In this document: positions 1 to 64,000 of the stretch, piece after piece
Layout of the letters: the number at the start of each line of letters is the position of its first letter
Position numbering within the stretch: the stretch's first letter is position 1
Assembly: GCA_029860045.1 (NCBI GenBank)
Contig: JAOUBY010000003.1
Location: 65 to 64,064 of the forward strand
Source: Gammaproteobacteria bacterium
GTDB lineage: Bacteria > Pseudomonadota > Gammaproteobacteria > UBA9214
Length of the DNA: 64,000 nucleotides
Reading direction: 5' to 3'
Notes under the pieces: generated by a model
The model's input: the letters and a program-made list of their open reading frames with translations, nothing else
Databases searched by the model: none
What the model was told of the DNA's origin: nothing
Position numbers and translations under genes: made by a program

Positions 1-1056
1 TACGTGATGGAGAACCTGCGTGCCGAGATCAGCCTGAGTCCGAATGACGTCACGGTGAATGTCACCGATACCAGTGGTGGAACATCCGGTGGCGGCGGCA
101 TGGGCGGTGGCGGTATGGGCGGTGGTGCCGGTGCTGTTATTCCGGTGCTTGATGCGACCAATGTCACGCTGGTCGTGAGAAACCTCAACAAGACCATGAG
201 TGACGGCAATAACGTCAATTTCTGGGTGTTCTGCGATCAGGGCATGGCGGATGGCGGCGGCATGGGTGGTGGCTGTACGCTGCCCAGCCCGGTGCTGGAA
301 CTGGGTGTCGGCCAGCAGGCGAATATCAACCTGAACATGATGATGGCGCCCCAGGAGCAGCCGCCCTATCACGGCCATACCATTCATCCGCATGGTGTCG
401 ATGTGGCGCAGTCCGAAGACGGTGTGCCGGAGACAGGTGCAGCGGTGCTGGGTGATACCTATACCTTCAGCGTCGACAGCCGTTACGTGGGCAGTCACAT
501 GTACCACTGCCACGTGCATACGGTGAAGCACCTGGAAATGGGTATGTACGGTGCGCTAATCGTCAAGAACGGTAATCTCATCAATAATAATGGGCCGTCG
601 TATGACTTTGAGTGGAACATGGTGCTAAGTGCCGTGGACCCGGATTATCACACTGCGGTGCAGGATTCGCCGGTATTTGCGGATTACAATCCGCAATACT
701 TCCTGATTAACGGTGAAGAAGGCCTCAGCCAGGGTTCACCGGCGGAAACACTCACCGCGGCCCCGGGCGCACGTGTTGCGATTCGCCTGATTGGTATCCA
801 TTCAGTCAACAGTACTTTCCGTGTCCGTAACTCGGGCGGTAGCAGCCAGTCCTTCACGGTGTATAACGTCGATGGTTTTGAACTGCCAAACCCGCAGAAC
901 GTGTCCAGTGTGGAGGTGTCACCCGGCCAGACCAAGGATGTCATGGTGACCTTGCCGACGGGTGGCGGCACCTGGTATCCGGAAGTGAGCTACCGGGATT
1001 TGCGCAACAACAGCACCTACAACAACGGTACGGTATACACCCGGCTGGATTTCTGA
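1..1056 (+). CDS. Multicopper-oxidase-like copper-binding protein, 5'-partial; frame is open from base 1
   Basis: HCHVHTVKHLEMGMYGALIV matches the HCHxxxHxxxxM type-1/trinuclear Cu ligand motif; HGHTIHPHG is a second His-x-His motif. Gly/Met-rich repeats GGGGMGGGGMGGG and DGGGMGGGC. No stop between base 1 and the first Met. Confidence 0.7.
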   Translation, partial: YVMENLRAEISLSPNDVTVNVTDTSGGTSGGGGMGGGGMGGGAGAVIPVLDATNVTLVVRNLNKTMSDGNNVNFWVFCDQGMADGGGMGGGCTLPSPVLELGVGQQANINLNMMMAPQEQPPYHGHTIHPHGVDVAQSEDGVPETGAAVLGDTYTFSVDSRYVGSHMYHCHVHTVKHLEMGMYGALIVKNGNLINNNGPSYDFEWNMVLSAVDPDYHTAVQDSPVFADYNPQYFLINGEEGLSQGSPAETLTAAPGARVAIRLIGIHSVNSTFRVRNSGGSSQSFTVYNVDGFELPNPQNVSSVEVSPGQTKDVMVTLPTGGGTWYPEVSYRDLRNNSTYNNGTVYTRLDF

Positions 1057-1136
1057 CGGGTGATGTTTGTGAAAGGTTGTGCACGGCCCCCCTTTATCCG
1101 AAGGGGGTCGTTCGTACATCAGGGGTTTACCAGCCA

Positions 1137-1745
1137 ATGAGAGCAGGTAAAGGAAAAATCTTCGCTGGCGTGGTATTCGCGCTGCTGGGCATCCTCTGTA
1201 GCCGCGTGGCCGTATCCCTCGATGAAAAGCCCATCGATCCTTTTGATTATAATTTTTGTGGTGGAGAAAGGGTCTACCCCATCGTCGGTGTCAATATCGC
1301 CACAGCTTGTGGGCCACGTAACCAGGTGGCGTTGGGACGGCGCGGGAAAATAAGCTGGTCATTTCCGGCCTATGCTTCAGAGCCGGCCCGTGAGGGTTCA
1401 TTCAGGCTTTCGGACGAGCAGCTTGATGAACTATCACTGCTAGCCGAGGTGACCCAGGTGGCCAGTGCTCCGGAGACGGTGCCGGCGCCAGTGATGTACA
1501 AGCTGGGCATTAACTTCTCGGCGCGTCGTCCGGCGTATGTCTACGCAGCATTAACCGATCAATACACGCCGGCCAACAGCCTGCTGCAGGCCATGCTGGA
1601 GCTGGTTCCCGACCACCCCAGGTTGCCTGATTGCGAGGGAGTGCAGGGATTGTTCGACCCGACCCTGCATCGGGAAGATCGACTTGAGTTGATAAAATCA
1701 AGCAGTGACGAAGCAGTCTCCAGCGAAATAGTGGCAAGGCAATAA
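1137..1745 (+). CDS. Hypothetical secreted protein; start uncertain (alternative ATG at 1077)
   Basis: ORF 1077..1745; the internal Met at 1137 is followed by a hydrophobic signal-like segment (IFAGVVFALLGILCSRVAVSL). No recognisable family. Lies between the Cu oxidase and SCO1 genes. Confidence 0.4.
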   Translation: MRAGKGKIFAGVVFALLGILCSRVAVSLDEKPIDPFDYNFCGGERVYPIVGVNIATACGPRNQVALGRRGKISWSFPAYASEPAREGSFRLSDEQLDELSLLAEVTQVASAPETVPAPVMYKLGINFSARRPAYVYAALTDQYTPANSLLQAMLELVPDHPRLPDCEGVQGLFDPTLHREDRLELIKSSSDEAVSSEIVARQ

Positions 1746-1747
1746 TT

Positions 1748-2368
1748 ATGTCAATGTGTTTTGAAAAAATATGGAAACTGGGGCTGGTGCTTGCCCTGTC
1801 ATCAGCCAGCATCGCTGCTCATGAGACAGGTTCCGGCTTCCATGGCCTGCTGGTCGAGCCGGCAAAGGCGATTCATCCGCAGACCATGATGGATCACAAG
1901 GGGAAAGCGGTTAATTTTCCACAGCGCAACGAGCGCATGAAGCTGGTGTTTTTCGGGTACTCCAGTTGCCCCGATGTCTGTCCTATGACCCTGCAGAAAG
2001 TGAAATCACTGATGCACAGGCTGGGCAAGGCGGCAAACGAGCTGGAGTTCTGTTTTGTCAGTATCGATCCACTGCGCGACAATACCGATCAGCTGAACCA
2101 CTTCGTCAGCTACTACGACCCGAGAATCACCGGATTTACCGGGGACCCACGCGCGATCAAGGCGCTGGAGAACGAGTTCGGAATCCTGACCCGTAAATTC
2201 CAGGGTAAATCTGCATTTGCCTATACCCTGGAACACTCGGTATTTCTTTATTTGCTGAATCAGGAAGGGCAGCTACGAATCATGTACCCGGCTTCAATGT
2301 CTGTAGATGCCATCATCAAGGATATTGAGTTGCTTAAAGTGAAGGGAAACAGTCTTGCCAGGAAATAA
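1748..2368 (+). CDS. SCO1/SenC family copper chaperone (thioredoxin-like)
   Basis: FGYSSCPDVCPMT CxxxC motif characteristic of Sco proteins; N-terminal signal/anchor; length about 200 aa. Confidence 0.85.
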   Translation: MSMCFEKIWKLGLVLALSSASIAAHETGSGFHGLLVEPAKAIHPQTMMDHKGKAVNFPQRNERMKLVFFGYSSCPDVCPMTLQKVKSLMHRLGKAANELEFCFVSIDPLRDNTDQLNHFVSYYDPRITGFTGDPRAIKALENEFGILTRKFQGKSAFAYTLEHSVFLYLLNQEGQLRIMYPASMSVDAIIKDIELLKVKGNSLARK

Positions 2369-2547
2369 TTAATTTCTACTGCTTTGCCTGCCCGTGACAG
2401 ACTGTCCGTCTGCTTCATGTGACATGGGAATAATACAGTCTGTTCCTGATCAACGCTGCGGGTGTTGATATCGTCAGCATGGATAGCAAATACTGCTCTG
2501 TTTCAGCGCCAGTCCGGTTTTCCCGGCAGTTACATGTCTAGCCCCAC

Positions 2548-3228
2548 CTAGGGCGAGATGACATCACCCAGCTGTTCCCGCAATCGGTCAGCAGGGGCCC
2601 GGTTTGTCTCTGATACAGCAAGCAGGAAGTAGCTGGGCTCCTCGTCACGTATCAGGTCGATGGAAGATGTGTAGGAACGCACTTCACCGGGGTCAAGTAC
2701 TGAACGCTCTGTCCCGCTGGATGCATCCATATATTTTATTTGTGCCACACCAATCTGAATGCCGATGTCATTAAAAAGCAGTATATCTACAACCGGTCGG
2801 ATGACTGACAGTGAGTCATTGTGCATTACCAGGCGATATTCGTAGTTTCGTTTCTTGCCATTTCTTACCAGGGTAAAGATGATGTTGCGGATGTAACCGT
2901 CATCGACGGTAATGGCCTCGTCGTATGTTAGTGGCAGTAAAGCCGGAATCCGGCCCTGGACCAGTGCATCCAGTTCGCTTCTGGCCGTTGCCAGTTCATT
3001 GCTAATGGCTTTAACGGTTATTTCCTGTTTACGAAACTCCAGCAACATCTGCTCATATTCTGTTGATTTTCTGTCGAGGTAAAACCAGGTGAATATATAG
3101 CTCAGAAGAAAAAGTGTTGATATGCAGGCAAGCAGATATTTGTAGCGCCTGATTTTTGCCCGGTAGCGATAGGATGATCGTGAGCGGGAAGATGAACTTC
3201 TGCTGGCTGTCGTGTTACCTGACTCCAC
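2548..3228 (-). CDS. Hypothetical single-pass membrane protein with Ser/Arg-rich N-terminus
   Basis: 226-aa ORF; RSSSSRSRSSYRYR cytoplasmic tail, one hydrophobic segment (LLACISTLFLLSYIFTWFYL), then a soluble domain. Divergent from the EPS priming transferase gene. Confidence 0.45.
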   Translation of the reverse strand: MESGNTTASRSSSSRSRSSYRYRAKIRRYKYLLACISTLFLLSYIFTWFYLDRKSTEYEQMLLEFRKQEITVKAISNELATARSELDALVQGRIPALLPLTYDEAITVDDGYIRNIIFTLVRNGKKRNYEYRLVMHNDSLSVIRPVVDILLFNDIGIQIGVAQIKYMDASSGTERSVLDPGEVRSYTSSIDLIRDEEPSYFLLAVSETNRAPADRLREQLGDVISP

Positions 3229-3688
3229 GCTCGTTCCTCCGTCAGTGGTCCCTGGAAAGTACAGGATGTGGCCTTTTGGACTATAACCGCAAATATAATG
3301 CCAGATTGTTATTATTCTTTAAAAAACAGTCACTAGTATAGGGCGGTCAATCTGCAGTAAATATCGATGTTAAATATTCTGACATATGTCCTGCGGCACG
3401 CAAACCCCCTTTTATATGCTGCCTTGAGGATCAGGACGCCACGTACTATAGCTGTTAATACAAACTCTCTGCCTGTTCCCCCGGCAGGCCACGTGTGCAG
3501 GTGCACTGGCGACGGAATATTGACTGCTTCAGCGATAATACGTATCGTCAAATTGATAAAAGGAGTTATATTAATTAATAATAATTAACTTATACACGGA
3601 AGGTAACAGGATGAACGGCCGACACGCTTATTATCTTACTTTGATGACCCGGAGATCCGGGCGGTATCAGCGCAGGTAAAGCAGTCAA

Positions 3689-5098
3689 ATGGCCACATTC
3701 CGCATCTTCCGCCATTATTTCCCCACGGCGTTTATCCTCCTTGGCTTAGTCGAGGCGGCCGTGTTTCTGTTCTCCTTTCATGCCGCGGTACTTATTCGTT
3801 TTTCCAGCGATAGCGCTGCCATAGCTGAACACATTGGTTCACCCTGGCCAAAAGGCATTACCTTCGCCGTGGTGATGATGCTCTGCATGATCGGACTGGG
3901 CCTTTATGATCGCACCTCCTGGTCATGGGAAGGGCGTACCGCAATGTTCTTGCGCGTATTGACCTCCTTTCTGTTTGCCATCTTTCCGTTAAGTTTCATT
4001 TTTTATGTAGCCCCTGAATTATCAGTGTGGCGAGGCCCGGCCTTACTGTCATTTGCAATTTCACTGGTTGGCATCGTCAGTGTGCGCCTGATCTTCTTCA
4101 GTTTCGTTAATCACGTGGTATTCAGACGACGTATCCTGATACTTGGCACTGGCAAGAATGCCTGCCAGATCAGAAATCTGGAAGGCAGTCCATCAATGAA
4201 AGGCATTGATATTGTGGGCTATGTGCATATGAGCAGAGACCATGATGCCATTGAGGACGAACGTGTAATTCATCATGAGCGCCCCTTGCAGGAGATCGTC
4301 AGGGAGAATCAAGTCGATGAAATCGTGCTCGCCGTTGATGACCGGCGCAAGACCCTGCCGGTACATGAAATCCTGGATTGCAAGATGGACGGTGTGAGAG
4401 TCATCGATATGCTGACCTTGTTTGAGCGGGAAACCGGCAAGGTCAAACTGGAACTGGTGAATCCCAGCTGGTTGTTTCTGTCCGACGGCTTTCGTATCAG
4501 CAACGTGTCGCTGATATTAAAACGCGGCCTGGATATCCTGATCAGCCTGTTGTTCCTGCCTGTGTTCCTGCCGGTTATGCTGATTGTAGTAATCGCGATC
4601 TGGCTGGAGAGCGGGGGGAAGGGGCCGGTTATCTACAGTCAGACGCGGGTTGGCGAGGGTGGCAAGGAATTCCAGATCTATAAGTTCAGGAGCATGAATA
4701 TTGATGCGGAGAAGGATGGTGTTGCCCAGTGGGCCAAGAAGCACGATGCGCGTGTTACCCGGGTGGGTGCCATCATCCGCAAGGTCAGGCTGGATGAGCT
4801 GCCGCAACTGTTTAATGTTATCAAGGGCGACATGAGTTTCGTCGGGCCGCGCCCCGAGCGGCCGAAATTCGTCAAGGAACTGGAGGCCCAGTATCCTTAC
4901 TACCGTGAGCGGCACCGGTTGCGTCCGGGATTGACCGGCTGGGCCCAGATCCGCTACGAGTACGGCAGCAGGCCGGAGGATGCCTTCGAGAAACTCCAGT
5001 ATGATTTGTATTACACGAAAAACTGTAGTATTTTCCTAGACTTGCTGATTATTCTACATACCATAGAAGTTGTCCTGATGGGCAAGGGCGCTCACTGA
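3689..5098 (+). CDS. Undecaprenyl-phosphate sugar-1-phosphate transferase (EpsB/WcaJ-like priming glycosyltransferase; PEP-CTERM-locus sugar transferase family, TIGR03013-like)
   Basis: 469 aa; N-terminal multi-TM region and a C-terminal bacterial sugar transferase domain ([13 protein letters not shown] motifs). Confidence 0.9.
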
Positions 5099-5209
5099 GT
5101 CGAGCAGCAGGTAATCAACAGGCAGTTATGGGCGGTAATCGCAATGGTTCTGATTCTACCGAATCTCGTGTCAGGTACTTCTCCCGTTAAAAGATCCCGG
5201 GTGTAGTCG

Positions 5210-7309
5210 GTGGCAAACATCGGCGTAACTGGCTACGCACTCGCAGCGACAGCGTATCTTATCTTTACTCTCCTCCTGCTGACCGGATGGCGGGGAAGGC
5301 TACAGAGCAGGTTGCTGGTAATGGCAACCGGCTTCACCGCCCTGTGGGCGATAACCCTGGCAGCCTGGTCGGGATGGGGGATACCCGGCAGCGGTCTGGT
5401 GCAGAGTGTGGAGACCCTGCACTTGCTGGTCTGGCTTGTCTTCATGTTGGGAATCATGCGTTATGCCCAGGGGGGTAAATCGGGCGACAGGGGCAGTATA
5501 CGCAACCTCACCATGTTCATTTATGGCCTCTCGCTGGCGCTGTTGATTGTGCCGTTTATCACTGGCCGGCTGCTATTGGCAGACCAGAGTAAAGAGATCA
5601 GCTTCTTCGGTTATGTGCTGTTGACCATTTGCGGCCTGTTCCTGGTGGAGAACCTGTATCGCAACACCCGCACCGAGCAGCGCTGGGGGATCAAGTTTCT
5701 GTGCCTTGGGGTCGGCGGTCTGTTTGCCTATGACTTTTTCATGTACGCCCAGGCGCTGCTATTCAAACAACTCGATATTTCCCTGTTGAGTGCGCGGGGT
5801 GCTGTATACGCGCTGGTTGCCCCCTTGATTGGTATATCCGTAGCTCGCAACCCGCAGTGGTCGTTAAGCGTATTCATTTCCCAGAAATTGGTCTTTCATA
5901 CGGCGACTCTGCTCGCTGCGGGCGCTTACCTGTTACTGATGGCCGCCGCCGGTTACTACATCAAGACATACGGAGGGGAGTGGGGCGGCGCTCTTCAGGT
6001 TATCTTCCTGTTCGGTGCTGCCGTGGTGCTGCTTGCCCTGTTGTTTTCCGGGCAAATGCGTGCCCGGTTGAGGGTATTTCTTGGCAAGCACTTCTTCCGT
6101 CATCGTTATGATTACCGTGAGCAGTGGCTGAATTTCACAAATGCCCTGTCGCACTGCAAGCAGGATGCCCTGCCGCACGAATGCGTGGTGCGTGCAATAG
6201 CGGACGTAGTGGACAGCTCCGGTGGCCTGTTGTGGCTGCACCGCAAGGACGGCTGCCTGGAGCAGGTCTCACACTGGGGTGTCTCGGGTGGAGAAAGCGA
6301 GGTAATTGAGGGTGACGATGTGCTTGTCCGGTACCTGGAGGAACGTGCCTGGGTGATCAACCTGGATGAGTACCAGGCAGACCCGGAACTGTATGCACCG
6401 CTTGAATTGCCGGACTGGGTAGCTGAGCTGCCGCGTGCCTGGCTGCTTGTGCCATTGCTGGACCAGGGTCGCTTGCTCGGTATTGTTGTCCTCACGCAAC
6501 CGCGCGCAAGTGTGCCGTTTAACTGGGAACTGCGCGACCTGTTGAGAACCGCGGCATCCCAGGCAGCCAGTCACCTGGCGCAACTGGAGGCCGTAGAGGC
6601 ACTGGCCGAGGCCCGTCAGTTCGAGGGTTTTCACCGTCTGTCGGCTTTTGTACTACACGACATCAAGAACCTGATAGCCCAGCAGTCACTGCTGGTTGGC
6701 ACGGCCGCACGTCACAAGCACAAGCCCGAGTTTATCGATGACGCCATCGATATCATGGCGCATTCCGTGGCGAAGATGCAGCGTCTCATGCAGTTGTTGC
6801 GTACGGGGGTATCCAGTGGCACGTCCGTTCGGACCAACCTCGTCACGGTGGTGCGTGATGCGGTCGAAAACTGCGCGGCCGGGCGACCGGTCCCACGTTA
6901 TGAATGTGATCTTGATGAAGTCTGGTTGACACTGGACCGTGACCGGATGACATCCGTAATTGAAAACCTGATTCAGAATGCACAGGATGCGACCCCGGAG
7001 GACGGTGTTGTTAATGTCGGTCTGACCCGGGATGATGACCGGCTTGTTGTTGTTATTTCGGATAACGGTTGCGGCATGGATGCGGCGTTTGTACGCGACC
7101 GCCTGTTCCGTCCCTTTGATACAACCAAGGGAGATACCGGCATGGGTATTGGTGCCTATGAGTGCCGTGAGTTTGTACATTCCCTTGACGGTGAATTACA
7201 AATAGAAAGCGAGCCGGGGAAAGGGACATCTGTACGGATTATCCTGCCTGAGGTTGCAACCATGGCTTCAGAAGATGACGGCTTGCCGAATATGGAGTCA
7301 CACGGTTGA
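5210..7309 (+). CDS. prsK: PEP-CTERM system sensor histidine kinase PrsK (multi-TM N-terminus, GAF-like middle, HisKA/HATPase C-terminus); GTG start, exact start uncertain
   Basis: 699 aa with many N-terminal TM helices and a C-terminal HATPase region (DNGCGMD, GMGIGAY). Sits immediately upstream of, and overlapping, a sigma54-type response regulator, the PrsK/PrsR arrangement of exosortase loci. Confidence 0.85.
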   Translation: MANIGVTGYALAATAYLIFTLLLLTGWRGRLQSRLLVMATGFTALWAITLAAWSGWGIPGSGLVQSVETLHLLVWLVFMLGIMRYAQGGKSGDRGSIRNLTMFIYGLSLALLIVPFITGRLLLADQSKEISFFGYVLLTICGLFLVENLYRNTRTEQRWGIKFLCLGVGGLFAYDFFMYAQALLFKQLDISLLSARGAVYALVAPLIGISVARNPQWSLSVFISQKLVFHTATLLAAGAYLLLMAAAGYYIKTYGGEWGGALQVIFLFGAAVVLLALLFSGQMRARLRVFLGKHFFRHRYDYREQWLNFTNALSHCKQDALPHECVVRAIADVVDSSGGLLWLHRKDGCLEQVSHWGVSGGESEVIEGDDVLVRYLEERAWVINLDEYQADPELYAPLELPDWVAELPRAWLLVPLLDQGRLLGIVVLTQPRASVPFNWELRDLLRTAASQAASHLAQLEAVEALAEARQFEGFHRLSAFVLHDIKNLIAQQSLLVGTAARHKHKPEFIDDAIDIMAHSVAKMQRLMQLLRTGVSSGTSVRTNLVTVVRDAVENCAAGRPVPRYECDLDEVWLTLDRDRMTSVIENLIQNAQDATPEDGVVNVGLTRDDDRLVVVISDNGCGMDAAFVRDRLFRPFDTTKGDTGMGIGAYECREFVHSLDGELQIESEPGKGTSVRIILPEVATMASEDDGLPNMESHG

Positions 7310-8679
7310 ACACTCAAAACAAAACGATTCTGATAGTCGAGGACGATCCTGGTCTGCAGAAGGCGCTGCGCTGGGCCTTTAATGATTTCGAGGTAGTGAC
7401 GGCCGAGGATCGCAAGAGCGCCATTGCACAACTGCGCCGCCACGAACCGCAGGTCGTCACACTGGACCTGGGGCTGCCGCCGGACCCGGGTGGCGCCAGC
7501 GAAGGCCTGGCCACGCTACAGGAACTCCTCAGCCTTGCACCGGGTACCAAGGTAATCGTGGTCACCGGGAACAATGACCGGGAAAACGCCGTGCGTGCCA
7601 TCGGGCTGGGGGCCTGGCTGTTCTTCCAGAAACCCGTGGACCCCGAGCTGCTGGGGGTTATCGTGGAGCGCGCCTACAATCTGCACGAACTGGAGCAGGA
7701 GAACAGGGACCTGTCCCGCCAGGATATCAAGGAACCCATGTCCGGGATCATCGCGACGAGTCCGCAGATGCTGCAGGTTTGCCAGACCATCGAGAAGGTC
7801 GCACCCACTGATGCAACCTCGCTGCTGCTGGGAGAAAGCGGGACTGGCAAGGAATTACTGGCGCGCGCACTGCATGACCTCAGCCCACGGGCAAAACAGC
7901 GTTTTGTCGCTATCAACTGTGCCGCCATACCGGACACCCTGCTGGAAAGTGAGTTGTTCGGTTATGAGAAAGGGGCCTTCACGGGCGCTGCCAAGCAGAC
8001 CCAGGGCAATATTGAATATGCCGATGGCGGCACTCTGTTTCTGGATGAAGTTGGCGATCTGCCGCTGGCACTGCAGGCGAAGCTGCTGCGGTTCCTGCAG
8101 GAAAGGATTGTCGTTCGTGTCGGTGGTCGGAAGGAGATACCGGTGGATGTGCGTGTGGTATCCGCTACACACCAGAATCTGGAGGAACTGATCAGCAAAG
8201 GTGCATTCAGGGAAGATCTGTATTACCGGATTAGCGAAATCTCCATCCGTATTCCCGCCCTGAGGGAACGGGAGGGGGAAGCCAGCATACTGGCAAATTA
8301 CTTCCTTGACCGAGAGACAAAGCAGCAGAACAAGGGCCATCTTGCGTTGAGTAAAGACGCGGGTGATGCCATTGATGCATACACCTGGCCGGGCAACGTG
8401 CGTGAGCTTGCCAATCGCATCAAGCGCGCTGTCATTATGACGGAAGGCAAGCAGGTTACGGCGCGGGATCTTGAATTCTCAACAGACGGAGAGGCGGAGT
8501 CGCTGCCACTGAACCTGCGGGAGGTTAGAGAAAAGGCTGAATGTAACGCTTTGCTGCGGGCCTTGAATCATTCCGGGGGTAACGTGTCTCAGGCAGCACA
8601 GTCACTGGGTATTACTCGTCCGACATTCTATGCGATGGCCAAGAAGTACAAGCTGGATATCGGTCAAACCGGAACCTGA
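7306..8679 (+). CDS. prsR: PEP-CTERM-box sigma54-dependent response regulator PrsR (NtrC family); TTG start overlapping prsK stop
   Basis: Receiver domain (ILIVEDD...TLDLGLPP), AAA+ sigma54-interaction domain (GESGTGKE Walker A, GAFTGA loop, FLDEVGDL) and a C-terminal HTH. Confidence 0.9.
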   Translation: MNTQNKTILIVEDDPGLQKALRWAFNDFEVVTAEDRKSAIAQLRRHEPQVVTLDLGLPPDPGGASEGLATLQELLSLAPGTKVIVVTGNNDRENAVRAIGLGAWLFFQKPVDPELLGVIVERAYNLHELEQENRDLSRQDIKEPMSGIIATSPQMLQVCQTIEKVAPTDATSLLLGESGTGKELLARALHDLSPRAKQRFVAINCAAIPDTLLESELFGYEKGAFTGAAKQTQGNIEYADGGTLFLDEVGDLPLALQAKLLRFLQERIVVRVGGRKEIPVDVRVVSATHQNLEELISKGAFREDLYYRISEISIRIPALREREGEASILANYFLDRETKQQNKGHLALSKDAGDAIDAYTWPGNVRELANRIKRAVIMTEGKQVTARDLEFSTDGEAESLPLNLREVREKAECNALLRALNHSGGNVSQAAQSLGITRPTFYAMAKKYKLDIGQTGT

Positions 8680-11516
8680 TGTCGGACAACGAGCGCACAC
8701 GGACGCAGCAAGCGATGCCCCGGGGGAACAGGAAGATGTTTGCAAATCACTGGTATTACCGGATGGTCCTGATTATCGGACTGCTTGTGCCCGGAGCGGT
8801 TTTAAGTGCTGTTGCCACAGCGCAGGACTACCTTGAGGATGCCCTGACCCTTTTCGACAAGGGCGAATACAATGCCGCGCTTATCCAGCTGAAGAATGTA
8901 TTGCTGCTGGAGCCGGACAACGCCGGGGCATACCTGTTGCTGGGCAAGGCCCACCTTGAAAGGGGCGATGCCGCCTCGGCTGAAAGGGAAATCTCCCGTG
9001 CCCGTGACCTGGACCTTGATGCGGCCGAGTGGATGGCGCCACTGGGAAGGGCCTGGCTGCTGCTGGGAAGGAATGATGAGCTGCTGAAAGAGCTAACGCC
9101 TGAGGAGCGATTCCCCGACACCGTGCGCGCCGATATCCTGCAACTGCAGGGGCAGGCCCATCTCGCCAAGCGGCAGTTCCGGGAGGCCGATGACAAATTT
9201 TTTGCTGTCCTGGTGTTACAGCCCGGCAACCCCGAGGCCTTGCTGGGGAGGGCGCGTATTGCCTACCACAGGCAGGAAAGGGAGAAAGCCTCTGAACTCA
9301 TTGAAGAGGCATTGCAGCGCGATCCACGCAATGCGGATGCCTGGATGATGAAAGGTGGCCTGTTGAGCGGTGCGGGCGATCAAAAGGGTGCCATCAGTGC
9401 CTACCGGCGGGCACTGGATATTGACCCGGAAATGAGTGCCGCCCGTGCCGGGAAGACCGCGGCGCATATTGCGCTGGGTGAGTATGCCCCGGCCCTTGCA
9501 GAGATCGCGGCAATCCGCGGGCGCTATCCGGATAATTACATGGCACATTACCTGGAGGCGCTGGTGCACTTCCGGAAACAGGACATGAACCGGGCGCTGA
9601 CCTCCATCCATAATGCCCTGGGTGCAGCGCCACGCCACTTGCCGAGCCAGTTACTGGCCGGTTCTATCTATTACCGGAAGGGTCAGTATCGTCAGGCAGA
9701 GGAGTATCTTCGAAAGTATTGGAATGCTCGTCCGGGCGAAATCCAGGCCACCAGGCTGCTGGCAGTTTCGCTGGTGAAAACCGGCCAGGCAGAGGATGCC
9801 ATCACGGTCCTTGAAAAGGGTGTTGAGATTGAGCCGGATGACGCCCAGATGCTGGCCATACTGGGCAGTTTGTACACCCGTACCGGGCAGGCAAACAAGG
9901 GGCTCGACTACCTGGAGAGGGCAACCGCCGCCGCGCCGGATTCCGGCGCAATACTGACCGAACTCGCCATCGGGCACCTGGCAACCGGGGATGCCGGCCA
10001 GGCCGTTACGGAACTGCAGGGGGCAGTGGAACTCGGGGATGAGTTTATCCAGGCAGACACCCTGCTGGTGCTGATGCATCTCAAGCGGGGCAATACGGGG
10101 GATGCATTACGCAGCGCCGAACACTTCGTCAGCAATCACCCGGACAATGCCGTTGCCCGGAACCTGCTGGGCAGTGCCTACCTTGCAAAGAGGGACTACC
10201 CGGCGGCGCGTGCCGCCTTCGAGCAGGCGCTGGCGCTGGATGACGCCTTGGTACCGGCCCTGCTGAGTCTTGCGGGTATCGACCAGCTCCAGGGTGACAG
10301 GACATCGGCGGAGCAGCGCTACCGGGCGGTGCTCAAGCAGGACGAGGGCAATCTGAAGGCATTGCTGGCACTGGGGAAACTGGCGGTCGAACAGGACGAT
10401 AAGGCGGCGGCCAAGGATTTCCTGCTGCAGGCGCGCGGCAGCCATCCGGATGCCATCAAACCCGCGCTGTTGCTGGTTGAACTCTACCGGCAGGACCAGG
10501 ATATCAAGCGGGCACTGGATCTGGCGCGGAGCGTGGGTAAAGCTCATCCACGTAATCCCGGGGTGTTAAAGGTCCTGGCGCGTGCCCAGATCGACGCCGG
10601 TGAAATCGATGCGGCCATTACCAGTTTGCGAACGCTGACTGAGGTCGCGCCGCTTTCTGCGCAGGCGCATTATCAGATTGCGCTGCTCTACCTGCGACAG
10701 AAGAACAGAGCGGCGACCCGGGAGAGTCTCGAGCGGGCGATTGCATTACAGGCTGATTATCCGTCCGCGCAGCTTGCCCTTGGCAGGTTCGAAATCGTGG
10801 GAAAAAACTATGCCGTGGCGCAAAAGATAGCCGAGGCCCTGCAGCAGGCCCATCCACAGGCCGCGGGTGGCCATGCACTCGAAGGCGATATCCTGGCCGC
10901 ACAGGGTCAAAATAAACCGGCGCTGGCCGCCTACAGGAAGGCATATGGTCTCAAGCCGAGTGCGCGGTTTGCGATTAATATTTTCAACATGCAGCGCCGG
11001 GCAGGTGAGGGCAAGCAGGCCAGCGACACCCTGCAGAAATGGCTGAAGGATCATCCGGGGGACAACGCCACCAGGATGGTGCTGGCCACACACCTGCAAC
11101 AGCAGAAACGGCTGGATGAGGCGACCACAGAATATCTGGCGATACTCGGACAGGACCCGGATAATATTACGGCATTGAGCAACCTTGCCTGGCTCTATCA
11201 AAAACAGGGCTCCGACAAGGGCATCGCCTATGCCGAACAGGCCTATGAACTGGCCCCGCAGCGCGCGGAGGTCATCGACATCCTCGGCTGGCTGCTGGTG
11301 CAGAACGGTCAGCACCAGCGCGGCCTGGTGCTGCTGCAGGAGGCAGCGACCCTCGCCCCGCGGGAGGCCGGGATTCGTTACCATATGGCCGCCGCCCTGG
11401 TGAAGGTCGGGCGCACCGAGGAGGCGCGCAAGGAGCTGGAGCGGTTGCTCGGCGGAAAGGATTTCCCTGCCGCCGGCGAGGCCCGGTCACTGCTGGAGCG
11501 GCTGAGACGCCCGTGA
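8679..11516 (+). CDS. prsT: PEP-CTERM system TPR-repeat protein PrsT (secreted); start ambiguous (8679-8736)
   Basis: About 945 aa of TPR repeats, with a signal-peptide-like segment MFANHWYYRMVLIIGLLVPGAVLSAVATAQ. Position directly after prsR matches the conserved prsK-prsR-prsT order. Confidence 0.85.
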   Translation: MSDNERTRTQQAMPRGNRKMFANHWYYRMVLIIGLLVPGAVLSAVATAQDYLEDALTLFDKGEYNAALIQLKNVLLLEPDNAGAYLLLGKAHLERGDAASAEREISRARDLDLDAAEWMAPLGRAWLLLGRNDELLKELTPEERFPDTVRADILQLQGQAHLAKRQFREADDKFFAVLVLQPGNPEALLGRARIAYHRQEREKASELIEEALQRDPRNADAWMMKGGLLSGAGDQKGAISAYRRALDIDPEMSAARAGKTAAHIALGEYAPALAEIAAIRGRYPDNYMAHYLEALVHFRKQDMNRALTSIHNALGAAPRHLPSQLLAGSIYYRKGQYRQAEEYLRKYWNARPGEIQATRLLAVSLVKTGQAEDAITVLEKGVEIEPDDAQMLAILGSLYTRTGQANKGLDYLERATAAAPDSGAILTELAIGHLATGDAGQAVTELQGAVELGDEFIQADTLLVLMHLKRGNTGDALRSAEHFVSNHPDNAVARNLLGSAYLAKRDYPAARAAFEQALALDDALVPALLSLAGIDQLQGDRTSAEQRYRAVLKQDEGNLKALLALGKLAVEQDDKAAAKDFLLQARGSHPDAIKPALLLVELYRQDQDIKRALDLARSVGKAHPRNPGVLKVLARAQIDAGEIDAAITSLRTLTEVAPLSAQAHYQIALLYLRQKNRAATRESLERAIALQADYPSAQLALGRFEIVGKNYAVAQKIAEALQQAHPQAAGGHALEGDILAAQGQNKPALAAYRKAYGLKPSARFAINIFNMQRRAGEGKQASDTLQKWLKDHPGDNATRMVLATHLQQQKRLDEATTEYLAILGQDPDNITALSNLAWLYQKQGSDKGIAYAEQAYELAPQRAEVIDILGWLLVQNGQHQRGLVLLQEAATLAPREAGIRYHMAAALVKVGRTEEARKELERLLGGKDFPAAGEARSLLERLRRP

Positions 11517-11603
11517 ATTAAAACCTGGCACGACCTGCAGGTGCTGTAACTTGTGTTAAGTACCGGGGGCGTCAATTCTTATAAGGAACAGAAGGGATTC
11601 ATC

Positions 11604-14399
11604 ATGATTTCAAGATCGAGCAGACTGACAGTCGTTACTTCCACCATGCTGATGGTGCTTACCCTGTTGCTCGGCGGCTGCAGCGAGTCCCTCACCGATG
11701 CCGAGCACCTGGTGCGGGCCAGGGATCATATCGACGAAGGCGATGTCAGTGCCGGTATGATCGAGCTCAAAAACGCACTCAAAGTCAATCCAGGGAATGT
11801 CGAGGCGCGCTGGCTGCTGGGCAAGACCTATGTCGAAATCGGCCATATCGTGGGGGCAGCGAAGGAATTACGCAAGGCCGAAGAGCTCGGCATCGACCGC
11901 TCGGCGATTCTGTTGCCGCTGGCGCACACGCTTATCGCGATGCGCGGCTACCAGACGGTGCTGGACGAGTACCTGCCCGTGCCGGGCCTCGCCGAGGAAG
12001 AGGTGGCAGAACTGAAAGCACTCCACGGCCATGCCCACCTGGGTCTGGGTGATCTGAAACAGGCCGCCGCGACCTATGAGGAGGCCCGGACACTCAATCC
12101 GGAGGAAGCCGAGGCCTGGTACGGGCTGGCGCAGGTTGACATATTCAAGCGTGAGTGGGATGGCGCACGCAGCAACCTCGACAAGGCCCTGGAACTCGAT
12201 CCCCGCTTCGCGAATGCCTGGAGCCTGTCCGGTGACCTGGCACGGCGACAGGGGGACGCGGCGCGGGCAGAGGCGGATTACGGCAAGGCGATCGCCAACC
12301 GGGTGTACAACAGCCAGGATCACTTCAAGCGGGGTCAGGTCCGTTTACAGCTGAAAAAATACGATGCGGTGAAACAGGATATCGCGGCGATCCGTGCGCA
12401 GGTGCGGCGCAGTGCCCAGGCCAGCTACCTGCAGGGCCTGATCCACCTGCAGCAGGACCGGATCACCGAGGCACAGACGTCGTTCGAGACTGCTCTGGCC
12501 GTCAATCCCGATTACATGCAGGCGGTCTACTATCTAGGCGTGGTCCACTATCTGGCGCAGAACCATCAGCAGGCCAGCACCCATCTTGCCAGGTACTCGG
12601 CCTCCAATCCCGGCTACATCCCGGCGCGGCAGCTGCTGGCGATCCTCGACATGCGCCAGGGTGACTATGCCTCTGCCAGGGAGCGGGTTACGCCGATCCT
12701 GGAACAGCAGCCGGAGAATGCCGTCGCCCTCAAGCTGATGACCAGCATCGCCATGCGGCAGGGGGAGAACGACGAGGTTGTTGAATACCTGCGCAGGTTC
12801 GATGAACTCGAGGCCGGCTCCGCCCAGGCCAGCCTGAACCTGGGGCTCGGGCTGATCGCCGAGGGCGAGGGCGAGCAGGGCATGCTGCAGCTCGAGCAGG
12901 CGCTCGAGCTCGATGCCGATCTCAAAATGGCCGACTTCGCCCTGATCATGAACCACCTGAAGCAGGGACGGCCGGACGAGGCCCTGGCGGCCGCCCGGGA
13001 CTTCACCACCCGCCATCCCGAGAGCCCCATGGCGTGGAACCTGCTGGGTTATGTCCAGTTGCAGGGCAAACAGGTCGAGGCGGCCCGCGCGAGTTTCCAG
13101 CGCGCACTGAAGATAAGCTCCGGCGATCCCGGGGCGGCCAACAACCTGGCCTCGCTGGCCCTGCTGGACGGCGACACCGGCGAGGCCATCCGACAGTATG
13201 AATCGATCCTCGAACGCCGGCCGGATCACATGCGCACCGTGGTGAAGCTCGGCAGGCTGCTGGTCTCGCTGAAACGCTTCGATGAGGCACAGGCGCTTTA
13301 CGAGGCCAGGGTCGAGGCACATCCAGATGCAGTCGATCCGCGGGTGCTGCTGGCGGAGATCCATATGCTGCAGGGGCAACCCGGCAGGGCGCTCGCCCTG
13401 CTGCGGGCGGCCCCGGAGTCGGTCACTGATCACCCGGCCTACCTGGCCGTGCTGGGAAAGGGCCAGCTTGCGGCCGGTGAGCTCGCCAGTGCCATCCGCA
13501 GCCTGGAACGGCTGATCAAGGTCCGGCCAGGCTACCTGCCGGCCCACGATATGCTTGCCGGGGCCTACGCCAGGCAGGGCAACCTGGGCAAGCTCGAGGC
13601 CAGCCTCGACCAGGCGCTGGCCATCCGGCCCGGTCACCTGCTGGCGCGGCTCGGCATGCTGAAGCTGCTCGTCCAGCAGAAGCGGGCCGGGGAGGCGGCC
13701 GAACTGCTGGCGGCCCTCAAGGCGGACTACCCGGAACTCCCGGAACTCTATATCCAGGAGGCGCTGCTCGCGCAGGCCGAGGGTCGGCCGCAGGCGGCGG
13801 TACCGGCCTACCAGGAGGCCGTGAAGCGCGCACCAAGTACGGAACTGGTGAGCGACCTGGCGCTGGCCCAGTGGAAGGCCGGACAGCCGGAGGCCGGCCT
13901 ACAGACCCTGAAGGACTGGCTCGCCGGGCACCCCGATGACCTTGTCGTACGTTACAACCTGGCAAACCTGTACATGGCGACCGGGCGGCACGCGGAGGCG
14001 CGCGTGGCCTTCACGACGGTGGTTGAAGCACGACCGAAGCATGTACTGGCGCTGACCAACCTGGCGCTGCTGAGCCGGAATTTGGATCCCGGCAAGGCCT
14101 ATGATTATGCGAAACGCGCCCACGAGCTCGCGCCCGATGCACCACTCGTTCAGGACGCCCTGGCGCAGATCCATCTCGACCGGGACGAGGGCACACAGGC
14201 GCTGCGCCTGCTCGAGACGGCCGTGGAAAAATCGCCGCAGGACCTGCAGATCCGTTTCCACTGGGCGCAGGCCCTGGCCCGCAACGGCGAGAAGGAGAAG
14301 GCAAGACGGGAACTCACCCGCGTCCTGGCGGAGGACAGGCGATTCGCCGGTAAATCGGAGGCACGGGATATGCTGGAACAACTCTCCAGCGGCAAGTAA
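11604..14399 (+). CDS. Second PrsT-like TPR-repeat lipoprotein (tandem paralog)
   Basis: TPR repeats throughout; start chosen at ATG 11604 (AGGGA 6 nt upstream), giving MISRSSRLTVVTSTMLMVLTLLLGGCSES with the lipobox LLGGC. About 930 aa. Confidence 0.8.
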   Translation: MISRSSRLTVVTSTMLMVLTLLLGGCSESLTDAEHLVRARDHIDEGDVSAGMIELKNALKVNPGNVEARWLLGKTYVEIGHIVGAAKELRKAEELGIDRSAILLPLAHTLIAMRGYQTVLDEYLPVPGLAEEEVAELKALHGHAHLGLGDLKQAAATYEEARTLNPEEAEAWYGLAQVDIFKREWDGARSNLDKALELDPRFANAWSLSGDLARRQGDAARAEADYGKAIANRVYNSQDHFKRGQVRLQLKKYDAVKQDIAAIRAQVRRSAQASYLQGLIHLQQDRITEAQTSFETALAVNPDYMQAVYYLGVVHYLAQNHQQASTHLARYSASNPGYIPARQLLAILDMRQGDYASARERVTPILEQQPENAVALKLMTSIAMRQGENDEVVEYLRRFDELEAGSAQASLNLGLGLIAEGEGEQGMLQLEQALELDADLKMADFALIMNHLKQGRPDEALAAARDFTTRHPESPMAWNLLGYVQLQGKQVEAARASFQRALKISSGDPGAANNLASLALLDGDTGEAIRQYESILERRPDHMRTVVKLGRLLVSLKRFDEAQALYEARVEAHPDAVDPRVLLAEIHMLQGQPGRALALLRAAPESVTDHPAYLAVLGKGQLAAGELASAIRSLERLIKVRPGYLPAHDMLAGAYARQGNLGKLEASLDQALAIRPGHLLARLGMLKLLVQQKRAGEAAELLAALKADYPELPELYIQEALLAQAEGRPQAAVPAYQEAVKRAPSTELVSDLALAQWKAGQPEAGLQTLKDWLAGHPDDLVVRYNLANLYMATGRHAEARVAFTTVVEARPKHVLALTNLALLSRNLDPGKAYDYAKRAHELAPDAPLVQDALAQIHLDRDEGTQALRLLETAVEKSPQDLQIRFHWAQALARNGEKEKARRELTRVLAEDRRFAGKSEARDMLEQLSSGK

Positions 14400-15688
14400 T
14401 GAACCAGGCGCCGGAGGGCAAGGAAGCCGCCAACAACAAGACCGGCAAGCGTCGCCGGGTGCTGTTTATCGCAGAAGCGGTTTCCCTTGCCCATGTGGCG
14501 CGTCCTGCCGTGCTGGCGCAGGCGCTCGATCCGGAACAATATACGGTCTGCCTGGCCTGCGATCCCCGCTTCGATGCACTGTTCACTGAATTGCCGTTTG
14601 AACGCAGGTCTATTTATTCGATATCGACGCAAAGCTTTCTTGCAGCACTTGCCAAAGGCAGCCCGATCTACACAACCTCGACGCTGCGGCGCTATGTCCG
14701 GGATGACCTGGAACTGCTCCGTGCCTGGTCGCCTGATCTGGTGGTGGGCGACTTCCGCCTGTCGCTGGCGGTCAGTGCGCGCGCGGCCGGCATCCCCTAT
14801 CTAACCATTACCAATGCCTACTGGAGCCCGTATGCCCGGCAGCGCTATCCCATCCCGGAACACGTGATGGCCCGACTTGTGGGGGTCGATCTGGCACAAG
14901 CACTGTTTCGACTGGTGCGCCCGCTGATCTTTGCTGCCCATACCATCCCCATGAACAGGGTCAGGAAGGAATGGGGTCAGCCTCTGCTTGGCACTGACCT
15001 GAGACGGGTCTATACCGATGCCGACCATACCCTCTATGCCGATGTGCCGGGTTTTATTGAAACAGCGGGAATGCCCGATGACCATCATCACTTCCTGGGG
15101 CCGGTGCTGTGGTCTCCGCCGCAGGCCTTTCCCGATTGGTGGAACGAGGTACGTAACGACCGACCCATTATCTATGTCACACCAGGCAGTTCCGGTGACA
15201 GTCGTCTGTTGACGAACGTACTCCAGGCGCTGGCCGGGTTACCGGTTGAGGTCATGGTAGCCACGGCAGGGCAGTCCAGCGCTGCACCGGTACCTGCAAA
15301 CGTGCACTCTGCGGACTATCTCCCGGGCATGCAGGCGGCCGCACGCGCCGACCTGGTGATCTGTAACGGTGGCAGTCCAACCACGCAGCAGGCGCTGGCG
15401 GCCGGGACCCCCGTGCTGGGCATCTGCAGCAATCTCGACCAGTATCTGAACATGCAGGCCGTCGCAACAACCGGGGCGGGGATGATGTTGCGCGCCGGCA
15501 AGGCGAGCGTGGGCGCAGTCCGCGCCGCGGTCGAGCGCCTGCTGGCGGACCCGTCTTGCCAGGAAGCCGCACAACGGATGGCGGATCGCTACCGGGTATA
15601 CGACGCAAATCAGCGCTTCAGTTCCATTGTGGAACAGCTATTGCCGGTCACGGGCGGCACGGCGGCAACCGGGGGTGAACTGGCGTGA
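14399..15688 (+). CDS. Family 1 glycosyltransferase (UDP-glycosyltransferase/MGT-like)
   Basis: 429 aa; the N-terminal RRVLFIAEAVSLAHVARPAVLAQAL and C-terminal nucleotide-sugar-binding region (HSADYLPG...VICNGGSPTTQQALAAGTPVLG) are typical of GT1/UGT-like enzymes. Confidence 0.65.
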   Translation: MNQAPEGKEAANNKTGKRRRVLFIAEAVSLAHVARPAVLAQALDPEQYTVCLACDPRFDALFTELPFERRSIYSISTQSFLAALAKGSPIYTTSTLRRYVRDDLELLRAWSPDLVVGDFRLSLAVSARAAGIPYLTITNAYWSPYARQRYPIPEHVMARLVGVDLAQALFRLVRPLIFAAHTIPMNRVRKEWGQPLLGTDLRRVYTDADHTLYADVPGFIETAGMPDDHHHFLGPVLWSPPQAFPDWWNEVRNDRPIIYVTPGSSGDSRLLTNVLQALAGLPVEVMVATAGQSSAAPVPANVHSADYLPGMQAAARADLVICNGGSPTTQQALAAGTPVLGICSNLDQYLNMQAVATTGAGMMLRAGKASVGAVRAAVERLLADPSCQEAAQRMADRYRVYDANQRFSSIVEQLLPVTGGTAATGGELA

Positions 15689-15886
15689 ATTCTGCTTACC
15701 GGGGAATGTCGCAATCCAGACTCACAGTATGCGACCATGTGACACTGGTCCTTGTGCCACCGCACGATCACTGTTACAAGATTGCCACGGCAGTTCGAAG
15801 AAATTAACAGGCGGTGTCTGAGGCCCATATTCATTACATGCAATGCCGGTTGCCAGGATCTACTGTCACACAGGAAGCGAGCAATA

Positions 15887-16729
15887 ATGAGTTACAAGCT
15901 GATCAAGGACCGGTACTTCGCCACCCTCGGCTGGACCAACCGGGAAAACGCCAGCGATGCCAAGGTGGCCTTCATGAACGACGTCGACATGACGTCGGCC
16001 ATCCGGCTGCGAGAGAAATACACGGACCTGAAACCGTCCTATACTGCCCTGCTGGCACGGGCCATCGCCCTGGCGATACGGGAACATCCCAAGGCCAACC
16101 GGATGGTGCTGGCATTGCCGTTCTACAAGCGGATCGTGCAGTTCGACGCGATCAATATCACCATCGCCATCGAGCAGCAGCAGAAAGATGCAAGCAAGGA
16201 CACGGTACTCGCCGACACGGTATACCATGTCGATCAGAAGTCACTGTCCGACATCATGGTCCAGCTGCACGAGATGGCCCGGGCGACACCCGAAAACAAT
16301 CCGCGTCAGCGTCAGCTGGCCTTCATTGTGGAGAAGCTGCCCAACTGGCTGGCCCTGCTGCTGATCAGCATTCCGCGCTGGTTCCCGGGCATGTGGGTGC
16401 AGCACCGGGGCGGCTCCGTGCTGATCTCCTCGCCCTGCAAATACGGTGTCGAGCGGCTGGTCGCGAACTGGAGCTGGCCGATCGGCTTTTCCTTCGGCCT
16501 GCTGAGAAAACAGCCCGTGGTGGTGGCTGACGAAGTCGTTGTCCGGCCCGTCATGAGCGTGACCATGAGCTTCGACCGCCGGGTGCTGCTGGGGGCGCCC
16601 GCCGCCAGGTTCTTCAAGCGGGTCTGCGACCTGCTGGAGAATGCGGAGGAAACGCTGGATATGGATAGCCCTGCAACGCCCGCGATGCAGGAAGGCCGCA
16701 ACGCGGCGGCGAGGGAAGATGTGGCATAA
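15887..16729 (+). CDS. 2-oxoacid dehydrogenase E2 catalytic-domain-like (CAT-fold) protein with substituted catalytic His
   Basis: Start at ATG 15887 (AGGAAG RBS). The C-terminal SFDRRVLLGAPAARFFKRV aligns to the E2/CAT motif sFDHRviDGaxaarF with His->Arg and Asp->Leu changes; length of about 280 aa fits a stand-alone catalytic domain. Confidence 0.5.
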   Translation: MSYKLIKDRYFATLGWTNRENASDAKVAFMNDVDMTSAIRLREKYTDLKPSYTALLARAIALAIREHPKANRMVLALPFYKRIVQFDAINITIAIEQQQKDASKDTVLADTVYHVDQKSLSDIMVQLHEMARATPENNPRQRQLAFIVEKLPNWLALLLISIPRWFPGMWVQHRGGSVLISSPCKYGVERLVANWSWPIGFSFGLLRKQPVVVADEVVVRPVMSVTMSFDRRVLLGAPAARFFKRVCDLLENAEETLDMDSPATPAMQEGRNAAAREDVA

Positions 16730-16911
16730 CGGATGAACAGGGTCGGGCACCGCGTTACGTTTAGCTGTCCCCCGTCCGGGCACCACGTGTTGTCTCCGCT
16801 GCAGATTGCTGCAGCACCGGGTGGGCCAGCCAGGAAATTCATTAATCAGCACTGGTGATTGCACCAGTCTGACCGGCTGTCGGGGTGAGCCCTATCCACG
16901 TCGGTATTCCG

Positions 16912-16942
16912 AAAAAAAGCCGCGGCAGTTGCCGCGGCTTTT
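16912..16942. terminator. Bidirectional rho-independent terminator between convergent genes
   Basis: aaaaaaaGCCGCGGCAgttGCCGCGGCtttt: a perfect GC hairpin flanked by an A-run on one side and a T-run on the other. Confidence 0.7.
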
Positions 16943-16995
16943 GTCTGGTGAAGGGGCAGGCAGGCTGCCCCTGTCTAGCGGGTTTCCCGGTCGGT

Positions 16996-18792
16996 CTACT
17001 GCCTCAGATCGAACCCGGTGGGCGGATGAATCTGCCAGTTGCCGCCATCGATGTAGCCGAACACCTCGTAAATCGGGCCGTTTATCTTCTCGGCCGCAAT
17101 CGCATCGAAGTTGTCCAGGTTACCGTCTGCATCGAATTCCGGCTCGACACCGCAGTAGATACGGATGCGGTAGAAGTCCGGGCATTCAGTACTGGGATCG
17201 TTGTCGGTTTTGCAGGTGAACTCGTTGTAAGTGCCGGTGAGCACCGCGTCAACCCGACTCCCCGCACCGTTGTAGCTCGAAAAGGCGTCTGTCCCCGTCC
17301 CCTCGGCCGGGCACTGTACCGGGTCGGCGATGACGTGCTGACCTTCACGCCCGAATTCGCCGTGGTCCTCGATGTGGATCTCTGCCCAGTTGTAGGTTCC
17401 GAGTCCCCGTTCGCTGGGTTTGCCATGAAGCGTGGTCACCGATGCGCAGTCACCGCCACCGTTCAGGTTACCTTCATCGATGATGTTCCTGAAGGTACCG
17501 ATGCCGGCAAAGTCGATTTGCTTGGCGGGGGCTGGACGGGCCTGGCGGCACCAGCCCGGGTCACTGCACTGGATGATGTCGATCTCGGTGCCCGGAGGCG
17601 CGCTGGCCGTCCCCATGTGGAAGGCCCACTGTCCGGACGGACCTGCATGGTTGACATGCTCAAGTTCGCCCTTGGGCTGTGGCTGCTGGCCGGTGTTGGC
17701 GCCGGCCTGTCCACCGAAGGTGTAGACATCGTAGCTGGTCTCCTCCGTGACGGAGACCCTACCGCTATTGCCCATCACCTTGACGACGGTCTCGGTGACG
17801 GCAAACGAGCCCGATGCCGGGGTCCCGTCCCAGCCGGCAATACCCAAGGGTGACAAGCCGGACGTGTCGTTACCGCCGCCGGTGACCCGGCAGCCGACGC
17901 CATCCACAATCTCGGCGGGCTGGAACGCGTTGTTGGGGTCGGTCTGGTTCATGCCGTCCGTGCCACTGGTCCAGTTGATGTTGCCCGGCGTCGAGGCTGT
18001 CGTGCCGGTATCGGTGTCCATGTTGCGGGACGGATTGGTCTCGTTGTAATTCAGCTCCAGCTGGGTCGTGAAGTCGATAATCGAACCCTTCTCCAGGTCC
18101 GGAAAGTAGTTCGGATCAAAGTCGCTCACTAGTATGCGCGCCTGTTCCGCACCACCGACGAACGGTGTGGTCGTGCTACCCCAGTTATCAGTGCCGAAGG
18201 CATCCAGCAGTCCGCTGTTGTTCTCATCTGCAAAGGAGCCGGAATAGTACGTCTCGAAGGGGGTGTCCCACAATATCGCACCCTCCAGGATCACATCACC
18301 GTCCGTGTAGCCAGTACCCTCGAGAGCACTGGAATTGACGTTGCTGTCACGGTAGAAGCGAACGAAGTTCTCGTCGTTTTCATTGTCCGTCGCATTGCTG
18401 AAACTGAGATCGAGTCTGCTCGCGCCGTTCTGCATGATCTTCAGGGGCCAGCCCATGACCATGGTGACCTCGTAATTCGAGTTGAGTCCGAACAGGCCCA
18501 ACGGGTTGCCGTCCGGGTCCTGGGTGCCCTGCAAGGCAGCGTGCCGGTAGGTCATCACCTGGTCAGCCGTGTTCACATCTCCGCTAGCGGGATCAACCGC
18601 GCCCTTGAACAGGATGGTGTTGACCGACCAGTCGAAGGTACTGATCAGTACACCGTTGTCGCCCCCCGTACCCTGCGGATCAAAGGTGATCGGACTGGTT
18701 TGCAGGGGGGGCAGTGCTGCATTGCTGGTGACGGAGGCCATTCCGAGCACTGCGGCGATAATGAGAGAGATTCTCGATGTAGGGTGTTTCAT
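16996..18792 (-). CDS. Secreted Asp/Gly/Thr-rich protein, paralog of the adjacent PEP-CTERM protein but without a PEP-CTERM sorting signal
   Basis: Signal peptide MKHPTSRISLIIAAVLGMASVTSNAA. The N-terminal 300 aa share blocks with the neighbouring gene (AALQG.QD/AD.GGNP, LLD.FG.DNW, NETNPS). C-terminus ends ...GGNWQIHPPTGFDLRQ with no VPEP/TM/Arg tail. Strong AAGGAG RBS. Confidence 0.75.
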   Translation of the reverse strand: MKHPTSRISLIIAAVLGMASVTSNAALPPLQTSPITFDPQGTGGDNGVLISTFDWSVNTILFKGAVDPASGDVNTADQVMTYRHAALQGTQDPDGNPLGLFGLNSNYEVTMVMGWPLKIMQNGASRLDLSFSNATDNENDENFVRFYRDSNVNSSALEGTGYTDGDVILEGAILWDTPFETYYSGSFADENNSGLLDAFGTDNWGSTTTPFVGGAEQARILVSDFDPNYFPDLEKGSIIDFTTQLELNYNETNPSRNMDTDTGTTASTPGNINWTSGTDGMNQTDPNNAFQPAEIVDGVGCRVTGGGNDTSGLSPLGIAGWDGTPASGSFAVTETVVKVMGNSGRVSVTEETSYDVYTFGGQAGANTGQQPQPKGELEHVNHAGPSGQWAFHMGTASAPPGTEIDIIQCSDPGWCRQARPAPAKQIDFAGIGTFRNIIDEGNLNGGGDCASVTTLHGKPSERGLGTYNWAEIHIEDHGEFGREGQHVIADPVQCPAEGTGTDAFSSYNGAGSRVDAVLTGTYNEFTCKTDNDPSTECPDFYRIRIYCGVEPEFDADGNLDNFDAIAAEKINGPIYEVFGYIDGGNWQIHPPTGFDLRQ

Positions 18793-18893
18793 TGTTCTTT
18801 CTCCTTAAAATCTGTTCTTTTGATACTACAAGTAAAGCCTATGGGTCAGGGATTTCAAGTCAGTACCCGGGGTATGCCGGTTGCCTGCTCCGA

Positions 18894-18923
18894 TAAAAAA
18901 AGGGGAGGCTATACAGCCTCCCC
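18894..18923 (-). terminator. Rho-independent terminator downstream of the PEP-CTERM protein gene
   Basis: On the minus strand GGGGAGGCTgtatAGCCTCCCC is followed by TTTTTTTT. Confidence 0.75.
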
Positions 18924-18977
18924 TTGTTACGGATTGGCTCGATACAAAATCCTTGAGCCTTGGACCATCCCCGGGGC

Positions 18978-20261
18978 TTACGCCTTCAGGGTGGTGGTCC
19001 GGCGGCGGCGGACGCCGTTCAGGCCCATGAGACCCATGCCCATGCCCAGCAGGGCGATCGTACCCGGCTCCGGAACCCGCGTGATGCGGAAGGCCTGGTT
19101 GGCATCGGTCTGGAAGATGACATCTTCGCCAGTTAATGGCAAGAAGCACTCCTCCACAGTTCCGCCAGCAACTAGGCAATCATTGAAAGCCTGATTGGTG
19201 GCAGGATCGCCACCATTAAGAAAGTCCTGGGCGGTGAGCACTGTGCCATCAGTCAGAACGATGGTGTCCAGGTCGGCGAAGGTAATTTCCCCTTCCTGCA
19301 GGCAGACCAGGTCGGCACTGCTTGCGCCCGCCGTGTTGTCATAGCAGAACGACGGATTGGTCTCGTTGAAGGGAATCACGTTCTCGGTGCTGAACGTCGT
19401 ATCAAAGAATATCGAAGCAAGCAGATCCTTGAAGAAGGCAAAATCCTGGAAGGCCACTTCCGCCTCGAGGTCGGTGGCGCCCTCACCAGTCACGGTGAAA
19501 GTGATGTCACCGGCCGCTGGCTCGCCTGCCCAGTTGTCGACGCCAAAGGAGTCCAGCAGGGCTGGGTCTAAGATCTGATCGCCGGTGGTGAACAACCCGT
19601 TCCCGTCCAAGTCGACAAAGGTGTACTGAGTGCTCGTAAAATTACCCGAGATATCACCCAGCTGCGAGGAGCTCATGATCAACTGCCCATCGTCAAAGCC
19701 GGTTCCACTCAGGATGTCGGACTTTTGACCTGAGGCATCCCCCAGGTCGTCGTAGTAGAGCTCGAAGAAGATATCCTCCGAAGCGAGGGAGAACGTCTGA
19801 GTGCCTCCAATTTCATATATATCGTTACCGCTACCATCCGTCCCAATAAGAGTGCTGCTGAATGAGGCATCCGTAACCAATTCTGTGCCACCGAAGACAT
19901 AGGTCCATTCCCACAAATTGTTGATGCCAAGGGGGCTACTCGGGTTGCCACCTGCATCGGCATAGCCCTGCAATGCGGCTTGGCTATAGACTTCGAAGCT
20001 GCAATTGGTACCATTCAGGGTGGGGCCAGAAGCACCACAATCACCGCCGCTTGTAATAAAGTCTTCACCGGCCGTCATGGAACCTATCGTCAGGCTGGAC
20101 CCCACCGCCCAGTCAAGGGAGCCGACCTCTTCGTTACCAGTCAGACCGTCGCTACCGGTGAAGTCGATCGTGACTGTATCGGTGGGTTCACCTAACGCCA
20201 GCGCGGAGGTGCTCGCGAGGGCCATTGATACTCCCACGGCCACAAAGGAAATTTTATTCAT
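18978..20261 (-). CDS. PEP-CTERM domain protein (exosortase substrate), secreted
   Basis: Signal peptide MNKISFVAVGVSMALASTSALA. The C-terminus RVPEPGTIALLGMGMGLMGLNGVRRRR is a textbook PEP-CTERM signal (VPEP, TM helix, Arg cluster). AAGGAG RBS. Confidence 0.9.
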   Translation of the reverse strand: MNKISFVAVGVSMALASTSALALGEPTDTVTIDFTGSDGLTGNEEVGSLDWAVGSSLTIGSMTAGEDFITSGGDCGASGPTLNGTNCSFEVYSQAALQGYADAGGNPSSPLGINNLWEWTYVFGGTELVTDASFSSTLIGTDGSGNDIYEIGGTQTFSLASEDIFFELYYDDLGDASGQKSDILSGTGFDDGQLIMSSSQLGDISGNFTSTQYTFVDLDGNGLFTTGDQILDPALLDSFGVDNWAGEPAAGDITFTVTGEGATDLEAEVAFQDFAFFKDLLASIFFDTTFSTENVIPFNETNPSFCYDNTAGASSADLVCLQEGEITFADLDTIVLTDGTVLTAQDFLNGGDPATNQAFNDCLVAGGTVEECFLPLTGEDVIFQTDANQAFRITRVPEPGTIALLGMGMGLMGLNGVRRRRTTTLKA

Positions 20262-20340
20262 TGTCCTTACTCCTTAAAATGTCAGTGCCAGCTTGCATTT
20301 GCTTGTTTGTGTCTGGCGGATTCATGTCTCGCATGTTAAT

Positions 20341-20357
20341 AAGCACGACTCGTGCCA
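20341..20357 (-). promoter_or_regulatory. sigma54 (RpoN) -24/-12 promoter for the PEP-CTERM protein gene
   Basis: Minus-strand TGGCACGagtcGTGCTT: 7/7 match to TGGCACG, canonical GG-N10-GC spacing, -12 GTGCT vs TTGCW. About 85-100 nt upstream of the ATG at 20261; a sigma54 activator (prsR) is encoded in the locus. Confidence 0.6.
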
Positions 20358-21041
20358 GCCTTGTAAATAGCAATAAAAACAGGTGGATGTAAACCGGTAT
20401 CCGGACTGCACAGTATGCTAAGGACGGTAGTTGTAAATAATCATGACAGATGTGCCTGTGAAACGCTTCGCAGGCTACACCACAGGGAATCATCCAGGTG
20501 TCGTTGTCACCAGCCGCTACCGAAAACAGCAGATCTGGTGATCGATCATGTCTGATTGGAAACAGGGATATTACATAACTATCAGAAAATAAAGGGAATT
20601 ACATGGTTTGCCGAGGCTGGTTGCAGCAGGAGACCGAAGAGTGTCGCTCCTCACGACGCCTTCGGAGTGTATAAAAAATTGACATAATCGAGGGAGGTCG
20701 GCCATGCCGCATGGGGTCACAGGGAGTTACCGCAGCGTATTTTGCTTTAGAGCCCGTATATTGTCTCCCCCCCCTCTCTCTCCCCTGGCCGTTACCCGAA
20801 GCCACAGGCTAAAGCCGGTGGAGTATTCACATAAATCAAAGTCGGGAGTCCCGGTTGGCTTCCAGCCAGCTTGCCAGGCTGGAAATTATTCGGTACGTTG
20901 CCGTACGGGGCAGTGCCGCTGTTCGTGTCGTGGGCGGAAGCGCGGCTGTAATCAATATTGACGATTTTCCGCCGCCGGGGCGTCATGCCACCATCGCGGC
21001 CGCATCCGGGCGAACCGCAGAGAGAGGAGGGACCTCAGCGC

Positions 21042-21755
21042 ATGAATCGCACCCCGGGCCGTGAGTATTTCCTCTTCGATACGCTGTTCAACCTGGTAGA
21101 ACTCGGCCTCTATGCCCTGAGCCTCGCGGGGCCGGTGGCACTGCTCTGGGAACTGCGGGGGGCGGGCTTGCCGTGGCTGGTGCTGCTGGCCGTACTCCTG
21201 TGGCCGTTGGCGGGTGTTGTTTTCGGCGCCCTGCTGGTGATTCTTGCGCGGGCGCTGGTCTGGCGATGGCCCCGCGGACGGATGCTGCTGACCAGCCGCC
21301 GGGCCATCGCCTGGTTCGTGCTCGACCGGTTCATGAAGATGATGTATCGGAGCCCGTTTCGCGTGCTACTGGAGGCGAACAACCTGCTGCGCCTGCTGTT
21401 CTACCGGGGCATGGGTGCTGGGCTGGACTGGACCTTCATGGCAGGTCAGGGCGTCAAACTCACCGAACCCTGGCTGGTCAGGCTGGGGCGTAATGTGCTT
21501 TTGGGCGATGGTGCCCACCTTGCCGCCCACAAGGTCGAGGGCAATGTCGTGACGCTGGATGAAATCGAGATCGGTGATGGCACGGTCATTGGCGCCGGGG
21601 CCATTATCTTTCCCGGATGCCGTATAGGCAACAACGTGACGGTGGGCGCCAGGTCGACGGTGAGTCGGGGGACGGTGATACCGGATGGAGAAACCTGGGT
21701 CGGCATCCCGGCGCGGAAACTCGACTACTTCTCTCGTTCTAAATCGCAGGGGTAG
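21042..21755 (+). CDS. Membrane-anchored hexapeptide-repeat (left-handed beta-helix) acyl/acetyltransferase
   Basis: N-terminal hydrophobic helices (LAGPVALLWEL...LVLLAVLLWPLAGVVFGALLVILA) and C-terminal LbH repeats (LGDGAHLAAH...IGDGTVIGAGAIIFPGCRIGNNVTVGARSTV). Start chosen at ATG 21042 with a GGAGGGA RBS; the track start 20958 is a TTG. Confidence 0.7.
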   Translation: MNRTPGREYFLFDTLFNLVELGLYALSLAGPVALLWELRGAGLPWLVLLAVLLWPLAGVVFGALLVILARALVWRWPRGRMLLTSRRAIAWFVLDRFMKMMYRSPFRVLLEANNLLRLLFYRGMGAGLDWTFMAGQGVKLTEPWLVRLGRNVLLGDGAHLAAHKVEGNVVTLDEIEIGDGTVIGAGAIIFPGCRIGNNVTVGARSTVSRGTVIPDGETWVGIPARKLDYFSRSKSQG

Positions 21756-22015
21756 GGTATTCATATTGATCCACCTGACCTTCTGTAACCTGCCGTACCC
21801 TGGTGTCAGGATGAGTATTGCCCTGTCGTCTATCTTCTATACTATCTACCTGTTTGATTGCGTTGATTGTGTGGGCTGCAAGCTGTTTAATAATTCGTTT
21901 TGACGGATGCGGTTCTGTCGGGTGTCATGGTTAGGATGTCGTTCATTGTGAATCTCCTCACGGTATTACCTCCAGTCTGCAAACAACCGGCTCCACTGAT
22001 TTCAGCGCCGCGTCA

Positions 22016-23239
22016 ATGTCAATGATTGTTCTGGCGCTGCGCAATCTGTTTCGGCATTGGAAACGGACGGCCATTGCCCTGGCCGCCATTGGTTTTGGCG
22101 TGATTGCCCTGTTGCTTGCAGGCGGGTTCATCGATTGGATCTTCTGGGGTATGCGGGAGGGGGCTATCCAGTCACGCCTCGGCCATATACAGATCACCCG
22201 CCCCGGCTATTTTGAAACTGGAAGTGCGGATCCTTTTGCGTACCTGCTACCCGATCAGCTAAACGAAGAGGAAATTATCGGGTTGCGGCCCGAGATTCGA
22301 GTAATTACACCACGCTTGGCATTCAACGGCCTGATCAGCCATGGCGATGTCACGATTGGATTTTCCGGCGAAGGTGTGGATCCCGAAAAAGAGGCATCCG
22401 TCAGTCAGCATTTAATCATCACAAAGGGTGAGAACCTTGGCCCGGATGATCCGACAGGCCTGTTGCTGGGTGCCGGGTTGGCTGACAACCTTGGTGTAAC
22501 CGTGGGGGATAGTGTGGTCCTGCTGGCGAATACGGCATCCGGCGGGTTAAGTGGTGTTGAAGGGCCGGTGCGTGGCTTGTTCCAGAGTGCATCGAAGGCA
22601 TTTGATGACGCCGCGTTGCGGGTGCCGGTTGATACTGCCAGAAGCCTGTTGCGGGTCTCCAGTGCCCATAGCTGGGTACTGTTACTGGATGAAACCGAAA
22701 AAACAGATGAGGTTCTGCTGTATCTGCAGGAACGCTTCCCGGTATCGGAAAGCGGTTTGCAGTTCACTCCCTGGTACGCACTGGCCGATTTCTATAACAA
22801 GACAGTTGCCTTGCTCTCCCGGCAAATGAGCGTGGTCCAGCTGATCATCGCCCTCATTATTGTACTCAGTATCTCCAATACCCTGGTGATGAGCGTGCTT
22901 GAAAGAACCGGCGAGACGGGGACGTTGATGGCCATCGGAGTCAGGCGTCGAAGAATATTGCATATGTTTGTTACTGAAGGTCTGTTATTGGGAGTGATAG
23001 GTGGTTTGGGTGGGGTTGCCGTGGGAGGCTTGTTGGCCATGGTCATATCAGCTGTCGGCATCCCGATGCCACCCCCGCCCGGTATGGATGTGGGCTTTAG
23101 CGGGAAGATCCTGCTTAGTTGGCCACTGATTGCCGGAGTGATGGCGCTTGCCATTGGAACAACATTATTGGCGAGCCTCTACCCGGCCTGGAAGGCTTCG
23201 CGCCTGGAGATTGTAAATGCGTTGCGCCATAACCGATAA
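22016..23239 (+). CDS. ABC transporter permease, FtsX/LolC/LolE (MacB-type) family
   Basis: MSMIVLALRNLFRHWKRTAIALAAIGFGVIALLLAGGF N-terminal TM, a large periplasmic domain and three C-terminal TM helices: LolC/E topology. Confidence 0.85.
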   Translation: MSMIVLALRNLFRHWKRTAIALAAIGFGVIALLLAGGFIDWIFWGMREGAIQSRLGHIQITRPGYFETGSADPFAYLLPDQLNEEEIIGLRPEIRVITPRLAFNGLISHGDVTIGFSGEGVDPEKEASVSQHLIITKGENLGPDDPTGLLLGAGLADNLGVTVGDSVVLLANTASGGLSGVEGPVRGLFQSASKAFDDAALRVPVDTARSLLRVSSAHSWVLLLDETEKTDEVLLYLQERFPVSESGLQFTPWYALADFYNKTVALLSRQMSVVQLIIALIIVLSISNTLVMSVLERTGETGTLMAIGVRRRRILHMFVTEGLLLGVIGGLGGVAVGGLLAMVISAVGIPMPPPPGMDVGFSGKILLSWPLIAGVMALAIGTTLLASLYPAWKASRLEIVNALRHNR

Positions 23240-23298
23240 ATCTAACTACGGGACGACATTATGATTTCAGTCCATATTATGAGTGTCAGTTAATTACC

Positions 23299-24510
23299 AT
23301 GTTTCTGCTGGCATTCCGCAGTATTTTCCGTCACAAGGTAAGAACCGGTTTGACCCTTGCCGCTATTATCTTCGGTGTGGGCAGCCTGGTTCTCATCGGC
23401 GGTTTTGTTGAGGACATTTTTATTCAGTTGCAAGAGGCAACAGTTCATTCGCAGCTCGGCCACATTCAGGTCTATCGTTCAGGTTATACAAAGCTGGGGC
23501 GACGCAACCCTTACGGGTATCTGATTGATAAGCCGGAGCAGATATTGGAGTCTGCCGCTGATTTACCCCAGGTGTCAGATCAACTCCTGCGGGTGAAATT
23601 CGCAGGTCTGGCGAATAATGGTCGTGCGGACCTGCCAGTGATAGGGGAAGCTGTCCAGCCTGACAAGGAGGCGCGACTCGGAAGCGCGATGACTATCACC
23701 AGTGGCAGGCAGCTTACCGGTAATGACCCCCACGGTATTCTTGTCGGTCAGGGGGTGGCGGATGCCTTGCAACTCGAGCCGGGTGATTATCTTACCTTGC
23801 TTGTCAACACAACCGACGGTGTACTTAATAGTCATGAGTTCGAGGTGATTGGTATATTCCGGACTTTTGCCCGTGATTATGACAACCGTGCTGTTCGCAT
23901 TTCACTGGTTTCCGGACAGGACCTGATTGGGACCAGTGGAGTGCACAGCGTCGTGCTGTCACTTGACACCACTGAAGCCACGGACTCTGTGGCAAGGGCC
24001 CTGCAACAACAACTCACCCCGCAGGACTATGAAGTAAGAACATGGTATGAGCTTTCCGATTTTTACGGCAAGACAGTTAATCTTTACCGCAGGCAATTTA
24101 CCGTCCTGCAGCTCATCATCCTGTTGATGGTCCTGTTAACCGTGGCAAACAGCGTGAACATGGCGATCTACGAGCGTATCGGGGAATTTGGCACCCTGAA
24201 GGCCCTGGGCGACAGGCAGCGGGATATCTTCCGGCAGGTCATGAAGGAAAATATGCTGCTGGGTCTGCTTGGTGCGGGTTTGGGAGTGGCTATCGGTGTC
24301 GCACTGGCATGGGCGATATCCGGGGTCGGGATAGACATGCCGCCACCGCCGAATTCCGATGTGGGTTATACCGCCTACATTCGCCTGGTTCCCGGGGTGA
24401 TTGCTATGGCCTTCGGGGTTGGCGTTATTGCGACGGTGTGTGCTGCACTGTTACCCGCCTGGCGTGTCTCGCGACTGCCCGTGGCCGAGGCCTTGCGGGA
24501 GAATGTGTGA
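23299..24510 (+). CDS. Second FtsX/LolC/LolE-type ABC permease (tandem paralog)
   Basis: Same architecture as the previous gene (MFLLAFRSIFRHKVRTGLTLAAIIFGVGSLVLIGGF...). Confidence 0.85.
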   Translation: MFLLAFRSIFRHKVRTGLTLAAIIFGVGSLVLIGGFVEDIFIQLQEATVHSQLGHIQVYRSGYTKLGRRNPYGYLIDKPEQILESAADLPQVSDQLLRVKFAGLANNGRADLPVIGEAVQPDKEARLGSAMTITSGRQLTGNDPHGILVGQGVADALQLEPGDYLTLLVNTTDGVLNSHEFEVIGIFRTFARDYDNRAVRISLVSGQDLIGTSGVHSVVLSLDTTEATDSVARALQQQLTPQDYEVRTWYELSDFYGKTVNLYRRQFTVLQLIILLMVLLTVANSVNMAIYERIGEFGTLKALGDRQRDIFRQVMKENMLLGLLGAGLGVAIGVALAWAISGVGIDMPPPPNSDVGYTAYIRLVPGVIAMAFGVGVIATVCAALLPAWRVSRLPVAEALRENV

Positions 24511-24523
24511 GGTCCGAAGGGCG

Positions 24524-25378
24524 CTATCTCGCTAGTTTTTTCAGATAATTCTTGGTAAAGGTCTTGTCCGGCAGCTTGCGCAAGCGCATGCCGCTGTAGT
24601 CCATGACGGAACGGCCTTCCTTGTGCAGGGCATCTTCCATAATGAGTTGGGTCGGACGTATCGTGTTGCCAAAATTCTGGTAGGCCCGGAAGTGGCAGGT
24701 TTTTATCAGCCGGTTGGACAGGGTAAAAAACTCAGCCTTGAAGGGTCTGTAATTGGCCTGATTGACCCAGTAAAGCACGCGGTGGTATGTCACACCTCTG
24801 CGCGACGCCTTCAGTTCGAGTAAGTAATAGTTTTCTTTTCCGATAGTCTCGGTACGCAGCAGGGTGGGTTCATAGTCGCCGGTAAAGTTGGCACGCGCGA
24901 GGTCGCCATTGGCCACTTCGCCGGTGAGCTTTTGTGACAGGGGCAGGCGTACCGGCTGGGACAGGTTGGGGAGGAATGCCCACAGGTCATGATCGCGCAT
25001 GAGTAGAATGGTGCCCTTGTCGATGGCGGGCGCCGTGGTCATCAACAGGGTTCTGTCATTGCCTTTGGACAGTACCCGGTATTGCTTGACCTCGGGGTCG
25101 CGATCGGGCCCGGTGGTGGTGACCTTGATATCGACCTGGAACCCTTCTGCGGGGAAGCGGATCCGGTCCGCCTTTTCCACGATCTGTTGCGGGGTGAACT
25201 TTGCTGCTTTGGCCGCAAATACATGTGATGTCTGCCCGGATAAATTCCAGCACAATACAATTAACACGGCGGCTGCAATCCGCCCGTATCCTGGTAAAGA
25301 GCCTGGCTTGCCAGGCGTAGAGTGTGATTTTCCTGTCACTGTGGGTATCCGTAAAATGGTCAGGCTTGTGTTGCGCAA
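24524..25378 (-). CDS. LolA-like periplasmic outer-membrane lipoprotein-sorting/carrier family protein; start uncertain
   Basis: Signal segment IAAAVLIVLCWNLSGQTSHVFA and a soluble beta-rich domain resembling LolA-like lipoprotein-sorting proteins that commonly sit beside FtsX permease pairs. Convergent with the permease genes. Confidence 0.6.
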   Translation of the reverse strand: MRNTSLTILRIPTVTGKSHSTPGKPGSLPGYGRIAAAVLIVLCWNLSGQTSHVFAAKAAKFTPQQIVEKADRIRFPAEGFQVDIKVTTTGPDRDPEVKQYRVLSKGNDRTLLMTTAPAIDKGTILLMRDHDLWAFLPNLSQPVRLPLSQKLTGEVANGDLARANFTGDYEPTLLRTETIGKENYYLLELKASRRGVTYHRVLYWVNQANYRPFKAEFFTLSNRLIKTCHFRAYQNFGNTIRPTQLIMEDALHKEGRSVMDYSGMRLRKLPDKTFTKNYLKKLAR

Positions 25379-25804
25379 TAGTATACCTATAGTCCTTTCT
25401 GCCAGAATAAAGTTTCACGCAGAAAGCTGTTCCATTACGACCATCAGAAGACCGACATAATTTTGACCACACCGGAACGCGCTGTGGCCAAGAGAACCGG
25501 TATCCCTTCCTGCGGCTTTTATTGCTTGGTTGTGCGTGTCCCATTGCGCGGCACGGATATTTTATTAGCTTGAAGTTACAGCTGCCCGGGATGGGTATTC
25601 GCCTGCTGGCGTGAAGGTTGGGGTAATATAGCTTCCGGTGTGAATACGGGCATATTTTCATCCATTACACATCTGTTCCGGATGCCAATTATGTGTATTA
25701 TGCTGGACCTCACAGTTACATCTTCCCAAACAGGTTTTAATCAACACAAGTTATTTCAGTATGCATACTGCAGGTGAATCTATCAGTGCATTCAAAGGGC
25801 GACG

Positions 25805-26485
25805 ATGCTGAGTGACTTCCTGGTAAGTGTTAAGAAGGTCTCCAAGGAATATGCCTTCGGCAAACAGAAAGTACAGGCGCTCAGGGAGGTCTCCCTGGCC
25901 GTGCTCGGTGGCGAGTTTCTGGCGATTGCAGGGCCCTCCGGCAGCGGTAAGTCGACCCTTCTGAATCTGATCGGCTGTATTGATACGCCAACAACCGGCT
26001 CTATTTCTATAGAGAATCAGGAAACCGTTAACCAGACGCCCGACCAGTTGGCAGACCTGCGTGCCCGAAAAATCGGCTTCATATTCCAGACGTTCAATCT
26101 GTTACCGGTACTTTCCGCGTTTGAAAACGTGGAATACCCGCTGCTTCGCCTTAAACTGGACAAGACAGAACGGCATCAGCGCGTGTCTCAATATCTTGAA
26201 CTCGTCGGGGTGAACGAGTTTGCAACACACCGGCCTAACCAGCTAAGTGGCGGTCAGCGACAGAGAGTCGCCATAGCCAGGGCATTGATTGCCCAACCCA
26301 GTATTGTCCTGGCCGACGAACCAACGGCCAACCTCGATCACAGGACGGGCGAGGGTATCCTCGACCTGATGTCGCGTATCAACCGGGACAATGGCACGAC
26401 CTTTATCTTTTCCACACATGACGCCCGGGTGATCGAGATGGCCGGCCGGGTGGTCAGGCTAAGCGATGGTGAAATTGTTCAGTAA
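25805..26485 (+). CDS. ABC transporter ATP-binding protein (LolD/MacB-type ATPase)
   Basis: Walker A GPSGSGKST, ABC signature LSGGQRQRVAIARAL, Walker B ILLADEPT; 226 aa. Confidence 0.9.
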   Translation: MLSDFLVSVKKVSKEYAFGKQKVQALREVSLAVLGGEFLAIAGPSGSGKSTLLNLIGCIDTPTTGSISIENQETVNQTPDQLADLRARKIGFIFQTFNLLPVLSAFENVEYPLLRLKLDKTERHQRVSQYLELVGVNEFATHRPNQLSGGQRQRVAIARALIAQPSIVLADEPTANLDHRTGEGILDLMSRINRDNGTTFIFSTHDARVIEMAGRVVRLSDGEIVQ

Positions 26486-26599
26486 TATTGTGCAGATGTC
26501 AGGAGATTGCTTCGTCGCTTTGCTCCTCGCAATGACCGGAATAACCGGGAGCCTGTAACGGATAGCTGCATCCGCATGCGCGGCCTTTGAATTACTGCT

Positions 26600-28579
26600 T
26601 CATTCCTGCCAAAGCAGTTTTTCGAACGGTTTTCTGATAGAGCGCGCTGTCGGGTCGCGACCCGCGCCGATTCTGCCCATGAAGACGGCGTGTTCAACCT
26701 TTTCCGGTAATACCAGTTGTGCAAGCCGGTCGGCCAGTTTCCCTGCCAGTTCCTGACTGTGTTTATTTTCCGAAAACGCCACATTATCCCGTGTGTAGCC
26801 ACTGAATATCAGCGGTGTCATTTCCGGCTGGAGTTTCAGGCCATGCAGGGTGGCCGTCAGCCAGAAACGTTGCACGGCGCGGCCGGCTGCTACAAAGTCA
26901 TCCAGGGTTTCCGCTGGGCGGGATGCCATGATTATAAAATGTGACGCGCATGCGATTCCGGGAATGAAGTCCAGTTCCACGCGCGGAATGAGTGTTCCGC
27001 CCATGAAGCGATTGAGGAAGTCCACGCGCCGCCAGCTGACCATGGCCCAGCGCATCAGCTGCAAGGTCATGGGATCCAGCCCTACCGCCCTGGCGGGAAC
27101 CCGGTCTTCACTGTGCCTGGAATCCCACTGGATGATGGACCTGTGTGTTTCAAAGGCTTCAGGAAGGGTAAGGCGCAGGCCACCATTCTGGAATAGCAGT
27201 CGCGCCATACGCAAACGGTCGCGGAAATCATTGAACCATACAATGCGATATTCACTGCCAACGGCCGTCTCCAGCTGTTCTCGAACGCTGGCAGTAACCG
27301 GCCGGGTTGATAGCGGCCGCCGTTGTACAGTGCGCTCGCTGATAAAGGGCAGCAAGGGATCTTTCTGGATATTCGGGTCAGCAAGGAATGCGACATCGAA
27401 GGTCGGACTGGTCGCAGGCAGTCCCGGGCGTGCCCGGAACTCGGCGTACAGGCCATGGTGACTGGCCGCGATGCTGATGGTTTCAAGCAGCGTGCCCAGT
27501 GCGAGCTGGCTGGCATGGCCCCTCAGGTCGTAGACGCAGTGCTCGCGCGTATCGTGGCCGTGAATAACCGCATGGTGCGGGTCGATAATTTCAAACCGCC
27601 ACGGCTGGCTGTTGTCTCCGCTGGGGGCCCAGCGGGCATGATCCAGTATTTGCCGGGCCACGCTGTTACTGGCTCCGGCTGCTTTGCCCCCGTCAGGGGG
27701 CGGGGCAGATGTTAATTTCTGGCTGAATCTGCGTCTTGCCAGCATGAGGCCAAGTTGTTGCAGCGGGTTTCGATTCCCTCCCGGGCGCCAGGTTGTAACC
27801 AGTTGGTTACGGTAGGCGTCGAAATGAAGGCCGTGTGGTGCGGCAATGACCTTGCCGCGTCCAAGCAGTATTTTCAGTGCCTGGGTGGCCGCAATGCCGG
27901 AGCACAGCTCGCAGGCCATTGGAGTTGATGGCCCCCGGTGTTCGGCAAGCCTGACTGCTGTCGGGTCAACCAGGTAGCGACCCTGCAGCATGGCAGGAGA
28001 AAGGCCGAGCAGGAACCGCAGCAACTGTTCTTCCTCGTCATGGCCATCAAGTTGAAAGTATTCCTCGAACGTCATGCTGCCGGGCAGAAAATTCAATAAC
28101 GCGGCGCCCATGCCAAGCGGTGCAGCGGTAACCGCCGGAACACCCAGCCGGCTGCAGGAATCGAACGCAGCACGTCGTGCCTCAAGGGCAAAAAAATCCA
28201 GACCGTCGATGTACAGGTCAATACCCGTCAGAAAATCATCTGCATTGCCCTGATCAATCCCGTCGGGGAATATTCTCAGGTCAAGCTCCGGGTTGATGTC
28301 CAGCGCACGTTCTGCAAGGGCATCGGTCTTCTTTCTTTCGAGGGTGGAGAGGGCGGCTCCTGCCTGGCGGTTGAAATTCGCGATCTCGAAGGAGTCGAAG
28401 TCAGCCAGTGTGAAGGCGCCGATCCCGAGACGTGTCAGGGTCAGCAGGTGACTGCCCCCGACGCCGCCGAGTCCTGCAATGGCGACACGTTTGGTGCGCA
28501 GTGTGGCTTGCTCTGATGATGTGACCCAGCCGATGTTGCGTGAGAATGCGGCTGTATAGTCGAATTGGCCTGTCGACAT
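26600..28579 (-). CDS. Fusion protein: N-terminal ThiF/MoeB E1-like adenylyltransferase domain plus C-terminal nitroreductase-superfamily (SagB/McbC-like) domain
   Basis: N-terminus RVAIAGLGGVGGSHLLTLTRLGIGAFTLADFDSFEIANFNRQ (E1 Rossmann GxGxxG plus NxxRQ). C-terminal half ARQILDHARWAPSGDNSQPWRF is nitroreductase signature. ATG at 28579 preferred over the TTG at 28600. Confidence 0.8.
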   Translation of the reverse strand: MSTGQFDYTAAFSRNIGWVTSSEQATLRTKRVAIAGLGGVGGSHLLTLTRLGIGAFTLADFDSFEIANFNRQAGAALSTLERKKTDALAERALDINPELDLRIFPDGIDQGNADDFLTGIDLYIDGLDFFALEARRAAFDSCSRLGVPAVTAAPLGMGAALLNFLPGSMTFEEYFQLDGHDEEEQLLRFLLGLSPAMLQGRYLVDPTAVRLAEHRGPSTPMACELCSGIAATQALKILLGRGKVIAAPHGLHFDAYRNQLVTTWRPGGNRNPLQQLGLMLARRRFSQKLTSAPPPDGGKAAGASNSVARQILDHARWAPSGDNSQPWRFEIIDPHHAVIHGHDTREHCVYDLRGHASQLALGTLLETISIAASHHGLYAEFRARPGLPATSPTFDVAFLADPNIQKDPLLPFISERTVQRRPLSTRPVTASVREQLETAVGSEYRIVWFNDFRDRLRMARLLFQNGGLRLTLPEAFETHRSIIQWDSRHSEDRVPARAVGLDPMTLQLMRWAMVSWRRVDFLNRFMGGTLIPRVELDFIPGIACASHFIIMASRPAETLDDFVAAGRAVQRFWLTATLHGLKLQPEMTPLIFSGYTRDNVAFSENKHSQELAGKLADRLAQLVLPEKVEHAVFMGRIGAGRDPTARSIRKPFEKLLWQE

Positions 28580-28848
28580 TAACCTGTTTCCGGGTTGCAA
28601 ATACCAATTTACGACATTGAATTCAGCATGGAAGCAGTTGCTGATCGATTCTGGCGCCCGACATGATTTCTACCAGGCAAAGTTCTGTGGCGCTAATAGT
28701 ATGTTGTGTCAGGTGGTGTGTCTAATGCTATTAAGAGGACTGACCTGGCGACGTCCTTCTGGCGTGACCATGCATTGACCTGTTTAATCGATGCCGGCTT
28801 TTCATGCCTGACCTGAAAGGCGGTTTCAGATGCCGGTATAACGTCAAT

Positions 28849-28864
28849 TGTGACGCTTGTCACA
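28849..28864. promoter_or_regulatory. Perfect CRP/FNR-type palindrome TGTGA-N6-TCACA in a divergent intergenic region
   Basis: TGTGACGCTTGTCACA: both half-sites match the CRP core exactly with 6-nt spacing. It lies between the E1-nitroreductase gene (minus) and acyltransferase gene 1 (plus), about 190 nt from the latter. Confidence 0.45.
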
Positions 28865-29055
28865 GATTAAGGGAGCGCAAGGCAGCTCAGTTGTGGTGTT
28901 GTTCTCAATACAATCAATGTCCTGCCGATAGGATGTTTATTGTTATCCAAGGTTCGCATGTGATGTGTTTGGGTGAGTTCATGGAGAACCTGAGCCTGCC
29001 GACTGAGATGTTCCGGTTACCATCCATAGTGAGTCGTCGTTGAAGAGACGAAAAT

Positions 29056-29829
29056 ATGAGTGATTTGTGTGATTTATTTTTTCAGTACTTTGATGTCATT
29101 CTGGACGATCAGCCGGGTGTTATAGACGAAGCCACCAGACTTCGCTACCAGGTGTATTGCATAGAAAATGATTTTGAGGATGCGTCCCGGTTTGATGATG
29201 ACAGGGAAGTGGATGAGTATGACCGGCGTTCTGTTCACAGTGTTGTCAGGCACAGGAAGCTGGGAGTAACCGCAGCCTCTGTCAGGCTGGTCCTGTCAGA
29301 CCAGGAATGTCCTGAAGCGCTTTTCCCGATCGAGGAGAACTGTGCTGCATCCCTAAAGGCCTGTCCTTCAATCTTTCGTGGTATCCCGCGCAATGCCATA
29401 GCTGAAATATCACGCTTTGCCGTTTCCAAGGATTTCAAGCGCCGGCATGGCGAGGCCGGCAACCCTGCCGGTGTCGGTCCAGACCCGGACCGGTATCTAA
29501 CGCCTGATTTAAACAGGCGGAGAGTCATTCCCCACCTGATCCTGGGTTTATTTGCCGCGATAGTAAAAATGAGTGCAGAGCATCATGTTACCCACTGGTA
29601 TGCCGTGATGGATGTTTCTCTGCTGCGCCTGTTGACCCGCTTTGGTATCAACTTCATGCCCATGGGAGGGCAGGTGGATTACCATGGATTGCGGCAACCC
29701 TGCTTTGGCAGTGTGGACGAGGTGCTGGCCGGGATATGGGAGAAACGCCCGGATATCTGGCGCTTGATCACTGCTGACGGGGTCGTATGGCCAGCCCCGG
29801 CAGATCATGCCGTGAGTGCCGGTGGATAG
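29056..29829 (+). CDS. GNAT-fold N-acyl amino acid synthase/autoinducer-synthase-like acyltransferase (PEP-CTERM/exosortase-associated acyltransferase family), copy 1
   Basis: 257 aa; the RLRYQVYCIENDFED N-terminal block and overall length match FeeM/NasY-type N-acyl amino acid synthases and the exosortase-associated acyltransferase family (TIGR03694-like, from memory). Confidence 0.7.
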   Translation: MSDLCDLFFQYFDVILDDQPGVIDEATRLRYQVYCIENDFEDASRFDDDREVDEYDRRSVHSVVRHRKLGVTAASVRLVLSDQECPEALFPIEENCAASLKACPSIFRGIPRNAIAEISRFAVSKDFKRRHGEAGNPAGVGPDPDRYLTPDLNRRRVIPHLILGLFAAIVKMSAEHHVTHWYAVMDVSLLRLLTRFGINFMPMGGQVDYHGLRQPCFGSVDEVLAGIWEKRPDIWRLITADGVVWPAPADHAVSAGG

Positions 29830-30096
29830 TGTTGGGTGGTAGAACGCTGCGGGTGATTTGATCGATTCGCTTTACCGGTTAGCCAACATAGTCTTCAATC
29901 TGTCCCTCCGGCTTTCCTGTCGCTAGCTAGTGACATTGAAATACCAATAAAAACAGATAGGTATATAAATTATATTAAATGCTGTCGTCACCCGGCGACA
30001 GTTCTGCCGAGCAGAGTGTTGTATTGCCCCGGTTTTACCCTGTGGGCTACCCCATTGATTTTTTAACTCACTGTAATTACTGATTAATAGTGTCTC

Positions 30097-30112
30097 TGGC
30101 ACGATTATCGCA
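30097..30112 (+). promoter_or_regulatory. sigma54 (RpoN) -24/-12 promoter for acyltransferase copy 2
   Basis: TGGCACGattaTCGCA: 7/7 -24 element, canonical GG-N10-GC spacing, -12 TCGCA vs TTGCW. About 100 nt upstream of the ATG at 30215. Confidence 0.6.
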
Positions 30113-30214
30113 TTTCCCATGCGTAATTTAGCTTCATGACATGGAAACAGGCCACTGGGCCGCCGTGTCCATGAGCGAACCGCAAACTACTTTTCCCGGG
30201 TTGATGACAAGCAC

Positions 30215-30970
30215 ATGAGCGAACTCTATAACACGTTTCATAGCCATTTCGACGTGGTCTCGGCGGATACCGTCGGCCTGATGGAGACGGCCTTCAGGAT
30301 GCGTTACCAGGTCTATTGCCTGGAGAGGTCATACGAAGATGCAGAGTCCTTTCCGGACCAAATGGAGATTGACGAGTTCGATATGCACTCGGCCCACAGC
30401 CTGGTGAGGTGCCAGCGATCCGGGCAGTATGCTGGCCTGGTCAGGCTGGTCCTGCCAAATCCGGTAGATATGGACAAGCCGTTACCACTGGAGAAATTCT
30501 GCCACTCTGCCATGCAGAAAGCGGGTATTGATTTATCTTCCATTCCCCGGGACCGCATGGCTGAAATCTCGAGATTTTCGATTTCAAAGGAACTAAAGCG
30601 TCAGTGTGCGCAGAAGTCTGCTGTTTCAGCCACCGGTGATGTTGTTGATGGCGTGGATACCCGGATGACGCCACAAATAGTACTCGGTCTGTTTGCGGGG
30701 GTCGTTCGAATGAGTGCCCAGAACAATATTACTCACTGGTTGGCTGTTATGGAGCCAACCTTGCTCAGGTTCCTTTCACGCTATGGCATCTACTTCCAGA
30801 AGATCGGGCCGGTGATTGACTATCATGGCCGGCGGCAACCGACGGTTGCGAGCATCGATTCAGTATTGTCAGGGATTTATGCCCATCGTAAGGATGTCTG
30901 GGAAGTGATTACTGATTTTGGAAATGTCTGGCCGTTGGATAAGGAAGTCAAACATTTTGCAATGCCGTAG
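30215..30970 (+). CDS. GNAT-fold N-acyl amino acid synthase-like acyltransferase, copy 2 (tandem paralog)
   Basis: 251 aa; alignable to copy 1 throughout (FRMRYQVYCLERSYEDAESFPD...MAEISRFSISKELKR...THWLAVMEPTLLRFLSRYGI). Confidence 0.7.
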   Translation: MSELYNTFHSHFDVVSADTVGLMETAFRMRYQVYCLERSYEDAESFPDQMEIDEFDMHSAHSLVRCQRSGQYAGLVRLVLPNPVDMDKPLPLEKFCHSAMQKAGIDLSSIPRDRMAEISRFSISKELKRQCAQKSAVSATGDVVDGVDTRMTPQIVLGLFAGVVRMSAQNNITHWLAVMEPTLLRFLSRYGIYFQKIGPVIDYHGRRQPTVASIDSVLSGIYAHRKDVWEVITDFGNVWPLDKEVKHFAMP

Positions 30971-31107
30971 CTGGCTACCAGCTCGGCATCCATGCCTTCC
31001 GCGACACTTGCACATCCATGTTATCGCCCATGTAGTCGTCGCAATGACAGGTGAATCAGGGCTTCCTTAGGTAGTATTCCGAGACGGGGGCTCGTGCCTG
31101 CGTCTGC

Positions 31108-32814
31108 TCAGAACGTATAGCGCACGTTGCCATAGACCCTGTCGCTGTCATCGAAACGTCCAAACAGACCGGACGAATTTCCGCCAAATATATCGGCGCC
31201 GACTGCCAGCCACCAGTTATCCGACATCTCCCAGGTCACCTTGGGTCTCGCCATCCAGTCGCTGCGATTCAGGCCGGTTACCAGCAGCAGTTCCGCATCT
31301 ACCCGGTTGGCAATTTCCTTGCTGACGTACAGGCTGACACCGGTTTCCAGTTCATCGAAGAGAATGTCCGAGTCGTGGTCCGTATACCAGCGCTGGAATA
31401 GCTGAACATTCAGCAATGTGCCATTGGTATATGAGTGTTCGAGGCCTACTACATAATCGAGTGTGTCCTGTTGTGTTGCGCCATCCGGGTCGAGAGGGTT
31501 GTCTACAGTAAACCAGCGATCACGTGTATAGACAGCCTCGCCCTTCAGCAGGATGTTGCCAAAATCCTTTGCCACGGTGGCGCCAAGCTGGTGAATCCTG
31601 TCATGCCTGGGAGTGATGGTGAGTCGTGTGGTCATGCCTGTCTCAAGGGTGCTGAAAAACGCGGGAGAGGCATCCATGCTGCGGTAATAAAAGCCGGATA
31701 CATCCCAGCCGTGTTTCAGCATGGAAAGCCGCAGGCCAAATGCGCTGTTGGACAGCTTTTGTGACGGTTTAACATCCCCCTCGATAACCAGTTCATCCAC
31801 ACCGGGTGGTAGTTCTGTGCCCAGGGGGTAGAAATCGTCACCAGGCTTGCCGATCTCGTCATAGGTCATGTAGGGGATCCAGATGGCCTCGGTGTGAAAG
31901 TCCCCCTTGAAGTATTCTGCGCGCGCTGCCCATTGCGGGATACGTATGAGGTCAAAATCCTCTGCGACCAACTGGCGCATATCCTTTGCCGAAACGACAT
32001 CGGCAAAGAACAGTCCAACCATCTCGCCCCAGATAATGTGCTGTCTGCCCAGGCGAAACTCCAGGTCACCTGCCGAGATATCCAGGTAGGTCTCGTGTAG
32101 CGCGCCTTCAAGGCGCCGGTTGTCTTCAACACGGTCAGAATAGAAATTATCCAGGTCAAAGACTGCGTCGTAACTGCCGCGGGCGCTGACCTTCCAGGAA
32201 ACATTCTGGTTGATGCGGTCGCTGGCCTGTAGTTCCAGCGTGTTGCGGAACATCGAGGGGTGGGTAGGTGACGAATAGGTGTGGGCGTATTTTGAGTTGA
32301 AAAATCCCCGGAAATTGTATTTGTCGGTCCCTGCCTTGTCGTTGCTTGCCTGGCTCTCATCCGGGGCCGAGAGGAACAGGTCATCAATGCCGGCAGGCTC
32401 ACCTGGCCCGTCCTCTGCCCTGGCGCTACCGGTGTCCTGTCTCGTGGACGCATTGCTGCTGGCCTCGGCTAGCAATACAGGGGTGCCTGACGATGGGCTG
32501 GTCACAAGAAAACCGGGGATGTCCATGGCATCGAGCCGTTTGTGCATATATTCTGCAGTTGCCCGTTCCGGGTAGGGCCCAACCCGGACGCGGGTCAGCG
32601 ATCTTGAGCCTTTATCATTAATAATGGTGGTTGCGGGGAAACCCTGCTGCTCCAGTTTTTCCACAAACTGGGTGGCCTGGCCCTGGTCCCTGAAGGCGCC
32701 AACCTGGACGGTGTAATCGGCGCGGGAGATGATCTGGAACTGCATCATGCCGAGAGTTGCGAGGGCTGTGATGATCCAGTGTCGGGTTCGATTTAGTCGT
32801 GTCGATTTATTCAT
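31108..32814 (-). CDS. Outer-membrane beta-barrel protein with N-terminal SPOR (peptidoglycan-binding) domain
   Basis: After the signal peptide, YTVQVGAFRDQGQATQFVEKLEQQGFPATT...RVRVGPYPERATAE is a SPOR domain. It is followed by about 400 aa with alternating amphipathic strands ending in the C-terminal Phe motif ...NVRYTF typical of OM barrels. Confidence 0.7.
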   Translation of the reverse strand: MNKSTRLNRTRHWIITALATLGMMQFQIISRADYTVQVGAFRDQGQATQFVEKLEQQGFPATTIINDKGSRSLTRVRVGPYPERATAEYMHKRLDAMDIPGFLVTSPSSGTPVLLAEASSNASTRQDTGSARAEDGPGEPAGIDDLFLSAPDESQASNDKAGTDKYNFRGFFNSKYAHTYSSPTHPSMFRNTLELQASDRINQNVSWKVSARGSYDAVFDLDNFYSDRVEDNRRLEGALHETYLDISAGDLEFRLGRQHIIWGEMVGLFFADVVSAKDMRQLVAEDFDLIRIPQWAARAEYFKGDFHTEAIWIPYMTYDEIGKPGDDFYPLGTELPPGVDELVIEGDVKPSQKLSNSAFGLRLSMLKHGWDVSGFYYRSMDASPAFFSTLETGMTTRLTITPRHDRIHQLGATVAKDFGNILLKGEAVYTRDRWFTVDNPLDPDGATQQDTLDYVVGLEHSYTNGTLLNVQLFQRWYTDHDSDILFDELETGVSLYVSKEIANRVDAELLLVTGLNRSDWMARPKVTWEMSDNWWLAVGADIFGGNSSGLFGRFDDSDRVYGNVRYTF

Positions 32815-33422
32815 GCCTTGTTTTCCCGCATGGTGAGCAGCCTGGGTCAGGCTACATGTGGCTGGTAATGGGTTGCCTGATATTAAATGAACAACGAAGG
32901 CAAATGATACAGCATGATATCCGACTGCTCATCTCTATGAATGATGAACATGGCGTAAGGATTGGTCTGCAGTCAACTCATTGTCTGGCTGGATGGCTAC
33001 GCGTTGCATATCCAAAGGCCAGCTTGTCCGGCACCATGTGCCAGCGCTTCCCTGGATATTAGCTGACTTCAGTTGAAGTTTTGGGTCCGTACACAATGTG
33101 TTCGGCGGTGTGTTCTGAAAGCGCTGTCAATAATGGCCCGTGTTCGCCAATGCTGGGCCGCAGCATCAAGTGTGCATGTGCCACCACACCTTACTCGGTA
33201 CATATACTGAAGAAGAAGTCTTAGTCTTTGTAAAGTATGAATTTTTCATATGAATTTTAGTACTAAAGGCCAAGTGACATTTAATACCGCAGGTATTATA
33301 GTCTCAAGGGCTAGGTGACTGATATTTGACGTTAAATTGGCCTGAATAAATTTGTGTCTCGGCCGAGGATAAGTAAAGAAATAGAGAATTATTCAGCAAT
33401 CGTTATCCACAGGGGTTCAACT

Positions 33423-34058
33423 ATGAACACTATTAAATCTTCCTCAGCCATCATCAAGGCTGGTGTTGTCTTCATGATTTTGCTGGGTCTATCGGGATGT
33501 GCGACAACCGACTATCCCCCGCTTGAGGGCGGGCCGGCCCCCGCCCAGGTAACGCCGGACTATCTCATCGGTGCGGGTGACAGCGTCGAAATCTTTGTCT
33601 GGCGTAATCCGGAGCTGTCGAGCGGTGTGACGGTGCGTCCGGATGGCAAGATTACGACCCCTCTGATCGAGGATGTTCCCGCCAGCGGCAAGACGCCGAC
33701 CCAGTTGGCGAGAGACATGGAACAGGAACTCTCGGCCTACGTAAAGAACCCGGTCGTCACCGTCATGGTTGGCGGTTTTGTGGGTCCCTACAGCGAGCAG
33801 ATCCGTGTGGTCGGCCAGGCGGCCAACCCGCAGGCACTGCCTTATCGCGACCAGATGACAATGCTGGATCTGGTTATCGCAGTGGGTGGCTTGACGGAAT
33901 TCGCAGACGGTAATCGCTCAAGCATCGTGCGGGTGGTCGATGGGGAATGGAAACAGTTTGGTGTGCGCATCGATGACCTTGTCAACGGAGCGGATATCAG
34001 TGCCAATGCCTATGTGCTGCCTGGCGATATTCTGATCGTCCCCGAATCATGGTTCTAG
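33423..34058 (+). CDS. Polysaccharide export outer-membrane lipoprotein, Wza-like (PEP-CTERM locus EpsE-type exporter)
   Basis: Lipobox LLGLSGC. Poly_export domain motifs (YLIGAGDSVEIFVW...VTVRPDGKITTPLIEDVPASGKTPTQL) and a soluble ligand-binding beta-grasp region. Confidence 0.85.
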   Translation: MNTIKSSSAIIKAGVVFMILLGLSGCATTDYPPLEGGPAPAQVTPDYLIGAGDSVEIFVWRNPELSSGVTVRPDGKITTPLIEDVPASGKTPTQLARDMEQELSAYVKNPVVTVMVGGFVGPYSEQIRVVGQAANPQALPYRDQMTMLDLVIAVGGLTEFADGNRSSIVRVVDGEWKQFGVRIDDLVNGADISANAYVLPGDILIVPESWF

Positions 34059-34233
34059 TAAATATTCCCCGGTCACTGCCGGCAGGGCTCTGAGATATTG
34101 CAGCAGTTGACGAACAGGAAACAACAGACTGGACATTTCTGGCCTCGAGGGGCTCAAGGATCCGGCAGGGTAAGACAACTCCTCTCGAAATGTGGAGGGA
34201 ACACTCTGGTGGAAATAGGGACATTATTCTGGC

Positions 34234-35799
34234 ATGCGTGAACTTTTAGAACAGATTCTGACTTATGTAAGGGGCATCTGGCGCTATCGCTGGTTCATGA
34301 TGCTGGCGGTCTGGCTTATCTGTATTGTCGGTTGGGGCGTCGTCTATCAACTGCCTGATACGTACAAGGCAGAGGCCCGGGTCCATGTCGATACCCAGTC
34401 CATGTTGCAGCCGCTGCTGAGAGGATTGACGGTCGTTACAAATACCGGAAATCGTGTAAAGCTGGTAACGCGCACCCTGCTTAGCAGGCCAAACCTGGAA
34501 AAGCTGACGCGCATGACAGACCTGGATCTTGTGGCCTTGACGCCGTCCGACATGGAGGAGCTGCTGGACGAGCTGGGCAGTGAAATCACGATATCCGGCA
34601 CCCGGGAGCAGGACCTTTATACCATCGGCTATTCCCACAGTGACCGGCAACTGGCCAAGCGCGTGGTGCAGTCATTGCTGACCATCTTTGTCGAGAGCAC
34701 GCTTGGTGAAAGCCGTGAAGAAACGGACAGTGCCCAGGAATTCGTCGGACAGCAAATCAAGGAATACGAGGCCAAGCTCGAGGCGGCGGAACTGCGTCTT
34801 GCCGAGTTCAAGCGGACCCACGTGGGCATGATGCCGGGGTCGTCTCAGGATTATTATGGGCAGTTACAGACTGCGCTATCAGAGTTGCAGCAGGCACAGT
34901 TATCGCTTCGTGAAACGGTTAACCAGCGTAACCAGTTCAAGCAGCAGATGGAAGATGACGAGGATTCCTATCTCATGTTCAGTGAACTGCAACCCGGGAC
35001 AGGCTCGGCGCTTGATACGCGTATACAGGAACTTTACGAACGCATCGACGATCTGCAGATCAAGTACACCAATAAGCACCCTGATGTTGTCGAAATAAGA
35101 CATCTGATTGCCACGCTGGAAAAAAAGCGCGATGAAGAGCGCGCATTGATGGATGAGATGGATGTGGGGCCGGTAGACAATCCGGCCTATCAGCAATTAA
35201 AAATGCAGCTGTCACAGGCCGATGCAACGGTTGCCTCTATGCGTTCACGGGTTGGCGAATACCAGCGGCGTGTAGACCAACTACAGGAGATGGTTGACAC
35301 GATCCCGAAGGTAGAGGCGGAGCTCAGTCAGCTTAATCGTGACTACAATGTTCATCAGAAGAATTACCAGACGCTGCTCGCGCGACGGGAGTCGGCAAAT
35401 ATTTCTGAACAGGCCGAGATCAGTGGTGATCAGCTCAAGTTCCGGGTGGTCGATCCACCCCGTGTGCCGCTTCAACCATCGGCCCCCAACCGACCGTTAT
35501 TGATGACAGGGGTCCTGATTCTGAGCATTCTCGCCGGGGCTGTGCTGGCCCTGTTCCTGTTTATGCTCAGACCCACCTTTGACAGTACACGTGCTGTTAT
35601 AGAAGTGCTGGGACGACCGGTTCTTGGTGGAGTATCGATGATTCACAACCAGGCATGGAGCACCAAGCACAGGCATGCGATGCTTGCTTTCAGCCTGGCT
35701 GGTGTTGGACTACTGGCGCTGTATGTCGGCGTTATAGCGATGGACGGACTAACCAGTAATGTTGCCGGGATCGGGAAGGCTATAGTGGGGCGCGGCTGA
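34234..35799 (+). CDS. Polysaccharide chain-length determinant (Wzz-like; PEP-CTERM locus subfamily)
   Basis: N-terminal TM, a long coiled-coil periplasmic region and a C-terminal TM (LLMTGVLILSILAGAVLALFLFML); 521 aa. Confidence 0.85.
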   Translation: MRELLEQILTYVRGIWRYRWFMMLAVWLICIVGWGVVYQLPDTYKAEARVHVDTQSMLQPLLRGLTVVTNTGNRVKLVTRTLLSRPNLEKLTRMTDLDLVALTPSDMEELLDELGSEITISGTREQDLYTIGYSHSDRQLAKRVVQSLLTIFVESTLGESREETDSAQEFVGQQIKEYEAKLEAAELRLAEFKRTHVGMMPGSSQDYYGQLQTALSELQQAQLSLRETVNQRNQFKQQMEDDEDSYLMFSELQPGTGSALDTRIQELYERIDDLQIKYTNKHPDVVEIRHLIATLEKKRDEERALMDEMDVGPVDNPAYQQLKMQLSQADATVASMRSRVGEYQRRVDQLQEMVDTIPKVEAELSQLNRDYNVHQKNYQTLLARRESANISEQAEISGDQLKFRVVDPPRVPLQPSAPNRPLLMTGVLILSILAGAVLALFLFMLRPTFDSTRAVIEVLGRPVLGGVSMIHNQAWSTKHRHAMLAFSLAGVGLLALYVGVIAMDGLTSNVAGIGKAIVGRG

Positions 35800-36764
35800 T
35801 GAGTATTTTTGAGAAGGCCTTCGAGAAGGCGGGCAAGAATGACGGCGAGCGCCCGGCAGATGATCTGTTTGACGATCGCGCAGATAATTTGCCGGATTTC
35901 CCCGGGGATCCTGTCGAGGGTGAACCTGAATCCGTATCTGCAGATACAGAGGACAGTGCAGGGGTGGCGGAAACTGTCGTGCAGCAGGAACCGTGGAACG
36001 AGGGTCTGTCGCACACAGGTTCGGGCAAACTGGTCAAGCTGGATCTTAGTGGACTGAGAGATGCCGGGCTGGTCGATCCCCGGTCAAAGGAGGTCAACCG
36101 GACTACTGAGGAATTCAGGCGCATCAAGCGCCCGCTGCTCATGAATATCAGGGGCGAGGGGGCAAGCGTTGTCCCTAATGCCAACATGATCATGGTGAGC
36201 AGTGCACTGCCCGGTGAAGGGAAGACATTTACATCGATCAACCTGGCAATGAGCATCGCCATGGAAATGGACAGGACGGTGCTGCTGGTCGATGCCGATG
36301 TCGCGAAACCTGATGTTACCGCACGCCTCGGTGTTGAGGCGGAAAAGGGACTGATCGATGTGCTGCTGGATGACAGTCTTACGTTGCCGGACGTTTTGCT
36401 GAGGACGGATATCCCCAAGCTGGCATTGCTGCCTTCCGGCAGTCGGCATGTCCACTCAACAGAATTGCTTGCCAGTGAGCGCATGAGGCAGCTCACGCTG
36501 GAGCTTTCCAGCCGTTATCCGGACAGGATCGTGATTTTTGATTCTCCGCCACTGCTTTTGGCCAGTGAGGCGCGGGTGCTTGCAGGCTTGATGGGGCAGG
36601 TCGTGATGGTGGTTGAGGAGTCCATGACGCGGCAGCATGCTGCCCAGGAGGCAGTCGAAATGCTTGCGGATAACGAAATTGTAGGAATTGTCATGAACAA
36701 GGGCAGGCACAAGTCGAAGGAGGGAGGGTACGGGGGCTATGGCTATTACCCTTATACACGGTAA
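35799..36764 (+). CDS. Bacterial tyrosine (BY) protein kinase of the EPS locus (EpsG-like)
   Basis: Walker A SALPGEGKTFTSINLA, Walker B VLLVDAD and the C-terminal tyrosine cluster GGYGGYGYYPYTR. The ATGA overlap with the upstream gene gives a split Wzc arrangement. Confidence 0.85.
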   Translation: MSIFEKAFEKAGKNDGERPADDLFDDRADNLPDFPGDPVEGEPESVSADTEDSAGVAETVVQQEPWNEGLSHTGSGKLVKLDLSGLRDAGLVDPRSKEVNRTTEEFRRIKRPLLMNIRGEGASVVPNANMIMVSSALPGEGKTFTSINLAMSIAMEMDRTVLLVDADVAKPDVTARLGVEAEKGLIDVLLDDSLTLPDVLLRTDIPKLALLPSGSRHVHSTELLASERMRQLTLELSSRYPDRIVIFDSPPLLLASEARVLAGLMGQVVMVVEESMTRQHAAQEAVEMLADNEIVGIVMNKGRHKSKEGGYGGYGYYPYTR

Positions 36765-36795
36765 CAACCCGGTAATCCTTAAGTTGACAAGTACC

Positions 36796-38334
36796 ATGAC
36801 TCAAACCAGGAATCTTGCAAGGCTCCAGCTAACCCTGGTTCTACTTCTGTTGTGCGCAAATTCTGTCAATGCGGGTGACTGGGATATCACGCGGAGTATT
36901 ACCGTTGGTGCAAATTTTAGTGACAATGTCAGTCAGGATGATGGCAATAAGGAAAGTGATCTTGTAACTGAAATCAGACCCGCAATCAGTGTGCATGGTG
37001 AGGGCGGTCGGCTGAAGGCCGATATTGATTACGCTATGCAAAATGCAATTTTTGTTAATAATAGCGACGCCAACGGGGTTTTTCACCAGCTGGATGCCAA
37101 TGCCACGGTGGAGCTTGCGAAAAACCTGTTGTTTGTTGATGCATCCAGTGGCATGGGGCAGTCAATCATTGACGCAAGTGATAGCGTGTCAACAGGCAAT
37201 CTGGGTAATACCGGGAACCGCACTAACTTTTATACCTATAGCCTGAGTCCCTATATTCAGCCACACTTTGGGGGTTATGCCGACGGACTCTTTCGCTATA
37301 CCCACAGCGAGGTTGCCCTTGACAGGGGTGCCTCCGACTCAAGCATAGAAAGCCTTGATGCAGGTCTTACAAGCGGGCGGAATTTTGGGCCGTTTTCCTG
37401 GTCTGCCAATTACAATTATTCTGATCAGCAGCGAAGTACCGCTTCCAATGCAAAATTCGAGAATTCCAATGCCCAGGCGCGTTATCGCATCAGCCGTCGC
37501 TTCAGCCTGGTCGGCTCGGCAGGTTATTCCAGTAATGAATTCGAGAGCAGCAGGGATGTCGTGAACGGTAGCTACTGGTCTGCTGGCGTATTCCTGCAAC
37601 CAAGCCGTTATTACTCCCTTGAGGCGCAGCAGGGCAATAATCTGAAAACTGCAACGGTGAGCCTGTACCCGACCCGGCGTACCTCCATGCTTGCCACTTA
37701 CAGTGACCAGAGTGTGGGTCTGAATCCGGGTGAAGTATGGTCAGGATCTTTAAGTCACTACACGCGGCGCACTACCTGGAGTGCAAGCTACAGGGAAGAT
37801 ACGACGACGCAGCAGCAGCTGTTTCTCGAGCCAGGGGGTTTTGTGATTATCGGGGTTGATCCACTTACTGGCCTGGGTCGTGACCCCCCCCAGCCGGGTG
37901 ATCTGCTTGTCCCGGCGCCTTTCCCGCCGTTCCTGACGCTTACTGACGAGGTGGTTGAGCGCAAACGTGCTTCAGGTACGTTCGGTATGAAGATGGGAAA
38001 GACCGGGCTGCGGCTCACTGTGTTTGACGAGAGAACCCTGTTCCTGACATCGCTTATAGAAAATGAGACAAAGGGTCTCAGTGGCAGTCTCGACCGTCGC
38101 CTGGCACCGCGAACCAATGGCATCCTGTCAGGTTCATACCAGCGCATAGCTGACGCTGATATTGGCAACGACCTTGTGGATATCTTCATGTATGTTCAGG
38201 CCGAGGTGACACGGCAAATGAGCAAAAAATCAAACGCTTCTGTGTCTTACCGCTTCACCATGCGAGACTCCAATGATAATAATCGCGACAGCAATGAAAA
38301 CAGGATAACGGCGAAGCTGAGGTACTTTTTCTGA
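36796..38334 (+). CDS. Putative outer-membrane beta-barrel protein, PEP-CTERM-system-associated family (TIGR03016-like)
   Basis: Signal peptide LQLTLVLLLLCANSVNA, a Ser/Tyr/Asn-rich strand-forming sequence and C-terminal ...KLRYFF. Confidence 0.75.
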   Translation: MTQTRNLARLQLTLVLLLLCANSVNAGDWDITRSITVGANFSDNVSQDDGNKESDLVTEIRPAISVHGEGGRLKADIDYAMQNAIFVNNSDANGVFHQLDANATVELAKNLLFVDASSGMGQSIIDASDSVSTGNLGNTGNRTNFYTYSLSPYIQPHFGGYADGLFRYTHSEVALDRGASDSSIESLDAGLTSGRNFGPFSWSANYNYSDQQRSTASNAKFENSNAQARYRISRRFSLVGSAGYSSNEFESSRDVVNGSYWSAGVFLQPSRYYSLEAQQGNNLKTATVSLYPTRRTSMLATYSDQSVGLNPGEVWSGSLSHYTRRTTWSASYREDTTTQQQLFLEPGGFVIIGVDPLTGLGRDPPQPGDLLVPAPFPPFLTLTDEVVERKRASGTFGMKMGKTGLRLTVFDERTLFLTSLIENETKGLSGSLDRRLAPRTNGILSGSYQRIADADIGNDLVDIFMYVQAEVTRQMSKKSNASVSYRFTMRDSNDNNRDSNENRITAKLRYFF

Positions 38335-38339
38335 AAACC

Positions 38340-39431
38340 ATGTATGACAAATTCTACAATCTGAAGGCAAAACCATTCCGGTTAAGTCCTGACCCGCGTT
38401 TTCTGTTCCGCAGCAAGGCACACAGCAAGGCGCTGGCCTACCTGCGTTACGGGCTGCATACGGGTGAGGGCTTTGTTGTTATTACCGGCGGCGTGGGGAC
38501 CGGCAAGACCACGCTGGCCCGCTTTCTGCTGTCAAAAATCAACAAGTCAAAGGTCATTGCCGTCGAGCTGGTGACATCTCAGCTGGAGTCGGATGACTTG
38601 CTGCGCCTGGTCGCGGCGGCGCTGGGGCTTGCGCACCAGGGCTTGCCCAAGTCGACCCTGTTGAAGAATGTCGAGACATTCCTGATGGCCAGGGCGCGCG
38701 AAGGCAAGCGCGTACTGCTGCTGGTCGATGAGGTGCAGAACCTGTCACGCAGTGCCATGGAGGAATTGCGCATGCTGTCGAACTTCCAGGTCGGCGAGAA
38801 GGCGCTGCTGCAAACCTTCCTGCTGGGCCAGGACGAGTTCCGTCCCATGCTGCAGTCTGCCGGGATGGAGCAGTTCCGGCAGCGGATCATCGCCTCGTTT
38901 CACCTTGGGCCGTTAAACAGGGAAGAGGTGCAGGAATATATTCTGCACCGGCTGGGGCTGTGTGGCTGGCAGGATGATCCGCGCTTTCATGACGCGGCAT
39001 TTGAGCGTATTTACCAATACACAGCCGGTGTGCCGCGCTTGATAAACAAGCTGTGTGACCGGGTATTGCTGCATGGGTGCATTGAGGAACTGCACGAGAT
39101 AAGTGCGCAGGATGTCAACGCGGTGATAGACGATGAAATGCAGGAAGCGCATGCACCGGTGAATGCCCCGGACCTGCCGCTGCCGACGGATGAAGAGACA
39201 GATTCCCGGAAAGTTCATGGTGGCAATGCGCAACAATTGCGTATGGACAACACGATCAGCAACGACGAACGCCGCCTGCTGGCCATGGAAAAGAAGCTGG
39301 ACCTGCTTGAAAATACCCTGCGCAATGACCGCAAGTGGACTCAACGAATGATCATGAAGCTTGCCATGTCAGACGACAAGGACAGGGAACAACTGGACGT
39401 ACTGAAAGAGCTGGGCGCTGCTGACAAGTAA
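38340..39431 (+). CDS. AAA+ ATPase, ExeA/GspA-like secretion ATPase of PEP-CTERM loci (TIGR03015-like)
   Basis: Walker A ITGGVGTGKTT and Walker B LLLVDEVQNL; 363 aa. Confidence 0.85.
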   Translation: MYDKFYNLKAKPFRLSPDPRFLFRSKAHSKALAYLRYGLHTGEGFVVITGGVGTGKTTLARFLLSKINKSKVIAVELVTSQLESDDLLRLVAAALGLAHQGLPKSTLLKNVETFLMARAREGKRVLLLVDEVQNLSRSAMEELRMLSNFQVGEKALLQTFLLGQDEFRPMLQSAGMEQFRQRIIASFHLGPLNREEVQEYILHRLGLCGWQDDPRFHDAAFERIYQYTAGVPRLINKLCDRVLLHGCIEELHEISAQDVNAVIDDEMQEAHAPVNAPDLPLPTDEETDSRKVHGGNAQQLRMDNTISNDERRLLAMEKKLDLLENTLRNDRKWTQRMIMKLAMSDDKDREQLDVLKELGAADK

Positions 39432-39493
39432 TCCCGGCAGTCTCTACCAGGCCGGCAAGTCACCAAGGAGACACTGTTCCGGCATGCCGGCAA

Positions 39494-40684
39494 ATGGATA
39501 TGAAAACAAGCACAGTTGAAAACCCCGATTCATCACCCGGCGCCATTCTCTGCGTGGTCGGCGCACGTCCGAATTTCATGAAGATTGCGCCCATCATCAG
39601 GGCCTTCAGGTCAGGCCCTGACCCGATTCATACGCACCTTGTGCATACCGGCCAGCATTACGATGCGGAAATGAATGATGCCTTCTTCACCCAGCTGCAG
39701 ATACCGCAGCCGGATATCGAACTGGAGGTGGGTTCCGCCAGTCACGCCGTACAGACGGCCGAGATCATGCGGCGTTTTGAGGCAGTCGTGGATGCCGAGT
39801 CGCCGCGGGCGGTGCTGGTTGTCGGTGATGTGAATTCCACCATTGCCTGTGCGCTGGTGGCCGCCAAGAAGGACATCCCGGTTATCCACGTGGAGGCCGG
39901 GCTGCGCAGTTTTGATCGTGCCATGCCCGAGGAGATTAACCGGGTACTGACTGACCAGATTTCCACTCTGCTGTTCATAACGGAGCCGGCCGCGCGCAAC
40001 AACCTGTTGCGGGAGGGACTTGCTGACGACCAGATCCATTTTGTCGGCAACGTGATGATCGACACCCTGAAGCACTGCCTTGAGAAAGCGGTCCCGGCAG
40101 CGGTTACCCTGGCGGACGTACCCGGGAACGAGTGCTTTCTGAAGGGTGATAGCGGTTACTGTGTGTTGACACTGCACCGCCCTTCGAATGTCGATGAGCC
40201 GGCGCTGCTCAGGAATATCCTCGAAACGGTGCGCACCGTCAGCGAGAGCATGCCGGTGGTGTTTCCTTTACACCCGCGTACCCGTAACCGGGTGGCCGAA
40301 CTGGGTTTGCAGGACATGCTCGAGTCTGACCGCATCGCCTGCCTGCAACCGCTTGGCTACCTGGAAATGCTGGGGCTGGTTTCCGGGGCGCGCCTGGTCA
40401 TGACCGATTCGGGCGGCCTGCAGGAGGAAACCACGGTTGTCGGCGTGCCCTGCATCACCCTGCGCAACAACACAGAGCGGCCGGTTACCGTTGACCAGGG
40501 GACCAATACCATTGTCGGGCAGGACCGGGCACAAATCCTCGCCGCGGTGAATGATGTGCTGGAGAGCGGCGGCAAGCGCGGACGGGTACCGGAGTTGTGG
40601 GATGGCAAGGCAGCCGAACGCATCAAGCGGGTACTGAATGACTGGCTGCAGCAGCATCAAGCGCAGCGCGTCGCGGCAGGTTAG
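39494..40684 (+). CDS. wecB: UDP-N-acetylglucosamine 2-epimerase (non-hydrolysing), WecB/MnaA family
   Basis: ILCVVGARPNFMKIAPI...HTGQHYD and the conserved GDVNSTIA, HVEAGLRS motifs. Confidence 0.9.
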   Translation: MDMKTSTVENPDSSPGAILCVVGARPNFMKIAPIIRAFRSGPDPIHTHLVHTGQHYDAEMNDAFFTQLQIPQPDIELEVGSASHAVQTAEIMRRFEAVVDAESPRAVLVVGDVNSTIACALVAAKKDIPVIHVEAGLRSFDRAMPEEINRVLTDQISTLLFITEPAARNNLLREGLADDQIHFVGNVMIDTLKHCLEKAVPAAVTLADVPGNECFLKGDSGYCVLTLHRPSNVDEPALLRNILETVRTVSESMPVVFPLHPRTRNRVAELGLQDMLESDRIACLQPLGYLEMLGLVSGARLVMTDSGGLQEETTVVGVPCITLRNNTERPVTVDQGTNTIVGQDRAQILAAVNDVLESGGKRGRVPELWDGKAAERIKRVLNDWLQQHQAQRVAAG

Positions 40685-40706
40685 CTGGCGGGTTTGCAGC
40701 TTTACC

Positions 40707-41579
40707 ATGCCTGAATCAACGTCGGGAAATGCATCGGCCAGCGTCGTCAACGCCATGACGGTCGACGTGGAGGACTATTTCCAGGTCTCTGCATTCGAAG
40801 CTGCGGTAAATCGCAGCGACTGGGACCGGCTGCCGTGCCGGGTAGAACAAAACACCGACCATATCCTTGGGCTGTTCGACGGGCATGACGTCAAGGCCAC
40901 ATTCTTCATGCTTGGCTGGATCGCCGAGCGTTACCCGCAGCTGGTGCGCCGTATTGTTGATGCCGGTCATGAACTGGCCAGCCATGGATATTCACACGTT
41001 CGCGTTACTCAACAGCAGCCGCAGGCATTCAGCGAGGATGTCAGCAAGACAAAGCAACTGCTCGAGGATATAGCGGGATGCGAGGTACAGGGCTACCGGG
41101 CCGCCAGTTACTCGATTGTCAACGAGACACTGTGGGCGCACGACCTTCTGCAGGAGGCGGGTTACCACTATAGTTCAAGTGTCTACCCAATTCATCATGA
41201 CCTGTACGGCATCCCGGACGCGCCGCGTTTTTCCTACCGGCACAAGGATGGCGGGTTACTGGAGATACCCGTTACAACGGTGTCGCTGTTCAATCACAAC
41301 CTGCCTTGCGGGGGTGGCGGTTATTTTCGCCTGCTGCCTTACCGGGTGTCGCGCTGGGCCATGCGTCGCGTCAACGGGACAGACCGCATGCCCTGTGTGT
41401 TCTATTTTCATCCCTGGGAGATCGACCCGGAGCAACCAAGACAGGCCGGGATCAGCGGGAAAACGCGCTTTCGCCATTACCTTAACCTCAGGCATATGAG
41501 ATCCCGGATTGGCAGGCTGCTTGACGATTTCAACTGGGGCCGCATGGATAACGTGTTTTTGCCTGATGGTGAAATATAA
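40707..41579 (+). CDS. Polysaccharide deacetylase family protein, PEP-CTERM locus subfamily (TIGR03006-like)
   Basis: MTVDVEDYFQV N-terminal motif plus the NodB-type His/Asp residues (HELASHGYSH). Confidence 0.85.
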   Translation: MPESTSGNASASVVNAMTVDVEDYFQVSAFEAAVNRSDWDRLPCRVEQNTDHILGLFDGHDVKATFFMLGWIAERYPQLVRRIVDAGHELASHGYSHVRVTQQQPQAFSEDVSKTKQLLEDIAGCEVQGYRAASYSIVNETLWAHDLLQEAGYHYSSSVYPIHHDLYGIPDAPRFSYRHKDGGLLEIPVTTVSLFNHNLPCGGGGYFRLLPYRVSRWAMRRVNGTDRMPCVFYFHPWEIDPEQPRQAGISGKTRFRHYLNLRHMRSRIGRLLDDFNWGRMDNVFLPDGEI

Positions 41580-41581
41580 CA

Positions 41582-42661
41582 ATGGGACTGGCAGTGACGC
41601 ATAACACGGACACCGTGTCACCCCCGGATGGTACTGAAATCACGGTGCAGACACTGACGCCGGAGTATCGAGGGGCATGGGATGAATTTGTGGACAGCTG
41701 TCCCGATGCCACATTTTTCCATCGCGCCGGCTGGCAAGAGGTTATTGAGAAGGCATTCGGGCACCGTACCCATTACCTCTTTGCCGAGCGCAACGGCCGA
41801 ATTGCCGGTGTATTACCGCTCGGTCACATCAACAGTCGCCTGTTTGGCAATGCGCTGATTTCAACACCCTTTAGTGTGTACGGGGGGATTGCAACAGAAG
41901 ACGACGCAGTATTCGCCGCGCTTGAATCCGCTGCCTGCGCGTTGGCCGATAAGCTGGAAGTCGATTACCTGGAAATGCGCAACCGGCAAGCCCGGCATGC
42001 GGGCTGGCCGACCAAGGACCTTTATGTCACTTTCCGCAAGTCGATTGACCCGGATCCCGAGCAGAATCTGCAGGCTATACCGCGCAAGCAGCGCGCCATG
42101 GTGCGCAAGGGTATCAAGGCCGGTCTGAAGGGTGAGTTTGACAGTTCCACGGAGCGTTTTTATGCGGCCTATTCAGAGAGTGTACGCAGCCTGGGTACGC
42201 CGGTATTTTCGCGTGGCTACTTCGAACTGCTGCAGCGTGTCTTCAGGGACAGCTGCGACATACTGACCGTCACCCATGACGGTGAACTGGTCAGCAGTGT
42301 CATGAATTTCTACTTTCGTGACGAGGTGCTGCCATATTACGGTGGCGGGACGCCGCTGGCGCGTCGCCTGAAGGGCAACGATTTCATGTACTGGGAACTG
42401 ATGCGCCACAGTTGCGAGCGCGGGCTGCGGGTGTTTGATTACGGACGCAGCAAGCAGGGGACAGGCGCCTGGAGTTTCAAGAAGAACTGGGGCTTCGAAC
42501 CTGCCCCGCTGCACTATGAATACTACCTGGTGAAGGCCCGGGAGATGCCGGATATCAGCCCCATGAACCCGAAGTACCGGTTATTTATCAGTGCCTGGAA
42601 ACGGTTGCCATTACCGGTAACGCGGCTGATCGGTCCACTGCTGGCGCGCAACCTGGGCTGA
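41582..42661 (+). CDS. FemAB-family (GNAT-fold) protein, PEP-CTERM system-associated (TIGR03019-like)
   Basis: 359 aa; FemAB/BioF2-like acyltransferase fold signature (FFHRAGWQEV...). Typical position next to the deacetylase. Confidence 0.8.
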   Translation: MGLAVTHNTDTVSPPDGTEITVQTLTPEYRGAWDEFVDSCPDATFFHRAGWQEVIEKAFGHRTHYLFAERNGRIAGVLPLGHINSRLFGNALISTPFSVYGGIATEDDAVFAALESAACALADKLEVDYLEMRNRQARHAGWPTKDLYVTFRKSIDPDPEQNLQAIPRKQRAMVRKGIKAGLKGEFDSSTERFYAAYSESVRSLGTPVFSRGYFELLQRVFRDSCDILTVTHDGELVSSVMNFYFRDEVLPYYGGGTPLARRLKGNDFMYWELMRHSCERGLRVFDYGRSKQGTGAWSFKKNWGFEPAPLHYEYYLVKAREMPDISPMNPKYRLFISAWKRLPLPVTRLIGPLLARNLG

Positions 42662-42664
42662 ATC

Positions 42665-43930
42665 ATGGAAGAATTGTTGTTTCTTGCGCACCGCATCCCC
42701 TATCCACCCAACAAGGGTGACAAGATCCGGTCGTACCATATTCTCAAGCACCTGGCCCGTTCCTACCGTGTTCACCTGGGTGCCTTTGTTGATGATCCGG
42801 ACGACTGGAAGTATCGGGACAAGCTCGAGGAGATATGCGCATCGACCTGCCTGTTGCCGCTGCATCCTCTGAAGGCGAGGGCGCGCAGTTTAACCGGGCT
42901 GCTGAGCAACTCGGCAATGAGTGTAAGTTTTTTCCGTGACCACAACATGCAGCAGTGGGTAAATGCGCGGCTGGAACAGGACAGCCTGCAGCGGATTTTC
43001 GTGTTTTCGTCTCCCGTGGCACAGTATGTTATGAACAGTCAGGCGTCATCATGCCGCCGGGTGGTCGATTTTGTGGATGTCGACTCGGACAAGTGGAAGC
43101 AATACGCGCAGCACAAGCGCTGGCCGGCAAGCTGGCTTTATCGCAGGGAAGCGGAACGTCTGCTGGCATTCGAGAAGAATGTCGCCACCCTGTTTGATGC
43201 GAGTATCTTTGTGTCTTCTGCAGAGGCAGCGCTGTTCAGGCGGCTGGTGCCGGAGGTGTCCGCAAGGACGGGCTTCCTTGATAACGGTGTTGACCGGGAT
43301 TATTTTTCCCCGGAAAGAAACTACGATAATCCCTGTGACGAACAGGCGAAGATCATTGTTTTTACCGGCGCCATGGATTACTGGGCAAATGTACATGCCG
43401 TCCAGTGGTTTGCACTACACGTGTTGCCGCGCGTACGCGAGGCTGTTCCCGCGGCAAAATTTGTCATCGTCGGCGCCAGGCCGGCCAGCGAGGTGCAGCG
43501 GCTGGCGTCTGTGCCGGGTGTAGAGGTGACTGGTGCGGTCCCGGATGTGCGTCCCTATCTTGCACATGCGTACGTTGCTGTTGCGCCACTACGCATTGCC
43601 CGTGGTGTGCAGAACAAGGTACTGGAGGCCATGGCCATGGCCAAGGCGGTTGTTGCCTCACCTGCAGCTGTGGAAGGCATAGAATTCAACAACCCTGCGG
43701 AGCTGCGGGTGGCGGATAGTGAGCAGCAGTTCGCGGAACAGGTTATTCAGTTTCTGTGCGATGACAAGCCTGCCGTAGCCCGGGATTCCAGGCAATGGAT
43801 ATCAGATAGATACGACTGGAATAACAATCTTTCCCGGGTAGGGGGCCTGCTTGAATGTCCATCGCCCTCGGGATATTTGCACGGGATTGCGGGTCGGCAA
43901 GCGGCTAACACGGAAGAGAAGTCTGCATGA
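42665..43930 (+). CDS. GT4 glycosyltransferase, PEP-CTERM/exosortase A system-associated (stp1-like)
   Basis: C-terminal GT4 region (EAMAMAKAVVASP) and an N-terminal block FLAHRIPYPPNKGDKIR typical of this subfamily. Confidence 0.8.
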   Translation: MEELLFLAHRIPYPPNKGDKIRSYHILKHLARSYRVHLGAFVDDPDDWKYRDKLEEICASTCLLPLHPLKARARSLTGLLSNSAMSVSFFRDHNMQQWVNARLEQDSLQRIFVFSSPVAQYVMNSQASSCRRVVDFVDVDSDKWKQYAQHKRWPASWLYRREAERLLAFEKNVATLFDASIFVSSAEAALFRRLVPEVSARTGFLDNGVDRDYFSPERNYDNPCDEQAKIIVFTGAMDYWANVHAVQWFALHVLPRVREAVPAAKFVIVGARPASEVQRLASVPGVEVTGAVPDVRPYLAHAYVAVAPLRIARGVQNKVLEAMAMAKAVVASPAAVEGIEFNNPAELRVADSEQQFAEQVIQFLCDDKPAVARDSRQWISDRYDWNNNLSRVGGLLECPSPSGYLHGIAGRQAANTEEKSA

Positions 43931-45513
43931 TCAGGAATTCCGAAACAGGCTCAAACAATATCCCGGGTGCAGAAGATGTCACTGCATCCTGGCGCTTTCC
44001 GGCTGCAATTGCATTGCTGGCAGTTTCCATTTTCATCGCGATTTACCATGCAACAGCATGGTCGATGATTACTGTCTGGGCAGAGTCAGATACATTTGCC
44101 CATGGCTTTTTAATCTTTCCCATCAGTGCTTTCCTGGTATGGCGAAAAAGGCATGAGCTCACCATGGTTCAGCCTGTGCCGGTCAGGTACGGGCCTGCAG
44201 TGCTGGTAATTCCGGGCTTGTGCTGGTTGCTGGGTTATGTCAGCGATATACAAGTGATTCAGCAGTTCTGTTTTGTTGCGACTATCATACTTCTGGTCTG
44301 GATCCTGCTGGGATGGAAGGTGGTAAAGCTGCTTGCTTTTCCCCTGGCTTTTCTCCTGTTCGCCGTGCCGTTTGGCAAGTTCCTGGTGCCATCCATGATC
44401 GATTTTTCCGCCTCGTTTGCTATCGGTGCCCTGCGCTTGACAGGCGTTCCGGTTTACGCGGATGGGGCCTCGTTCAGTACCCCGGGTACTAACTGGAAGG
44501 TTGTGGAGGTATGCAGCGGGATGCGTTACCTGATTGCCGCGCTTGTTGTCGGTACTCTGTATGCCTATATGAACTATCAAAGTCTGAAAAGGCGTCTTCT
44601 TTTCGTGTTAATAACCATTGTTGTGACACTGTTCGCGAGCGGTATGCGGGTTTATATCATCGTGATGCTCGGACATTTTGTTGATATGCGCTACGCCAAA
44701 GGGTTTGATCATCTGTTTATTGGCTGGGTGTTTTTTGGTGTAGTCGTGTTACTCCTGTTCTGGATCGGTTCCTTCTGGCGTGAGGATACGGGTGAGGACC
44801 GGGCTGGATATGCTGCAGTTACTCTGGCAGGACAGGGGCAAACGGTGCGCAAGCCGGAATGGGCAATGATCGGGGCGTTCTCGCTGCTGGTTATTGCAGT
44901 ATGGCCTGTATTGGGCAGCTGGGTTCAGGCGCGGGCTGAATCGGATATGGACGTCAGCTTGCAGGTGCCTGCTGCCTCTGCCGGGTGGTCATTGTCGCCG
45001 GACCTGGTTGATGACTGGAAACCGCATTATACGGGTTATGACGTCGAGGTAAGCCAGACGTACCAGAAGGACGGTCGCAGGATAGGTGTGTATCTGCTCT
45101 ACTACAAGGCGCAGAGACAGGGCGCTGAACTGGTCAACAGCCGCAACCGGATCGTCAAGTCCGGCAAATGGCGGAAAGTTGCCGACACTGAACAAAAGCC
45201 TGTTCGTGCCCCGGGGCTTGCCATCGATGTAATGAAGACAAAACTGTATTCGGCAAAACGCGAGTTGCTTGTCTATAACTGGAACTGGTTTGATGGTCAG
45301 TATATTTTCAGCCCCTATATGGCCAAGCTTATGGAGCTGAAAAGCAAGCTGCTCGGGAGGCAGTTGCCGGGTGCAGCGATAGTCATATTCACGGACTATC
45401 GGGAGGAAGGTGAGGTGGCTGAGCAGGCATTGCAATCCTTCATTGCAGACATGCTGCCGGCAATCGAGTACGAGCTCAATGAAGCAGCCAACCAGAATGG
45501 GCAGTTAGAATGA
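43927..45513 (+). CDS. xrtA: Exosortase A (XrtA) fused to an EpsI-family C-terminal domain
   Basis: Eight predicted TM helices carrying exosortase motifs (WRKRHEL; VVEVCSGMRYL with the catalytic Cys; ASGMRVYI; LGHF). The C-terminal 200 aa (QVPAASAGWSLSPDL...YLLYYKAQRQGAELV) is EpsI-like. Confidence 0.85.
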   Translation: MIRNSETGSNNIPGAEDVTASWRFPAAIALLAVSIFIAIYHATAWSMITVWAESDTFAHGFLIFPISAFLVWRKRHELTMVQPVPVRYGPAVLVIPGLCWLLGYVSDIQVIQQFCFVATIILLVWILLGWKVVKLLAFPLAFLLFAVPFGKFLVPSMIDFSASFAIGALRLTGVPVYADGASFSTPGTNWKVVEVCSGMRYLIAALVVGTLYAYMNYQSLKRRLLFVLITIVVTLFASGMRVYIIVMLGHFVDMRYAKGFDHLFIGWVFFGVVVLLLFWIGSFWREDTGEDRAGYAAVTLAGQGQTVRKPEWAMIGAFSLLVIAVWPVLGSWVQARAESDMDVSLQVPAASAGWSLSPDLVDDWKPHYTGYDVEVSQTYQKDGRRIGVYLLYYKAQRQGAELVNSRNRIVKSGKWRKVADTEQKPVRAPGLAIDVMKTKLYSAKRELLVYNWNWFDGQYIFSPYMAKLMELKSKLLGRQLPGAAIVIFTDYREEGEVAEQALQSFIADMLPAIEYELNEAANQNGQLE

Positions 45514-46736
45514 CCCGGGTGGATAGCGATGTCGTGACACATCGCCCGCTCATTGCCCATGTCATTTACCGTCTTGATGTTGGTGGGCTGGAGAATGGTC
45601 TGGTAAATATTATCAACCGTACTCCGGCAGAACGTTATCGCCATGCCATTATAAGCCTGACAGATGTATCCGAATTCCAGCAACGCATTACCCGAGACGA
45701 CGTCCCCTGTATCGCGCTCCACAAGCGCCCGGGTAACGACCTCGGGATGTTATGGAAACTCTGGCGCATATTTCGCGAGTTGCGTCCCGCAATCGTACAC
45801 AGTCGCAACCTCGCGGCAATGGAAGCGCAACTTCCGGCCTGGCTGGCAGGTGTGCCCTGCCGTATACACGGCGAACATGGCCGTGACATTTTCGACCTGG
45901 ATGGTACCAGCAGGAAATACCGGTGGGTGAGGAGGCTATACAAGCCCCTGGTGCATCGCTATGTCGCGCTGTCGCAGGAACTGAACGATTACCTGGGTGA
46001 CCAGGTGGGCGTCGCGGAATCCAGACTGCGCCTGATCTGCAATGGCGTGGATGTCGAACGATTCAGGCCCCGGGGGGGAGAATGTCGTGAAGCGGTTCTT
46101 CCGCAAGGCTTCGCCGATCAGGACAGTCTGCTGATTGGTAGTGTGGGGCGCCTGGAGGCAGTCAAGGATCAACTGACCCTGGTGCGGGCTTTCAAAGAGC
46201 TTTGCCGGCAGCGGCCGGATGATAGCCGGTTGCGGCTGGTGTTGGTCGGGGACGGCTCCCTGCGGGGCAAGGTTGAGGAACTGGTGGCGCATGAGGGTAT
46301 GCAGGACCGTGTGTGGCTGGCTGGCAGCCGGGAGGATGTACCCCGGTTGCTGTCGGCGCTGGATGTATTTGTCCTGCCCTCACTGGCAGAAGGCATCTCC
46401 AATACCATTCTTGAGGCCATGGCGTGTGGATTGCCGGTTGTGGCAACGCGTGTGGGTGGCAACGAGGAACTGTTGTGTGAAGATGAAACCGGATTTCTGG
46501 TCCCGCGTGCAGACCCGCTGGCCATGGCGGCGGCCCTGCTCAACTATGTTGATCATACAGCCCTGCGTACTGCCCACGGGGCGGCAGCAAGAACGCGTGT
46601 CGAAGACACATTCAGCATTGCCCGCATGGTAAGCCGTTACCTGGAAGTTTATGATGAACTGTACCGGCAGCGGTGCTTGAAATCCGGGGGGCAGCGCCGC
46701 AAGGGCAGGGAAGTGCCGGGACTAAACAAGCCATGA
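45510..46736 (+). CDS. GT4 glycosyltransferase, PEP-CTERM/exosortase A system-associated (stp2-like)
   Basis: EGISNTILEAMACGLPVVATRVGGNEE, the GT4 E-x7-E region; 408 aa. Confidence 0.85.
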   Translation: MTRVDSDVVTHRPLIAHVIYRLDVGGLENGLVNIINRTPAERYRHAIISLTDVSEFQQRITRDDVPCIALHKRPGNDLGMLWKLWRIFRELRPAIVHSRNLAAMEAQLPAWLAGVPCRIHGEHGRDIFDLDGTSRKYRWVRRLYKPLVHRYVALSQELNDYLGDQVGVAESRLRLICNGVDVERFRPRGGECREAVLPQGFADQDSLLIGSVGRLEAVKDQLTLVRAFKELCRQRPDDSRLRLVLVGDGSLRGKVEELVAHEGMQDRVWLAGSREDVPRLLSALDVFVLPSLAEGISNTILEAMACGLPVVATRVGGNEELLCEDETGFLVPRADPLAMAAALLNYVDHTALRTAHGAAARTRVEDTFSIARMVSRYLEVYDELYRQRCLKSGGQRRKGREVPGLNKP

Positions 46737-46752
46737 GGCAGATGCACAAATC

Positions 46753-48675
46753 ATGTGTGGCATAGCGGGGATATTCGATACCAGGGAGCAGCGCCCCATC
46801 GATGAGGGGCTGTTGTCCCGCATGAACCAGGTCCAGTTTCATCGTGGTCCTGACGAAGGTGGCGTCCACATTGAACCCGGACTGGGGCTGGCGCACCGCC
46901 GTTTGTCCATCATTGACCTTTCCAATGGTCACCAGCCGTTGTTCAATGAGGATCACTCGGTTGTGGTGGTATTCAACGGCGAGATCTACAATTTCCCGGC
47001 GCTGACCGAGAAATTACTCGCCGCCGGCCACCAGTTCAGAACACATTGTGATACCGAGGTTATCGTTCACGCCTGGGAAGAGTGGGGAGAGGCCTGTGTG
47101 GAGCGATTTCGTGGCATGTTCGCGTTTGCCATATGGGATCGCAATCGTCGCACACTGTTTCTTGCCCGCGACCGCCTGGGAATCAAGCCACTGTATTACG
47201 CACTGCTTGCAGACGGCAGGCTTTTGTTCGGCTCGGAACTCAAGGCCCTGCTGGAGTGCGATGCCCTGCCGCGGGTGATCGATCCCCGTGCGGTGGAAGA
47301 CTATTTTTCCTACGGTTATGTGCCGGACCCGCGTAGCATATTCCGGGATGTACACAAACTCGAGCCGGGGTATACCCTGACGGTGCAAACGGGCCAGGAG
47401 GAGTTACGGCCCCGCCAGTACTGGGACGTCCCGTTTACATCCAACGGCGTACAAAATGAAGCCGACGCCCGGGAAGGCCTCATTGAACAGCTGCGCGAGG
47501 CGGTGGATATGCGTCTGATTGCCGAGGTTCCATTAGGCGCGTTTCTGTCAGGCGGGGTGGATTCCAGTGCCATTGTGGCGCTCATGGCCGGGTTGTCGGA
47601 GAAACCCGTCAGTACCTGTTCCATATCCTTCGGTGATCCTGCTTTTAATGAGGCCCACTACGCAGCGCAGGTCGCGGAACAGTTCGCGACCGATCATCAG
47701 GTGGAAGAGGTCGATCCAGACGATTATGCACTGATTGACCGGTTGGCCGGATTGTACGATGAACCCTATGCCGATAGTTCTGCCATGCCGACCTACCGGG
47801 TGTGTGAGTTGGCCCGAAAGCGCGTTACCGTGGCCCTGTCGGGGGACGGTGGCGATGAGAATTTTGCCGGGTACCGGCGCTATCGCTGGCACATGTATGA
47901 GGAGCGTCTGCGCAATCTGATGCCGCGTGGTCTGCGCAAGCCGCTGTTCGGCGCACTGGGCAGCCTGTATCCAAAGATCGATTGGGCGCCGCGTATTTTC
48001 CGTGCCAAATCAACCTTCCAGGCAGTGGCGAGGGATGCGGTAGAAGGCTATTTCCATAACTTCTCGATCCTGCCCGATATCCTGCGGCAGCAACTCTACA
48101 CGGCCGGGTTCCGGAAACAGCTTGATGGCTACCATGGTATCGAGGTGTTTAACCGGTACCTGGAACAGGCGCCGGAACATCCGCTGTCGATGGTGCAGTA
48201 CCTGGACATGAAAACCTATCTTGCGGGTGACATCCTTACCAAGGTGGACCGCGCCAGCATGGCGCATGCCCTGGAAGTGCGAGTGCCGATCCTGGACCAC
48301 AGGTTTGTGGAGTGGGTGTCAGGACTTCCACCCGCAATGAAATTGTCCGGTGGTGAGGGTAAGTACATCTTCAAACGTGCACTTGAGCCACACTTGAGCA
48401 AGGAAATTCTGTACCGTCGCAAGATGGGTTTTGCCGTTCCCCTGGCCGGCTGGTTTCGGGGGCCGTTGCGTCAGCGTATCCGTGACGCCCTGCTGGGCCC
48501 TACGTTAGCTGATATGGGGATATTTGATACAGATTTCCTGGAGGCCCTGCTGGACCAGCACCAGTCGGGACGCCGGGATCACAGTGCCGCGCTGTGGGCC
48601 CTGCTCATGTTTGAAGCCTTTGTGCGTAACAGCCTGAACCACCGGCAAGCTCCGCCTGTTGCAGTAGCAGGGTGA
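46753..48675 (+). CDS. Asparagine synthetase (glutamine-hydrolysing)-family amidotransferase, exosortase A system-associated
   Basis: N-terminal MCGIAG Cys nucleophile of class II GATase and the PP-loop SGGVDSS; 640 aa. Confidence 0.9.
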   Translation: MCGIAGIFDTREQRPIDEGLLSRMNQVQFHRGPDEGGVHIEPGLGLAHRRLSIIDLSNGHQPLFNEDHSVVVVFNGEIYNFPALTEKLLAAGHQFRTHCDTEVIVHAWEEWGEACVERFRGMFAFAIWDRNRRTLFLARDRLGIKPLYYALLADGRLLFGSELKALLECDALPRVIDPRAVEDYFSYGYVPDPRSIFRDVHKLEPGYTLTVQTGQEELRPRQYWDVPFTSNGVQNEADAREGLIEQLREAVDMRLIAEVPLGAFLSGGVDSSAIVALMAGLSEKPVSTCSISFGDPAFNEAHYAAQVAEQFATDHQVEEVDPDDYALIDRLAGLYDEPYADSSAMPTYRVCELARKRVTVALSGDGGDENFAGYRRYRWHMYEERLRNLMPRGLRKPLFGALGSLYPKIDWAPRIFRAKSTFQAVARDAVEGYFHNFSILPDILRQQLYTAGFRKQLDGYHGIEVFNRYLEQAPEHPLSMVQYLDMKTYLAGDILTKVDRASMAHALEVRVPILDHRFVEWVSGLPPAMKLSGGEGKYIFKRALEPHLSKEILYRRKMGFAVPLAGWFRGPLRQRIRDALLGPTLADMGIFDTDFLEALLDQHQSGRRDHSAALWALLMFEAFVRNSLNHRQAPPVAVAG

Positions 48676-48679
48676 CGGC

Positions 48680-49879
48680 ATGCGTATCCTGCATATCCTC
48701 GATCATTCCATTCCGCTGCATAGCGGTTATACATTCCGGACCCGCAATATATTGCAGGAACAGCGTGCATTGGGCTGGGAAACTGTGCACGTCACCGGCA
48801 GCAAACACCTGAATCCCGCGGGGCAGGAAGAAGATGTTGAAGGATTCCATTTCTACCGTACACAGGCTTCTGAAGGATTTCTTGACAGATTGCCGGTACT
48901 GAACCAGCTGGCAGTGGTCAATACGCTGTCTGCCCGGCTGGAAGAGGTTGTGGAAAAAGAAAGCCCCGATATCCTGCACGCACATTCTCCAAGCCTGAAT
49001 GGCCTGGCGGCGCTCAGGATCGGACGCAGACACAGGATTCCTGTGGTCTATGAGTGTCGTGCATTCTGGGAGGATGCAGCCGTGGATCACGGTACCAGCA
49101 GTGAGTGGGGACTGCGCTATCGATTGACGCGTGCACTGGAGACGCGGGTATTCAAGCAGGCCAATGCAGTAACCACGATTTGTGAGGGTCTGCGTCGCGA
49201 TATTCTTGCACGGGGCATCCCCCCCGAGAGGGTGACTGTCATTCCAAATGCAGTCGATATCGGGCGCTTTAATACAGATCGGCAAGTGGACCCGGAACTG
49301 GTTCTGCGGCTGGGGCTGGAAGGTACACAGGTGCTTGGGTTTATCGGTTCATTCTATGCCTACGAGGGTTTGTCACTGTTAATCGAGGCCATGCCCCGGG
49401 TTCTGGCCCAGATGCCTGATGTGCGGCTGCTGCTGGTTGGCGGCGGCCCTCAGGAAGACGCTTTACATCAACAGGCAGACGAGCTTGGAGTCGGCGACAG
49501 GATCGTGTTCACCGGCCGGGTGCCGCATGATCAGGTGCAAAAGTATTATGACCTGGTGGATATCCTTGTATACCCGCGTCTGCCCATGCGCCTCACCGAA
49601 CTGGTTACGCCTCTGAAGCCACTGGAGGCGATGGCGCAGGGTCGAATAGTCCTTGCATCGGACGTGGGTGGTCACAAGGAACTGATACGCGATGGCGAAA
49701 ACGGGACCCTGTTCTGCGCAGGAGATTCGGAATCACTGGTGGAATCCATTCTGATGATATTGCAGCATCCGGACGAATGGCCGCGCATGCAATCGTGCGG
49801 AAGAGAATTCGTGGAACGGGAGCGCAACTGGCCGGCAAGCGTGGCTGGTTACAAAACCGTTTATGAGCGCCTGGTATAG
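48680..49879 (+). CDS. GT4 glycosyltransferase (exosortase A-associated family)
   Basis: MRILHILDHSIPLHSGYTFRTRNIL N-terminus plus EAMAQGRIVLASDVGGHKE GT4 motif. Confidence 0.85.
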   Translation: MRILHILDHSIPLHSGYTFRTRNILQEQRALGWETVHVTGSKHLNPAGQEEDVEGFHFYRTQASEGFLDRLPVLNQLAVVNTLSARLEEVVEKESPDILHAHSPSLNGLAALRIGRRHRIPVVYECRAFWEDAAVDHGTSSEWGLRYRLTRALETRVFKQANAVTTICEGLRRDILARGIPPERVTVIPNAVDIGRFNTDRQVDPELVLRLGLEGTQVLGFIGSFYAYEGLSLLIEAMPRVLAQMPDVRLLLVGGGPQEDALHQQADELGVGDRIVFTGRVPHDQVQKYYDLVDILVYPRLPMRLTELVTPLKPLEAMAQGRIVLASDVGGHKELIRDGENGTLFCAGDSESLVESILMILQHPDEWPRMQSCGREFVERERNWPASVAGYKTVYERLV

Positions 49880-49935
49880 ACCCCTGTTCATCTCCAACCC
49901 AAAAAGCTGCTCTGTAGCCTGAAAGTTATAGAAAC

Positions 49936-50949
49936 ATGAACCGCGAAATACTGGATCGGATTGTGCGCGAGGGAAACCGGATTTTTCCCACTGGTGGAAA
50001 AGCCACAGTCGGGAAAATCAATGAGTTCGTCAACCCCGGATCAACAACATACCGGGTAGAACTGTTCCTCGGCGAAGAAAGGCGTTCAATCTATGTAAAA
50101 ATACTGATTCCCGGACGCGGCGAAACTGAAAAGATTAAGGAAGATGTAGTCAAGGAATACGAAACGCTCAGCCGCCTTTACGATGGTTTCTCGGGCATGT
50201 CGCATATTTCTGTGGTTCGACCAGTTGCTGTTTTTCCTGAATACAGGGCAATTGCGACTGAGGAGGCGCCCGGGCCAACGCTGCAGCATCGACTGGCCAG
50301 GGCAACAAGGCCCTGGGCATCCAGCCATGATTCAGACAAGGCCGGCAGGTGCTGCTATCTTGCGGGAAAATGGCTGAACAAATTTCAGCAATTGACATAC
50401 CGGGGGAATGGTCCCTTCTCAGCAGGGGACATGGTGGATTATTGCAATGTACGGCTGCGTGATCTTGGGTCAAGGCCTGAAAGTGGTGTCAATGACAGCT
50501 TTCGGAAAAAGATATCCGGTTATATAGAGGAGATGTCCAGACAGGCAGCTCAGCAGGAGAACACCGTTGCTGGTTGTCATAATGACTATGCGCCGCATAA
50601 TATGATTGCACAGGATAACCACCTGTGCGTGCTGGACCTGGGTTTTTTCAGTTACGACTCGACGATTTTTGATGTATGCCGTTTTTGGCATCGTCTGGAA
50701 ACATTCAAGGCAGATCCCCTGGTCTCCGACCGTCGAATAACAGATTATCAGGAGAGTTTTCTGCTGGGCTATGGACAAAGGGTAGACAGAGGTGTCAGTG
50801 CATTCAGGCTTGCCGAGTGCCGCTTTGTCCTTTCAAGTATGTGTACCCTTTTGAAGGGCAGCCCCCGGTCTTTTGTAAGAAGGCAGCTTGATTCTCACTT
50901 GTACAGAACGTATTTGAGCTGGTTGAAGAAGGAGTGTGCGAATTTTTAA
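49936..50949 (+). CDS. Protein-kinase-like fold phosphotransferase (APH/choline-kinase-like), function unknown
   Basis: CHNDYAPHNMI...VLDLGF resembles the HGDxxxxN catalytic loop and DFG-like metal-binding motif of aminoglycoside/small-molecule kinases. Confidence 0.45.
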   Translation: MNREILDRIVREGNRIFPTGGKATVGKINEFVNPGSTTYRVELFLGEERRSIYVKILIPGRGETEKIKEDVVKEYETLSRLYDGFSGMSHISVVRPVAVFPEYRAIATEEAPGPTLQHRLARATRPWASSHDSDKAGRCCYLAGKWLNKFQQLTYRGNGPFSAGDMVDYCNVRLRDLGSRPESGVNDSFRKKISGYIEEMSRQAAQQENTVAGCHNDYAPHNMIAQDNHLCVLDLGFFSYDSTIFDVCRFWHRLETFKADPLVSDRRITDYQESFLLGYGQRVDRGVSAFRLAECRFVLSSMCTLLKGSPRSFVRRQLDSHLYRTYLSWLKKECANF

Positions 50950-51010
50950 CTGCGCCCTGGAACCGACCCCTGTTCGATTCAGTAAACCGTGAGATTATTC
51001 GATCACGATC

Positions 51011-52249
51011 ATGTGTGAGCATCAAGCCAGACTAGTGGTATTTTCCAGTCTTTTCCCGCATTCAGGTGCGCCGAACACAGGTGTATTCATCCGTGAGCGA
51101 ATGTTTCGGGTCGGAGAAGTGCTGCCGATCACCGTGGTTTCTCCACAGCCCTGGTTCCCGGGGCAAGGTCTGATTCGCAAGTTCAGGCCGTATTTCAGGC
51201 TGCCAGCTCCAAAACAGGACATACAGCAAGGGATAACAATACTGTATCCGCGCTTCCTGTCTGTGCCCGGTTTTTTCAAGCAATTTGACGGTCTCTCCAT
51301 GGCGTTGAGGACCTATCCGCTATTGCGAAGGCTCCGCAAACAGACAGGCTTTAATGTCCTGGATGCACACTTTGCCTATCCTGATGGCTATGCTGCCACG
51401 TTGCTGGGTAAATGGCTCAAGGTGCCGGTGACTATCACAATGCGCGGTACAGAGATGCCGCACAGCAAGAATGCAAAACTGCGTCCTCTGCTGGTCAGTG
51501 CCCTGCTGCTTGCAACTCGCCTGTTTTCGGTTTCCGAATCCCTGCGTCAGCATGCTATTGCGCTTGGCGTTGAACCCTCCGGGATCCGCGTGGTGGGTAA
51601 TGGTGTTGATACAGATAAGTTCTGTCCTGTGGACAGGGCGGCAGCCAGAAGAAGATTTGGCATCCCGCTGCATGCAAAGGTAATGGTATCTGTTGGAGCG
51701 CTGGTAGAGCGCAAGGGATTTCACCGGGTCATAGAGATCCTGCCGGAGTTACTTAAATCCGAGCCCGGTCTGCATTATCTTGTTGTCGGTGGCGCGAGCC
51801 CGGAAGGTAACTGGCGCACAGAGCTGGAGCAGCGGGTCAGGGAACTCCATTTGGACAAGCAGGTTCACTTTCTAGGTGCCATGCCTTCAACGGAACTCAA
51901 GTGGCCGCTTTCGGCGTCTGATGTGTTCGTGCTTGCCACAAGCAATGAAGGCTGGGCCAATGTCTTCCTGGAAGCGATGGCCTGCGGTCTCCCTGTCATT
52001 ACCACGGATGTTGGTGGTAATCCGGAGGTTGTAAGTCGACCGGAACTGGGTGCTGTCGTACCGTTTGGCAATCAGGAGGCGCTTCGTGAGGCACTATGCA
52101 ACGCACTGGAACAGGCCTGGGACAGTGCGCAGATTCGCGCCTATGCCGAAGAAAATGCCTGGGATACCAGGGTGGCATGTCTGACTGAGGAATTCGATCA
52201 GATAGTGACGGCGGATCGTCAGACTGCCGGGGAGGTCAGGCGCAAATGA
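51011..52249 (+). CDS. GT4 glycosyltransferase
   Basis: EGWANVFLEAMACGLPVITTDVGGNPEVV GT4 motif; 412 aa. Confidence 0.8.
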   Translation: MCEHQARLVVFSSLFPHSGAPNTGVFIRERMFRVGEVLPITVVSPQPWFPGQGLIRKFRPYFRLPAPKQDIQQGITILYPRFLSVPGFFKQFDGLSMALRTYPLLRRLRKQTGFNVLDAHFAYPDGYAATLLGKWLKVPVTITMRGTEMPHSKNAKLRPLLVSALLLATRLFSVSESLRQHAIALGVEPSGIRVVGNGVDTDKFCPVDRAAARRRFGIPLHAKVMVSVGALVERKGFHRVIEILPELLKSEPGLHYLVVGGASPEGNWRTELEQRVRELHLDKQVHFLGAMPSTELKWPLSASDVFVLATSNEGWANVFLEAMACGLPVITTDVGGNPEVVSRPELGAVVPFGNQEALREALCNALEQAWDSAQIRAYAEENAWDTRVACLTEEFDQIVTADRQTAGEVRRK

Positions 52250-53622
52250 TCAGACCTCTGCTTGCCCGGCACCTGATCTATCCGTTCCATGAACGCCTCA
52301 TGAAACGACCTACGTTTGGCTATCTTTCGGAACTCGAGGACAGTCAATGGCTGACACGTGCAGAACTCGAGAAGCTGCAGGAAAAGAAACTGACCGACTT
52401 GCTCAAGTCGGCTTGTGCACACACACCCTGGCACCGGGAACGAATCCTGGCAGCGGGCATCGATCCCAATGGCGATGTGACGCTGGAAGACCTGCGCACG
52501 CTGCCTGTCATGGATAAACAGGATGCAGCCACACACGGTGACCAGATGGTATGGCACGCTGTGCCGGGTGGTACCTTCAAATACAATACCGGTGGATCCA
52601 GTGGCCAGCCGCTGATCTTCCATTATGGCCGCCGGCGGCAGGCCTCGGATGCAGCGGGCCGCATGCGGGCCCGGCGCTGGTGGGGTGTCGAGCCTGGCGA
52701 CCCGGAAGTCTATCTGTGGGGTGCGCCGGTAGAGCTGGACAAGATCGATCGGGTGAAGACATTGCGTGATCGCCTGTTGAATCAACTGGTACTCAATGCC
52801 TTTGAAATGTCACCTGCCAGCATGGATGCCTATGCGAAGGCAATCCAGTCCTGCCAGCCCTGCTGCATCTATGGCTATGCCAGTTCGCTGGCGCTGTTCG
52901 CCGCCCATGTGATCGAGCGGTCAATCAGGTTCAGACTGCCTCGATTGAAAGTCGTATGCACCACAGGCGAACCACTGTTCGAACATCAACGGCAGCTGAT
53001 TGGCATGGCCTTCCAGGCCCCGGTGGCGAACGAATTCGGCAGCCGTGATATCGGTTTTACTGCCCATGAGACGCCTGAAGGTCAGATGCTGCTGATGAGT
53101 GAAAGCATCATCCTGGAAGTGCTGGATGCACAGGACCGGCCCGTAGCGCCAGGTGAAACGGGAGAAGCCGTAATGACGGCGCTCGAATCCCATGCGCAGC
53201 CCTTTATCCGCTACCGGACGGGTGACATGGTACGGGTCTCGGGCGATACCTGCCGGGAAGGGCGAGGGCTGCATGTTATCGGGGAGGTGCATGGCCGTAT
53301 GACAGACTTTATCGTGCGCTCAGACGGTACGATCATGCATGCCCTCGCCGTCATATACGTGCTGCGCGAGGTGGCAGGTGTCGCAGAATTCAAGATCGTG
53401 CAACACACGCTGGATGATCTTGAGGTGTTGGTCGTTCCGGATGCCGGTTGGCAGGAAACCGGGAAAGACCGGATCGTGGCCGGGTTGAAGAAACGGCTGG
53501 GCGAAGACGTCCACATCGATCTTCGGCTGGTCGAGAGTATCCCACCCGAGGCCTCCGGCAAGCATCGCTATGTGGTCAGCCATGTGGCACTCCCGGCGGC
53601 TCTTAAGATGGCTATCAAGTAG
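52246..53622 (+). CDS. Phenylacetate-CoA ligase/CapK-like adenylate-forming enzyme
   Basis: FKYNTGGSSGQPLIF AMP-binding P-loop equivalent and overall PaaK/CapK/F390-synthetase-like organisation; 458 aa. Confidence 0.7.
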   Translation: MIRPLLARHLIYPFHERLMKRPTFGYLSELEDSQWLTRAELEKLQEKKLTDLLKSACAHTPWHRERILAAGIDPNGDVTLEDLRTLPVMDKQDAATHGDQMVWHAVPGGTFKYNTGGSSGQPLIFHYGRRRQASDAAGRMRARRWWGVEPGDPEVYLWGAPVELDKIDRVKTLRDRLLNQLVLNAFEMSPASMDAYAKAIQSCQPCCIYGYASSLALFAAHVIERSIRFRLPRLKVVCTTGEPLFEHQRQLIGMAFQAPVANEFGSRDIGFTAHETPEGQMLLMSESIILEVLDAQDRPVAPGETGEAVMTALESHAQPFIRYRTGDMVRVSGDTCREGRGLHVIGEVHGRMTDFIVRSDGTIMHALAVIYVLREVAGVAEFKIVQHTLDDLEVLVVPDAGWQETGKDRIVAGLKKRLGEDVHIDLRLVESIPPEASGKHRYVVSHVALPAALKMAIK

Positions 53623-53656
53623 CCGATAATCTGACAATAAACTGAAATCCGCAGAT

Positions 53657-54865
53657 ATGAATATCGTCAAGCTGGCCTCGCTGCCGTTCCGCTATCGTCC
53701 CTGGCAACCACGCCATGCCAGGCTTATCGCTGCCGACATTTTCAGGACGGCTGGCGGGCAGCAACTGGAACACCGGATCCATTTGCAGGGTGCTATCGAG
53801 TGGCTCTGCCGGGCTCAGAACGCGAGGGACGGCAAGCATGATGATGGGGGTGTGTCTGCCGGCTGGAGTTTCGAGGACGGCTGGCTACCCGGTTACCCGG
53901 AGACCACGGGCTATATTATCGAAACGTTTCTCGCCGCTGCGGATATTCTTCAGCGACCGGAACTGGTTGGGCGTGCGAGGCGAATGATCGACTGGGAACT
54001 TTCCATTCAACTGTCTGACGGCGCGTTTCCCGGGCATTTCGGCGAGGCAGGCAGCAGACCGGTTATCTTCAATACGGGGCAGATCATGCATGGACTGGTC
54101 GCCGGGTATACCCGACTGGGGCGGGAAGAATGCCTGGAGTCGGCCGTGCGGGCCGGCCACTGGCTCAGACAGCAGCAGGATGATGATGGCTGCTGGCGAA
54201 AATTTGAGCATAATAATTTTCCTCACGTTTACAATACACGTGCTACCTGGGCATTGCTGGCAACGGGTTTGCTGGCCGGGGACAAGGATTTGGTCGTGGC
54301 CGCGAAACGCAACCTGGAATGGGCGCTTACACAACAAACAGGTTCCGGATGGTATGCCACCAATGCCTTTGATCCATCCCGTTCACCGTTCACCCATACC
54401 ATCGCGTATGCGATCCGCGGGTTCCTTGAATCCGGGCAATTGCTTGATGAGGATCGCTATCTGCATTCTGCCCTCAAGGCGGGCAAGGCAATGGCGGGTG
54501 TACAGCGCGAGGATGGTTGGCTTGCAGGTACCTACAAGGATGGCTGGGTAGCGGATGCCAGCTACTGTTGTCTCACGGGCCTGGCACAGATGAGCCTGAA
54601 CTGGATACGGCTCGCGCAGATCACCGGAGATGACAGTTTCCGCAACCATGCGCAGGCGGGGCTGGCCTATATCAAGGCAACCCAGAAGCTGGAGGATTCG
54701 GATGATGCGGTGCGCGGTGGCATCGCCGGCTCCTTTCCCATCTGGGGAGATTATTCCCGCTTCGAGTACCCGAATTGGGCGGCAAAGTTTTTTTCCGACG
54801 CACTGATGATGGATTTGACTGATGCGGCAGTGCCGCCAGTCCCGGTAGTTGAGAGCGTGCAATAG
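53657..54865 (+). CDS. Alpha/alpha-toroid repeat protein (squalene-cyclase/LanC/glycosidase-like fold), function unknown
   Basis: Repeated aromatic-Gly/Trp motifs (DGGVSAGWSFEDGW, DGAFPGHFG, DDGCWRKFE, GSGWYATNAF, EDGWLAGTYKDGW) typical of prenyltransferase/terpene-cyclase alpha-toroid repeats. Confidence 0.4.
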   Translation: MNIVKLASLPFRYRPWQPRHARLIAADIFRTAGGQQLEHRIHLQGAIEWLCRAQNARDGKHDDGGVSAGWSFEDGWLPGYPETTGYIIETFLAAADILQRPELVGRARRMIDWELSIQLSDGAFPGHFGEAGSRPVIFNTGQIMHGLVAGYTRLGREECLESAVRAGHWLRQQQDDDGCWRKFEHNNFPHVYNTRATWALLATGLLAGDKDLVVAAKRNLEWALTQQTGSGWYATNAFDPSRSPFTHTIAYAIRGFLESGQLLDEDRYLHSALKAGKAMAGVQREDGWLAGTYKDGWVADASYCCLTGLAQMSLNWIRLAQITGDDSFRNHAQAGLAYIKATQKLEDSDDAVRGGIAGSFPIWGDYSRFEYPNWAAKFFSDALMMDLTDAAVPPVPVVESVQ

Positions 54866-54884
54866 CTTGGACAGGCTTCGGATT

Positions 54885-55676
54885 ATGGTTCTTTGTGGCC
54901 GTTCGCCGCGGCATCTTTATGTGGCCAACGCATTGTGTCAGGCCGCAGAGGTGCTTGCCATTGTGCAGGAGACCGGCAGCGAGTGGGACATGCGAAAACT
55001 TTTCAGGATATTGCGGCCAGATAATTTTTTTCGTAAATCGTGGCGCTGGCTCAGGGATCGTCGGCGTTATTACGGCAATCCTGAGGCAAGATATTTTTTT
55101 GCTGAAGAAGCATCGAAGCTGGGTCAACCGGAGCTGGTCAATGAAGTGCCTTATATCAATCACCCGGACGTGGTGCAGCTTGCCAATAAACTGAAGCCTG
55201 ACCTGATTGCTGTATTCGGCACATCGCTCATCAGGGGTGATTTGCTGCAAAAAGGCCGGCTCGGTATCGTTAATTTGCACGGCGGATTGTCACCGCAGTA
55301 CCGGGGTGCCGATTGCACTTTCTGGGCGCTTTTCAACAAGGAGCCGGAGAAAATAGGTTGCACGCTGCATTTCATCGATGCGGGTATTGATACGGGTCGG
55401 TTGATTGCGCATATAAGCCCGCAGGTGCGTCCCGATGACGATGAGTTGACCCTGTTCTGGCGGAGTGTAAAAGAAAGTGCAAATGTATATGCCGAGTTGA
55501 TGCGACGTCTCGCATGTGGCGAGAGTCTGGGGGCGCCCCAGCATGATATGGGATGCCTCTATCAGGTAAAACAGCGTGGCTTGCGCCACGAACGCAAGGT
55601 CGAGCAGATGTTGGCTGAGGGGCTGTTGCATGGTCGGGAACTGGGGTTGAGGATCAGATGGTTCCCGGCAGAATAG
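54885..55676 (+). CDS. Formyltransferase-domain protein (Fmt/PurN/ArnA-like N-terminal domain)
   Basis: DLIAVFGTSLIRGDLL...GIVNLHGGLSPQYRGADCTFWAL matches the formyl_trans_N core (HxSLLPxxRG-like). Start taken at ATG 54885, after the upstream stop. Confidence 0.7.
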   Translation: MVLCGRSPRHLYVANALCQAAEVLAIVQETGSEWDMRKLFRILRPDNFFRKSWRWLRDRRRYYGNPEARYFFAEEASKLGQPELVNEVPYINHPDVVQLANKLKPDLIAVFGTSLIRGDLLQKGRLGIVNLHGGLSPQYRGADCTFWALFNKEPEKIGCTLHFIDAGIDTGRLIAHISPQVRPDDDELTLFWRSVKESANVYAELMRRLACGESLGAPQHDMGCLYQVKQRGLRHERKVEQMLAEGLLHGRELGLRIRWFPAE

Positions 55677-55844
55677 TGCAGAACCAGGCAATAACAAGGT
55701 TTTATTGCCCTGGCGTGCACGGGTTATGGAAATGCAGGGGCTGGAGATATTCCAGGATTGTGAAAGCACTTCGTCTTTTTATACTGATCCGGCATTACAG
55801 TAGCTTTCTGCTGGCAGAGCCAAACTGATAACGGTACCTGTATC

Positions 55845-57161
55845 ATGCGCGATATCGTCCTGACAGCAATATTTTTCGGCATGCTTCCGTTCGTGTTTTC
55901 AAGGCCATTTGTCGGTATTTATATCTGGAGTTGGCTGGGGTTCATGAACCCACACCGACTGACATATGGCTTCGCCTATGAATTCCCTTTTGCCCAGATT
56001 GTTGCGATTGTTATTCTGGGTTCGATGTTGAAGTCAAAGCAACCCATGCGAGTACCCTGGACACGTGAAACAGTACTGCTGCTGATTTTCATAGCGTGGA
56101 TGCTGTTTACTACCTTTTTTGCCTTCAACAGCGATGGAGCGTGGGAGCAGTGGGACAAGGTCTGGAAAATTCAGTTAATGCTTTTTGTCACTCTAATGCT
56201 GATTGATACAAAACAAAAGCTCGATTGGCTGGTTTGGGTAATCGTGTTGTCCCTGGGGCTATATGGTGTAAAAGGCGGGATATTTACGATCGTAACTGGT
56301 GGAGCATTCCGCGTGCAAGGGCCGACGGGTTCCTTCATAGGGGGTAACAACGAGATAGGACTGGCCCTGATCATGACGATACCGTTGATGCGCTATCTGC
56401 AGTTGCAGGCAAAGAAAGTATGGATACACCAGGGTGTGACTGTGGCAATGTTACTTACGGGTATCGCTGTCATCGGTACCCAGTCCCGGGGGGCCTTGGT
56501 AGGAATGGTAGCCATGGGGACCTTTTTGTGGTTAAAAAGCCGCAACAGGCTTTTCACCTTGTTATCCATTCTTGTTGTTGTTGGTGCCCTGGCTGCTATC
56601 ATGCCGCAGGAATGGTATGACCGCATGGGCACAATAGAGCTCTACCAGGAGGACCGTTCGGCGCTGTCGCGTATCAATGCCTGGGGGATGGCATACAACA
56701 TAGCAGCCGCCCGAATAACCGGAGGTGGATTCGAAGCCTTCTATCCCTGGGCCATCAGACAGTACGCGCCGGATCCAACGATGGGCGCTGATGCGCACAG
56801 CATATACTTCGAGATTTTGGGCGAACACGGTTTTATCGGGTTCACCATGTTCATGCTGCTTGCCTGGTTTACATGGAATACCGGAAACCATGTCCGGCGC
56901 ATGAACAGGAGCAGACCCGAAACAAAGTGGGCCGCAGATCTGGCTGCCATGATTCAGGTCAGTTTGATCGGATACGCCGCATCCGGCGCCTTCCTGGGGC
57001 TCGCGTATTTTGATTTATATTACATACTCATTGCCATCATGGTGATATGCAAGATGAAGAGTATGGAAGAGCTTGCGCGCCTGGACGTTGTGCCTGGAAA
57101 AGGTATAACTGAACCTGGCAAACGACCTATGCATGAGACTGATGCACTGGTAAAAAATTAA
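55845..57161 (+). CDS. Wzy/O-antigen-ligase-like membrane protein (putative O-glycosylation ligase, exosortase A-associated)
   Basis: About 10 TM helices with a large loop near the C-terminal third carrying the Wzy_C-like region (GTQSRGALVGMVAMGTFLW); 438 aa. Confidence 0.8.
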   Translation: MRDIVLTAIFFGMLPFVFSRPFVGIYIWSWLGFMNPHRLTYGFAYEFPFAQIVAIVILGSMLKSKQPMRVPWTRETVLLLIFIAWMLFTTFFAFNSDGAWEQWDKVWKIQLMLFVTLMLIDTKQKLDWLVWVIVLSLGLYGVKGGIFTIVTGGAFRVQGPTGSFIGGNNEIGLALIMTIPLMRYLQLQAKKVWIHQGVTVAMLLTGIAVIGTQSRGALVGMVAMGTFLWLKSRNRLFTLLSILVVVGALAAIMPQEWYDRMGTIELYQEDRSALSRINAWGMAYNIAAARITGGGFEAFYPWAIRQYAPDPTMGADAHSIYFEILGEHGFIGFTMFMLLAWFTWNTGNHVRRMNRSRPETKWAADLAAMIQVSLIGYAASGAFLGLAYFDLYYILIAIMVICKMKSMEELARLDVVPGKGITEPGKRPMHETDALVKN

Positions 57162-57165
57162 TAAC

Positions 57166-59121
57166 GTGTATAGTCCGTATCAGGCAAAACTGCAGATGCA
57201 AGACACTACCGAAAGCGTGAGTCGCATGCCAGAACCAGAAAGCAGTAATAATAAAAAGACAATAACATTATATACGATAATTGCTTTCTTCTCGTTTGCA
57301 TTCATCTACTCACAGTACATGGACGGGCTGAACACCTCAGGCCTGTCTGGAGGGTTATCTCTTTATATTGACTTCTCATGCTGGCTGCATTTCCTGACTT
57401 TCTCGTCAATTGCATTTCTGGTTGTTTATTTTGTTGAAAGAATTCTGGAGCGAAGAAATAAACTGCGGCTGGTGTTATTTGCCGTTACCGGCTCTCTGTT
57501 AACGATTTATCTCTATGTAGACAGCAAGATCTACAGCACAATGAATCTGCATATTAACCGGTTCGTAATCGAGGCCCTTATGCAGGAAGATGCTCTGAAT
57601 GAGATTGGAGTATCACCGAAACTTCTGATTTTGACGGTATTGCCAGTATTCCTTTTTCTCGCTGCTCACTTCCTGATTTCACCACTGTCGAGGCTTCCGG
57701 TCGCAACAGTTAAGTTTGGCAGAAGGAATATTGTAATATTTTTTCTTGTGCTGGCTGCGCTTGTTGGTATCGACAAGTTATTGTTTTCCTATTTTTATTT
57801 CAAGGCACAACCATTCGTATTCCAGTTAAGGGAAGCCCCGCCAGCGTATCTTGTGCCTCACCCCTATCACATCAGCAAGTTATATGGTTATTTGCTCGGG
57901 AAAGATCCGAAGACAAGTTTCACCGAGCCGTTGGGTAGAGGTGCGGTTGCTTCTGAATCAGAACATCTGGATTACCCGGTCAATCCGCAAGGCGACGACA
58001 TTGCAACAATCCACGATTACAATATCGTGATGGTAGTGATCGAAAGTCTCAGACAACAGAATGTCGATTCACAAACAGCCCCTTTTTATACAAAACTGGC
58101 CAAAGAAACTATAGAGGCAAATAATCATTACACCGGTGGCAATACAACGCATTTCGGCATTTTTTCGCTGCTTTATGGCCTGAACCCCTATTATTTTCAT
58201 GATTTCCGGCTCAGCCAGGTGCCCCCTGTCGGGATATCCCTGCTCAGGGAAAATGGATATTCGGTTTATTCAACCACGGCAAGAACCATGCGCTGGTATG
58301 ACATGGATAAATTCATGCTGGGGAAGAATCCGGATACTTTCATTCCAAAGGATGGTGAGAACTACGAGAGAGACAAACAGGTAACTGACAGGAGTATTGA
58401 AATTGCCAGGGACCATGAGAAAACCGGGAAGCCATATCTAAACTTTATACTTTACTATACAACGCATGCTGACTATGAACATCCGGACGCACACACGATA
58501 TTTGAGCCGGAGATAAAAGGAAGAGTGGATTATTCTGACAAGGAATTAAGAGGCAGAGACAGGCAGAAACTGGTTAACAGGTATAAGAATGCCATCCATT
58601 ATGTGGATTCTGAACTTGAGCGACTGGTTACCGGGTTACGAAAAACCGGGGCCTGGGATAATACTATCCTGATAGTTACCAGTGATCATGGCGAGGAATT
58701 CTTCGAAGAAAACAGTTTCGGCCACAACTCAAATCTTAATGAATATCAGATGAGAGTGCCTCTATTAATGCATATACCAGGTAAGGGAAATGGCGATATC
58801 GAAAAGCTCACCTCTCACATGGATGTTATGCAAACTGTTCTTGGGGAGATATTCAATACAACAATTGAAGAGATGCCATTTCAGGGCAGAAATATTCTGT
58901 CAGATGATGCTGGTGTCGTTTATGTCGCGAAGGCGCATTATCAGAGGCCCGGCGCATATGCAATACTGGGTGATGAACAGAGGGTCGACGTTAATTTGCA
59001 TGGTGGTTTCCTGGAAATAGAATCAGTGTCATCCGAAGGGGAGGCGAGTAAGGATGGTGATAGTGAGATGCGTCACGGAATGATCGGTTTGCTGAAGCAA
59101 ATACAGGAACTGAGAAAATGA
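57166..59121 (+). CDS. Membrane-anchored sulfatase/alkaline-phosphatase-superfamily enzyme (LtaS/phosphoethanolamine-transferase-like); start uncertain (GTG 57166 or ATG 57196)
   Basis: N-terminal multi-TM region. Catalytic domain motifs NIVMVVIESLR (metal and nucleophile region) and TSDHGEEF (sulfatase signature SDHGE). Confidence 0.75.
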   Translation: MYSPYQAKLQMQDTTESVSRMPEPESSNNKKTITLYTIIAFFSFAFIYSQYMDGLNTSGLSGGLSLYIDFSCWLHFLTFSSIAFLVVYFVERILERRNKLRLVLFAVTGSLLTIYLYVDSKIYSTMNLHINRFVIEALMQEDALNEIGVSPKLLILTVLPVFLFLAAHFLISPLSRLPVATVKFGRRNIVIFFLVLAALVGIDKLLFSYFYFKAQPFVFQLREAPPAYLVPHPYHISKLYGYLLGKDPKTSFTEPLGRGAVASESEHLDYPVNPQGDDIATIHDYNIVMVVIESLRQQNVDSQTAPFYTKLAKETIEANNHYTGGNTTHFGIFSLLYGLNPYYFHDFRLSQVPPVGISLLRENGYSVYSTTARTMRWYDMDKFMLGKNPDTFIPKDGENYERDKQVTDRSIEIARDHEKTGKPYLNFILYYTTHADYEHPDAHTIFEPEIKGRVDYSDKELRGRDRQKLVNRYKNAIHYVDSELERLVTGLRKTGAWDNTILIVTSDHGEEFFEENSFGHNSNLNEYQMRVPLLMHIPGKGNGDIEKLTSHMDVMQTVLGEIFNTTIEEMPFQGRNILSDDAGVVYVAKAHYQRPGAYAILGDEQRVDVNLHGGFLEIESVSSEGEASKDGDSEMRHGMIGLLKQIQELRK

Positions 59122-59323
59122 CCGACGTGCCGGTACCGGCTTGACGGCAGCGCCTGCCAGTTTGGCTTCAAGCCACGAATGTTGTGATTTTAAAAACCCG
59201 GTTACAGAGATTCTCACACAGAAAATTTATCTTCATATAGTTACACAGGGTGTTTTTCCAATGTGTGCACCATTCGGGAATTTCTATGATATTGGCTGAG
59301 TACGCCACTTCAGAACTCACTAT

Positions 59324-60340
59324 ATGACGACTTCAGCTACAACTGCCGTATCAACCAGTGGGAAAGGTCTGATTATCGGCCTCCTGGTGTTGCTTGGCGT
59401 AGAGTTATACCTGCACAACGATGACTTTCTTTATCGTTACCGCTCGGTTTTTGCAGTGGGGCGGGCGGCTGACAAAATCACCCACGTAGTAGAGGTGCAG
59501 CCAACCATCGTGTTTATGGGTAACAGCCGGGTGGACAACGGGGTTGAACCGGAACTGGTATCTTCCATTCTGAACCTGCGTCGGGGAGAGGTTTTTAACC
59601 TCGGCATTCCTGGACAGAACACTCGCGTGCTTTCCGGCGTGGTGCGTGAACTGGAACGCAGGGGTGCGTTATCGGCAGTCCAGTTGCAATGCGTCATGAT
59701 TGGCCTGGATGCCACCTTTTTTTACCCGGCAGATGAACTGAACTATTCTGTATTTTTTGCTGATCGCTGGGAGATGGCTGCCGCCGGCGAGTACCGTGAT
59801 CTGCTTTCGTCGGTGTTCCGGCTATGGGGCTTCTCGCCCAATCTTAAAGGGTTGCGGGAGCCTGCGCGTATACAGGACTTTATTGCGGCTACACTGACCG
59901 ACCGGGATCCCTGGGGTGGCAGCGTCCAGGATAATCTGGGCTTTCGCGCCAAGCACGAGCGACTGACCCCGGCGCAGAGCAACGAGGTGCCGGAGCAAGA
60001 GGCGCCAGGGGCGCTGGACATCCAGGCCCGTGTCTACCTGCTTGCTGCCATCGACCGGCTGCTGGCGCGTGGCATCAGTGTGGGCGTGTTTTTTACGCCG
60101 CAGTACAGACGCAGCAATGAGTTCGAGTGGAACGGACCGGGTAGTGATACCTACAGACAGTTGCTGGCAGACATCCAGGACCGGGGTGTGGCGCTGGTTC
60201 ACGTGGCGGATCTGGGAACGTACGGGGCTGATCTGTTCTCGAATCCGGGTCACCTGAACGAGGCGGGGGCCCGCCGCTATTCCACCGCGCTGGCGCAGGC
60301 CATGCATGGCCGGTGCCCCGCTACTGGTGCAACGCAGTGA
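59324..60340 (+). CDS. N-terminally anchored periplasmic protein, probable MBOAT partner (AlgJ/AlgX/DltD-like role inferred)
   Basis: Single N-terminal TM (LIIGLLVLLGVELYL); ends in a GTGA overlap with the MBOAT gene, suggesting translational coupling. No confident family match by eye. Confidence 0.45.
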   Translation: MTTSATTAVSTSGKGLIIGLLVLLGVELYLHNDDFLYRYRSVFAVGRAADKITHVVEVQPTIVFMGNSRVDNGVEPELVSSILNLRRGEVFNLGIPGQNTRVLSGVVRELERRGALSAVQLQCVMIGLDATFFYPADELNYSVFFADRWEMAAAGEYRDLLSSVFRLWGFSPNLKGLREPARIQDFIAATLTDRDPWGGSVQDNLGFRAKHERLTPAQSNEVPEQEAPGALDIQARVYLLAAIDRLLARGISVGVFFTPQYRRSNEFEWNGPGSDTYRQLLADIQDRGVALVHVADLGTYGADLFSNPGHLNEAGARRYSTALAQAMHGRCPATGATQ

Positions 60341-61779
60341 TCTTCAGCAGCTTCTCCTTCATCCTGTTTTTTCTGGCGTTGCTGGCGATTTACGCCCGGT
60401 TGACCTCGGTCAAGCAGCGTTCCGGGCTCCTGCTGGCGGGCAGCATCCTTTTCTATGCGTCATGGGAACCTGTTTATCTGCTCCTGCTTGGCAGTTCCCT
60501 GCTCATTAATCACCGGCTGTATCTTCACATCCTGGAGCGGCGGTCCCGCTCCTGGGTTTTGCTGGGCATTGTCATCAACCTGGCGGTGCTGGGAGCGTTC
60601 AAATATCTCGGCCTGGTATTCGAGACCGGGTCCTGGTTTGCGCATCTGTTCGATAACAGTGTAGTAGTGGCCCGGCCCGAATGGGCGAACTGGGTGCTGC
60701 CCCTGGGGATCAGCTTCTTCACGTTCCAGATGCTCAGTGCGCTTATCGATGCGTACCGCGGGGAGTGGAAGCGGGCGGTGGGCTTTCGCGAGTGGTGCCT
60801 GTACGTGACCTTCTTCCCGCAACTGATTGCCGGGCCCATCGTGCGGCCTCACCAGCTTTTCGATCAACTGGAGGGGCTCCGACCACTGTCGTCTGCCAAT
60901 CTGAGGATCGGGGCAGTGATCTTTGCAGGCGGGCTCATCAAGAAATCCGTGTTTGCCGACAACCTTGGCCCTATCGTAGACCGACTGTATTCCCATCCGG
61001 AGCAACTGGATTTCTTTCTGTCCTGGCTCGCCACCACAGCGTTCGGGATGCAGATTTACCTGGATTTTTCCGGGTACAGTGAGATGGCTATCGGGTTGGC
61101 CTGGATGCTGGGTATAACGTTACCGCGGAACTTCCTGTACCCCTATATCAGTCGCAACTTCAGCGAGTTCTGGACTCGCTGGCACGTGACACTGTCGTGC
61201 TGGCTGCGGGACTATCTGTACATCCCTTTGGGGGGGTCGCGTTGTTCCCTGTCACGCACCTACCTCAACCTGATGGTTACCATGCTGCTGGGCGGATTGT
61301 GGCACGGGGCTGGCTGGACATTCGTATTTTGGGGTTTTCTGCACGGTAGTTATCTGGTCATTTATCACGCCCTGTCGCGTCTGTATGGCGCCTGGGGATT
61401 GGTGCGGGATCAGGGGCCGGGGCGCATTCTGTCCCTGCTGGGGTGGCCGCTGACCTTCGCGCTCACTTCGTTCACCTGGGTGTTTTTCCGCGCGCCATCC
61501 TTCGAGCGCGCCTGGACCACAAGCGGGACCATGCTGGGCCTGCTACACCCTGTCGGGGCACTGATCAGTGTGCGGACGTACGAGGTGGCGATGATCCTGG
61601 GTACCTTCGGACTGGTGCTGATGGAGCCGCTGATTGTGGGCTGGTTCGAGAAGAAGGGCGTTGATTGGTGGTGGGTGAAGGTGCCATTCGCTGTACGTGG
61701 TTTTGCCTATGCGGGCGTAACACTATTCGTGGTGATTATGGGCGGACACACCCAGAAGTTCATTTACTTCGATTTTTGA
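60337..61779 (+). CDS. MBOAT-family membrane-bound O-acyltransferase (AlgI/DltB-like)
   Basis: N-terminus MIFSSFSFILFF resembles AlgI; the conserved His motif is WHVTLSCWLRDYLYIPLGGSR. GTG start at 60337 overlaps the upstream stop. Confidence 0.9.
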   Translation: MIFSSFSFILFFLALLAIYARLTSVKQRSGLLLAGSILFYASWEPVYLLLLGSSLLINHRLYLHILERRSRSWVLLGIVINLAVLGAFKYLGLVFETGSWFAHLFDNSVVVARPEWANWVLPLGISFFTFQMLSALIDAYRGEWKRAVGFREWCLYVTFFPQLIAGPIVRPHQLFDQLEGLRPLSSANLRIGAVIFAGGLIKKSVFADNLGPIVDRLYSHPEQLDFFLSWLATTAFGMQIYLDFSGYSEMAIGLAWMLGITLPRNFLYPYISRNFSEFWTRWHVTLSCWLRDYLYIPLGGSRCSLSRTYLNLMVTMLLGGLWHGAGWTFVFWGFLHGSYLVIYHALSRLYGAWGLVRDQGPGRILSLLGWPLTFALTSFTWVFFRAPSFERAWTTSGTMLGLLHPVGALISVRTYEVAMILGTFGLVLMEPLIVGWFEKKGVDWWWVKVPFAVRGFAYAGVTLFVVIMGGHTQKFIYFDF

Positions 61780-62110
61780 TCACCCGGAAGAAATCGTGCA
61801 GGAAATGCTGTTTTACAGAAGTGGCTTCCGGCCGGTGGAGTATTCACTATTATTCTGTCATGGACGATACAGGTTGAGCTTGTTCTGTTGCAGCCGAACG
61901 CAGGGAAAAGCGCATGCAGATGGTATACCTGTATCCGGTTTCTTCACTCATCAGGTTGGAATATTTATCAACAGTCCTGTCTTTGACTGGAGCGTAACGT
62001 TATGACAATATTAATGTTTTGTGGATAACGTGCCGATATTTACAAGGCTGCGTGCAAGCGCTCCTGGCGCTTTGTCATACTCTTCAAGATTAAGGCTCAG
62101 AGGTATTTGA

Positions 62111-64000
62111 TTGGATAAGATACCGGGATTCGATACCGATGTTGCCGGGCGGCCGCTGATTGGGCCGGAGCCGGAGAGTCTGTATGCATACGGTGATCTT
62201 ATCCGGCGCACCGAACAGCTTATCCTGACCCAGTTTGGCAGGGGTTTGGTATCGGGTACCACGCACACCTGTCTGGGACAGGAGTTGTGCCAGATGGCTG
62301 TTGTGCGCGCCCTCGTGCATCCGGACGATGTCGTGCTTTCCAATCATCGTAACCATGGACATTTTCTCACTTACTCGGGTGAGTTTACCGGCCTGGTGGC
62401 AGAGGTCATGGGTCGGGAGGCCGGCGTTTGTGGTGGTCACGGTGGTAGCCAGCATCTGGCTTACAGGCATTTCCACAGCAACGGTGTTCAGGGTGGCATG
62501 TCAGGCATTGGCGTCGGGCTGGGACTGGCCAGAAAGCTGGACGATAGCGAAAGTATCGTCGTGGTCATGCTTGGCGACGGAACCCTGGGTCAGGGTCTCC
62601 TGTATGAGAGCCTGAACCTTGCCTCGGTCTGGGATATCCCCATACTGTTCGTAGTAGAAAACAACGGCATTGCGCAAACAACTGACACCTCCAGCACCAT
62701 AGGCGGAAGCATCGAAGGGCGGGGTAAGGCATTCGGCTTGTCTACCTGGCGCCTTGATGATGCCGATCCGCTATTGTTTGAACAGGTAGAGAAGGTCGTC
62801 GAGGAAGTCCGGCACAGCAACAGACCCGGTTTCCTTATTATTGACACCAGGCGCCTGGGACCGCACAGCAAGGGTGACGATTTGCGCCCGGAGAGTGAGA
62901 AGCAGGCGATCATCCAGCGCGATCCGCTGACCGCACTCGGGCAGCGCTTGCCGGAACAGACCCGGTTAGCCATAGAAGAACTCAACCAGACCTTTATTCG
63001 GGAGGTAGAGGCTGCAGCAACTGCTTCTCCGGATGCTTGTTTCGCAGACCCGCCCAGACACATTTTTTCCTGTACAGATATGGAACCCGAAGGGACGGGA
63101 AACATATCGTCCATGGGCGGGCAGAGTGAAAACGTCAGAACACACCTGAACAGGGCCCTGCACCATTTACTTGAGACCTCGGATAAAACGATCGTACTGG
63201 GGGAGGATCTTCACGATCCTTACGGAGGGGCCTTCAAGGTGACTGAAGGTCTCACTTCGAAGTTCTCCGGGCGGGTGTTTTCAACGCCGATTAGCGAGGC
63301 GGGAATCACGGGTGTCTCGATCGGATTGTCCGTTGCCGGTTATCGTCCGGTGATGGAAGTCATGTTTGCAGACTTTCTGACGCTCTGCATGGACCAGTTG
63401 TACAACCATGCAGTCAAGTTCCCGGGGGTATTCAGGGATGTAGAGGTCCCTCTGGTGATCCGTGCGCCCAGCGGCGGAGGGCGCGGCTACGGCCCGACCC
63501 ACAGCCAGAGTCCGGAAAATATTTTTACCTCGGTTCCTGGCCTCACCGTTGTCTTTGGCAGTCACCGGCATGACGTGGCCGGCCTGCTGGTCAATGCCAC
63601 TAACGCGTGGCGATACCCGGTATTGTTTCTGGAACACAAACTGCTTTATGCGCAAAATCAGGATCCGGGTGAATTCGTGCCTCTGGATACCGATGCGGAC
63701 GATGTGGCAACCCAGCTTTTCCCTACCCTGATCAGGCGCCGTGAAAGGCCTGACATTACCATCCTGACCTATGGCGGCATGCTGCCTCTGGTTGAAAAAG
63801 TGGCCGGATACCTGGAAGAGGAGGAGGAACTCGAGGTGGAGATTGTGGTACCCGCCTTGTTGTCGCCGCTACCGAGAGCCAGTCTGATCGCACACCTGGG
63901 AGGCAGTCCGCGGCTGGCCATCGTGGAGGAGGCGCATGATGATTTCGGGGTCGGTGCCGAAATCCTGGCCAGCCTGATGGAGGCCGGTTCTGGTGTTCGT
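62111..64000 (+). CDS. TPP-dependent 2-oxoacid dehydrogenase E1 component with fused alpha and beta subunits; 3'-partial at window end, TTG start inferred
   Basis: Alpha part: GTTHTCLGQE and GDGTLGQG (TPP-binding GDG...N). Beta part: FSTPISEAGITGVSIGLSVAGYRPVMEVMFADF, typical of E1-beta/transketolase-like Pyr domain. No stop before position 64000. Confidence 0.75.
   Translation, partial: MDKIPGFDTDVAGRPLIGPEPESLYAYGDLIRRTEQLILTQFGRGLVSGTTHTCLGQELCQMAVVRALVHPDDVVLSNHRNHGHFLTYSGEFTGLVAEVMGREAGVCGGHGGSQHLAYRHFHSNGVQGGMSGIGVGLGLARKLDDSESIVVVMLGDGTLGQGLLYESLNLASVWDIPILFVVENNGIAQTTDTSSTIGGSIEGRGKAFGLSTWRLDDADPLLFEQVEKVVEEVRHSNRPGFLIIDTRRLGPHSKGDDLRPESEKQAIIQRDPLTALGQRLPEQTRLAIEELNQTFIREVEAAATASPDACFADPPRHIFSCTDMEPEGTGNISSMGGQSENVRTHLNRALHHLLETSDKTIVLGEDLHDPYGGAFKVTEGLTSKFSGRVFSTPISEAGITGVSIGLSVAGYRPVMEVMFADFLTLCMDQLYNHAVKFPGVFRDVEVPLVIRAPSGGGRGYGPTHSQSPENIFTSVPGLTVVFGSHRHDVAGLLVNATNAWRYPVLFLEHKLLYAQNQDPGEFVPLDTDADDVATQLFPTLIRRRERPDITILTYGGMLPLVEKVAGYLEEEEELEVEIVVPALLSPLPRASLIAHLGGSPRLAIVEEAHDDFGVGAEILASLMEAGSGVR

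What the first reader, a model, noticed from the sequence alone, without database searches (positions are those of the whole stretch)
26600..28579. ThiF/MoeB E1-like adenylyltransferase fused to a nitroreductase/SagB-like dehydrogenase, without YcaO or a ThiS/MoaD-type partner
E1-like scaffold plus FMN dehydrogenase is the pairing seen in thiazole/oxazole-modified microcin (TOMM) synthetases (McbB/McbC, SagC/SagB). Here the two are fused in one 660-aa protein and no YcaO cyclodehydratase, precursor peptide or sulfur-carrier protein is visible within 10 kb. Its neighbours are instead FeeM-like N-acyltransferases and a Lol-like transporter. This suggests a different substrate, for example adenylation and oxidation of an acyl-amino-acid or lipid carboxylate. 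The domain combination in this context looks unassigned.
Basis: partly seen in the sequence, partly recalled or inferred. Interest (0 to 1): 0.7.

Follow-up and report, generated by a model that had tools for sequence, protein, structure and literature searches.

The report
OxzB-type oxazolone synthetase gene
The fused ThiF–nitroreductase gene belongs to a known enzyme family (OxzB oxazolone synthetases) that cyclises and oxidises the N-acyl amino acids made by the neighbouring acyltransferases; the less expected point is that it lies inside an exosortase/PEP-CTERM exopolysaccharide locus.

Summary
Window 26600-28579 (minus strand) encodes a 659-aa protein with an N-terminal ThiF-like adenylating domain and a C-terminal nitroreductase-superfamily domain. 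No YcaO, precursor peptide or Gly-Gly sulfur carrier lies nearby.

The domain pair is not unassigned. It is the architecture of OxzB, the oxazolone synthetase described by de Rond, Asay and Moore (2020/21), and of mycobacterial TrzS and TyzB/TyzC. The window protein is 51% identical over its full length to the heterologously expressed Colwellia chukchiensis OxzB. It is 62% identical to the Ca. Tenderia electrophaga protein listed among OxzB homologues. It keeps 60 of 61 family-conserved positions, including the ThiF catalytic Asp (D128).

The C-terminal domain is the Acg-like monomeric flavin-dependent oxidase type (Foldseek hit 2YMV), not SagB/McbC.

The two adjacent "FeeM-like" genes are N-acyl amino acid synthases, the OxzA role. 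The first is divergent from oxzB, an arrangement already catalogued.

Most likely mechanism: ATP-dependent adenylation and cyclisation of an N-acyl amino acid, then FMN/O2-dependent Cα–Cβ desaturation to an unsaturated azlactone.

One lead remains. In 51 of 65 well-flanked species loci the gene sits among XrtA/PEP-CTERM genes. I found no paper in the searchable library that mentions both OxzB and exosortase.

The parts
26600..28579 (-). oxzB-like gene: 659-aa ThiF-like cyclase fused to an Acg-like flavin-dependent oxidase
   Evidence: ORF and translation. Pfam ThiF plus Nitroreductase. NCBIfam PRK08223, PRK14851, Rv1355c family and Acg family. 51% identity over residues 5-656 to C. chukchiensis OxzB, P0320. 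AF2 model with pLDDT 86.8.
27716..28579 (-). ThiF-like adenylation/cyclisation domain (aa 1-288): G36xGGxG41, D60, R71, K84, D128
   Evidence: Alignment to E. coli ThiF 1ZFN places D128 on ThiF Asp127, R71 on Arg70 and K84 on Lys83. These residues are invariant in 42 close homologues and at least 93% conserved in 76 diverse ones. Foldseek: 1ZUD/1ZFN, target TM-score 0.80-0.83.
27671..27715 (-). Interdomain linker (aa 289-303), predicted disordered
   Evidence: pLDDT below 50 for residues 289-303. Poorly conserved in alignment A1.
26603..27670 (-). Acg-like monomeric nitroreductase-superfamily (FDO-A type) oxidase domain (aa 304-659). Conserved residues: R316-W-A-P-S-G-D-N323-x-Q-P-W, R416/R420, R636, R649
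   Evidence: NF047509 Acg family, E 1e-32. Foldseek 2YMV (M. smegmatis Acg homologue), E 5e-12, target TM-score 0.74 over 373 columns. Conserved residues.
29056..29829 (+). NAS1: N-acyl amino acid synthase (OxzA role), transcribed divergently from oxzB
   Evidence: TIGR03694, 255 bits against a cutoff of 112; Pfam Acetyltransf_5 and FeeM. The 'oxzA upstream, opposite strand' arrangement is listed for Ca. Tenderia and Methylothermaceae in Table S1 of de Rond et al..
30215..30970 (+). NAS2: second N-acyl amino acid synthase paralogue (43% identical to NAS1)
   Evidence: TIGR03694, 268 bits. Pairwise comparison. The C. chukchiensis locus also has two NAS genes upstream of oxzB. NAS2 is 32% identical to the C. 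chukchiensis gene immediately upstream of oxzB.
28580..29055 (.). Divergent intergenic region between oxzB and NAS1
   Evidence: Sequence. One sigma-70-like match at 28724-28696 (minus strand), but matches in the region are not above chance.
22016..26485 (.). Context: Lol-like module, a candidate exporter for the lipid product (role inferred). Two LolCE-like permeases, a LolA-like protein on the minus strand, and a LolD-like ATPase
   Evidence: Pfam and NCBIfam. The same module, with a SPOR/DUF1302 protein, lies within 10 kb of the oxzB homologue in 9 of 80 species loci.
31108..32814 (-). Context: SPOR + DUF1302 protein that travels with the Lol-like module
   Evidence: Pfam SPOR and DUF1302. 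Co-occurrence.
14399..15688 (+). Context: EryCIII/MGT-like GT1 glycosyltransferase, a recurrent neighbour of oxzB homologues
   Evidence: Pfam and NCBIfam. A homologue lies within 10 kb of oxzB in 19 of 80 loci.
3689..14399 (+). Context: XrtA/PEP-CTERM priming glycosyltransferase (TIGR03013), PrsK, PrsR and two PrsT paralogues
   Evidence: NCBIfam TIGR03013, TIGR02916, TIGR02915 and TIGR02917 (twice), all above cutoff. PrsT homologues flank oxzB in 46 of 80 loci.
33354..59121 (+). Context: canonical XrtA/PEP-CTERM exopolysaccharide locus, including exosortase A at 43927-45513
   Evidence: NCBIfam equivalogs above cutoff: TIGR03027, 03007, 03018, 03016, 03015, 03006, 03019, 03087, 03109, 03088, 03108, 04063 and 03097.

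Best explanation
The gene encodes an OxzB-type oxazolone (azlactone) synthetase.

Proposed pathway:
1. The two adjacent N-acyl amino acid synthases (NAS1, NAS2) acylate an amino acid with a fatty acyl group. The amino acid is probably aromatic, but this was not determined.
2. [quoted passage not shown] D128 stands in for ThiF Asp127.
3. The amide oxygen closes onto the activated carbonyl, giving a saturated 5(4H)-oxazolone.
4. The C-terminal Acg-like FMN domain removes two hydrogens across C-alpha and C-beta, using O2. The product is a 4-alkylidene or 4-arylidene oxazolone. This ring hydrolyses readily to an N-acyl-alpha,beta-dehydroamino acid.

Shown here: architecture, intact conserved residues, close homology to an expressed OxzB, and adjacency to NAS genes.

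Inferred from characterised homologues: ATP and O2 dependence, FMN as cofactor, and the order cyclisation then desaturation.

Inferred from context only: the gene set is part of the XrtA/PEP-CTERM exopolysaccharide programme, and the Lol-like transporter may export the product.
For: Family and homology:
- Pfam ThiF plus Nitroreductase. NCBIfam full-length fusion model, Rv1355c family and Acg family.
- 51% identity and 68% positives over residues 5-656 to C. chukchiensis OxzB (P0320, 650 aa). That protein was heterologously expressed by de Rond et al. (Table S1; results).
- 62% identity to the Ca. Tenderia electrophaga protein (P0037) listed in the same table.

Conserved residues:
- The window protein matches 60 of 61 columns that are at least 90% conserved in 75 diverse family members. 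The single difference is V for I.
- The ThiF ATP-site residues map onto 1ZFN.

Structure:
- AF2 model pLDDT 86.8.
- Foldseek finds ThiF/MoeB for the N-terminal half and 2YMV (Acg homologue) for the C-terminal half. The TrzS authors used the same two reference structures.

Gene neighbourhood:
- Two NAS genes are adjacent.
- A NAS gene lies within 400 bp of the homologue in 56 of 80 species loci.
- Fusion proteins exist: NAS-ThiF-FDO (P0214) and GNAT-ThiF (P0199).

Biochemistry of homologues:
- OxzA/OxzB were reconstituted in vitro and need ATP.
- For TrzS, the activity is ATP- and O2-dependent, the cofactor is FMN, D217A abolishes cyclisation, and cyclisation comes first.
Against: - No experiment on this protein exists.
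- NAS1 and NAS2 are only 25-32% identical to the C. chukchiensis NAS pair. The amino acid and acyl chain, and hence the exact product, are unknown.
- The score against the full-length NCBIfam model PRK14851 is below that model's cutoff (385 against 1170 bits). The protein therefore belongs to a different subgroup from that model's seed sequences.
- I could not fetch TrzS or P. rubra OxzB sequences. The mutated FDO residues of TrzS (R540, Q651) could not be mapped onto this protein.
- In producers of N-acyl dehydrotyrosines no oxazolone has been observed (PMC12479983). The stable end product in vivo may therefore not be the ring.
Confidence: 0.85

Rival explanations
1. The chemistry is the same, but the physiologically relevant product is not the free oxazolone. 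It would be either the ring-opened N-acyl-alpha,beta-dehydroamino acid, as in thalassotalic acids and stieleriacines, or a further decorated (for example glycosylated) lipid. The Lol-like ABC transporter, LolA-like protein and DUF1302 protein would export this product for a role in the XrtA/PEP-CTERM matrix.
For: - Oxazolones hydrolyse within hours at pH 8 and are opened by acid or alcohols.
- Producers of N-acyl dehydrotyrosines carry NAS + ThiF + nitroreductase genes, yet no oxazolones were seen.
- A GT1 glycosyltransferase homologue lies within 10 kb of the gene in 19 of 80 loci. A Lol-like module does so in 9 of 80.
- XrtA/PEP-CTERM markers flank the gene in 51 of 65 loci of at least 12 kb.
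- Knocking out the PEP-CTERM-associated NAS in Methylomonas LW13 abolishes the polysaccharide band.
Against: [quoted passage not shown]
- In this window the GT1 gene is 11 kb away.
- No transport or glycosylation data exist.
- This reading extends the main explanation rather than excluding it.
Confidence: 0.3
2. TOMM-like reading: the E1-like domain docks or activates a ribosomal peptide, and the flavin domain oxidises azolines to azoles.
For: Only a broad resemblance. ThiF-like and nitroreductase-fold proteins work together in McbBCD/SagBCD, and nitroreductase-family enzymes do dehydrogenate azolines (introduction of de Rond et al.).
Against: - No YcaO in the annotated genes from 16996 to 38334.
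- No hit to TIGR03605 or TIGR03693 at E <= 0.01.
- The flavin domain is Acg-like. 2YMV is the only nitroreductase-type structure among the 50 Foldseek matches listed.
- The homologue 51% identical to this protein came from an oxzAB pair whose expression in E. coli gave small-molecule oxazolones.
Confidence: 0.02
3. Database annotation reading: a ThiF/MoeB-type adenylyltransferase that activates a sulfur-carrier protein for thiamin or molybdopterin synthesis.
For: Public names such as 'thiamine biosynthesis protein ThiF' and 'molybdopterin/thiamine biosynthesis adenylyltransferase'. Shared ATP-site residues.
Against: - Scores against the ThiF, MoeB, MoeZ and TcdA equivalog models are far below their cutoffs, for example TIGR02356 at 72 bits against 275.
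- No ThiS/MoaD-like small ORF ending in Gly-Gly.
- No rhodanese domain.
- The domain is fused to an oxidase and adjacent to NAS genes in most genomes.
Confidence: 0.02
4. The enzyme acts on a macromolecular carboxylate in the exosortase pathway, for example a protein C-terminus generated by XrtA, rather than on a free N-acyl amino acid.
For: Apart from the OxzB/Tyz/Trz oxazolone enzymes, characterised ThiF-like enzymes act on proteins, peptides or tRNA. The gene is embedded in XrtA/PEP-CTERM loci.
Against: - Close homology to OxzB enzymes that act on small molecules.
- A NAS gene is immediately adjacent in 56 of 80 loci, and NAS-ThiF-FDO fusions exist.
- No peptide-clamp or other extra domain: the architecture is two domains joined by a short linker.
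Confidence: 0.03

Closest known systems
OxzB oxazolone synthetase with OxzA N-acyltransferase (Pseudoalteromonas rubra, Colwellia chukchiensis, Rheinheimera pacifica, Undibacterium pigrum, Skermanella aerolata; de Rond, Asay & Moore, bioRxiv 10.1101/2020.06.11.147165)
   Same: - Same two-domain order and length (650-712 aa).
- 51% identity over the full length to the C. chukchiensis enzyme.
- Adjacent NAS gene.
- The C. chukchiensis locus also has two NAS genes, a PEP-CTERM protein, two PrsT-like TPR proteins and an exosortase next to oxzB.
   Different: - Here the first NAS gene is divergent from oxzB rather than co-directional. That variant is already listed for two homologues.
- The NAS proteins are only 25-32% identical to the Colwellia pair, so substrate choice may differ.
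- This protein itself is untested.
TrzS (Rv1355c, formerly 'MoeY') with TrzA of Mycobacterium tuberculosis, M. smegmatis and Rhodococcus (PMC12856293)
   Same: [quoted passage not shown] It carries out ATP-dependent cyclisation and then O2-dependent desaturation of an N-acyl amino acid. Acg (2YMV) and ThiF (1ZFN) are the nearest solved folds.
   Different: The score against the Rv1355c-family model is 191 bits against a cutoff of 476. TrzS falls in a different similarity-network subcluster from OxzB. It occurs in actinobacteria, has an N-terminal extension and makes tryptophan-derived products.
TyzA/TyzB/TyzC of M. tuberculosis (PMC10404671) and the NAS + ThiF + nitroreductase clusters for N-acyl dehydrotyrosines in Stieleria, Thalassotalea and Massilia (PMC7293339, PMC12479983)
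   Same: The same three activities. The Stieleria cluster also contains a PEP-CTERM protein and lies next to EPS genes.
   Different: The ThiF and FDO parts are separate proteins. Split genes also occur among this window's relatives, for example Massilia. The order of the two steps is not obligate in Tyz.
TcdA/CsdL, tRNA threonylcarbamoyladenosine dehydratase
   Same: It is the best sequence match among solved structures (E 1e-13). It performs ATP-dependent cyclodehydration of an N-acylated (carbamoylated) amino acid carboxylate.
   Different: Its substrate is tRNA and it has no oxidase domain. The score against the TcdA equivalog is 59 bits against a cutoff of 304.
TOMM synthetases (McbB/C/D, SagB/C/D)
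   Same: An E1-like protein works together with a nitroreductase-fold FMN dehydrogenase that aromatises a five-membered heterocycle.
   Different: TOMM synthetases need YcaO and a ribosomal precursor peptide, both absent here. Their dehydrogenase belongs to a different nitroreductase subgroup. Their heterocycle forms from Cys/Ser/Thr side chains, not from the C-terminal carboxylate.

Membership tests
OxzB-type oxazolone synthetase (ThiF-FDO fusion) | N-terminal ThiF-like domain with intact ATP-binding and catalytic residues (Gly-rich loop, Arg, Lys, Asp equivalent to ThiF D127 / TrzS D217) | tested here: met
   Pfam ThiF, E 1e-37. G36xGGxG41, D60, R71, K84 and D128 align to ThiF 1ZFN. They are invariant or at least 93% conserved. 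Foldseek target TM-score 0.80-0.83 to ThiF.
OxzB-type oxazolone synthetase (ThiF-FDO fusion) | C-terminal monomeric Acg-like flavin-dependent oxidase domain of the nitroreductase superfamily | tested here: met
   NF047509 Acg family, E 1e-32 over residues 311-589. Foldseek 2YMV, E 5e-12, target TM-score 0.74. Family-conserved N323, R416, R420, R636 and R649 are present.
OxzB-type oxazolone synthetase (ThiF-FDO fusion) | Full-length sequence similarity to an experimentally studied member | tested here: met
   51% identity over residues 5-656 to C. chukchiensis OxzB, P0320. 62% identity to the Ca. Tenderia homologue listed by de Rond et al.. 60 of 61 conserved columns match.
OxzB-type oxazolone synthetase (ThiF-FDO fusion) | Adjacent N-acyl amino acid synthase gene (oxzA role) | tested here: met
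   NAS1 starts 477 bp from the oxzB start codon on the opposite strand, and NAS2 follows it. A NAS gene lies within 400 bp in 56 of 80 related loci.
OxzB-type oxazolone synthetase (ThiF-FDO fusion) | ATP- and O2-dependent conversion of N-acyl amino acids to unsaturated oxazolones; bound FMN | not testable with these tools
   Known only for homologues.
TrzS / Rv1355c family (NCBIfam NF005901) | Score at or above the equivalog cutoff (476 bits) | tested here: not met
   191 bits. The protein is related to this family but is not a member of this subfamily.
TOMM synthetase (SagB/McbC dehydrogenase + E1-like docking protein + YcaO) | YcaO cyclodehydratase and a precursor peptide in the cluster | tested here: not met
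   No YcaO family hit in the Pfam or NCBIfam scans of the annotated genes from 16996 to 38334.
TOMM synthetase (SagB/McbC dehydrogenase + E1-like docking protein + YcaO) | SagB-type dehydrogenase (TIGR03605) or ocin_ThiF_like (TIGR03693) signature | tested here: not met
   Neither model appears among the 21 NCBIfam hits at E <= 0.01.
ThiF/MoeB sulfur-carrier adenylyltransferases | Equivalog-level score, and a ThiS/MoaD partner ending in Gly-Gly | tested here: not met
   TIGR02356 scores 72 bits against 275, and TIGR02355 scores 49 against 377. No small Gly-Gly ORF was found.
PEP-CTERM/exosortase-associated N-acyl amino acid synthase (TIGR03694), for the two neighbouring genes | Score above the model cutoff, and location in an exosortase locus | tested here: met
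   255 and 268 bits against a cutoff of 112. Exosortase A lies at 43927-45513 and the full XrtA gene set is in the window.

The most novel reading that the evidence does not exclude
The oxazolone synthetase would be a functional component of the XrtA/PEP-CTERM system rather than a bystander. The unsaturated azlactone is an ATP-charged, amine-reactive lipo-amino-acid. It could be used to lipidate the deacetylated exopolysaccharide, PEP-CTERM proteins, or an intermediate of either, or to signal for their assembly. The Lol-like ABC transporter, LolA-like protein and DUF1302 protein would deliver it across the envelope.

If true, this would give a role to the N-acyl amino acid synthases long linked to exosortase loci, and a biological function to bacterial oxazolones. 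My evidence shows only conserved co-location (51 of 65 loci) and is silent on chemistry.
Probability: 0.1. Interest if true: 0.75.

Novelty: new member of a known kind. Interest (0 to 1): 0.3.

Why it matters
Public databases still call these proteins 'ThiF' or 'thiamine/molybdopterin biosynthesis adenylyltransferase', whereas the family makes lipid oxazolones.

The wider value is modest but real. [quoted passage not shown] Three observations suggest that one experiment could address both questions, namely knocking out oxzB in a cultivable exosortase-bearing species and scoring EPS or floc formation:
- In most species sampled the oxazolone synthetase gene lies among PrsK/PrsR/PrsT and XrtA EPS genes.
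- This includes the locus of an experimentally expressed OxzB.
- A NAS knockout in Methylomonas abolishes the polysaccharide band.

Tried and rejected
- Craig, Cherry & Brady 2011 (PMC3187218), the paper linking NAS to PEP-CTERM, is not held. I cite it only through papers that summarise it.
- I could not obtain the sequences of P. rubra OxzB or of TrzS. The TrzS variants R540A and Q651A could therefore not be mapped onto this protein.
- phmmer of the C-terminal domain alone against PDB sequences found only the short APSxxNxQPW motif in ordinary nitroreductases, with E values of 0.04 or weaker. The Acg relationship needed the NCBIfam profile and the fold search.
- A sigma-54 promoter scan (TGGCAC-N5-TTGC, one mismatch allowed) gave 9 matches against 7.4 expected, so there is no enrichment. 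None lies in the oxzB-NAS1 intergenic region.
- Sigma-70 and terminator scans of 26300-31200 were at chance level.
- My first HMM for NAS, built from the two window proteins, found NAS genes in only 20 of 80 loci. The missing ones belong to a separate FeeM (PF21926) subfamily. A second HMM raised the count to 64 of 80.
- The TOMM and sulfur-carrier readings were considered and rejected (see rival explanations).
Full report
**1. What is in the sequence**

The minus strand of the window carries an ORF from 28600 (TTG) to 26600. Its first ATG is at 28579, giving a 659-aa protein that begins MSTGQFDY. Pfam places a ThiF domain at residues 13-271 (E 1e-37). It finds only a 30-residue stretch of the Nitroreductase model, at residues 309-337.

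NCBIfam is more informative:
- The N-terminal 290 residues match PRK08223 above its cutoff (438 bits against 266).
- The whole protein aligns end to end with PRK14851, a 679-aa 'hypothetical protein' fusion model (residues 8-650, 385 bits, below that model's cutoff).
- The C-terminal half matches the 'Rv1355c family' (191 bits) and the 'Acg family FMN-binding oxidoreductase' (residues 311-589, E 1e-32).
- The ThiF, MoeB, MoeZ and TcdA equivalogs score far below their cutoffs.

**2. The neighbourhood**

- The two genes on the other side of a 476-bp divergent intergenic region are 29056-29829 and 30215-30970. They are 43% identical to each other.
- Both match TIGR03694, 'PEP-CTERM/exosortase system-associated acyltransferase', well above cutoff. 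They also hit Pfam Acetyltransf_5 and FeeM.
- On the other side lie two LolCE-like permeases, a LolA-like protein and a LolD-like ATPase. Beyond them are a hexapeptide transferase and a PEP-CTERM protein.
- The rest of the window is a textbook XrtA/PEP-CTERM exopolysaccharide locus. It holds the priming glycosyltransferase, PrsK, PrsR and two PrsT paralogues at 3.7-14.4 kb.
- The export, chain-length, tyrosine-kinase, outer-membrane-protein, ATPase, deacetylase, FemAB, glycosyltransferase, exosortase A, amidotransferase and O-antigen-ligase-like genes lie at 33-59 kb.
- No YcaO family hit appears in the scans of the annotated genes from 16996 to 38334. No small ORF between 10 and 45 kb ends in Gly-Gly.

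**3. The fusion is common and already characterised**

A search of 5.8 billion proteins returned more than 2,000 hits. The best 120 are nearly all 648-702 aa long (one is a 614-aa fragment) and 57-76% identical, and nearly all are recorded with both Pfam domains. A search of cluster representatives found 671 clusters at E <= 1e-30.

- OxzA, an N-acyltransferase, makes N-acyl-Tyr or N-acyl-Phe.
- OxzB, the ThiF-nitroreductase fusion, converts these into tyrazolones and phenazolones (unsaturated azlactones) in an ATP-dependent reaction.

In Mycobacterium the same chemistry is performed by TyzA/TyzB/TyzC (PMC10404671) and by TrzA plus the fusion TrzS (Rv1355c) (PMC12856293). For TrzS:
- the protein binds FMN;
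- cyclisation needs ATP and comes first;
- desaturation needs O2;
- D217A abolishes cyclisation, while R540A and Q651A impair the flavin domain;
- the nearest solved structures are E. coli ThiF (1ZFN) and M. smegmatis Acg (2YMV).

Planctomycete and gammaproteobacterial producers of N-acyl dehydrotyrosines carry the same three gene types (PMC7293339, PMC12479983).

**4. Is the window protein a member?**

*Similarity.* Table S1 of de Rond et al. lists Ca. Tenderia electrophaga A0A0S2TIG7 (682 aa) as an OxzB homologue with oxzA 'immediately upstream, opposite strand'. That protein is P0037, 62% identical to the window protein over its full length. Nitrosospira sp. 56-18, also in the table, is my locus L009 (56% identical). 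A second protein search returned the C. chukchiensis protein (P0320, 650 aa). It matches, by organism and length, the table entry for a C. chukchiensis protein that was expressed heterologously. It is 51% identical and 68% similar to the window protein over residues 5-656.

*Residues.* Alignment to ThiF 1ZFN puts D128 on ThiF Asp127, the residue the TrzS authors targeted as D217. It puts R71 on Arg70, K84 on Lys83 and D60 on Asp59, and G36xGGxG41 forms the glycine-rich loop. All are invariant in 42 close homologues. They are at least 93% conserved in 76 full-length family members that go down to 29% identity. Of the 61 columns that are at least 90% conserved among the other 75 members, the window protein matches 60. 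The exception is V147 in place of I. The catalytic apparatus is therefore not degenerate.

*Fold.* An AlphaFold2 model (mean pLDDT 86.8) shows two well-predicted domains joined by a disordered linker at residues 289-303. Foldseek against the PDB finds ThiF, MoeB, AclA, MccB and PaaA for the first domain (target TM-score up to 0.85). For the second it finds 2YMV, the M. smegmatis Acg homologue (E 5e-12, target TM-score 0.74, 373 columns). That is the only nitroreductase-type entry among the 50 matches listed. The oxidase domain is thus the Acg-like single-chain pseudo-dimer (FDO-A), not the SagB/McbC type.

*Partner gene.* I built two HMMs, one from the window's TIGR03694-type NAS proteins and one from the FeeM-type ORFs found upstream of the Nitrosospira and Massilia homologues. 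With both, 64 of 80 species-representative loci have a NAS gene in the flanks, and 56 have one within 400 bp.

*Fusions.* A triple fusion FeeM-ThiF-nitroreductase exists (P0214, 870 aa). So do a GNAT-ThiF fusion (P0199), methyltransferase-ThiF fusions and proteins with the reversed order FDO-ThiF. In Massilia and others the two halves are separate adjacent genes.

**5. Mechanism**

By homology the most likely sequence is:
1. NAS1 and/or NAS2 N-acylate an amino acid.
2. The ThiF-like domain adenylates the free carboxylate.
3. The amide oxygen attacks to give the saturated oxazolone.
4. The FMN domain desaturates C-alpha/C-beta with O2.

The steps are shown for homologues and inferred here. The amino acid and acyl chain cannot be predicted. 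NAS1 and NAS2 are only 25-32% identical to the Colwellia pair.

The ring is labile. The species that persists in vivo may therefore be the N-acyl dehydroamino acid or a derivative.

**6. The context**

- Among the 80 loci, PrsT homologues lie within 10 kb in 46.
- The XrtA export, chain-length and kinase genes do so in about 20.
- At least one XrtA/PEP-CTERM marker is present in 51 of the 65 loci of at least 12 kb.
- The locus of the expressed C. chukchiensis OxzB has the same make-up: two NAS genes, oxzB, a PEP-CTERM protein, two PrsT-like TPR proteins and an exosortase.
- The link between NAS and PEP-CTERM was published in 2011 (Craig et al., cited). A NAS knockout in Methylomonas LW13 loses the polysaccharide band.
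- In the searchable library no paper mentions both OxzB (or 'oxazolone synthetase') and exosortase. The OxzB preprint contains neither 'exosortase' nor 'PEP-CTERM'.
- A Lol-like module with a SPOR/DUF1302 protein accompanies the gene in 9 loci. A GT1 glycosyltransferase does so in 19. These are candidates for export and decoration, by inference only.

**7. Verdict**

The gene is a new, untested member of a known enzyme family. The residual interest lies in the conserved embedding of that family in exosortase loci. This offers a route to the unknown biological role of bacterial oxazolones.

Noticed in passing
window 8679-11516 and 11553-14399 (+); 5210-8679 (+): Two tandem PrsT (TIGR02917) paralogues follow PrsK and PrsR. 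PrsT homologues are the most frequent neighbour of oxzB-like genes, present in 46 of 80 loci.
   Followed up: partly
window 20343-20357 (-), 30097-30111 (+), 3289-3303 (-): Sigma-54-like -24/-12 matches (one mismatch each) lie 60-105 bp upstream of three genes on the correct strand: the PEP-CTERM protein gene, NAS2 and ORF 2548-3228. PrsR is a sigma-54 activator. However, the window-wide count is at chance level (9 matches against 7.4 expected).
   Followed up: partly
window 16996-18792 (-): A 598-aa protein with a signal peptide and no Pfam or NCBIfam match. Its N-terminal region resembles the adjacent PEP-CTERM protein (18978-20261) but it lacks the PEP-CTERM tail. Homologues were seen in only 2 of 80 loci.
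   Followed up: partly
window 14399-15688 (+) and 15752-16729 (+): An EryCIII/macrolide-GT-like GT1 glycosyltransferase and a 2-oxoacid-dehydrogenase-type acyltransferase-like protein. The GT recurs within 10 kb of oxzB homologues in 19 of 80 loci. Both sit next to oxzB in Nitrosospira multiformis (L005). This may mean the lipo-amino acid is decorated.
   Followed up: partly
window 31108-32814 (-): A protein with an N-terminal SPOR domain and a DUF1302 domain. It travels with the Lol-like ABC/LolA-like module next to oxzB in Nitrosospira, Thiobacillaceae and Burkholderiales loci.
   Followed up: partly
P0214, P0199, P0207, P0269, P0179, P0184; loci L043-L080 (Massilia and others): Architectural variants of the family: a NAS-ThiF-FDO triple fusion, a GNAT-ThiF fusion, methyltransferase-ThiF fusions, the reversed order FDO-ThiF, and split adjacent ThiF and FDO genes.
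   Followed up: partly
loci L005 8949-9809 and L043 9154-9936, compared with window 29056-30970: Two distinct NAS subfamilies serve as the OxzA partner. They are the TIGR03694/Acetyltransf_5 type (23 ORFs) and the FeeM PF21926 type (48 ORFs). The hit sets of the two HMMs do not overlap. L009 and L012 (Nitrosospira) carry one of each.
   Followed up: yes
window 52246-53622 (+) and 53657-54865 (+): Inside the XrtA EPS locus lie a PaaK/F390-synthetase-like adenylate-forming enzyme and a protein with weak hits to squalene-hopene-cyclase C-terminal and GH127 domains. Neither is among the named XrtA-associated families.
   Followed up: no
window 2001-4000, 12001-14000 and 56001-60000: GC content ranges from 0.48 (2-4 kb and 56-60 kb) to 0.66 (12-14 kb, within the second PrsT gene). 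GC skew is positive across almost the whole window.
   Followed up: no

What the first reader, a model, noticed from the sequence alone, without database searches (positions are those of the whole stretch)
29056..30970. Tandem duplicated FeeM/autoinducer-synthase-like acyltransferases
Two adjacent 250-aa paralogs share the RYQVYC(I/L)E N-terminal block typical of N-acyl amino acid synthases (acyl-ACP-dependent GNAT fold), a family previously noted to co-occur with PEP-CTERM/exosortase systems. Tandem duplication with diverged middle regions suggests two different acyl or amino-acid specificities. Products of such enzymes are bioactive lipo-amino acids in other systems.
Basis: partly seen in the sequence, partly recalled or inferred. 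Interest (0 to 1): 0.6.

Follow-up and report, generated by a model that had tools for sequence, protein, structure and literature searches.

The report
Twin lipo-amino-acid synthases feeding oxazolone pathway
Two neighbouring genes encode related enzymes that attach a fatty acid to an amino acid, and next to them sits an enzyme known to turn such products into oxazolone lipids; the whole set lies inside a large slime- and surface-protein-export gene cluster, so the genes belong to a known family but their setting hints at what these poorly understood lipids are for.

Summary
ORFs 29056-29829 (257 aa) and 30215-30970 (251 aa) are same-strand paralogues, 43% identical (E 1e-74). Both score far above the cut-off of TIGR03694, the PEP-CTERM/exosortase-associated acyltransferase. 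Both keep every family-invariant residue and are under purifying selection (dN/dS about 0.1). The window is a complete XrtA/PEP-CTERM exopolysaccharide locus.

It is a ThiF-nitroreductase di-domain protein, 62% identical to the Candidatus Tenderia electrophaga protein that de Rond et al. list as OxzB-like. OxzB is the oxazolone synthetase that cyclises and desaturates N-acyl amino acids made by an OxzA acyltransferase. A ThiF-type partner lies near TIGR03694 genes in 31 of 49 adequately flanked genomic loci. In Desulfovibrio (Nitratidesulfovibrio) vulgaris pDV1, a FeeM-ThiF-nitroreductase fusion sits in a PEP-CTERM locus.

The pair is therefore best read as two OxzA-type synthases supplying an acyl-oxazolone pathway. 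The duplication is old and shared with related uncultured Gammaproteobacteria. Only copy B has a conserved sigma-54 promoter-like site, as does the PEP-CTERM protein gene.

This is a new member of a known kind. Interest is modest. The oxazolone/exosortase link appears in none of the papers I could search.

The parts
29056..29829 (+). Copy A: TIGR03694 N-acyl amino acid synthase (OxzA-type), 257 aa, transcribed divergently from the OxzB-like gene
   Evidence: TIGR03694 255 bits, cut-off 112. AF2 model pLDDT 85 with LuxI/FeeM-like fold. Orthologues at 68-81% identity in L002-L006. dN/dS 0.09-0.11.
30215..30970 (+). Copy B: TIGR03694 N-acyl amino acid synthase (OxzA-type), 251 aa, an old paralogue of A
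   Evidence: TIGR03694 268 bits. Pfam FeeM 35 bits and Autoind_synth 27.8 bits, both above threshold. Forms its own orthologue clade with L034 and L003-L007. dN/dS 0.06-0.12. Keeps all 33 invariant family residues.
30097..30112 (+). Sigma-54 type -24/-12 promoter-like element TGGCACGATTATCGCA, 118 nt upstream of copy B
   Evidence: Matches 11 of 12 specified consensus positions. An equivalent element lies 108-127 nt upstream of the B orthologue in L003, L004, L005, L006 and L034. None is found upstream of A.
30042..30065 (+). Terminator-like hairpin with T-run (GTGGGCTACCCCAT + TGATTTTTTA) between the stop of A and the promoter of B
   Evidence: Consensus scan. This is a pattern match only. 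It is consistent with A and B being separate transcription units.
26600..28600 (-). OxzB-like oxazolone synthetase: N-terminal ThiF/E1-like adenylating cyclase fused to a C-terminal nitroreductase-fold flavin oxidase. The public annotation calls 26600-28579 (659 aa).
   Evidence: Pfam ThiF 130 bits plus Nitroreductase. NF006077/PRK08223 438 bits. Rv1355c (TrzS) family 192 bits over both domains. 62% identity at full length to Ca. Tenderia electrophaga P0157, which is UniProt A0A0S2TIG7 in de Rond et al. Table S1 of OxzB-like proteins. The closest solved ThiF-type structure is TcdA, the t6A cyclodehydratase.
28601..29055 (.). 455-bp divergent intergenic region between the OxzB-like gene and copy A
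   Evidence: Read directly. No sigma-54 site and no Rfam match. The 79-aa ORF at 28804-29043 is not called in the public annotation and has no support.
18978..20261 (-). PEP-CTERM sorting-signal protein (context). It has the only other strong intergenic sigma-54-like site in the window, at 20342-20357.
   Evidence: PEP-CTERM domain TIGR02595. C-terminus VPEPGTIALLGMGMGLMGLNGVRRRR. Site TGGCACGAGTCGTGCT lies 96 nt upstream.
5210..8679 (+). PrsK histidine kinase and PrsR sigma-54-dependent response regulator (context; candidate regulators of copy B)
   Evidence: TIGR02916 774 bits and TIGR02915 696 bits. Regulation of B by PrsR is inferred, not shown.
22016..26485 (.). LolC/E-like permeases (x2), LolA-like periplasmic protein (24524-25378, minus strand) and ABC ATPase: a candidate lipid export route (context)
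   Evidence: Homologues lie beside the synthase/OxzB genes in about 10-20 related loci. The export role is inferred.
31108..32814 (-). SPOR-DUF1302 outer-membrane protein, convergent with copy B (context)
   Evidence: Pfam SPOR 58 bits and DUF1302 61 bits. Homologue present in 17 related loci.
14399..15688 (+). GT1/EryCIII-like (macrolide-type) glycosyltransferase that recurs with oxzB in other genomes (context)
   Evidence: It sits in an apparent operon with oxzB in Ca. Tenderia (L087) and in L086, and is present in L015, L035, L065 and L081.
43927..45513 (+). Exosortase A (XrtA) with EpsI domain, the defining gene of the surrounding system (context)
   Evidence: TIGR03109 308 bits, cut-off 208.

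Best explanation
The two genes encode paralogous N-acyl amino acid synthases of the exosortase-associated family TIGR03694. These are LuxI/FeeM-like GNAT enzymes. Each transfers a fatty acyl group from acyl-CoA or acyl-ACP to the alpha-amino group of an amino acid. The amino acid is probably aromatic.

Together with the divergently transcribed ThiF-nitroreductase gene they form an oxzB / oxzA1-oxzA2 module. [quoted passage not shown] The flavin domain desaturates the C-alpha-C-beta bond. The product is a 2-alkyl-4-arylidene-oxazol-5-one (tyrazolone/phenazolone-type acyl-oxazolone) or its ring-opened N-acyl-dehydroamino acid.

The module is an integral part of an XrtA/PEP-CTERM exopolysaccharide locus. 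The duplication is ancient and both copies are kept functional. Copy B has its own sigma-54 promoter-like site, like the PEP-CTERM protein gene, and is probably switched on by PrsK/PrsR. Copy A is expressed separately.

What is shown here: family membership, fold, conservation, gene linkage and the promoter motif. What is inferred: substrates, product, regulation, and any export through the neighbouring Lol-like/DUF1302 genes.
For: Identity of the two genes:
- TIGR03694 scores are 255 and 268 bits against a cut-off of 112.
- The fold matches LasI, TofI, RpaI, BjaI and FeeM.
- The LuxI-type catalytic pattern is invariant in 44 sequences including B: R30, E51, D53, D56, R77 and E117-x-S119-R120.
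- dN/dS is 0.06-0.12 for both copies.

The partner gene:
- The 666-aa protein is ThiF plus nitroreductase.
- It is 62% identical over 99% of its length to the Tenderia protein that de Rond et al. list as OxzB-like with oxzA 'immediately upstream, opposite strand'.
- In the complete Tenderia genome that oxzB faces the same A-type and B-type pair.

Biochemistry of the known system:
- OxzA plus OxzB make tyrazolones and phenazolones in E. coli and in vitro, and the reaction needs ATP.
- TyzACB and TrzAS in mycobacteria do the same.

Gene linkage:
- A ThiF-type partner lies within 10 kb in 31 of 49 TIGR03694 loci with at least 3 kb on both flanks. It is fused to the oxidase in 16, split from it in 7, and ThiF alone in 8.
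- It is divergent in Gammaproteobacteria and sits on the same strand just downstream in Alphaproteobacteria.
- The acyltransferases beside oxzB in Emcibacter, Nitrococcus and alphaproteobacterial loci are TIGR03694 members.
- D. vulgaris pDV1 has a natural FeeM-ThiF-nitroreductase fusion of 989 aa between an XrtA glycosyltransferase, a TPR protein and PEP-CTERM proteins.

Regulation:
- A sigma-54-like site is conserved upstream of B orthologues in six genomes.
- The only other strong intergenic site in the window precedes the PEP-CTERM gene.
- PrsR is a sigma-54 activator.

Phenotype in a relative: disrupting the homologous 'ExoAT' gene in Methylomonas LW13 abolishes its polysaccharide band.
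Against: - No product was measured.
- I could not obtain the sequence of any experimentally validated OxzA (P. rubra, Rheinheimera, Colwellia, Skermanella, Undibacterium). That those enzymes are TIGR03694-type is therefore untested.
- The acyltransferases next to oxzB in two betaproteobacterial loci and in the D. vulgaris fusion are FeeM-type, not TIGR03694.
- 18 of 49 well-flanked TIGR03694 loci show no ThiF partner within 10 kb, so the family can work without OxzB.
- One OxzB-like gene sampled has no acyltransferase nearby.
- The flavin domain scores below the curated cut-offs of the named NCBIfam models.
- The sigma-54 element is a motif match only, and it is absent in the two Tenderia genomes.
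- The amino-acid and acyl specificities of A and B cannot be read from sequence.
Confidence: 0.6

Rival explanations
1. The two enzymes are stand-alone N-acyl amino acid synthases. Their end products are long-chain N-acyl amino acids with two different specificities, acting as surfactants or signals, and the ThiF-nitroreductase neighbour is not involved.
For: TIGR03694 membership. [quoted passage not shown] 2011, as cited). 18 of 49 well-flanked loci have no ThiF partner. The least conserved segments between A and B lie in the middle of the protein. In mycobacterial systems N-acyl amino acids also accumulate and are released.
Against: The OxzB-like gene is the immediate divergent neighbour here. 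It is linked across Alpha-, Beta- and Gammaproteobacteria despite rearrangements. A synthase domain is physically fused to ThiF-nitroreductase in D. vulgaris. In every characterised system this pairing makes oxazolones.
Confidence: 0.25
2. The enzymes acylate a macromolecular amine directly, not a free amino acid. The target would be a de-N-acetylated sugar of the exopolysaccharide or the new terminus of an exosortase-processed protein.
For: The genes lie inside a locus with a polysaccharide deacetylase, a FemAB-family protein and the exosortase. The physiological substrate of TIGR03694 proteins has not been determined in a native host, as far as the papers I could read show.
Against: The fold and the conserved amino-acid-binding motif are those of small-molecule LuxI/FeeM enzymes. 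The proteins have no signal peptide or membrane segment visible in the sequence. Their conserved partner is a small-molecule N-acyl amino acid cyclase.
Confidence: 0.07
3. They are LuxI-type acyl-homoserine-lactone synthases, producing quorum-sensing signals from SAM.
For: The best PDB sequence matches are the AHL synthases RpaI, BjaI and MesI. Pfam Autoind_synth is just above threshold for B. The LuxI N-terminal R...E-x-D-x-x-D pattern is kept.
Against: NCBIfam AHL-synthase model TraI scores 23 bits against a cut-off of 292. Copy A is below the Pfam threshold. The position aligned to the Trp of RpaI's ERGW motif is Phe or Tyr. No LuxR-type receptor appears among the roughly 50 window proteins scanned. 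The proteins carry a 25-residue insert and a C-terminal extension specific to TIGR03694.
Confidence: 0.03
4. One copy is a decaying or non-catalytic duplicate.
For: Tandem duplicates often lose one copy. Copy A scores lower on the Pfam FeeM and Autoind_synth models.
Against: Both keep all invariant residues. Both have orthologues in six or more genomes. Both show dN/dS of about 0.1.
Confidence: 0.02

Closest known systems
[quoted passage not shown]
   Same: Both copies match over their full length, well above the curated cut-off. They lie in a genome region with XrtA, PrsK/R/T and PEP-CTERM proteins.
   Different: Nothing at the family level. The points of interest here are the conserved tandem pair and the distinct promoter of copy B.
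OxzA/OxzB oxazolone pathway (de Rond, Asay and Moore; bioRxiv 10.1101/2020.06.11.147165, Nat Chem Biol 2021)
   Same: An N-acyltransferase sits next to a ThiF-nitroreductase di-domain enzyme. This is the 'R' arrangement (divergent) listed for Ca. Tenderia, whose OxzB-like protein is 62% identical to the one in the window.
   Different: There are two acyltransferase genes instead of one. The module is embedded in an exosortase/exopolysaccharide locus, a context the paper does not mention (0 occurrences of PEP-CTERM or exosortase). Similarity of A and B to the five tested OxzA proteins could not be measured.
TyzACB and TrzAS of Mycobacterium tuberculosis (PMC10404671, PMC12856293)
   Same: The chemistry has the same logic: acyl-CoA-dependent N-acylation, ThiF-type ATP-dependent cyclisation, and desaturation by a nitroreductase-fold flavin oxidase. 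The window protein matches the Rv1355c (TrzS) family model over both domains.
   Different: The match is below that model's cut-off (192 against 476 bits). The acyltransferases are only fold-level relatives. The genomic context differs, with no exosortase system in the mycobacterial clusters.
FeeM (PDB 2G0B) and NasY N-acyl tyrosine synthases
   Same: Same GNAT sub-fold (Foldseek E 2e-7). Conserved Glu in the beta-strand motif A-E-I-S-R.
   Different: There is no detectable sequence match to FeeM in PDB searches. The window proteins are about 60 residues longer, with a disordered insert at 132-155 and a conserved C-terminal DYHG-x-RQP...W-x-x-IT segment. FeeM uses acyl-ACP; the donor here is unknown.
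LuxI-family acyl-homoserine-lactone synthases (LasI, TofI, RpaI, BjaI)
   Same: These are the best structural and sequence matches in the PDB. They share the N-terminal R-x-R-x-x-[VI]-[YF]...E-x-D-x-[FY]-D block.
   Different: Curated AHL-synthase models are not met. The partner is not a LuxR-type receptor but a cyclase that needs a free alpha-carboxylate.
Multi-copy NAS clusters of Stieleria (stieleriacines; PMC12479983, PMC7293339)
   Same: Several NAS genes are clustered with ThiF-family and nitroreductase-family genes and a PEP-CTERM protein gene. The products are N-acyl dehydrotyrosines.
   Different: The phylum is different (Planctomycetota). ThiF and nitroreductase are separate genes, and methyltransferases are present.

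Membership tests
TIGR03694 PEP-CTERM/exosortase system-associated acyltransferase | Full-length HMM score above the curated cut-off (111.95 bits) | tested here: met
   A scores 255.2 bits (residues 7-244 on profile positions 3-239 of 241). B scores 267.9 bits.
TIGR03694 PEP-CTERM/exosortase system-associated acyltransferase | Occurs in a genome with, and usually near, a PEP-CTERM/exosortase system | tested here: met
   XrtA, PrsK, PrsR, two PrsT genes, the EPS export/chain-length/kinase genes and a PEP-CTERM protein are all in the window.
LuxI/FeeM-like GNAT acyltransferases | Three-layer alpha/beta/alpha GNAT sub-fold shared by AHL synthases and FeeM | tested here: met
   AF2 model of A has pLDDT 85 and pTM 0.84. 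Foldseek top hits are LasI, TofI, RpaI, BjaI and FeeM, all with probability 1.00. B was not modelled; it is 43% identical to A.
LuxI/FeeM-like GNAT acyltransferases | Catalytic glutamate on the central strand (FeeM Glu95; Nas354 Glu103, mutation of which abolishes activity) | tested here: inconclusive
   E117 in the A-E-I-S-R-F strand is invariant in 44 sequences including both copies. It matches the E-x-S-R pattern of LuxI enzymes. Its equivalence to FeeM Glu95 rests on motif position, not on a residue-level superposition I could inspect (for the literature).
Pfam FeeM (PF21926) / Autoind_synth (PF00765) | Score above the Pfam gathering threshold | tested here: inconclusive
   B: FeeM 35.3 (GA 27) and Autoind_synth 27.8 (GA 24), both met. 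A: 25.1 and 21.5, neither met. Both copies pass Acetyltransf_5.
OxzAB-type oxazolone biosynthetic module | ThiF-nitroreductase di-domain (OxzB-like) protein | tested here: met
   Pfam ThiF plus Nitroreductase in one 666-aa ORF. 62% identity and 99% coverage to A0A0S2TIG7-equivalent P0157, which is listed in Table S1 of the discovery paper.
OxzAB-type oxazolone biosynthetic module | N-acyltransferase gene adjacent to oxzB | tested here: met
   Copy A starts 455 bp from the divergent oxzB-like gene and B follows A. This is the 'R' arrangement of Table S1. The same layout is found in the complete Tenderia genome.
OxzAB-type oxazolone biosynthetic module | ThiF domain with an intact nucleotide-binding motif and the conserved aspartate needed for ATP-dependent cyclisation | tested here: met
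   G-L-G-G-V-G-G at residues 43-49, and the I-D-G-L-D segment aligned to TcdA V-I-D-A-I-D. The importance of the Asp was shown for TrzS D217. Residue equivalence is by motif.
OxzAB-type oxazolone biosynthetic module | The acyltransferase is homologous to an experimentally validated OxzA | not tested
A homologue search seeded with an alphaproteobacterial neighbour returned no named hit from those species.
OxzAB-type oxazolone biosynthetic module | Production of acyl-oxazolones | not testable with these tools
   This needs expression and LC-MS/UV.
LuxI-type AHL synthase | Match to a curated AHL-synthase model, and a cognate LuxR-type receptor | tested here: not met
   TraI model scores 23 bits against a cut-off of 292, for B only. 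No LuxR-type regulator was found among the window proteins scanned.

The most novel reading that the evidence does not exclude
Acyl-oxazolones, or their ring-opened N-acyl-dehydroamino acids, may be a dedicated component of the XrtA/PEP-CTERM exosortase system rather than free-standing secondary metabolites. In this reading they are made under PrsK/PrsR-sigma-54 control together with PEP-CTERM proteins. They are then passed to the envelope by the neighbouring Lol-like/DUF1302 or MMPL transporters, possibly after glycosylation by the co-occurring GT1 enzyme. There they would act as one of three things: a lipid anchor, an electrophilic (azlactone) acyl donor for amines of the de-acetylated polysaccharide or of sorted proteins, or the signal sensed by PrsK. 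This would join two unexplained observations. One is that N-acyl amino acid synthases track exosortase systems. The other is that oxazolone lipids have no known role.
Probability: 0.2. Interest if true: 0.7.

Novelty: new member of a known kind. Interest (0 to 1): 0.35.

Why it matters
The two genes themselves are ordinary members of a curated family and are already named by automatic annotation. Their value lies in the context.

The physiological role of bacterial acyl-oxazolones is described as a major unresolved question. The reason N-acyl amino acid synthases follow exosortase systems has been open since 2011.

The comparison made here shows the following:
- About two thirds of well-flanked TIGR03694 loci carry the oxazolone-forming ThiF(-oxidase) partner.
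- The linkage extends to a three-domain fusion in a Desulfovibrio PEP-CTERM locus.
- One synthase copy shares a sigma-54 promoter type with a PEP-CTERM protein gene.

None of the held papers on oxazolone biosynthesis mentions exosortase or PEP-CTERM, and none of the exosortase papers mentions the oxazolone pathway.

If the link is functional, it gives a concrete, testable hypothesis for both problems. The test is whether loss of oxzA/oxzB changes floc, biofilm or exopolysaccharide phenotypes. Candidate organisms that can be handled include Nitrococcus mobilis, Thiohalobacter, Emcibacter and D. vulgaris Hildenborough.

Tried and rejected
- **Craig et al. 2011** (DOI and PMC id) is not held. I used it only through papers that cite it.
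- **Is the 989-aa NCBIfam PRK14852 type a TIGR03694-ThiF-oxidase fusion?** No. It is a fusion, but its N-terminal domain is FeeM-type (PF21926, 150 bits) and not significantly similar to the TIGR03694 profile.
- **Link to a validated OxzA.** I spent the last homologue search on an alphaproteobacterial synthase, hoping for a named Skermanella hit. None appeared.
- **Rfam** found nothing in 28400-31300.
- **Sigma-70 promoter scan.** It gave fewer hits than the shuffled controls, so nothing could be used for the promoter of A.
- **Sigma-54 scan.** A first version was mis-indexed and returned nothing. It was corrected.
- **Sigma-54 sites elsewhere.** No site precedes copy A or the OxzB-like gene.
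- **Clade-discriminating residues between A and B orthologues.** Only 4 strict sites were found: Y11/H11, A74/G74, S188/T182 and A247/L241. This is too few, and unplaced in a pocket, to argue for specificity differences.
- **The 79-aa ORF at 28804-29043** was considered as a possible ThiS-like or peptide substrate of the E1-like enzyme. It was rejected because it has no C-terminal Gly-Gly, is not called in the public annotation and has an odd composition.
- **Plasmid tblastn** with the OxzB-like protein found no close relative, only the D. vulgaris fusion at 35% identity.
Full report
**1. Observation**

The window holds two same-strand ORFs exactly where stated: 29056-29829 (257 aa, copy A) and 30215-30970 (251 aa, copy B). 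They are separated by 385 bp. They align over 246 residues at 43% identity, E 1e-74. Both begin MS[DE]L and carry RYQVYC[IL]E at residues 30-37. Identity between them is lowest at residues 81-100 (15%) and 121-160 (20-25%), and is 40-60% elsewhere.

The contig is public: ENA ERZ27296429, a 123-kb contig of a gammaproteobacterial MAG. The same genes are called there, and NCBI already names protein A 'PEP-CTERM/exosortase system-associated acyltransferase'.

**2. What the two proteins are**

Family assignment:
- Both match NCBIfam TIGR03694 end to end, at 255 and 268 bits against a cut-off of 112.
- In Pfam, both pass Acetyltransf_5.
- Copy B passes FeeM and Autoind_synth narrowly. Copy A falls just short of both.

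Structure:
- An AlphaFold2 model of A, built on 44 homologues, is confident (pLDDT 85, pTM 0.84), except for an insert at 132-155.
- Foldseek against the PDB returns the LuxI-type synthases LasI, TofI, RpaI and BjaI (E 6e-10 to 2e-7), and FeeM (E 2e-7).
- By sequence alone the PDB matches are RpaI, BjaI and MesI, not FeeM.
- The N-terminal block is therefore the motif shared across the LuxI/NAS superfamily. It is not specifically a FeeM signature.

Conservation:
- The pattern R30...E51-x-D53-x-x-D56...R77...E117-x-S119-R120 is invariant in 44 sequences, including B.
- Both copies evolve under purifying selection, with dN/dS 0.06-0.12 against their nearest orthologues.
- Neither copy is decaying.

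**3. Surroundings**

The whole window is an XrtA/PEP-CTERM exopolysaccharide locus. It contains:

| Coordinates | Gene or product |
|---|---|
| 3689 | priming glycosyltransferase TIGR03013 |
| 5210 | PrsK |
| 7306 | PrsR |
| 8679 and 11553 | two PrsT paralogues, 30% identical |
| 14399 | GT1 glycosyltransferase |
| 18978-20261 (minus strand) | PEP-CTERM protein |
| 20958 | hexapeptide transferase |
| 22016-26485 | two LolC/E-like permeases, a LolA-like protein and an ABC ATPase |
| 26600-28600 (minus strand) | ThiF-nitroreductase fusion |
| 29056-30970 | the two synthases |
| 31108-32814 (minus strand) | SPOR-DUF1302 outer-membrane protein |
| 33354 onward | XrtA export, chain-length, kinase, TIGR03016 outer-membrane protein (OMP), ATPase, epimerase, deacetylase, FemAB, stp1 |
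| 43927 | XrtA-EpsI |
| after 43927 | stp2, amidotransferase, stp3, O-antigen-ligase-like and further modifying genes |

**4.

The gene divergent from copy A encodes a 666-aa protein. Its N-terminal half is a ThiF/E1-like domain: Pfam ThiF 130 bits, with TcdA (the t6A cyclodehydratase) as the closest solved structure. Its C-terminal half is a nitroreductase-fold domain of the Acg/Rv1355c type.

This architecture was characterised by de Rond, Asay and Moore as OxzB, an oxazolone synthetase. OxzA N-acylates tyrosine or phenylalanine. OxzB, which depends on ATP, cyclises and oxidises the product to tyrazolones and phenazolones. Most oxzB genes are accompanied by an oxzA acyltransferase.

Their Table S1 of OxzB-like proteins lists Candidatus Tenderia electrophaga A0A0S2TIG7 (682 aa) with 'oxzA immediately upstream, opposite strand'. 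That protein is my hit P0157, 62% identical to the window protein over 99% of its length.

In the complete Tenderia genome, oxzB faces an A-type synthase (100% identical to P0078) followed by a B-type synthase (44% identical to window B). Next comes the same EPS export gene. On the other side oxzB is followed by an MMPL transporter and a GT1 glycosyltransferase.

Mycobacterial TyzACB and TrzAS carry out the same chemistry, with ThiF and oxidase either split or fused. Stieleria clusters combine several NAS genes with ThiF and nitroreductase genes and a PEP-CTERM protein gene.

**5. How general the linkage is**

A pattern scan of one genome per species returned 80 loci encoding relatives. I used an HMM built from the family, together with ORF-level BLAST.

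- Among the 49 loci with at least 3 kb on both sides of the synthase, 31 have a ThiF-type partner within 10 kb. It is fused to the oxidase in 16, split into adjacent ThiF and oxidase genes in 7, and ThiF alone in 8.
- In Gammaproteobacteria the partner is usually divergent, 56-750 bp away.
- In Alphaproteobacteria it lies just downstream on the same strand.
- In Emcibacter a prsT gene sits between the two.
- The acyltransferases in these positions are TIGR03694 members in Emcibacter, Nitrococcus mobilis and the alphaproteobacterial loci. The first two genera are in the published table.

Going the other way, I sampled three OxzB-like proteins from other lineages:
- Two have a FeeM-type acyltransferase immediately upstream, preceded by prsT, with PEP-CTERM protein genes nearby.
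- One has no acyltransferase within 6 kb.

The D. vulgaris Hildenborough plasmid pDV1 encodes a 989-aa FeeM-ThiF-nitroreductase fusion. It lies between an XrtA-system glycosyltransferase, a TPR protein and three PEP-CTERM proteins. This is a natural fusion of synthase and OxzB, again inside an exosortase locus and in another phylum.

The linkage is strong but not obligatory. 18 of 49 well-flanked loci lack a partner.

**6. The duplication**

A neighbour-joining tree of 95 family members places window A with the first copies of L002-L008, and window B with L034 and the second copies of L003-L007. The duplication therefore predates the divergence of this group of Tenderia-related uncultured Gammaproteobacteria and has been kept since.

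Strong second copies also occur in L023, L042, L062 and L074 (tandem), L032 and L039 (convergent) and L078 (divergent). These pairs do not fall in the window's A or B clades. Weaker extra homologues occur in about 14 more loci. Multiple synthase genes are thus common in this family, as in Stieleria.

**7. What distinguishes A from B**

Only four positions strictly separate the two orthologue groups. That does not let me argue for different pockets.

Regulation does differ. A sigma-54 type -24/-12 element, TGGCACGATTATCGCA (11 of 12 specified positions), lies 118 nt upstream of B. It is preceded by a terminator-like hairpin with a T-run after A. Equivalent elements lie 108-127 nt upstream of the B orthologues in L003, L004, L005, L006 and L034. 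By my estimate, a site of this quality is expected by chance in roughly 1% of such upstream regions.

There is none upstream of A, of the OxzB-like gene, or in the two Tenderia genomes. The only other strong intergenic site in the window precedes the PEP-CTERM protein gene. PrsR, encoded in the window, is a sigma-54-dependent activator. Its control of B is an inference.

**8. Mechanism proposed**

A and B condense a fatty acyl thioester with an amino acid. The donor is unresolved: acyl-CoA in the characterised OxzA, TyzA and TrzA, but acyl-ACP in FeeM.

The ThiF domain of the neighbouring enzyme adenylates the free carboxylate and closes the oxazolone ring. The flavin domain introduces the exocyclic double bond. 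The order of these two steps varies between systems.

The products are acyl-oxazolones, or N-acyl-dehydroamino acids after hydrolysis. Later steps are suggested only by recurrent neighbours:
- GT1 and hexapeptide transferase in Tenderia, L086, L015, L035, L065 and L081;
- Lol-like, LolA-like and DUF1302 genes in 10-17 loci;
- MMPL in Tenderia.

**9. Comparison with what is known, and novelty**

The genes are members of TIGR03694, and the module matches the published oxzAB arrangement. A close relative's OxzB is already listed in that paper. The correct category is a new member of a known kind.

What I did not find in the searchable literature is any statement joining the two bodies of work. 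No held paper contains both oxazolone-pathway terms and PEP-CTERM or exosortase in a related sense. The discovery paper and both mycobacterial papers never mention the exosortase system.

A knockout of the homologous gene in Methylomonas LW13 abolishes a polysaccharide band. That is the only phenotype I found linking the family to the matrix.

**10. Verdict**

The fuller reading is a two-synthase oxazolone module inside an exosortase locus. Confidence in that reading is about 0.6. Confidence that the two proteins are TIGR03694 N-acyl amino acid synthases is above 0.95. Interest is modest (0.35). The context-level link is the part worth following up.

Noticed in passing
L088 4062-7031 (NC_005863.1, D. 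vulgaris Hildenborough plasmid pDV1, DVU_RS16045): A 989-aa protein annotated only as 'ThiF family adenylyltransferase' is a FeeM (PF21926, 150 bits) + ThiF + nitroreductase triple fusion. It lies between a TIGR03013 XrtA glycosyltransferase, a TPR protein and three PEP-CTERM proteins. It is the prototype of NCBIfam PRK14852 'hypothetical protein'.
   Followed up: partly
window 8679-11516 and 11553-14399: Two full-length PrsT (XrtA/PEP-CTERM TPR lipoprotein) paralogues in tandem, only 30% identical. This is a second old tandem duplication in the same locus.
   Followed up: partly
window 22016-26485 and 31108-32814: A MacB/LolCE-like ABC exporter (two permeases plus an ATPase) with a LolA-like periplasmic protein and a SPOR-DUF1302 outer-membrane protein flank the synthase/OxzB genes. 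Homologues recur beside them in 10-17 related loci. This looks like an envelope-spanning lipid or lipoprotein route with unknown cargo.
   Followed up: partly
window 14399-15688 and 20958-21755; L087 14363-15589; L086 8067-10281: A GT1 (EryCIII/macrolide-type) glycosyltransferase and a hexapeptide-repeat acyltransferase recur with oxzB. In Ca. Tenderia the order is oxzB-MMPL-GT1 on one strand. This hints at glycosylated derivatives of the oxazolone or N-acyl amino acid.
   Followed up: partly
window 20342-20357 (minus strand): A sigma-54-like -24/-12 element, TGGCACGAGTCGTGCT, lies 96 nt upstream of the PEP-CTERM protein gene. A weaker one, TGGCATTATATTTGCG, lies at 3288-3303 (minus strand), 75 nt upstream of ORF 2548-3228.
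   Followed up: partly
window 2548-3228 (minus strand): A 226-aa ORF with a Ser/Arg-rich N-terminus and one hydrophobic segment matches no family in NCBIfam or Pfam. It sits between the locus's upstream genes and the priming glycosyltransferase.
   Followed up: no
window 16885-17853 (+) and 16996-18792 (-): Two long overlapping ORFs on opposite strands, neither with any family match. Which one is the gene is unresolved. Weak homologues of the minus-strand ORF occur in L015 and L065.
   Followed up: no
window 15752-16729: A protein with only the catalytic domain of 2-oxoacid dehydrogenase E2 acyltransferases (PF00198, 88 bits). No family match covers its N-terminal part. It is an orphan acyltransferase inside the EPS locus.
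   Followed up: no
window 52246-61779: The distal part of the locus carries a PaaK/F390-synthetase-like ligase, a squalene-hopene-cyclase/GH127-like protein, a formyltransferase-like protein, a YejM/sulfatase-like membrane protein and a DltB-type MBOAT. This is a set of polymer-modifying genes not part of the standard XrtA list.
   Followed up: no
window 12001-14000 versus 56001-60000: G+C content ranges from 66% (second prsT) to 48% (O-antigen-ligase-like/YejM-like region), against a window average near 55%. This suggests a mosaic origin for parts of the locus.
   Followed up: no
L010 9477-10139, L012 3615-4277, L045, L047, L036, L053, L054, L057: Many related loci carry a second, much more divergent homologue next to the main synthase (60-125 bits on my family HMM). 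The one in L012 still passes the TIGR03694 cut-off at 136 bits. There may be a distinct short subfamily.
   Followed up: partly

Follow-up and report, generated by a model that had tools for sequence, protein, structure and literature searches.

A predicted sigma-54 promoter with GlrR-type enhancer sites upstream of an N-acyl amino acid synthase gene in a gammaproteobacterial exosortase/PEP-CTERM locus

Gene content of the locus

The 64-kb stretch of DNA analysed here (the window) comes from a MAG of the Gammaproteobacteria and is a canonical XrtA/PEP-CTERM exopolysaccharide locus. The genes on which this analysis turns are the following:

3689-14399: genes encoding an EpsB2-type glycosyltransferase, PrsK, PrsR and, in tandem, two PrsT proteins
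18978-20261 (-): PepA-like gene, the only PEP-CTERM protein gene of the window
29056-29829: acyltransferase copy 1 (TIGR03694, 255.2 bits against a cut-off of 111.95)
30215-30970 (+): acyltransferase copy 2, 251 aa, with its ATG at 30215 (TIGR03694, 267.9 bits against the curated NCBIfam cut-off of 111.95)

Export, chain-length, tyrosine-kinase, XrtA and glycosyltransferase genes are also present, as are genes for a LolCDE-like transporter, a ThiF-nitroreductase fusion and a SPOR/DUF1302 protein. TIGR03694 is the family of PEP-CTERM/exosortase system-associated acyltransferases; copy 2 is of the N-acyl amino acid synthase type, and its Pfam matches are Acetyltransf_5 (GNAT), FeeM and Autoind_synth (autoinducer-synthase). 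The public assembly ENA ERZ27296429 splits the window between two contigs (k141_1138531 and k141_2314783), the ends of which overlap by about 141 nucleotides at approximately 14650-14790; this assembly seam lies in or just past the second prsT gene, distant from the promoter of copy 2.

A probable sigma-54 promoter upstream of acyltransferase copy 2

Promoters of the sigma-54 type stay inactive unless the closed complex is contacted, through DNA looping, by an enhancer-binding protein that hydrolyses ATP. The GC dinucleotide of such promoters has a standard position of -13/-12. Two features were assigned between the acyltransferase genes:

30096-30112 (+): predicted sigma-54 (-24/-12) promoter CTGGCACGATTATCGCA, with its core TGGCACGATTATCGCA at 30097-30112
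30123-30214 (+): predicted 5' untranslated region of copy 2, with a start near 30123 deduced from the standard position of the GC dinucleotide

The core has one mismatch to TGGCAC-N5-TTGCW (C for the first T of TTGC), its GG (30098-30099) and GC (30110-30111) dinucleotides have the canonical 10-nt spacing, and it lies in intergenic DNA in the orientation of copy 2, with 102 nt between its end and the ATG at 30215. Three matches to TGGCACG-N4-TTGCW with at most one mismatch are present in the window versus 0.95 expected, and 11 of 100 shuffled sequences reach three, so the match to TGGCACGATTATCGCA is not significant by itself. Motif statistics are therefore insufficient, and the promoter call is based on position and conservation.

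All positions on both strands were scored with a sigma-54 weight matrix, which is our own approximation built from the published consensus. At 16.2 bits, the site upstream of copy 2 is the joint best in the window, together with a site ahead of the PEP-CTERM protein gene at 18978-20261 (-); on this approximate matrix the experimentally established sigma-54 promoter of Escherichia coli glmY also scores 16.2 bits.

A metagenome scan and a genome scan yielded 94 loci of the acyltransferase family, among which copy-2 orthologs (59-80% identity) could be told apart from copy-1 orthologs by tblastn, and the tandem order of the two copies is kept in seven loci. Twelve copy-2 ortholog loci extend far enough upstream for comparison, and every one has, 94 to 112 nt before the start codon, a sigma-54 site scoring 13.3 to 17.8 bits. 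For the family as a whole, 12 bits or more are reached in 22 of 118 upstream regions versus 2 of 118 antisense controls, and in 2.6% of random 300-nt windows. Columns in an alignment of copy-2 upstream regions (A1) average only 54% identity, yet the -24 element TGGCA has an invariant T, G and C and the -12 element GC an invariant G; at least 90% of sequences share the second G, the A and, in GC, the C. The start codon is conserved as well. The element at 30096-30112 is very probably a genuine sigma-54 promoter of copy 2, and transcription would be sigma-54-dependent and begin near 30123.

The predicted 92-nt leader of copy 2 has no match in Rfam at E <= 1, GlmY and GlmZ included, and no conserved base pairs were found by RNAalifold among 13 leaders; a riboswitch or small RNA in the leader was rejected on these two grounds.

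Two minor observations concern neighbouring sequences. A subclade of copy-2 orthologs (L002-L009) has a strongly conserved block, AAAAGTTRATTATTTTACATTTTG, just 3' of the -12 element and around the predicted start (A1 columns 316-335), which aligns to approximately 30126-30145 of the window without conservation there; towards its 3' side it is similar to ATTATTTACA, with which the PEP-CTERM box, a motif discussed below, ends. Elsewhere in the window, a sigma-54-like site of 12.9 bits (CTGGCGTGAATTCTGCT, 15680-15696 (+)) overlaps the 3' end of a glycosyltransferase gene (14399-15688), 55 nt ahead of an ORF for a 2-oxoacid-dehydrogenase-type acyltransferase (15752-16729).

Divergent upstream regions of the two acyltransferase paralogs

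No sigma-54 site was found before copy 1 in the window, where the best score is 3.0 bits, or before any of nine copy-1 orthologs, where the best is 7.1 bits. A CRP-like palindrome, TGTGACGCTTGTCACA, is present at 28850-28865, and similar palindromes occur at variable positions in five of the nine copy-1 orthologs. All nine share the element yTCAr-N15-GCCGATAs, which in eight of them is 102 to 125 nt before the start codon; the exception is L017, with GTCGATAG at a distance of just 25 nt. The window's version consists of CTCAA (28904-28908) and GCCGATAG (28924-31) on the plus strand, 125 nt before the start of copy 1. The consensus for sigma-28 (FliA) is TAAA-N15-GCCGATAA, and in sequence the copy-1 element CTCAA-N15-GCCGATAG resembles a sigma-28-like promoter. 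An ORF of 79 aa before copy 1 (28804-29043) is probably not a gene, as it matches no family and overlaps the regulatory motifs.

An earlier, sequence-only reading of this DNA had proposed that copy 2 is transcribed from a sigma-54 promoter with a perfect -24 element and a correctly spaced -12 element about 100 nt from the ATG, that copy 1 has instead a CRP-type site and no properly spaced sigma-54 site, and that this suggests differential control of the paralogs. The sequence and coordinates of the promoter were reproduced and the weight-matrix search of the locus agrees with its assignment; the description of copy 1 was likewise confirmed, and the division between the paralogs extends to their orthologs, with a -24/-12 site in every copy-2 ortholog and in none of the nine copy-1 orthologs. 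Different control of the two paralogs is thus supported.

Paired palindromes upstream of the promoter

GlrR (also called QseF or YfhA) has TGTC-N10-GACA as its published recognition sequence; at glmY it binds three such sites more than 100 bp upstream and requires IHF (PMC3045617). Two palindromes of this type precede the promoter of copy 2, with IHF-like DNA between them and the promoter:

29918-29935 (palindromic, no strand given): UAS 1, the distal predicted enhancer site, TGTCGCTAGCTAGTGACA, an 18-bp palindrome of the TGTC-N10-GACA type
29936-29982: AT-rich spacer between UAS 1 and UAS 2, read from the sequence
29983-30000 (palindromic, no strand given): UAS 2, the proximal predicted enhancer site, TGTCGTCACCCGGCGACA, an 18-bp palindrome of the TGTC-N10-GACA type
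30048-30060 (-): IHF-like site TACCCCATTGATT, with one mismatch to YAANNNNTTGATW; weak evidence in the window

UAS 1 and UAS 2 match TGTCG-N9-GACA exactly and are the only two such matches in 64 kb. Their starts are 65 bp apart, compared with 62 to 69 bp across related loci, and UAS 2 starts 114 bp before TGGCAC. Relative to the promoter motif, the palindromes of copy-2 orthologs have fixed positions of about -177 and -112, inside the 70-200 bp range of sigma-54 enhancers, and pairs with a spacing of 62 to 69 bp are also found ahead of sigma-54 promoters in distant members of the family (L024, L042, L051, L056 and L072). Most related loci have an IHF-like site with no mismatch or one, about 31 nt before the promoter motif; the site in the window has a different offset.

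The resemblance to the glmY region of E. coli K-12 goes beyond the outer bases of the palindromes. The consensus of 32 sites, TGTCG-YYA-nn-TGG-n-GACA, also fits the inner bases of ABS2 of E. coli (TGTCGCTTTCTGGCGACA). ABS2 and ABS3 (TGTCTCTTTTTAGCGACA) have starts 63 bp apart, versus 65 bp for the two sites upstream of copy 2, and the proximal site is 107 bp before TGGCAC at glmY versus 114 bp at copy 2. A GlrR-type site accompanies 18 of 23 sigma-54 promoters of acyltransferase genes, versus 1 of 18 promoters of PEP-CTERM genes (Fisher p = 3.6e-6), and is present in only 2.8% of random 160-nt windows. Because the outer bases TGTCG...GACA are conserved and the centres vary without stem covariation, the palindromes are better explained as sites for a dimeric protein than as RNA or terminator hairpins.

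It is very improbable, in our judgement, that the -24/-12 match is incidental, with copy 2 transcribed from an overlooked sigma-70 promoter or by read-through of copy-1 transcription, while the palindromes serve as terminators or repressor sites. Chance alone would produce the motif about once per window, weak terminator-like hairpins can be drawn at 29982-30001, 30001-30017 and 30042-30055, and the conserved tandem order of the two genes would suit read-through; yet the promoter motif recurs at a fixed distance in all 12 copy-2 orthologs, the same module occurs in L042, L051, L056 and L072 without any upstream paralog, and conservation falls on the columns with protein-contact bases (TGTCG/GACA, GG and GC). 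A sigma-70 promoter driving copy 2 was rejected as none was found on the plus strand between 28600 and 31200.

Contrast with PrsR-type promoters

The PEP-CTERM box is a motif of 17 nt ending in TTTACA, followed after a spacer of about 63 nt (range 32 to 92) by a sigma-54 motif, and its predicted binder is PrsR (Haft et al. 2006, PMC1569441). Two arrangements of this kind were found in the window:

20448-20432 (-): PEP-CTERM box TGTCATGATTATTTACA, with a 73-nt spacer to the sigma-54 site of the PepA-like gene at 18978-20261 (-)
20358-20342 (-): top-scoring sigma-54 site CTGGCACGAGTCGTGCT, before the PepA-like gene
3384-3368 (-): PEP-CTERM-box-like unit TGTCAGAATATTTAACA, with a 63-nt spacer to a sigma-54 site
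3304-3288 (-): sigma-54 site CTGGCATTATATTTGCG, ahead of the gene for a 226-aa membrane-anchored protein at 2548-3228 (-)

The promoter of the PepA-like gene is likely the true PrsR target in the window. The 226-aa protein matches no family and lacks a PEP-CTERM tail, and its gene is possibly a non-PEP-CTERM member of the PrsR regulon.

The sequence-only reading had linked copy 2 to the PEP-CTERM regulon on the grounds that PrsR is the only sigma-54 activator encoded in the window. The premise was borne out, no other enhancer-binding protein having been found there, and the prsK and prsR genes are 22 kb from the promoter of copy 2 in the same XrtA/PEP-CTERM locus. The conclusion was not: the enhancer sites are of the GlrR (QseF) type, and no TTTACA-ending 17-nt box is present upstream of the promoter of copy 2 or of its orthologs, although boxes with the expected spacers are available elsewhere in the same window. 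Conversely, among 22 PEP-CTERM genes of related loci, sigma-54 sites scoring 13 bits or more precede 17, typically with TTTACA at about -67, and GTC-N10-GAC is found with only one of the 22.

Activation of copy 2 by PrsR nevertheless has precedents to recommend it. A few PEP-CTERM boxes upstream of genes for proteins other than PEP-CTERM proteins have been noted (Haft et al. 2006, PMC1569441), and three acyltransferase genes of Chromatiaceae that belong to TIGR03694 (L058, L066 and L071) have a PEP-CTERM box 68 to 69 nt before a sigma-54 promoter, an arrangement that precedes the acyltransferase start (6001) by about 150 to 170 nt. Because these three carry the classical box, a link to PrsR is valid for some relatives, and lineages appear to differ in the control of the acyltransferase family, which is of PrsR type in some and of GlrR type in others. 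In its sequence elements the promoter of copy 2 is unlike those of L058, L066 and L071. Since the box recognised by PrsR is known only from bioinformatic prediction, binding of PrsR to TGTC-N10-GACA may be conceivable, and PrsR of the window is a full-length homolog of GlrR; the identity is only 39%, however, and the recognition helix is different. On these comparisons PrsR is probably not the activator, and membership of copy 2 in the PEP-CTERM regulon of this organism is judged unlikely. As a general caution, the nearest activator is not automatically that of a given sigma-54 promoter; it is the sequence of the enhancer, not proximity, that identifies the regulator.

GlrR-type regulators adjoining the acyltransferase gene in related loci

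In seven related loci, the acyltransferase gene adjoins an operon that encodes a histidine kinase, a small lipoprotein and an enhancer-binding protein. In L004, L008 and L015, this glrKPR-type operon is downstream of the acyltransferase gene on the opposite strand; in L042, L051, L056 and L072 it is immediately upstream, so that the two boxes and the promoter lie directly between glrR and the acyltransferase gene. The enhancer-binding proteins of these operons score 615 to 627 bits with the NCBIfam model for GlrR, below its equivalog cut-off of 763 bits, compared with 407 to 439 bits for NtrC and 365 to 386 bits for the PrsR model. Compared with E. coli GlrR, the operon regulator shows 57% identity from end to end and has the same recognition helix (RNRTEFYKLL), and one public annotation source names these proteins GlrR. 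The kinase shares 32% identity with GlrK, likewise along its entire length. The small proteins have lipoboxes or lipoprotein signal peptides, as does QseG, and have no Pfam match to QseG.

Within the 64-kb window, no glrR, glrK or second enhancer-binding protein was found, PrsR being the only hit by tblastn, and none was found in the source contigs for about 9 to 10 kb past each end of the window (L095 and L096). An exact-sequence look-up of four close GlrR homologs placed all of them in other samples, and another ortholog locus, L017, has no adjacent glrR. As no glrR is present in the window or within about 9 to 10 kb of either end, we infer the activator in this organism from its relatives; on the evidence of the enhancer sites and of the linked regulators, it is most likely an ortholog of GlrR (QseF) encoded outside the window.

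The lack of a cognate regulator in the window would also suit a real promoter that answers to some other, uncharacterised enhancer-binding protein, or to cross-talk, through palindromes similar to TGTC-N10-GACA, given that bacteria often encode many activators of the NtrC family with related palindromic sites. Such an activator would have to share with GlrR the inner bases of its site and the spacing of the glmY promoter, and it is GlrR orthologs that are physically linked to the module in seven loci; we rate this explanation as unlikely, as we do activation by PrsR. A GlrR ortholog is thus retained as the preferred activator.

Two differences in gene order among these loci were noted. A 666-aa ThiF-adenylyltransferase/nitroreductase fusion (26600-28600 (-)) is situated between the LolD-like gene and copy 1 in the window. 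The syntenic locus L015 has no such fusion and has glrKPR beyond the SPOR/DUF1302 gene, so the neighbourhood appears to have been rearranged in the lineage of the window. In L042 (approximately 4800-4960) and L051 (approximately 5700-5900), a small hydrophobic ORF that may encode a co-transcribed membrane peptide is found between the GlrR-type promoter and the acyltransferase gene, and in loci with this ORF the promoter is about 350 nt ahead of the acyltransferase gene.

Proposed regulation of copy 2 and comparison with known systems

The GlrK-QseG-GlrR system has been linked to cell-envelope homeostasis in Enterobacteriaceae. In the regulatory model that we favour, and which we consider reasonably probable as a whole, the promoter at 30096-30112 would transcribe copy 2 (30215-30970) from a start near 30123 when an enhancer-binding protein bound to UAS 1 (29918-29935) and UAS 2 (29983-30000) reaches the closed complex through a DNA loop, probably aided by IHF bending at the intervening AT-rich or IHF-like DNA. 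This activator would most likely be a GlrR (QseF) ortholog, the output of the GlrK-QseG-GlrR (QseEGF) system. The elements themselves, their conservation, their fit to the GlrR site and the glmY layout, and the adjacency of glrR in relatives are observations; the transcription start, the dependence on sigma-54, the activator at work in this organism and the signal behind it are deductions.

The promoter of copy 2 is a known kind of element, a sigma-54 promoter with enhancer sites of a known type, and its target is new. Direct targets known for QseF are glmY, glmZ and rpoE in Enterobacteriaceae, and both the targets and the role of QseEF/GlrKR have been called weakly defined (PMC6075780), although qseEGF clusters are widespread in Pseudomonadota (PMC12691602). 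Copy 2 has in common with glmY of E. coli and other Enterobacteriaceae (and with glmZ and rpoE P2) a -24/-12 promoter, TGTC-N10-GACA sites more than 100 bp upstream and, on weak evidence, IHF-like DNA, and in its relatives the target adjoins the kinase-lipoprotein-regulator operon as glmY does, whereas in the window the regulator operon is not adjacent. It differs in that its product is an N-acyl amino acid synthase rather than a small RNA or RpoE, in having two conserved sites rather than three and no detected overlapping sigma-70 promoter, and in that the module comes from uncultured environmental Gammaproteobacteria rather than Enterobacteriaceae.

The likeness to the PEP-CTERM box systems of Haft et al. 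consists in a sigma-54 promoter with an upstream enhancer within an XrtA/PEP-CTERM locus that also encodes PrsK, PrsR and PrsT; here, however, the enhancer is a pair of 18-bp palindromes at -112 and -177 instead of a TTTACA box at about -67. Sigma-54 control is known to operate in such loci, as is proposed for copy 2, from the experimentally mapped RpoN-dependent promoter (TGGCAC / CTGCTT) of pepA in the PEP-CTERM floc-formation system of Aquincola tertiaricarbonis (PMC9850573). Unlike that of copy 2, the pepA promoter drives a PEP-CTERM protein gene and has a predicted PrsR-type enhancer rather than GlrR-type sites.

No description of an N-acyl amino acid synthase under GlrR-type control turned up in the literature searched. 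We tentatively suggest, at somewhat less than even confidence, that in environmental Gammaproteobacteria without GlmY an N-acyl amino acid synthase is a direct target that the QseE-QseG-QseF (GlrK-GlrR) system turns on, here within an exosortase/PEP-CTERM locus. If so, lipoamino-acid production would be a previously unrecognised and perhaps ancestral output of QseE-QseG-QseF, and copy 2 would provide a concrete GlrR target outside the enterics. An envelope-homeostasis system would be linked to synthesis of a lipid-like metabolite in a PEP-CTERM/exosortase context, and the locus would be under two sigma-54 circuits, PrsKR for sorted proteins and GlrKR for one acyltransferase paralog.

Boxes of the same type were also noted next to GlrK-lipoprotein-GlrR operons in MAGs of other marine Gammaproteobacteria. 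In L099 (8428-8815), L101 (8482-8941) and L102 (8428-8813), two TGTC-N10-GACA boxes about 66 bp apart are located 3' of the operon, followed by a strong sigma-54 promoter about 300 to 440 bp further on, before unrelated genes that encode a 563-587-aa unknown protein or an F5/8 type C domain protein.
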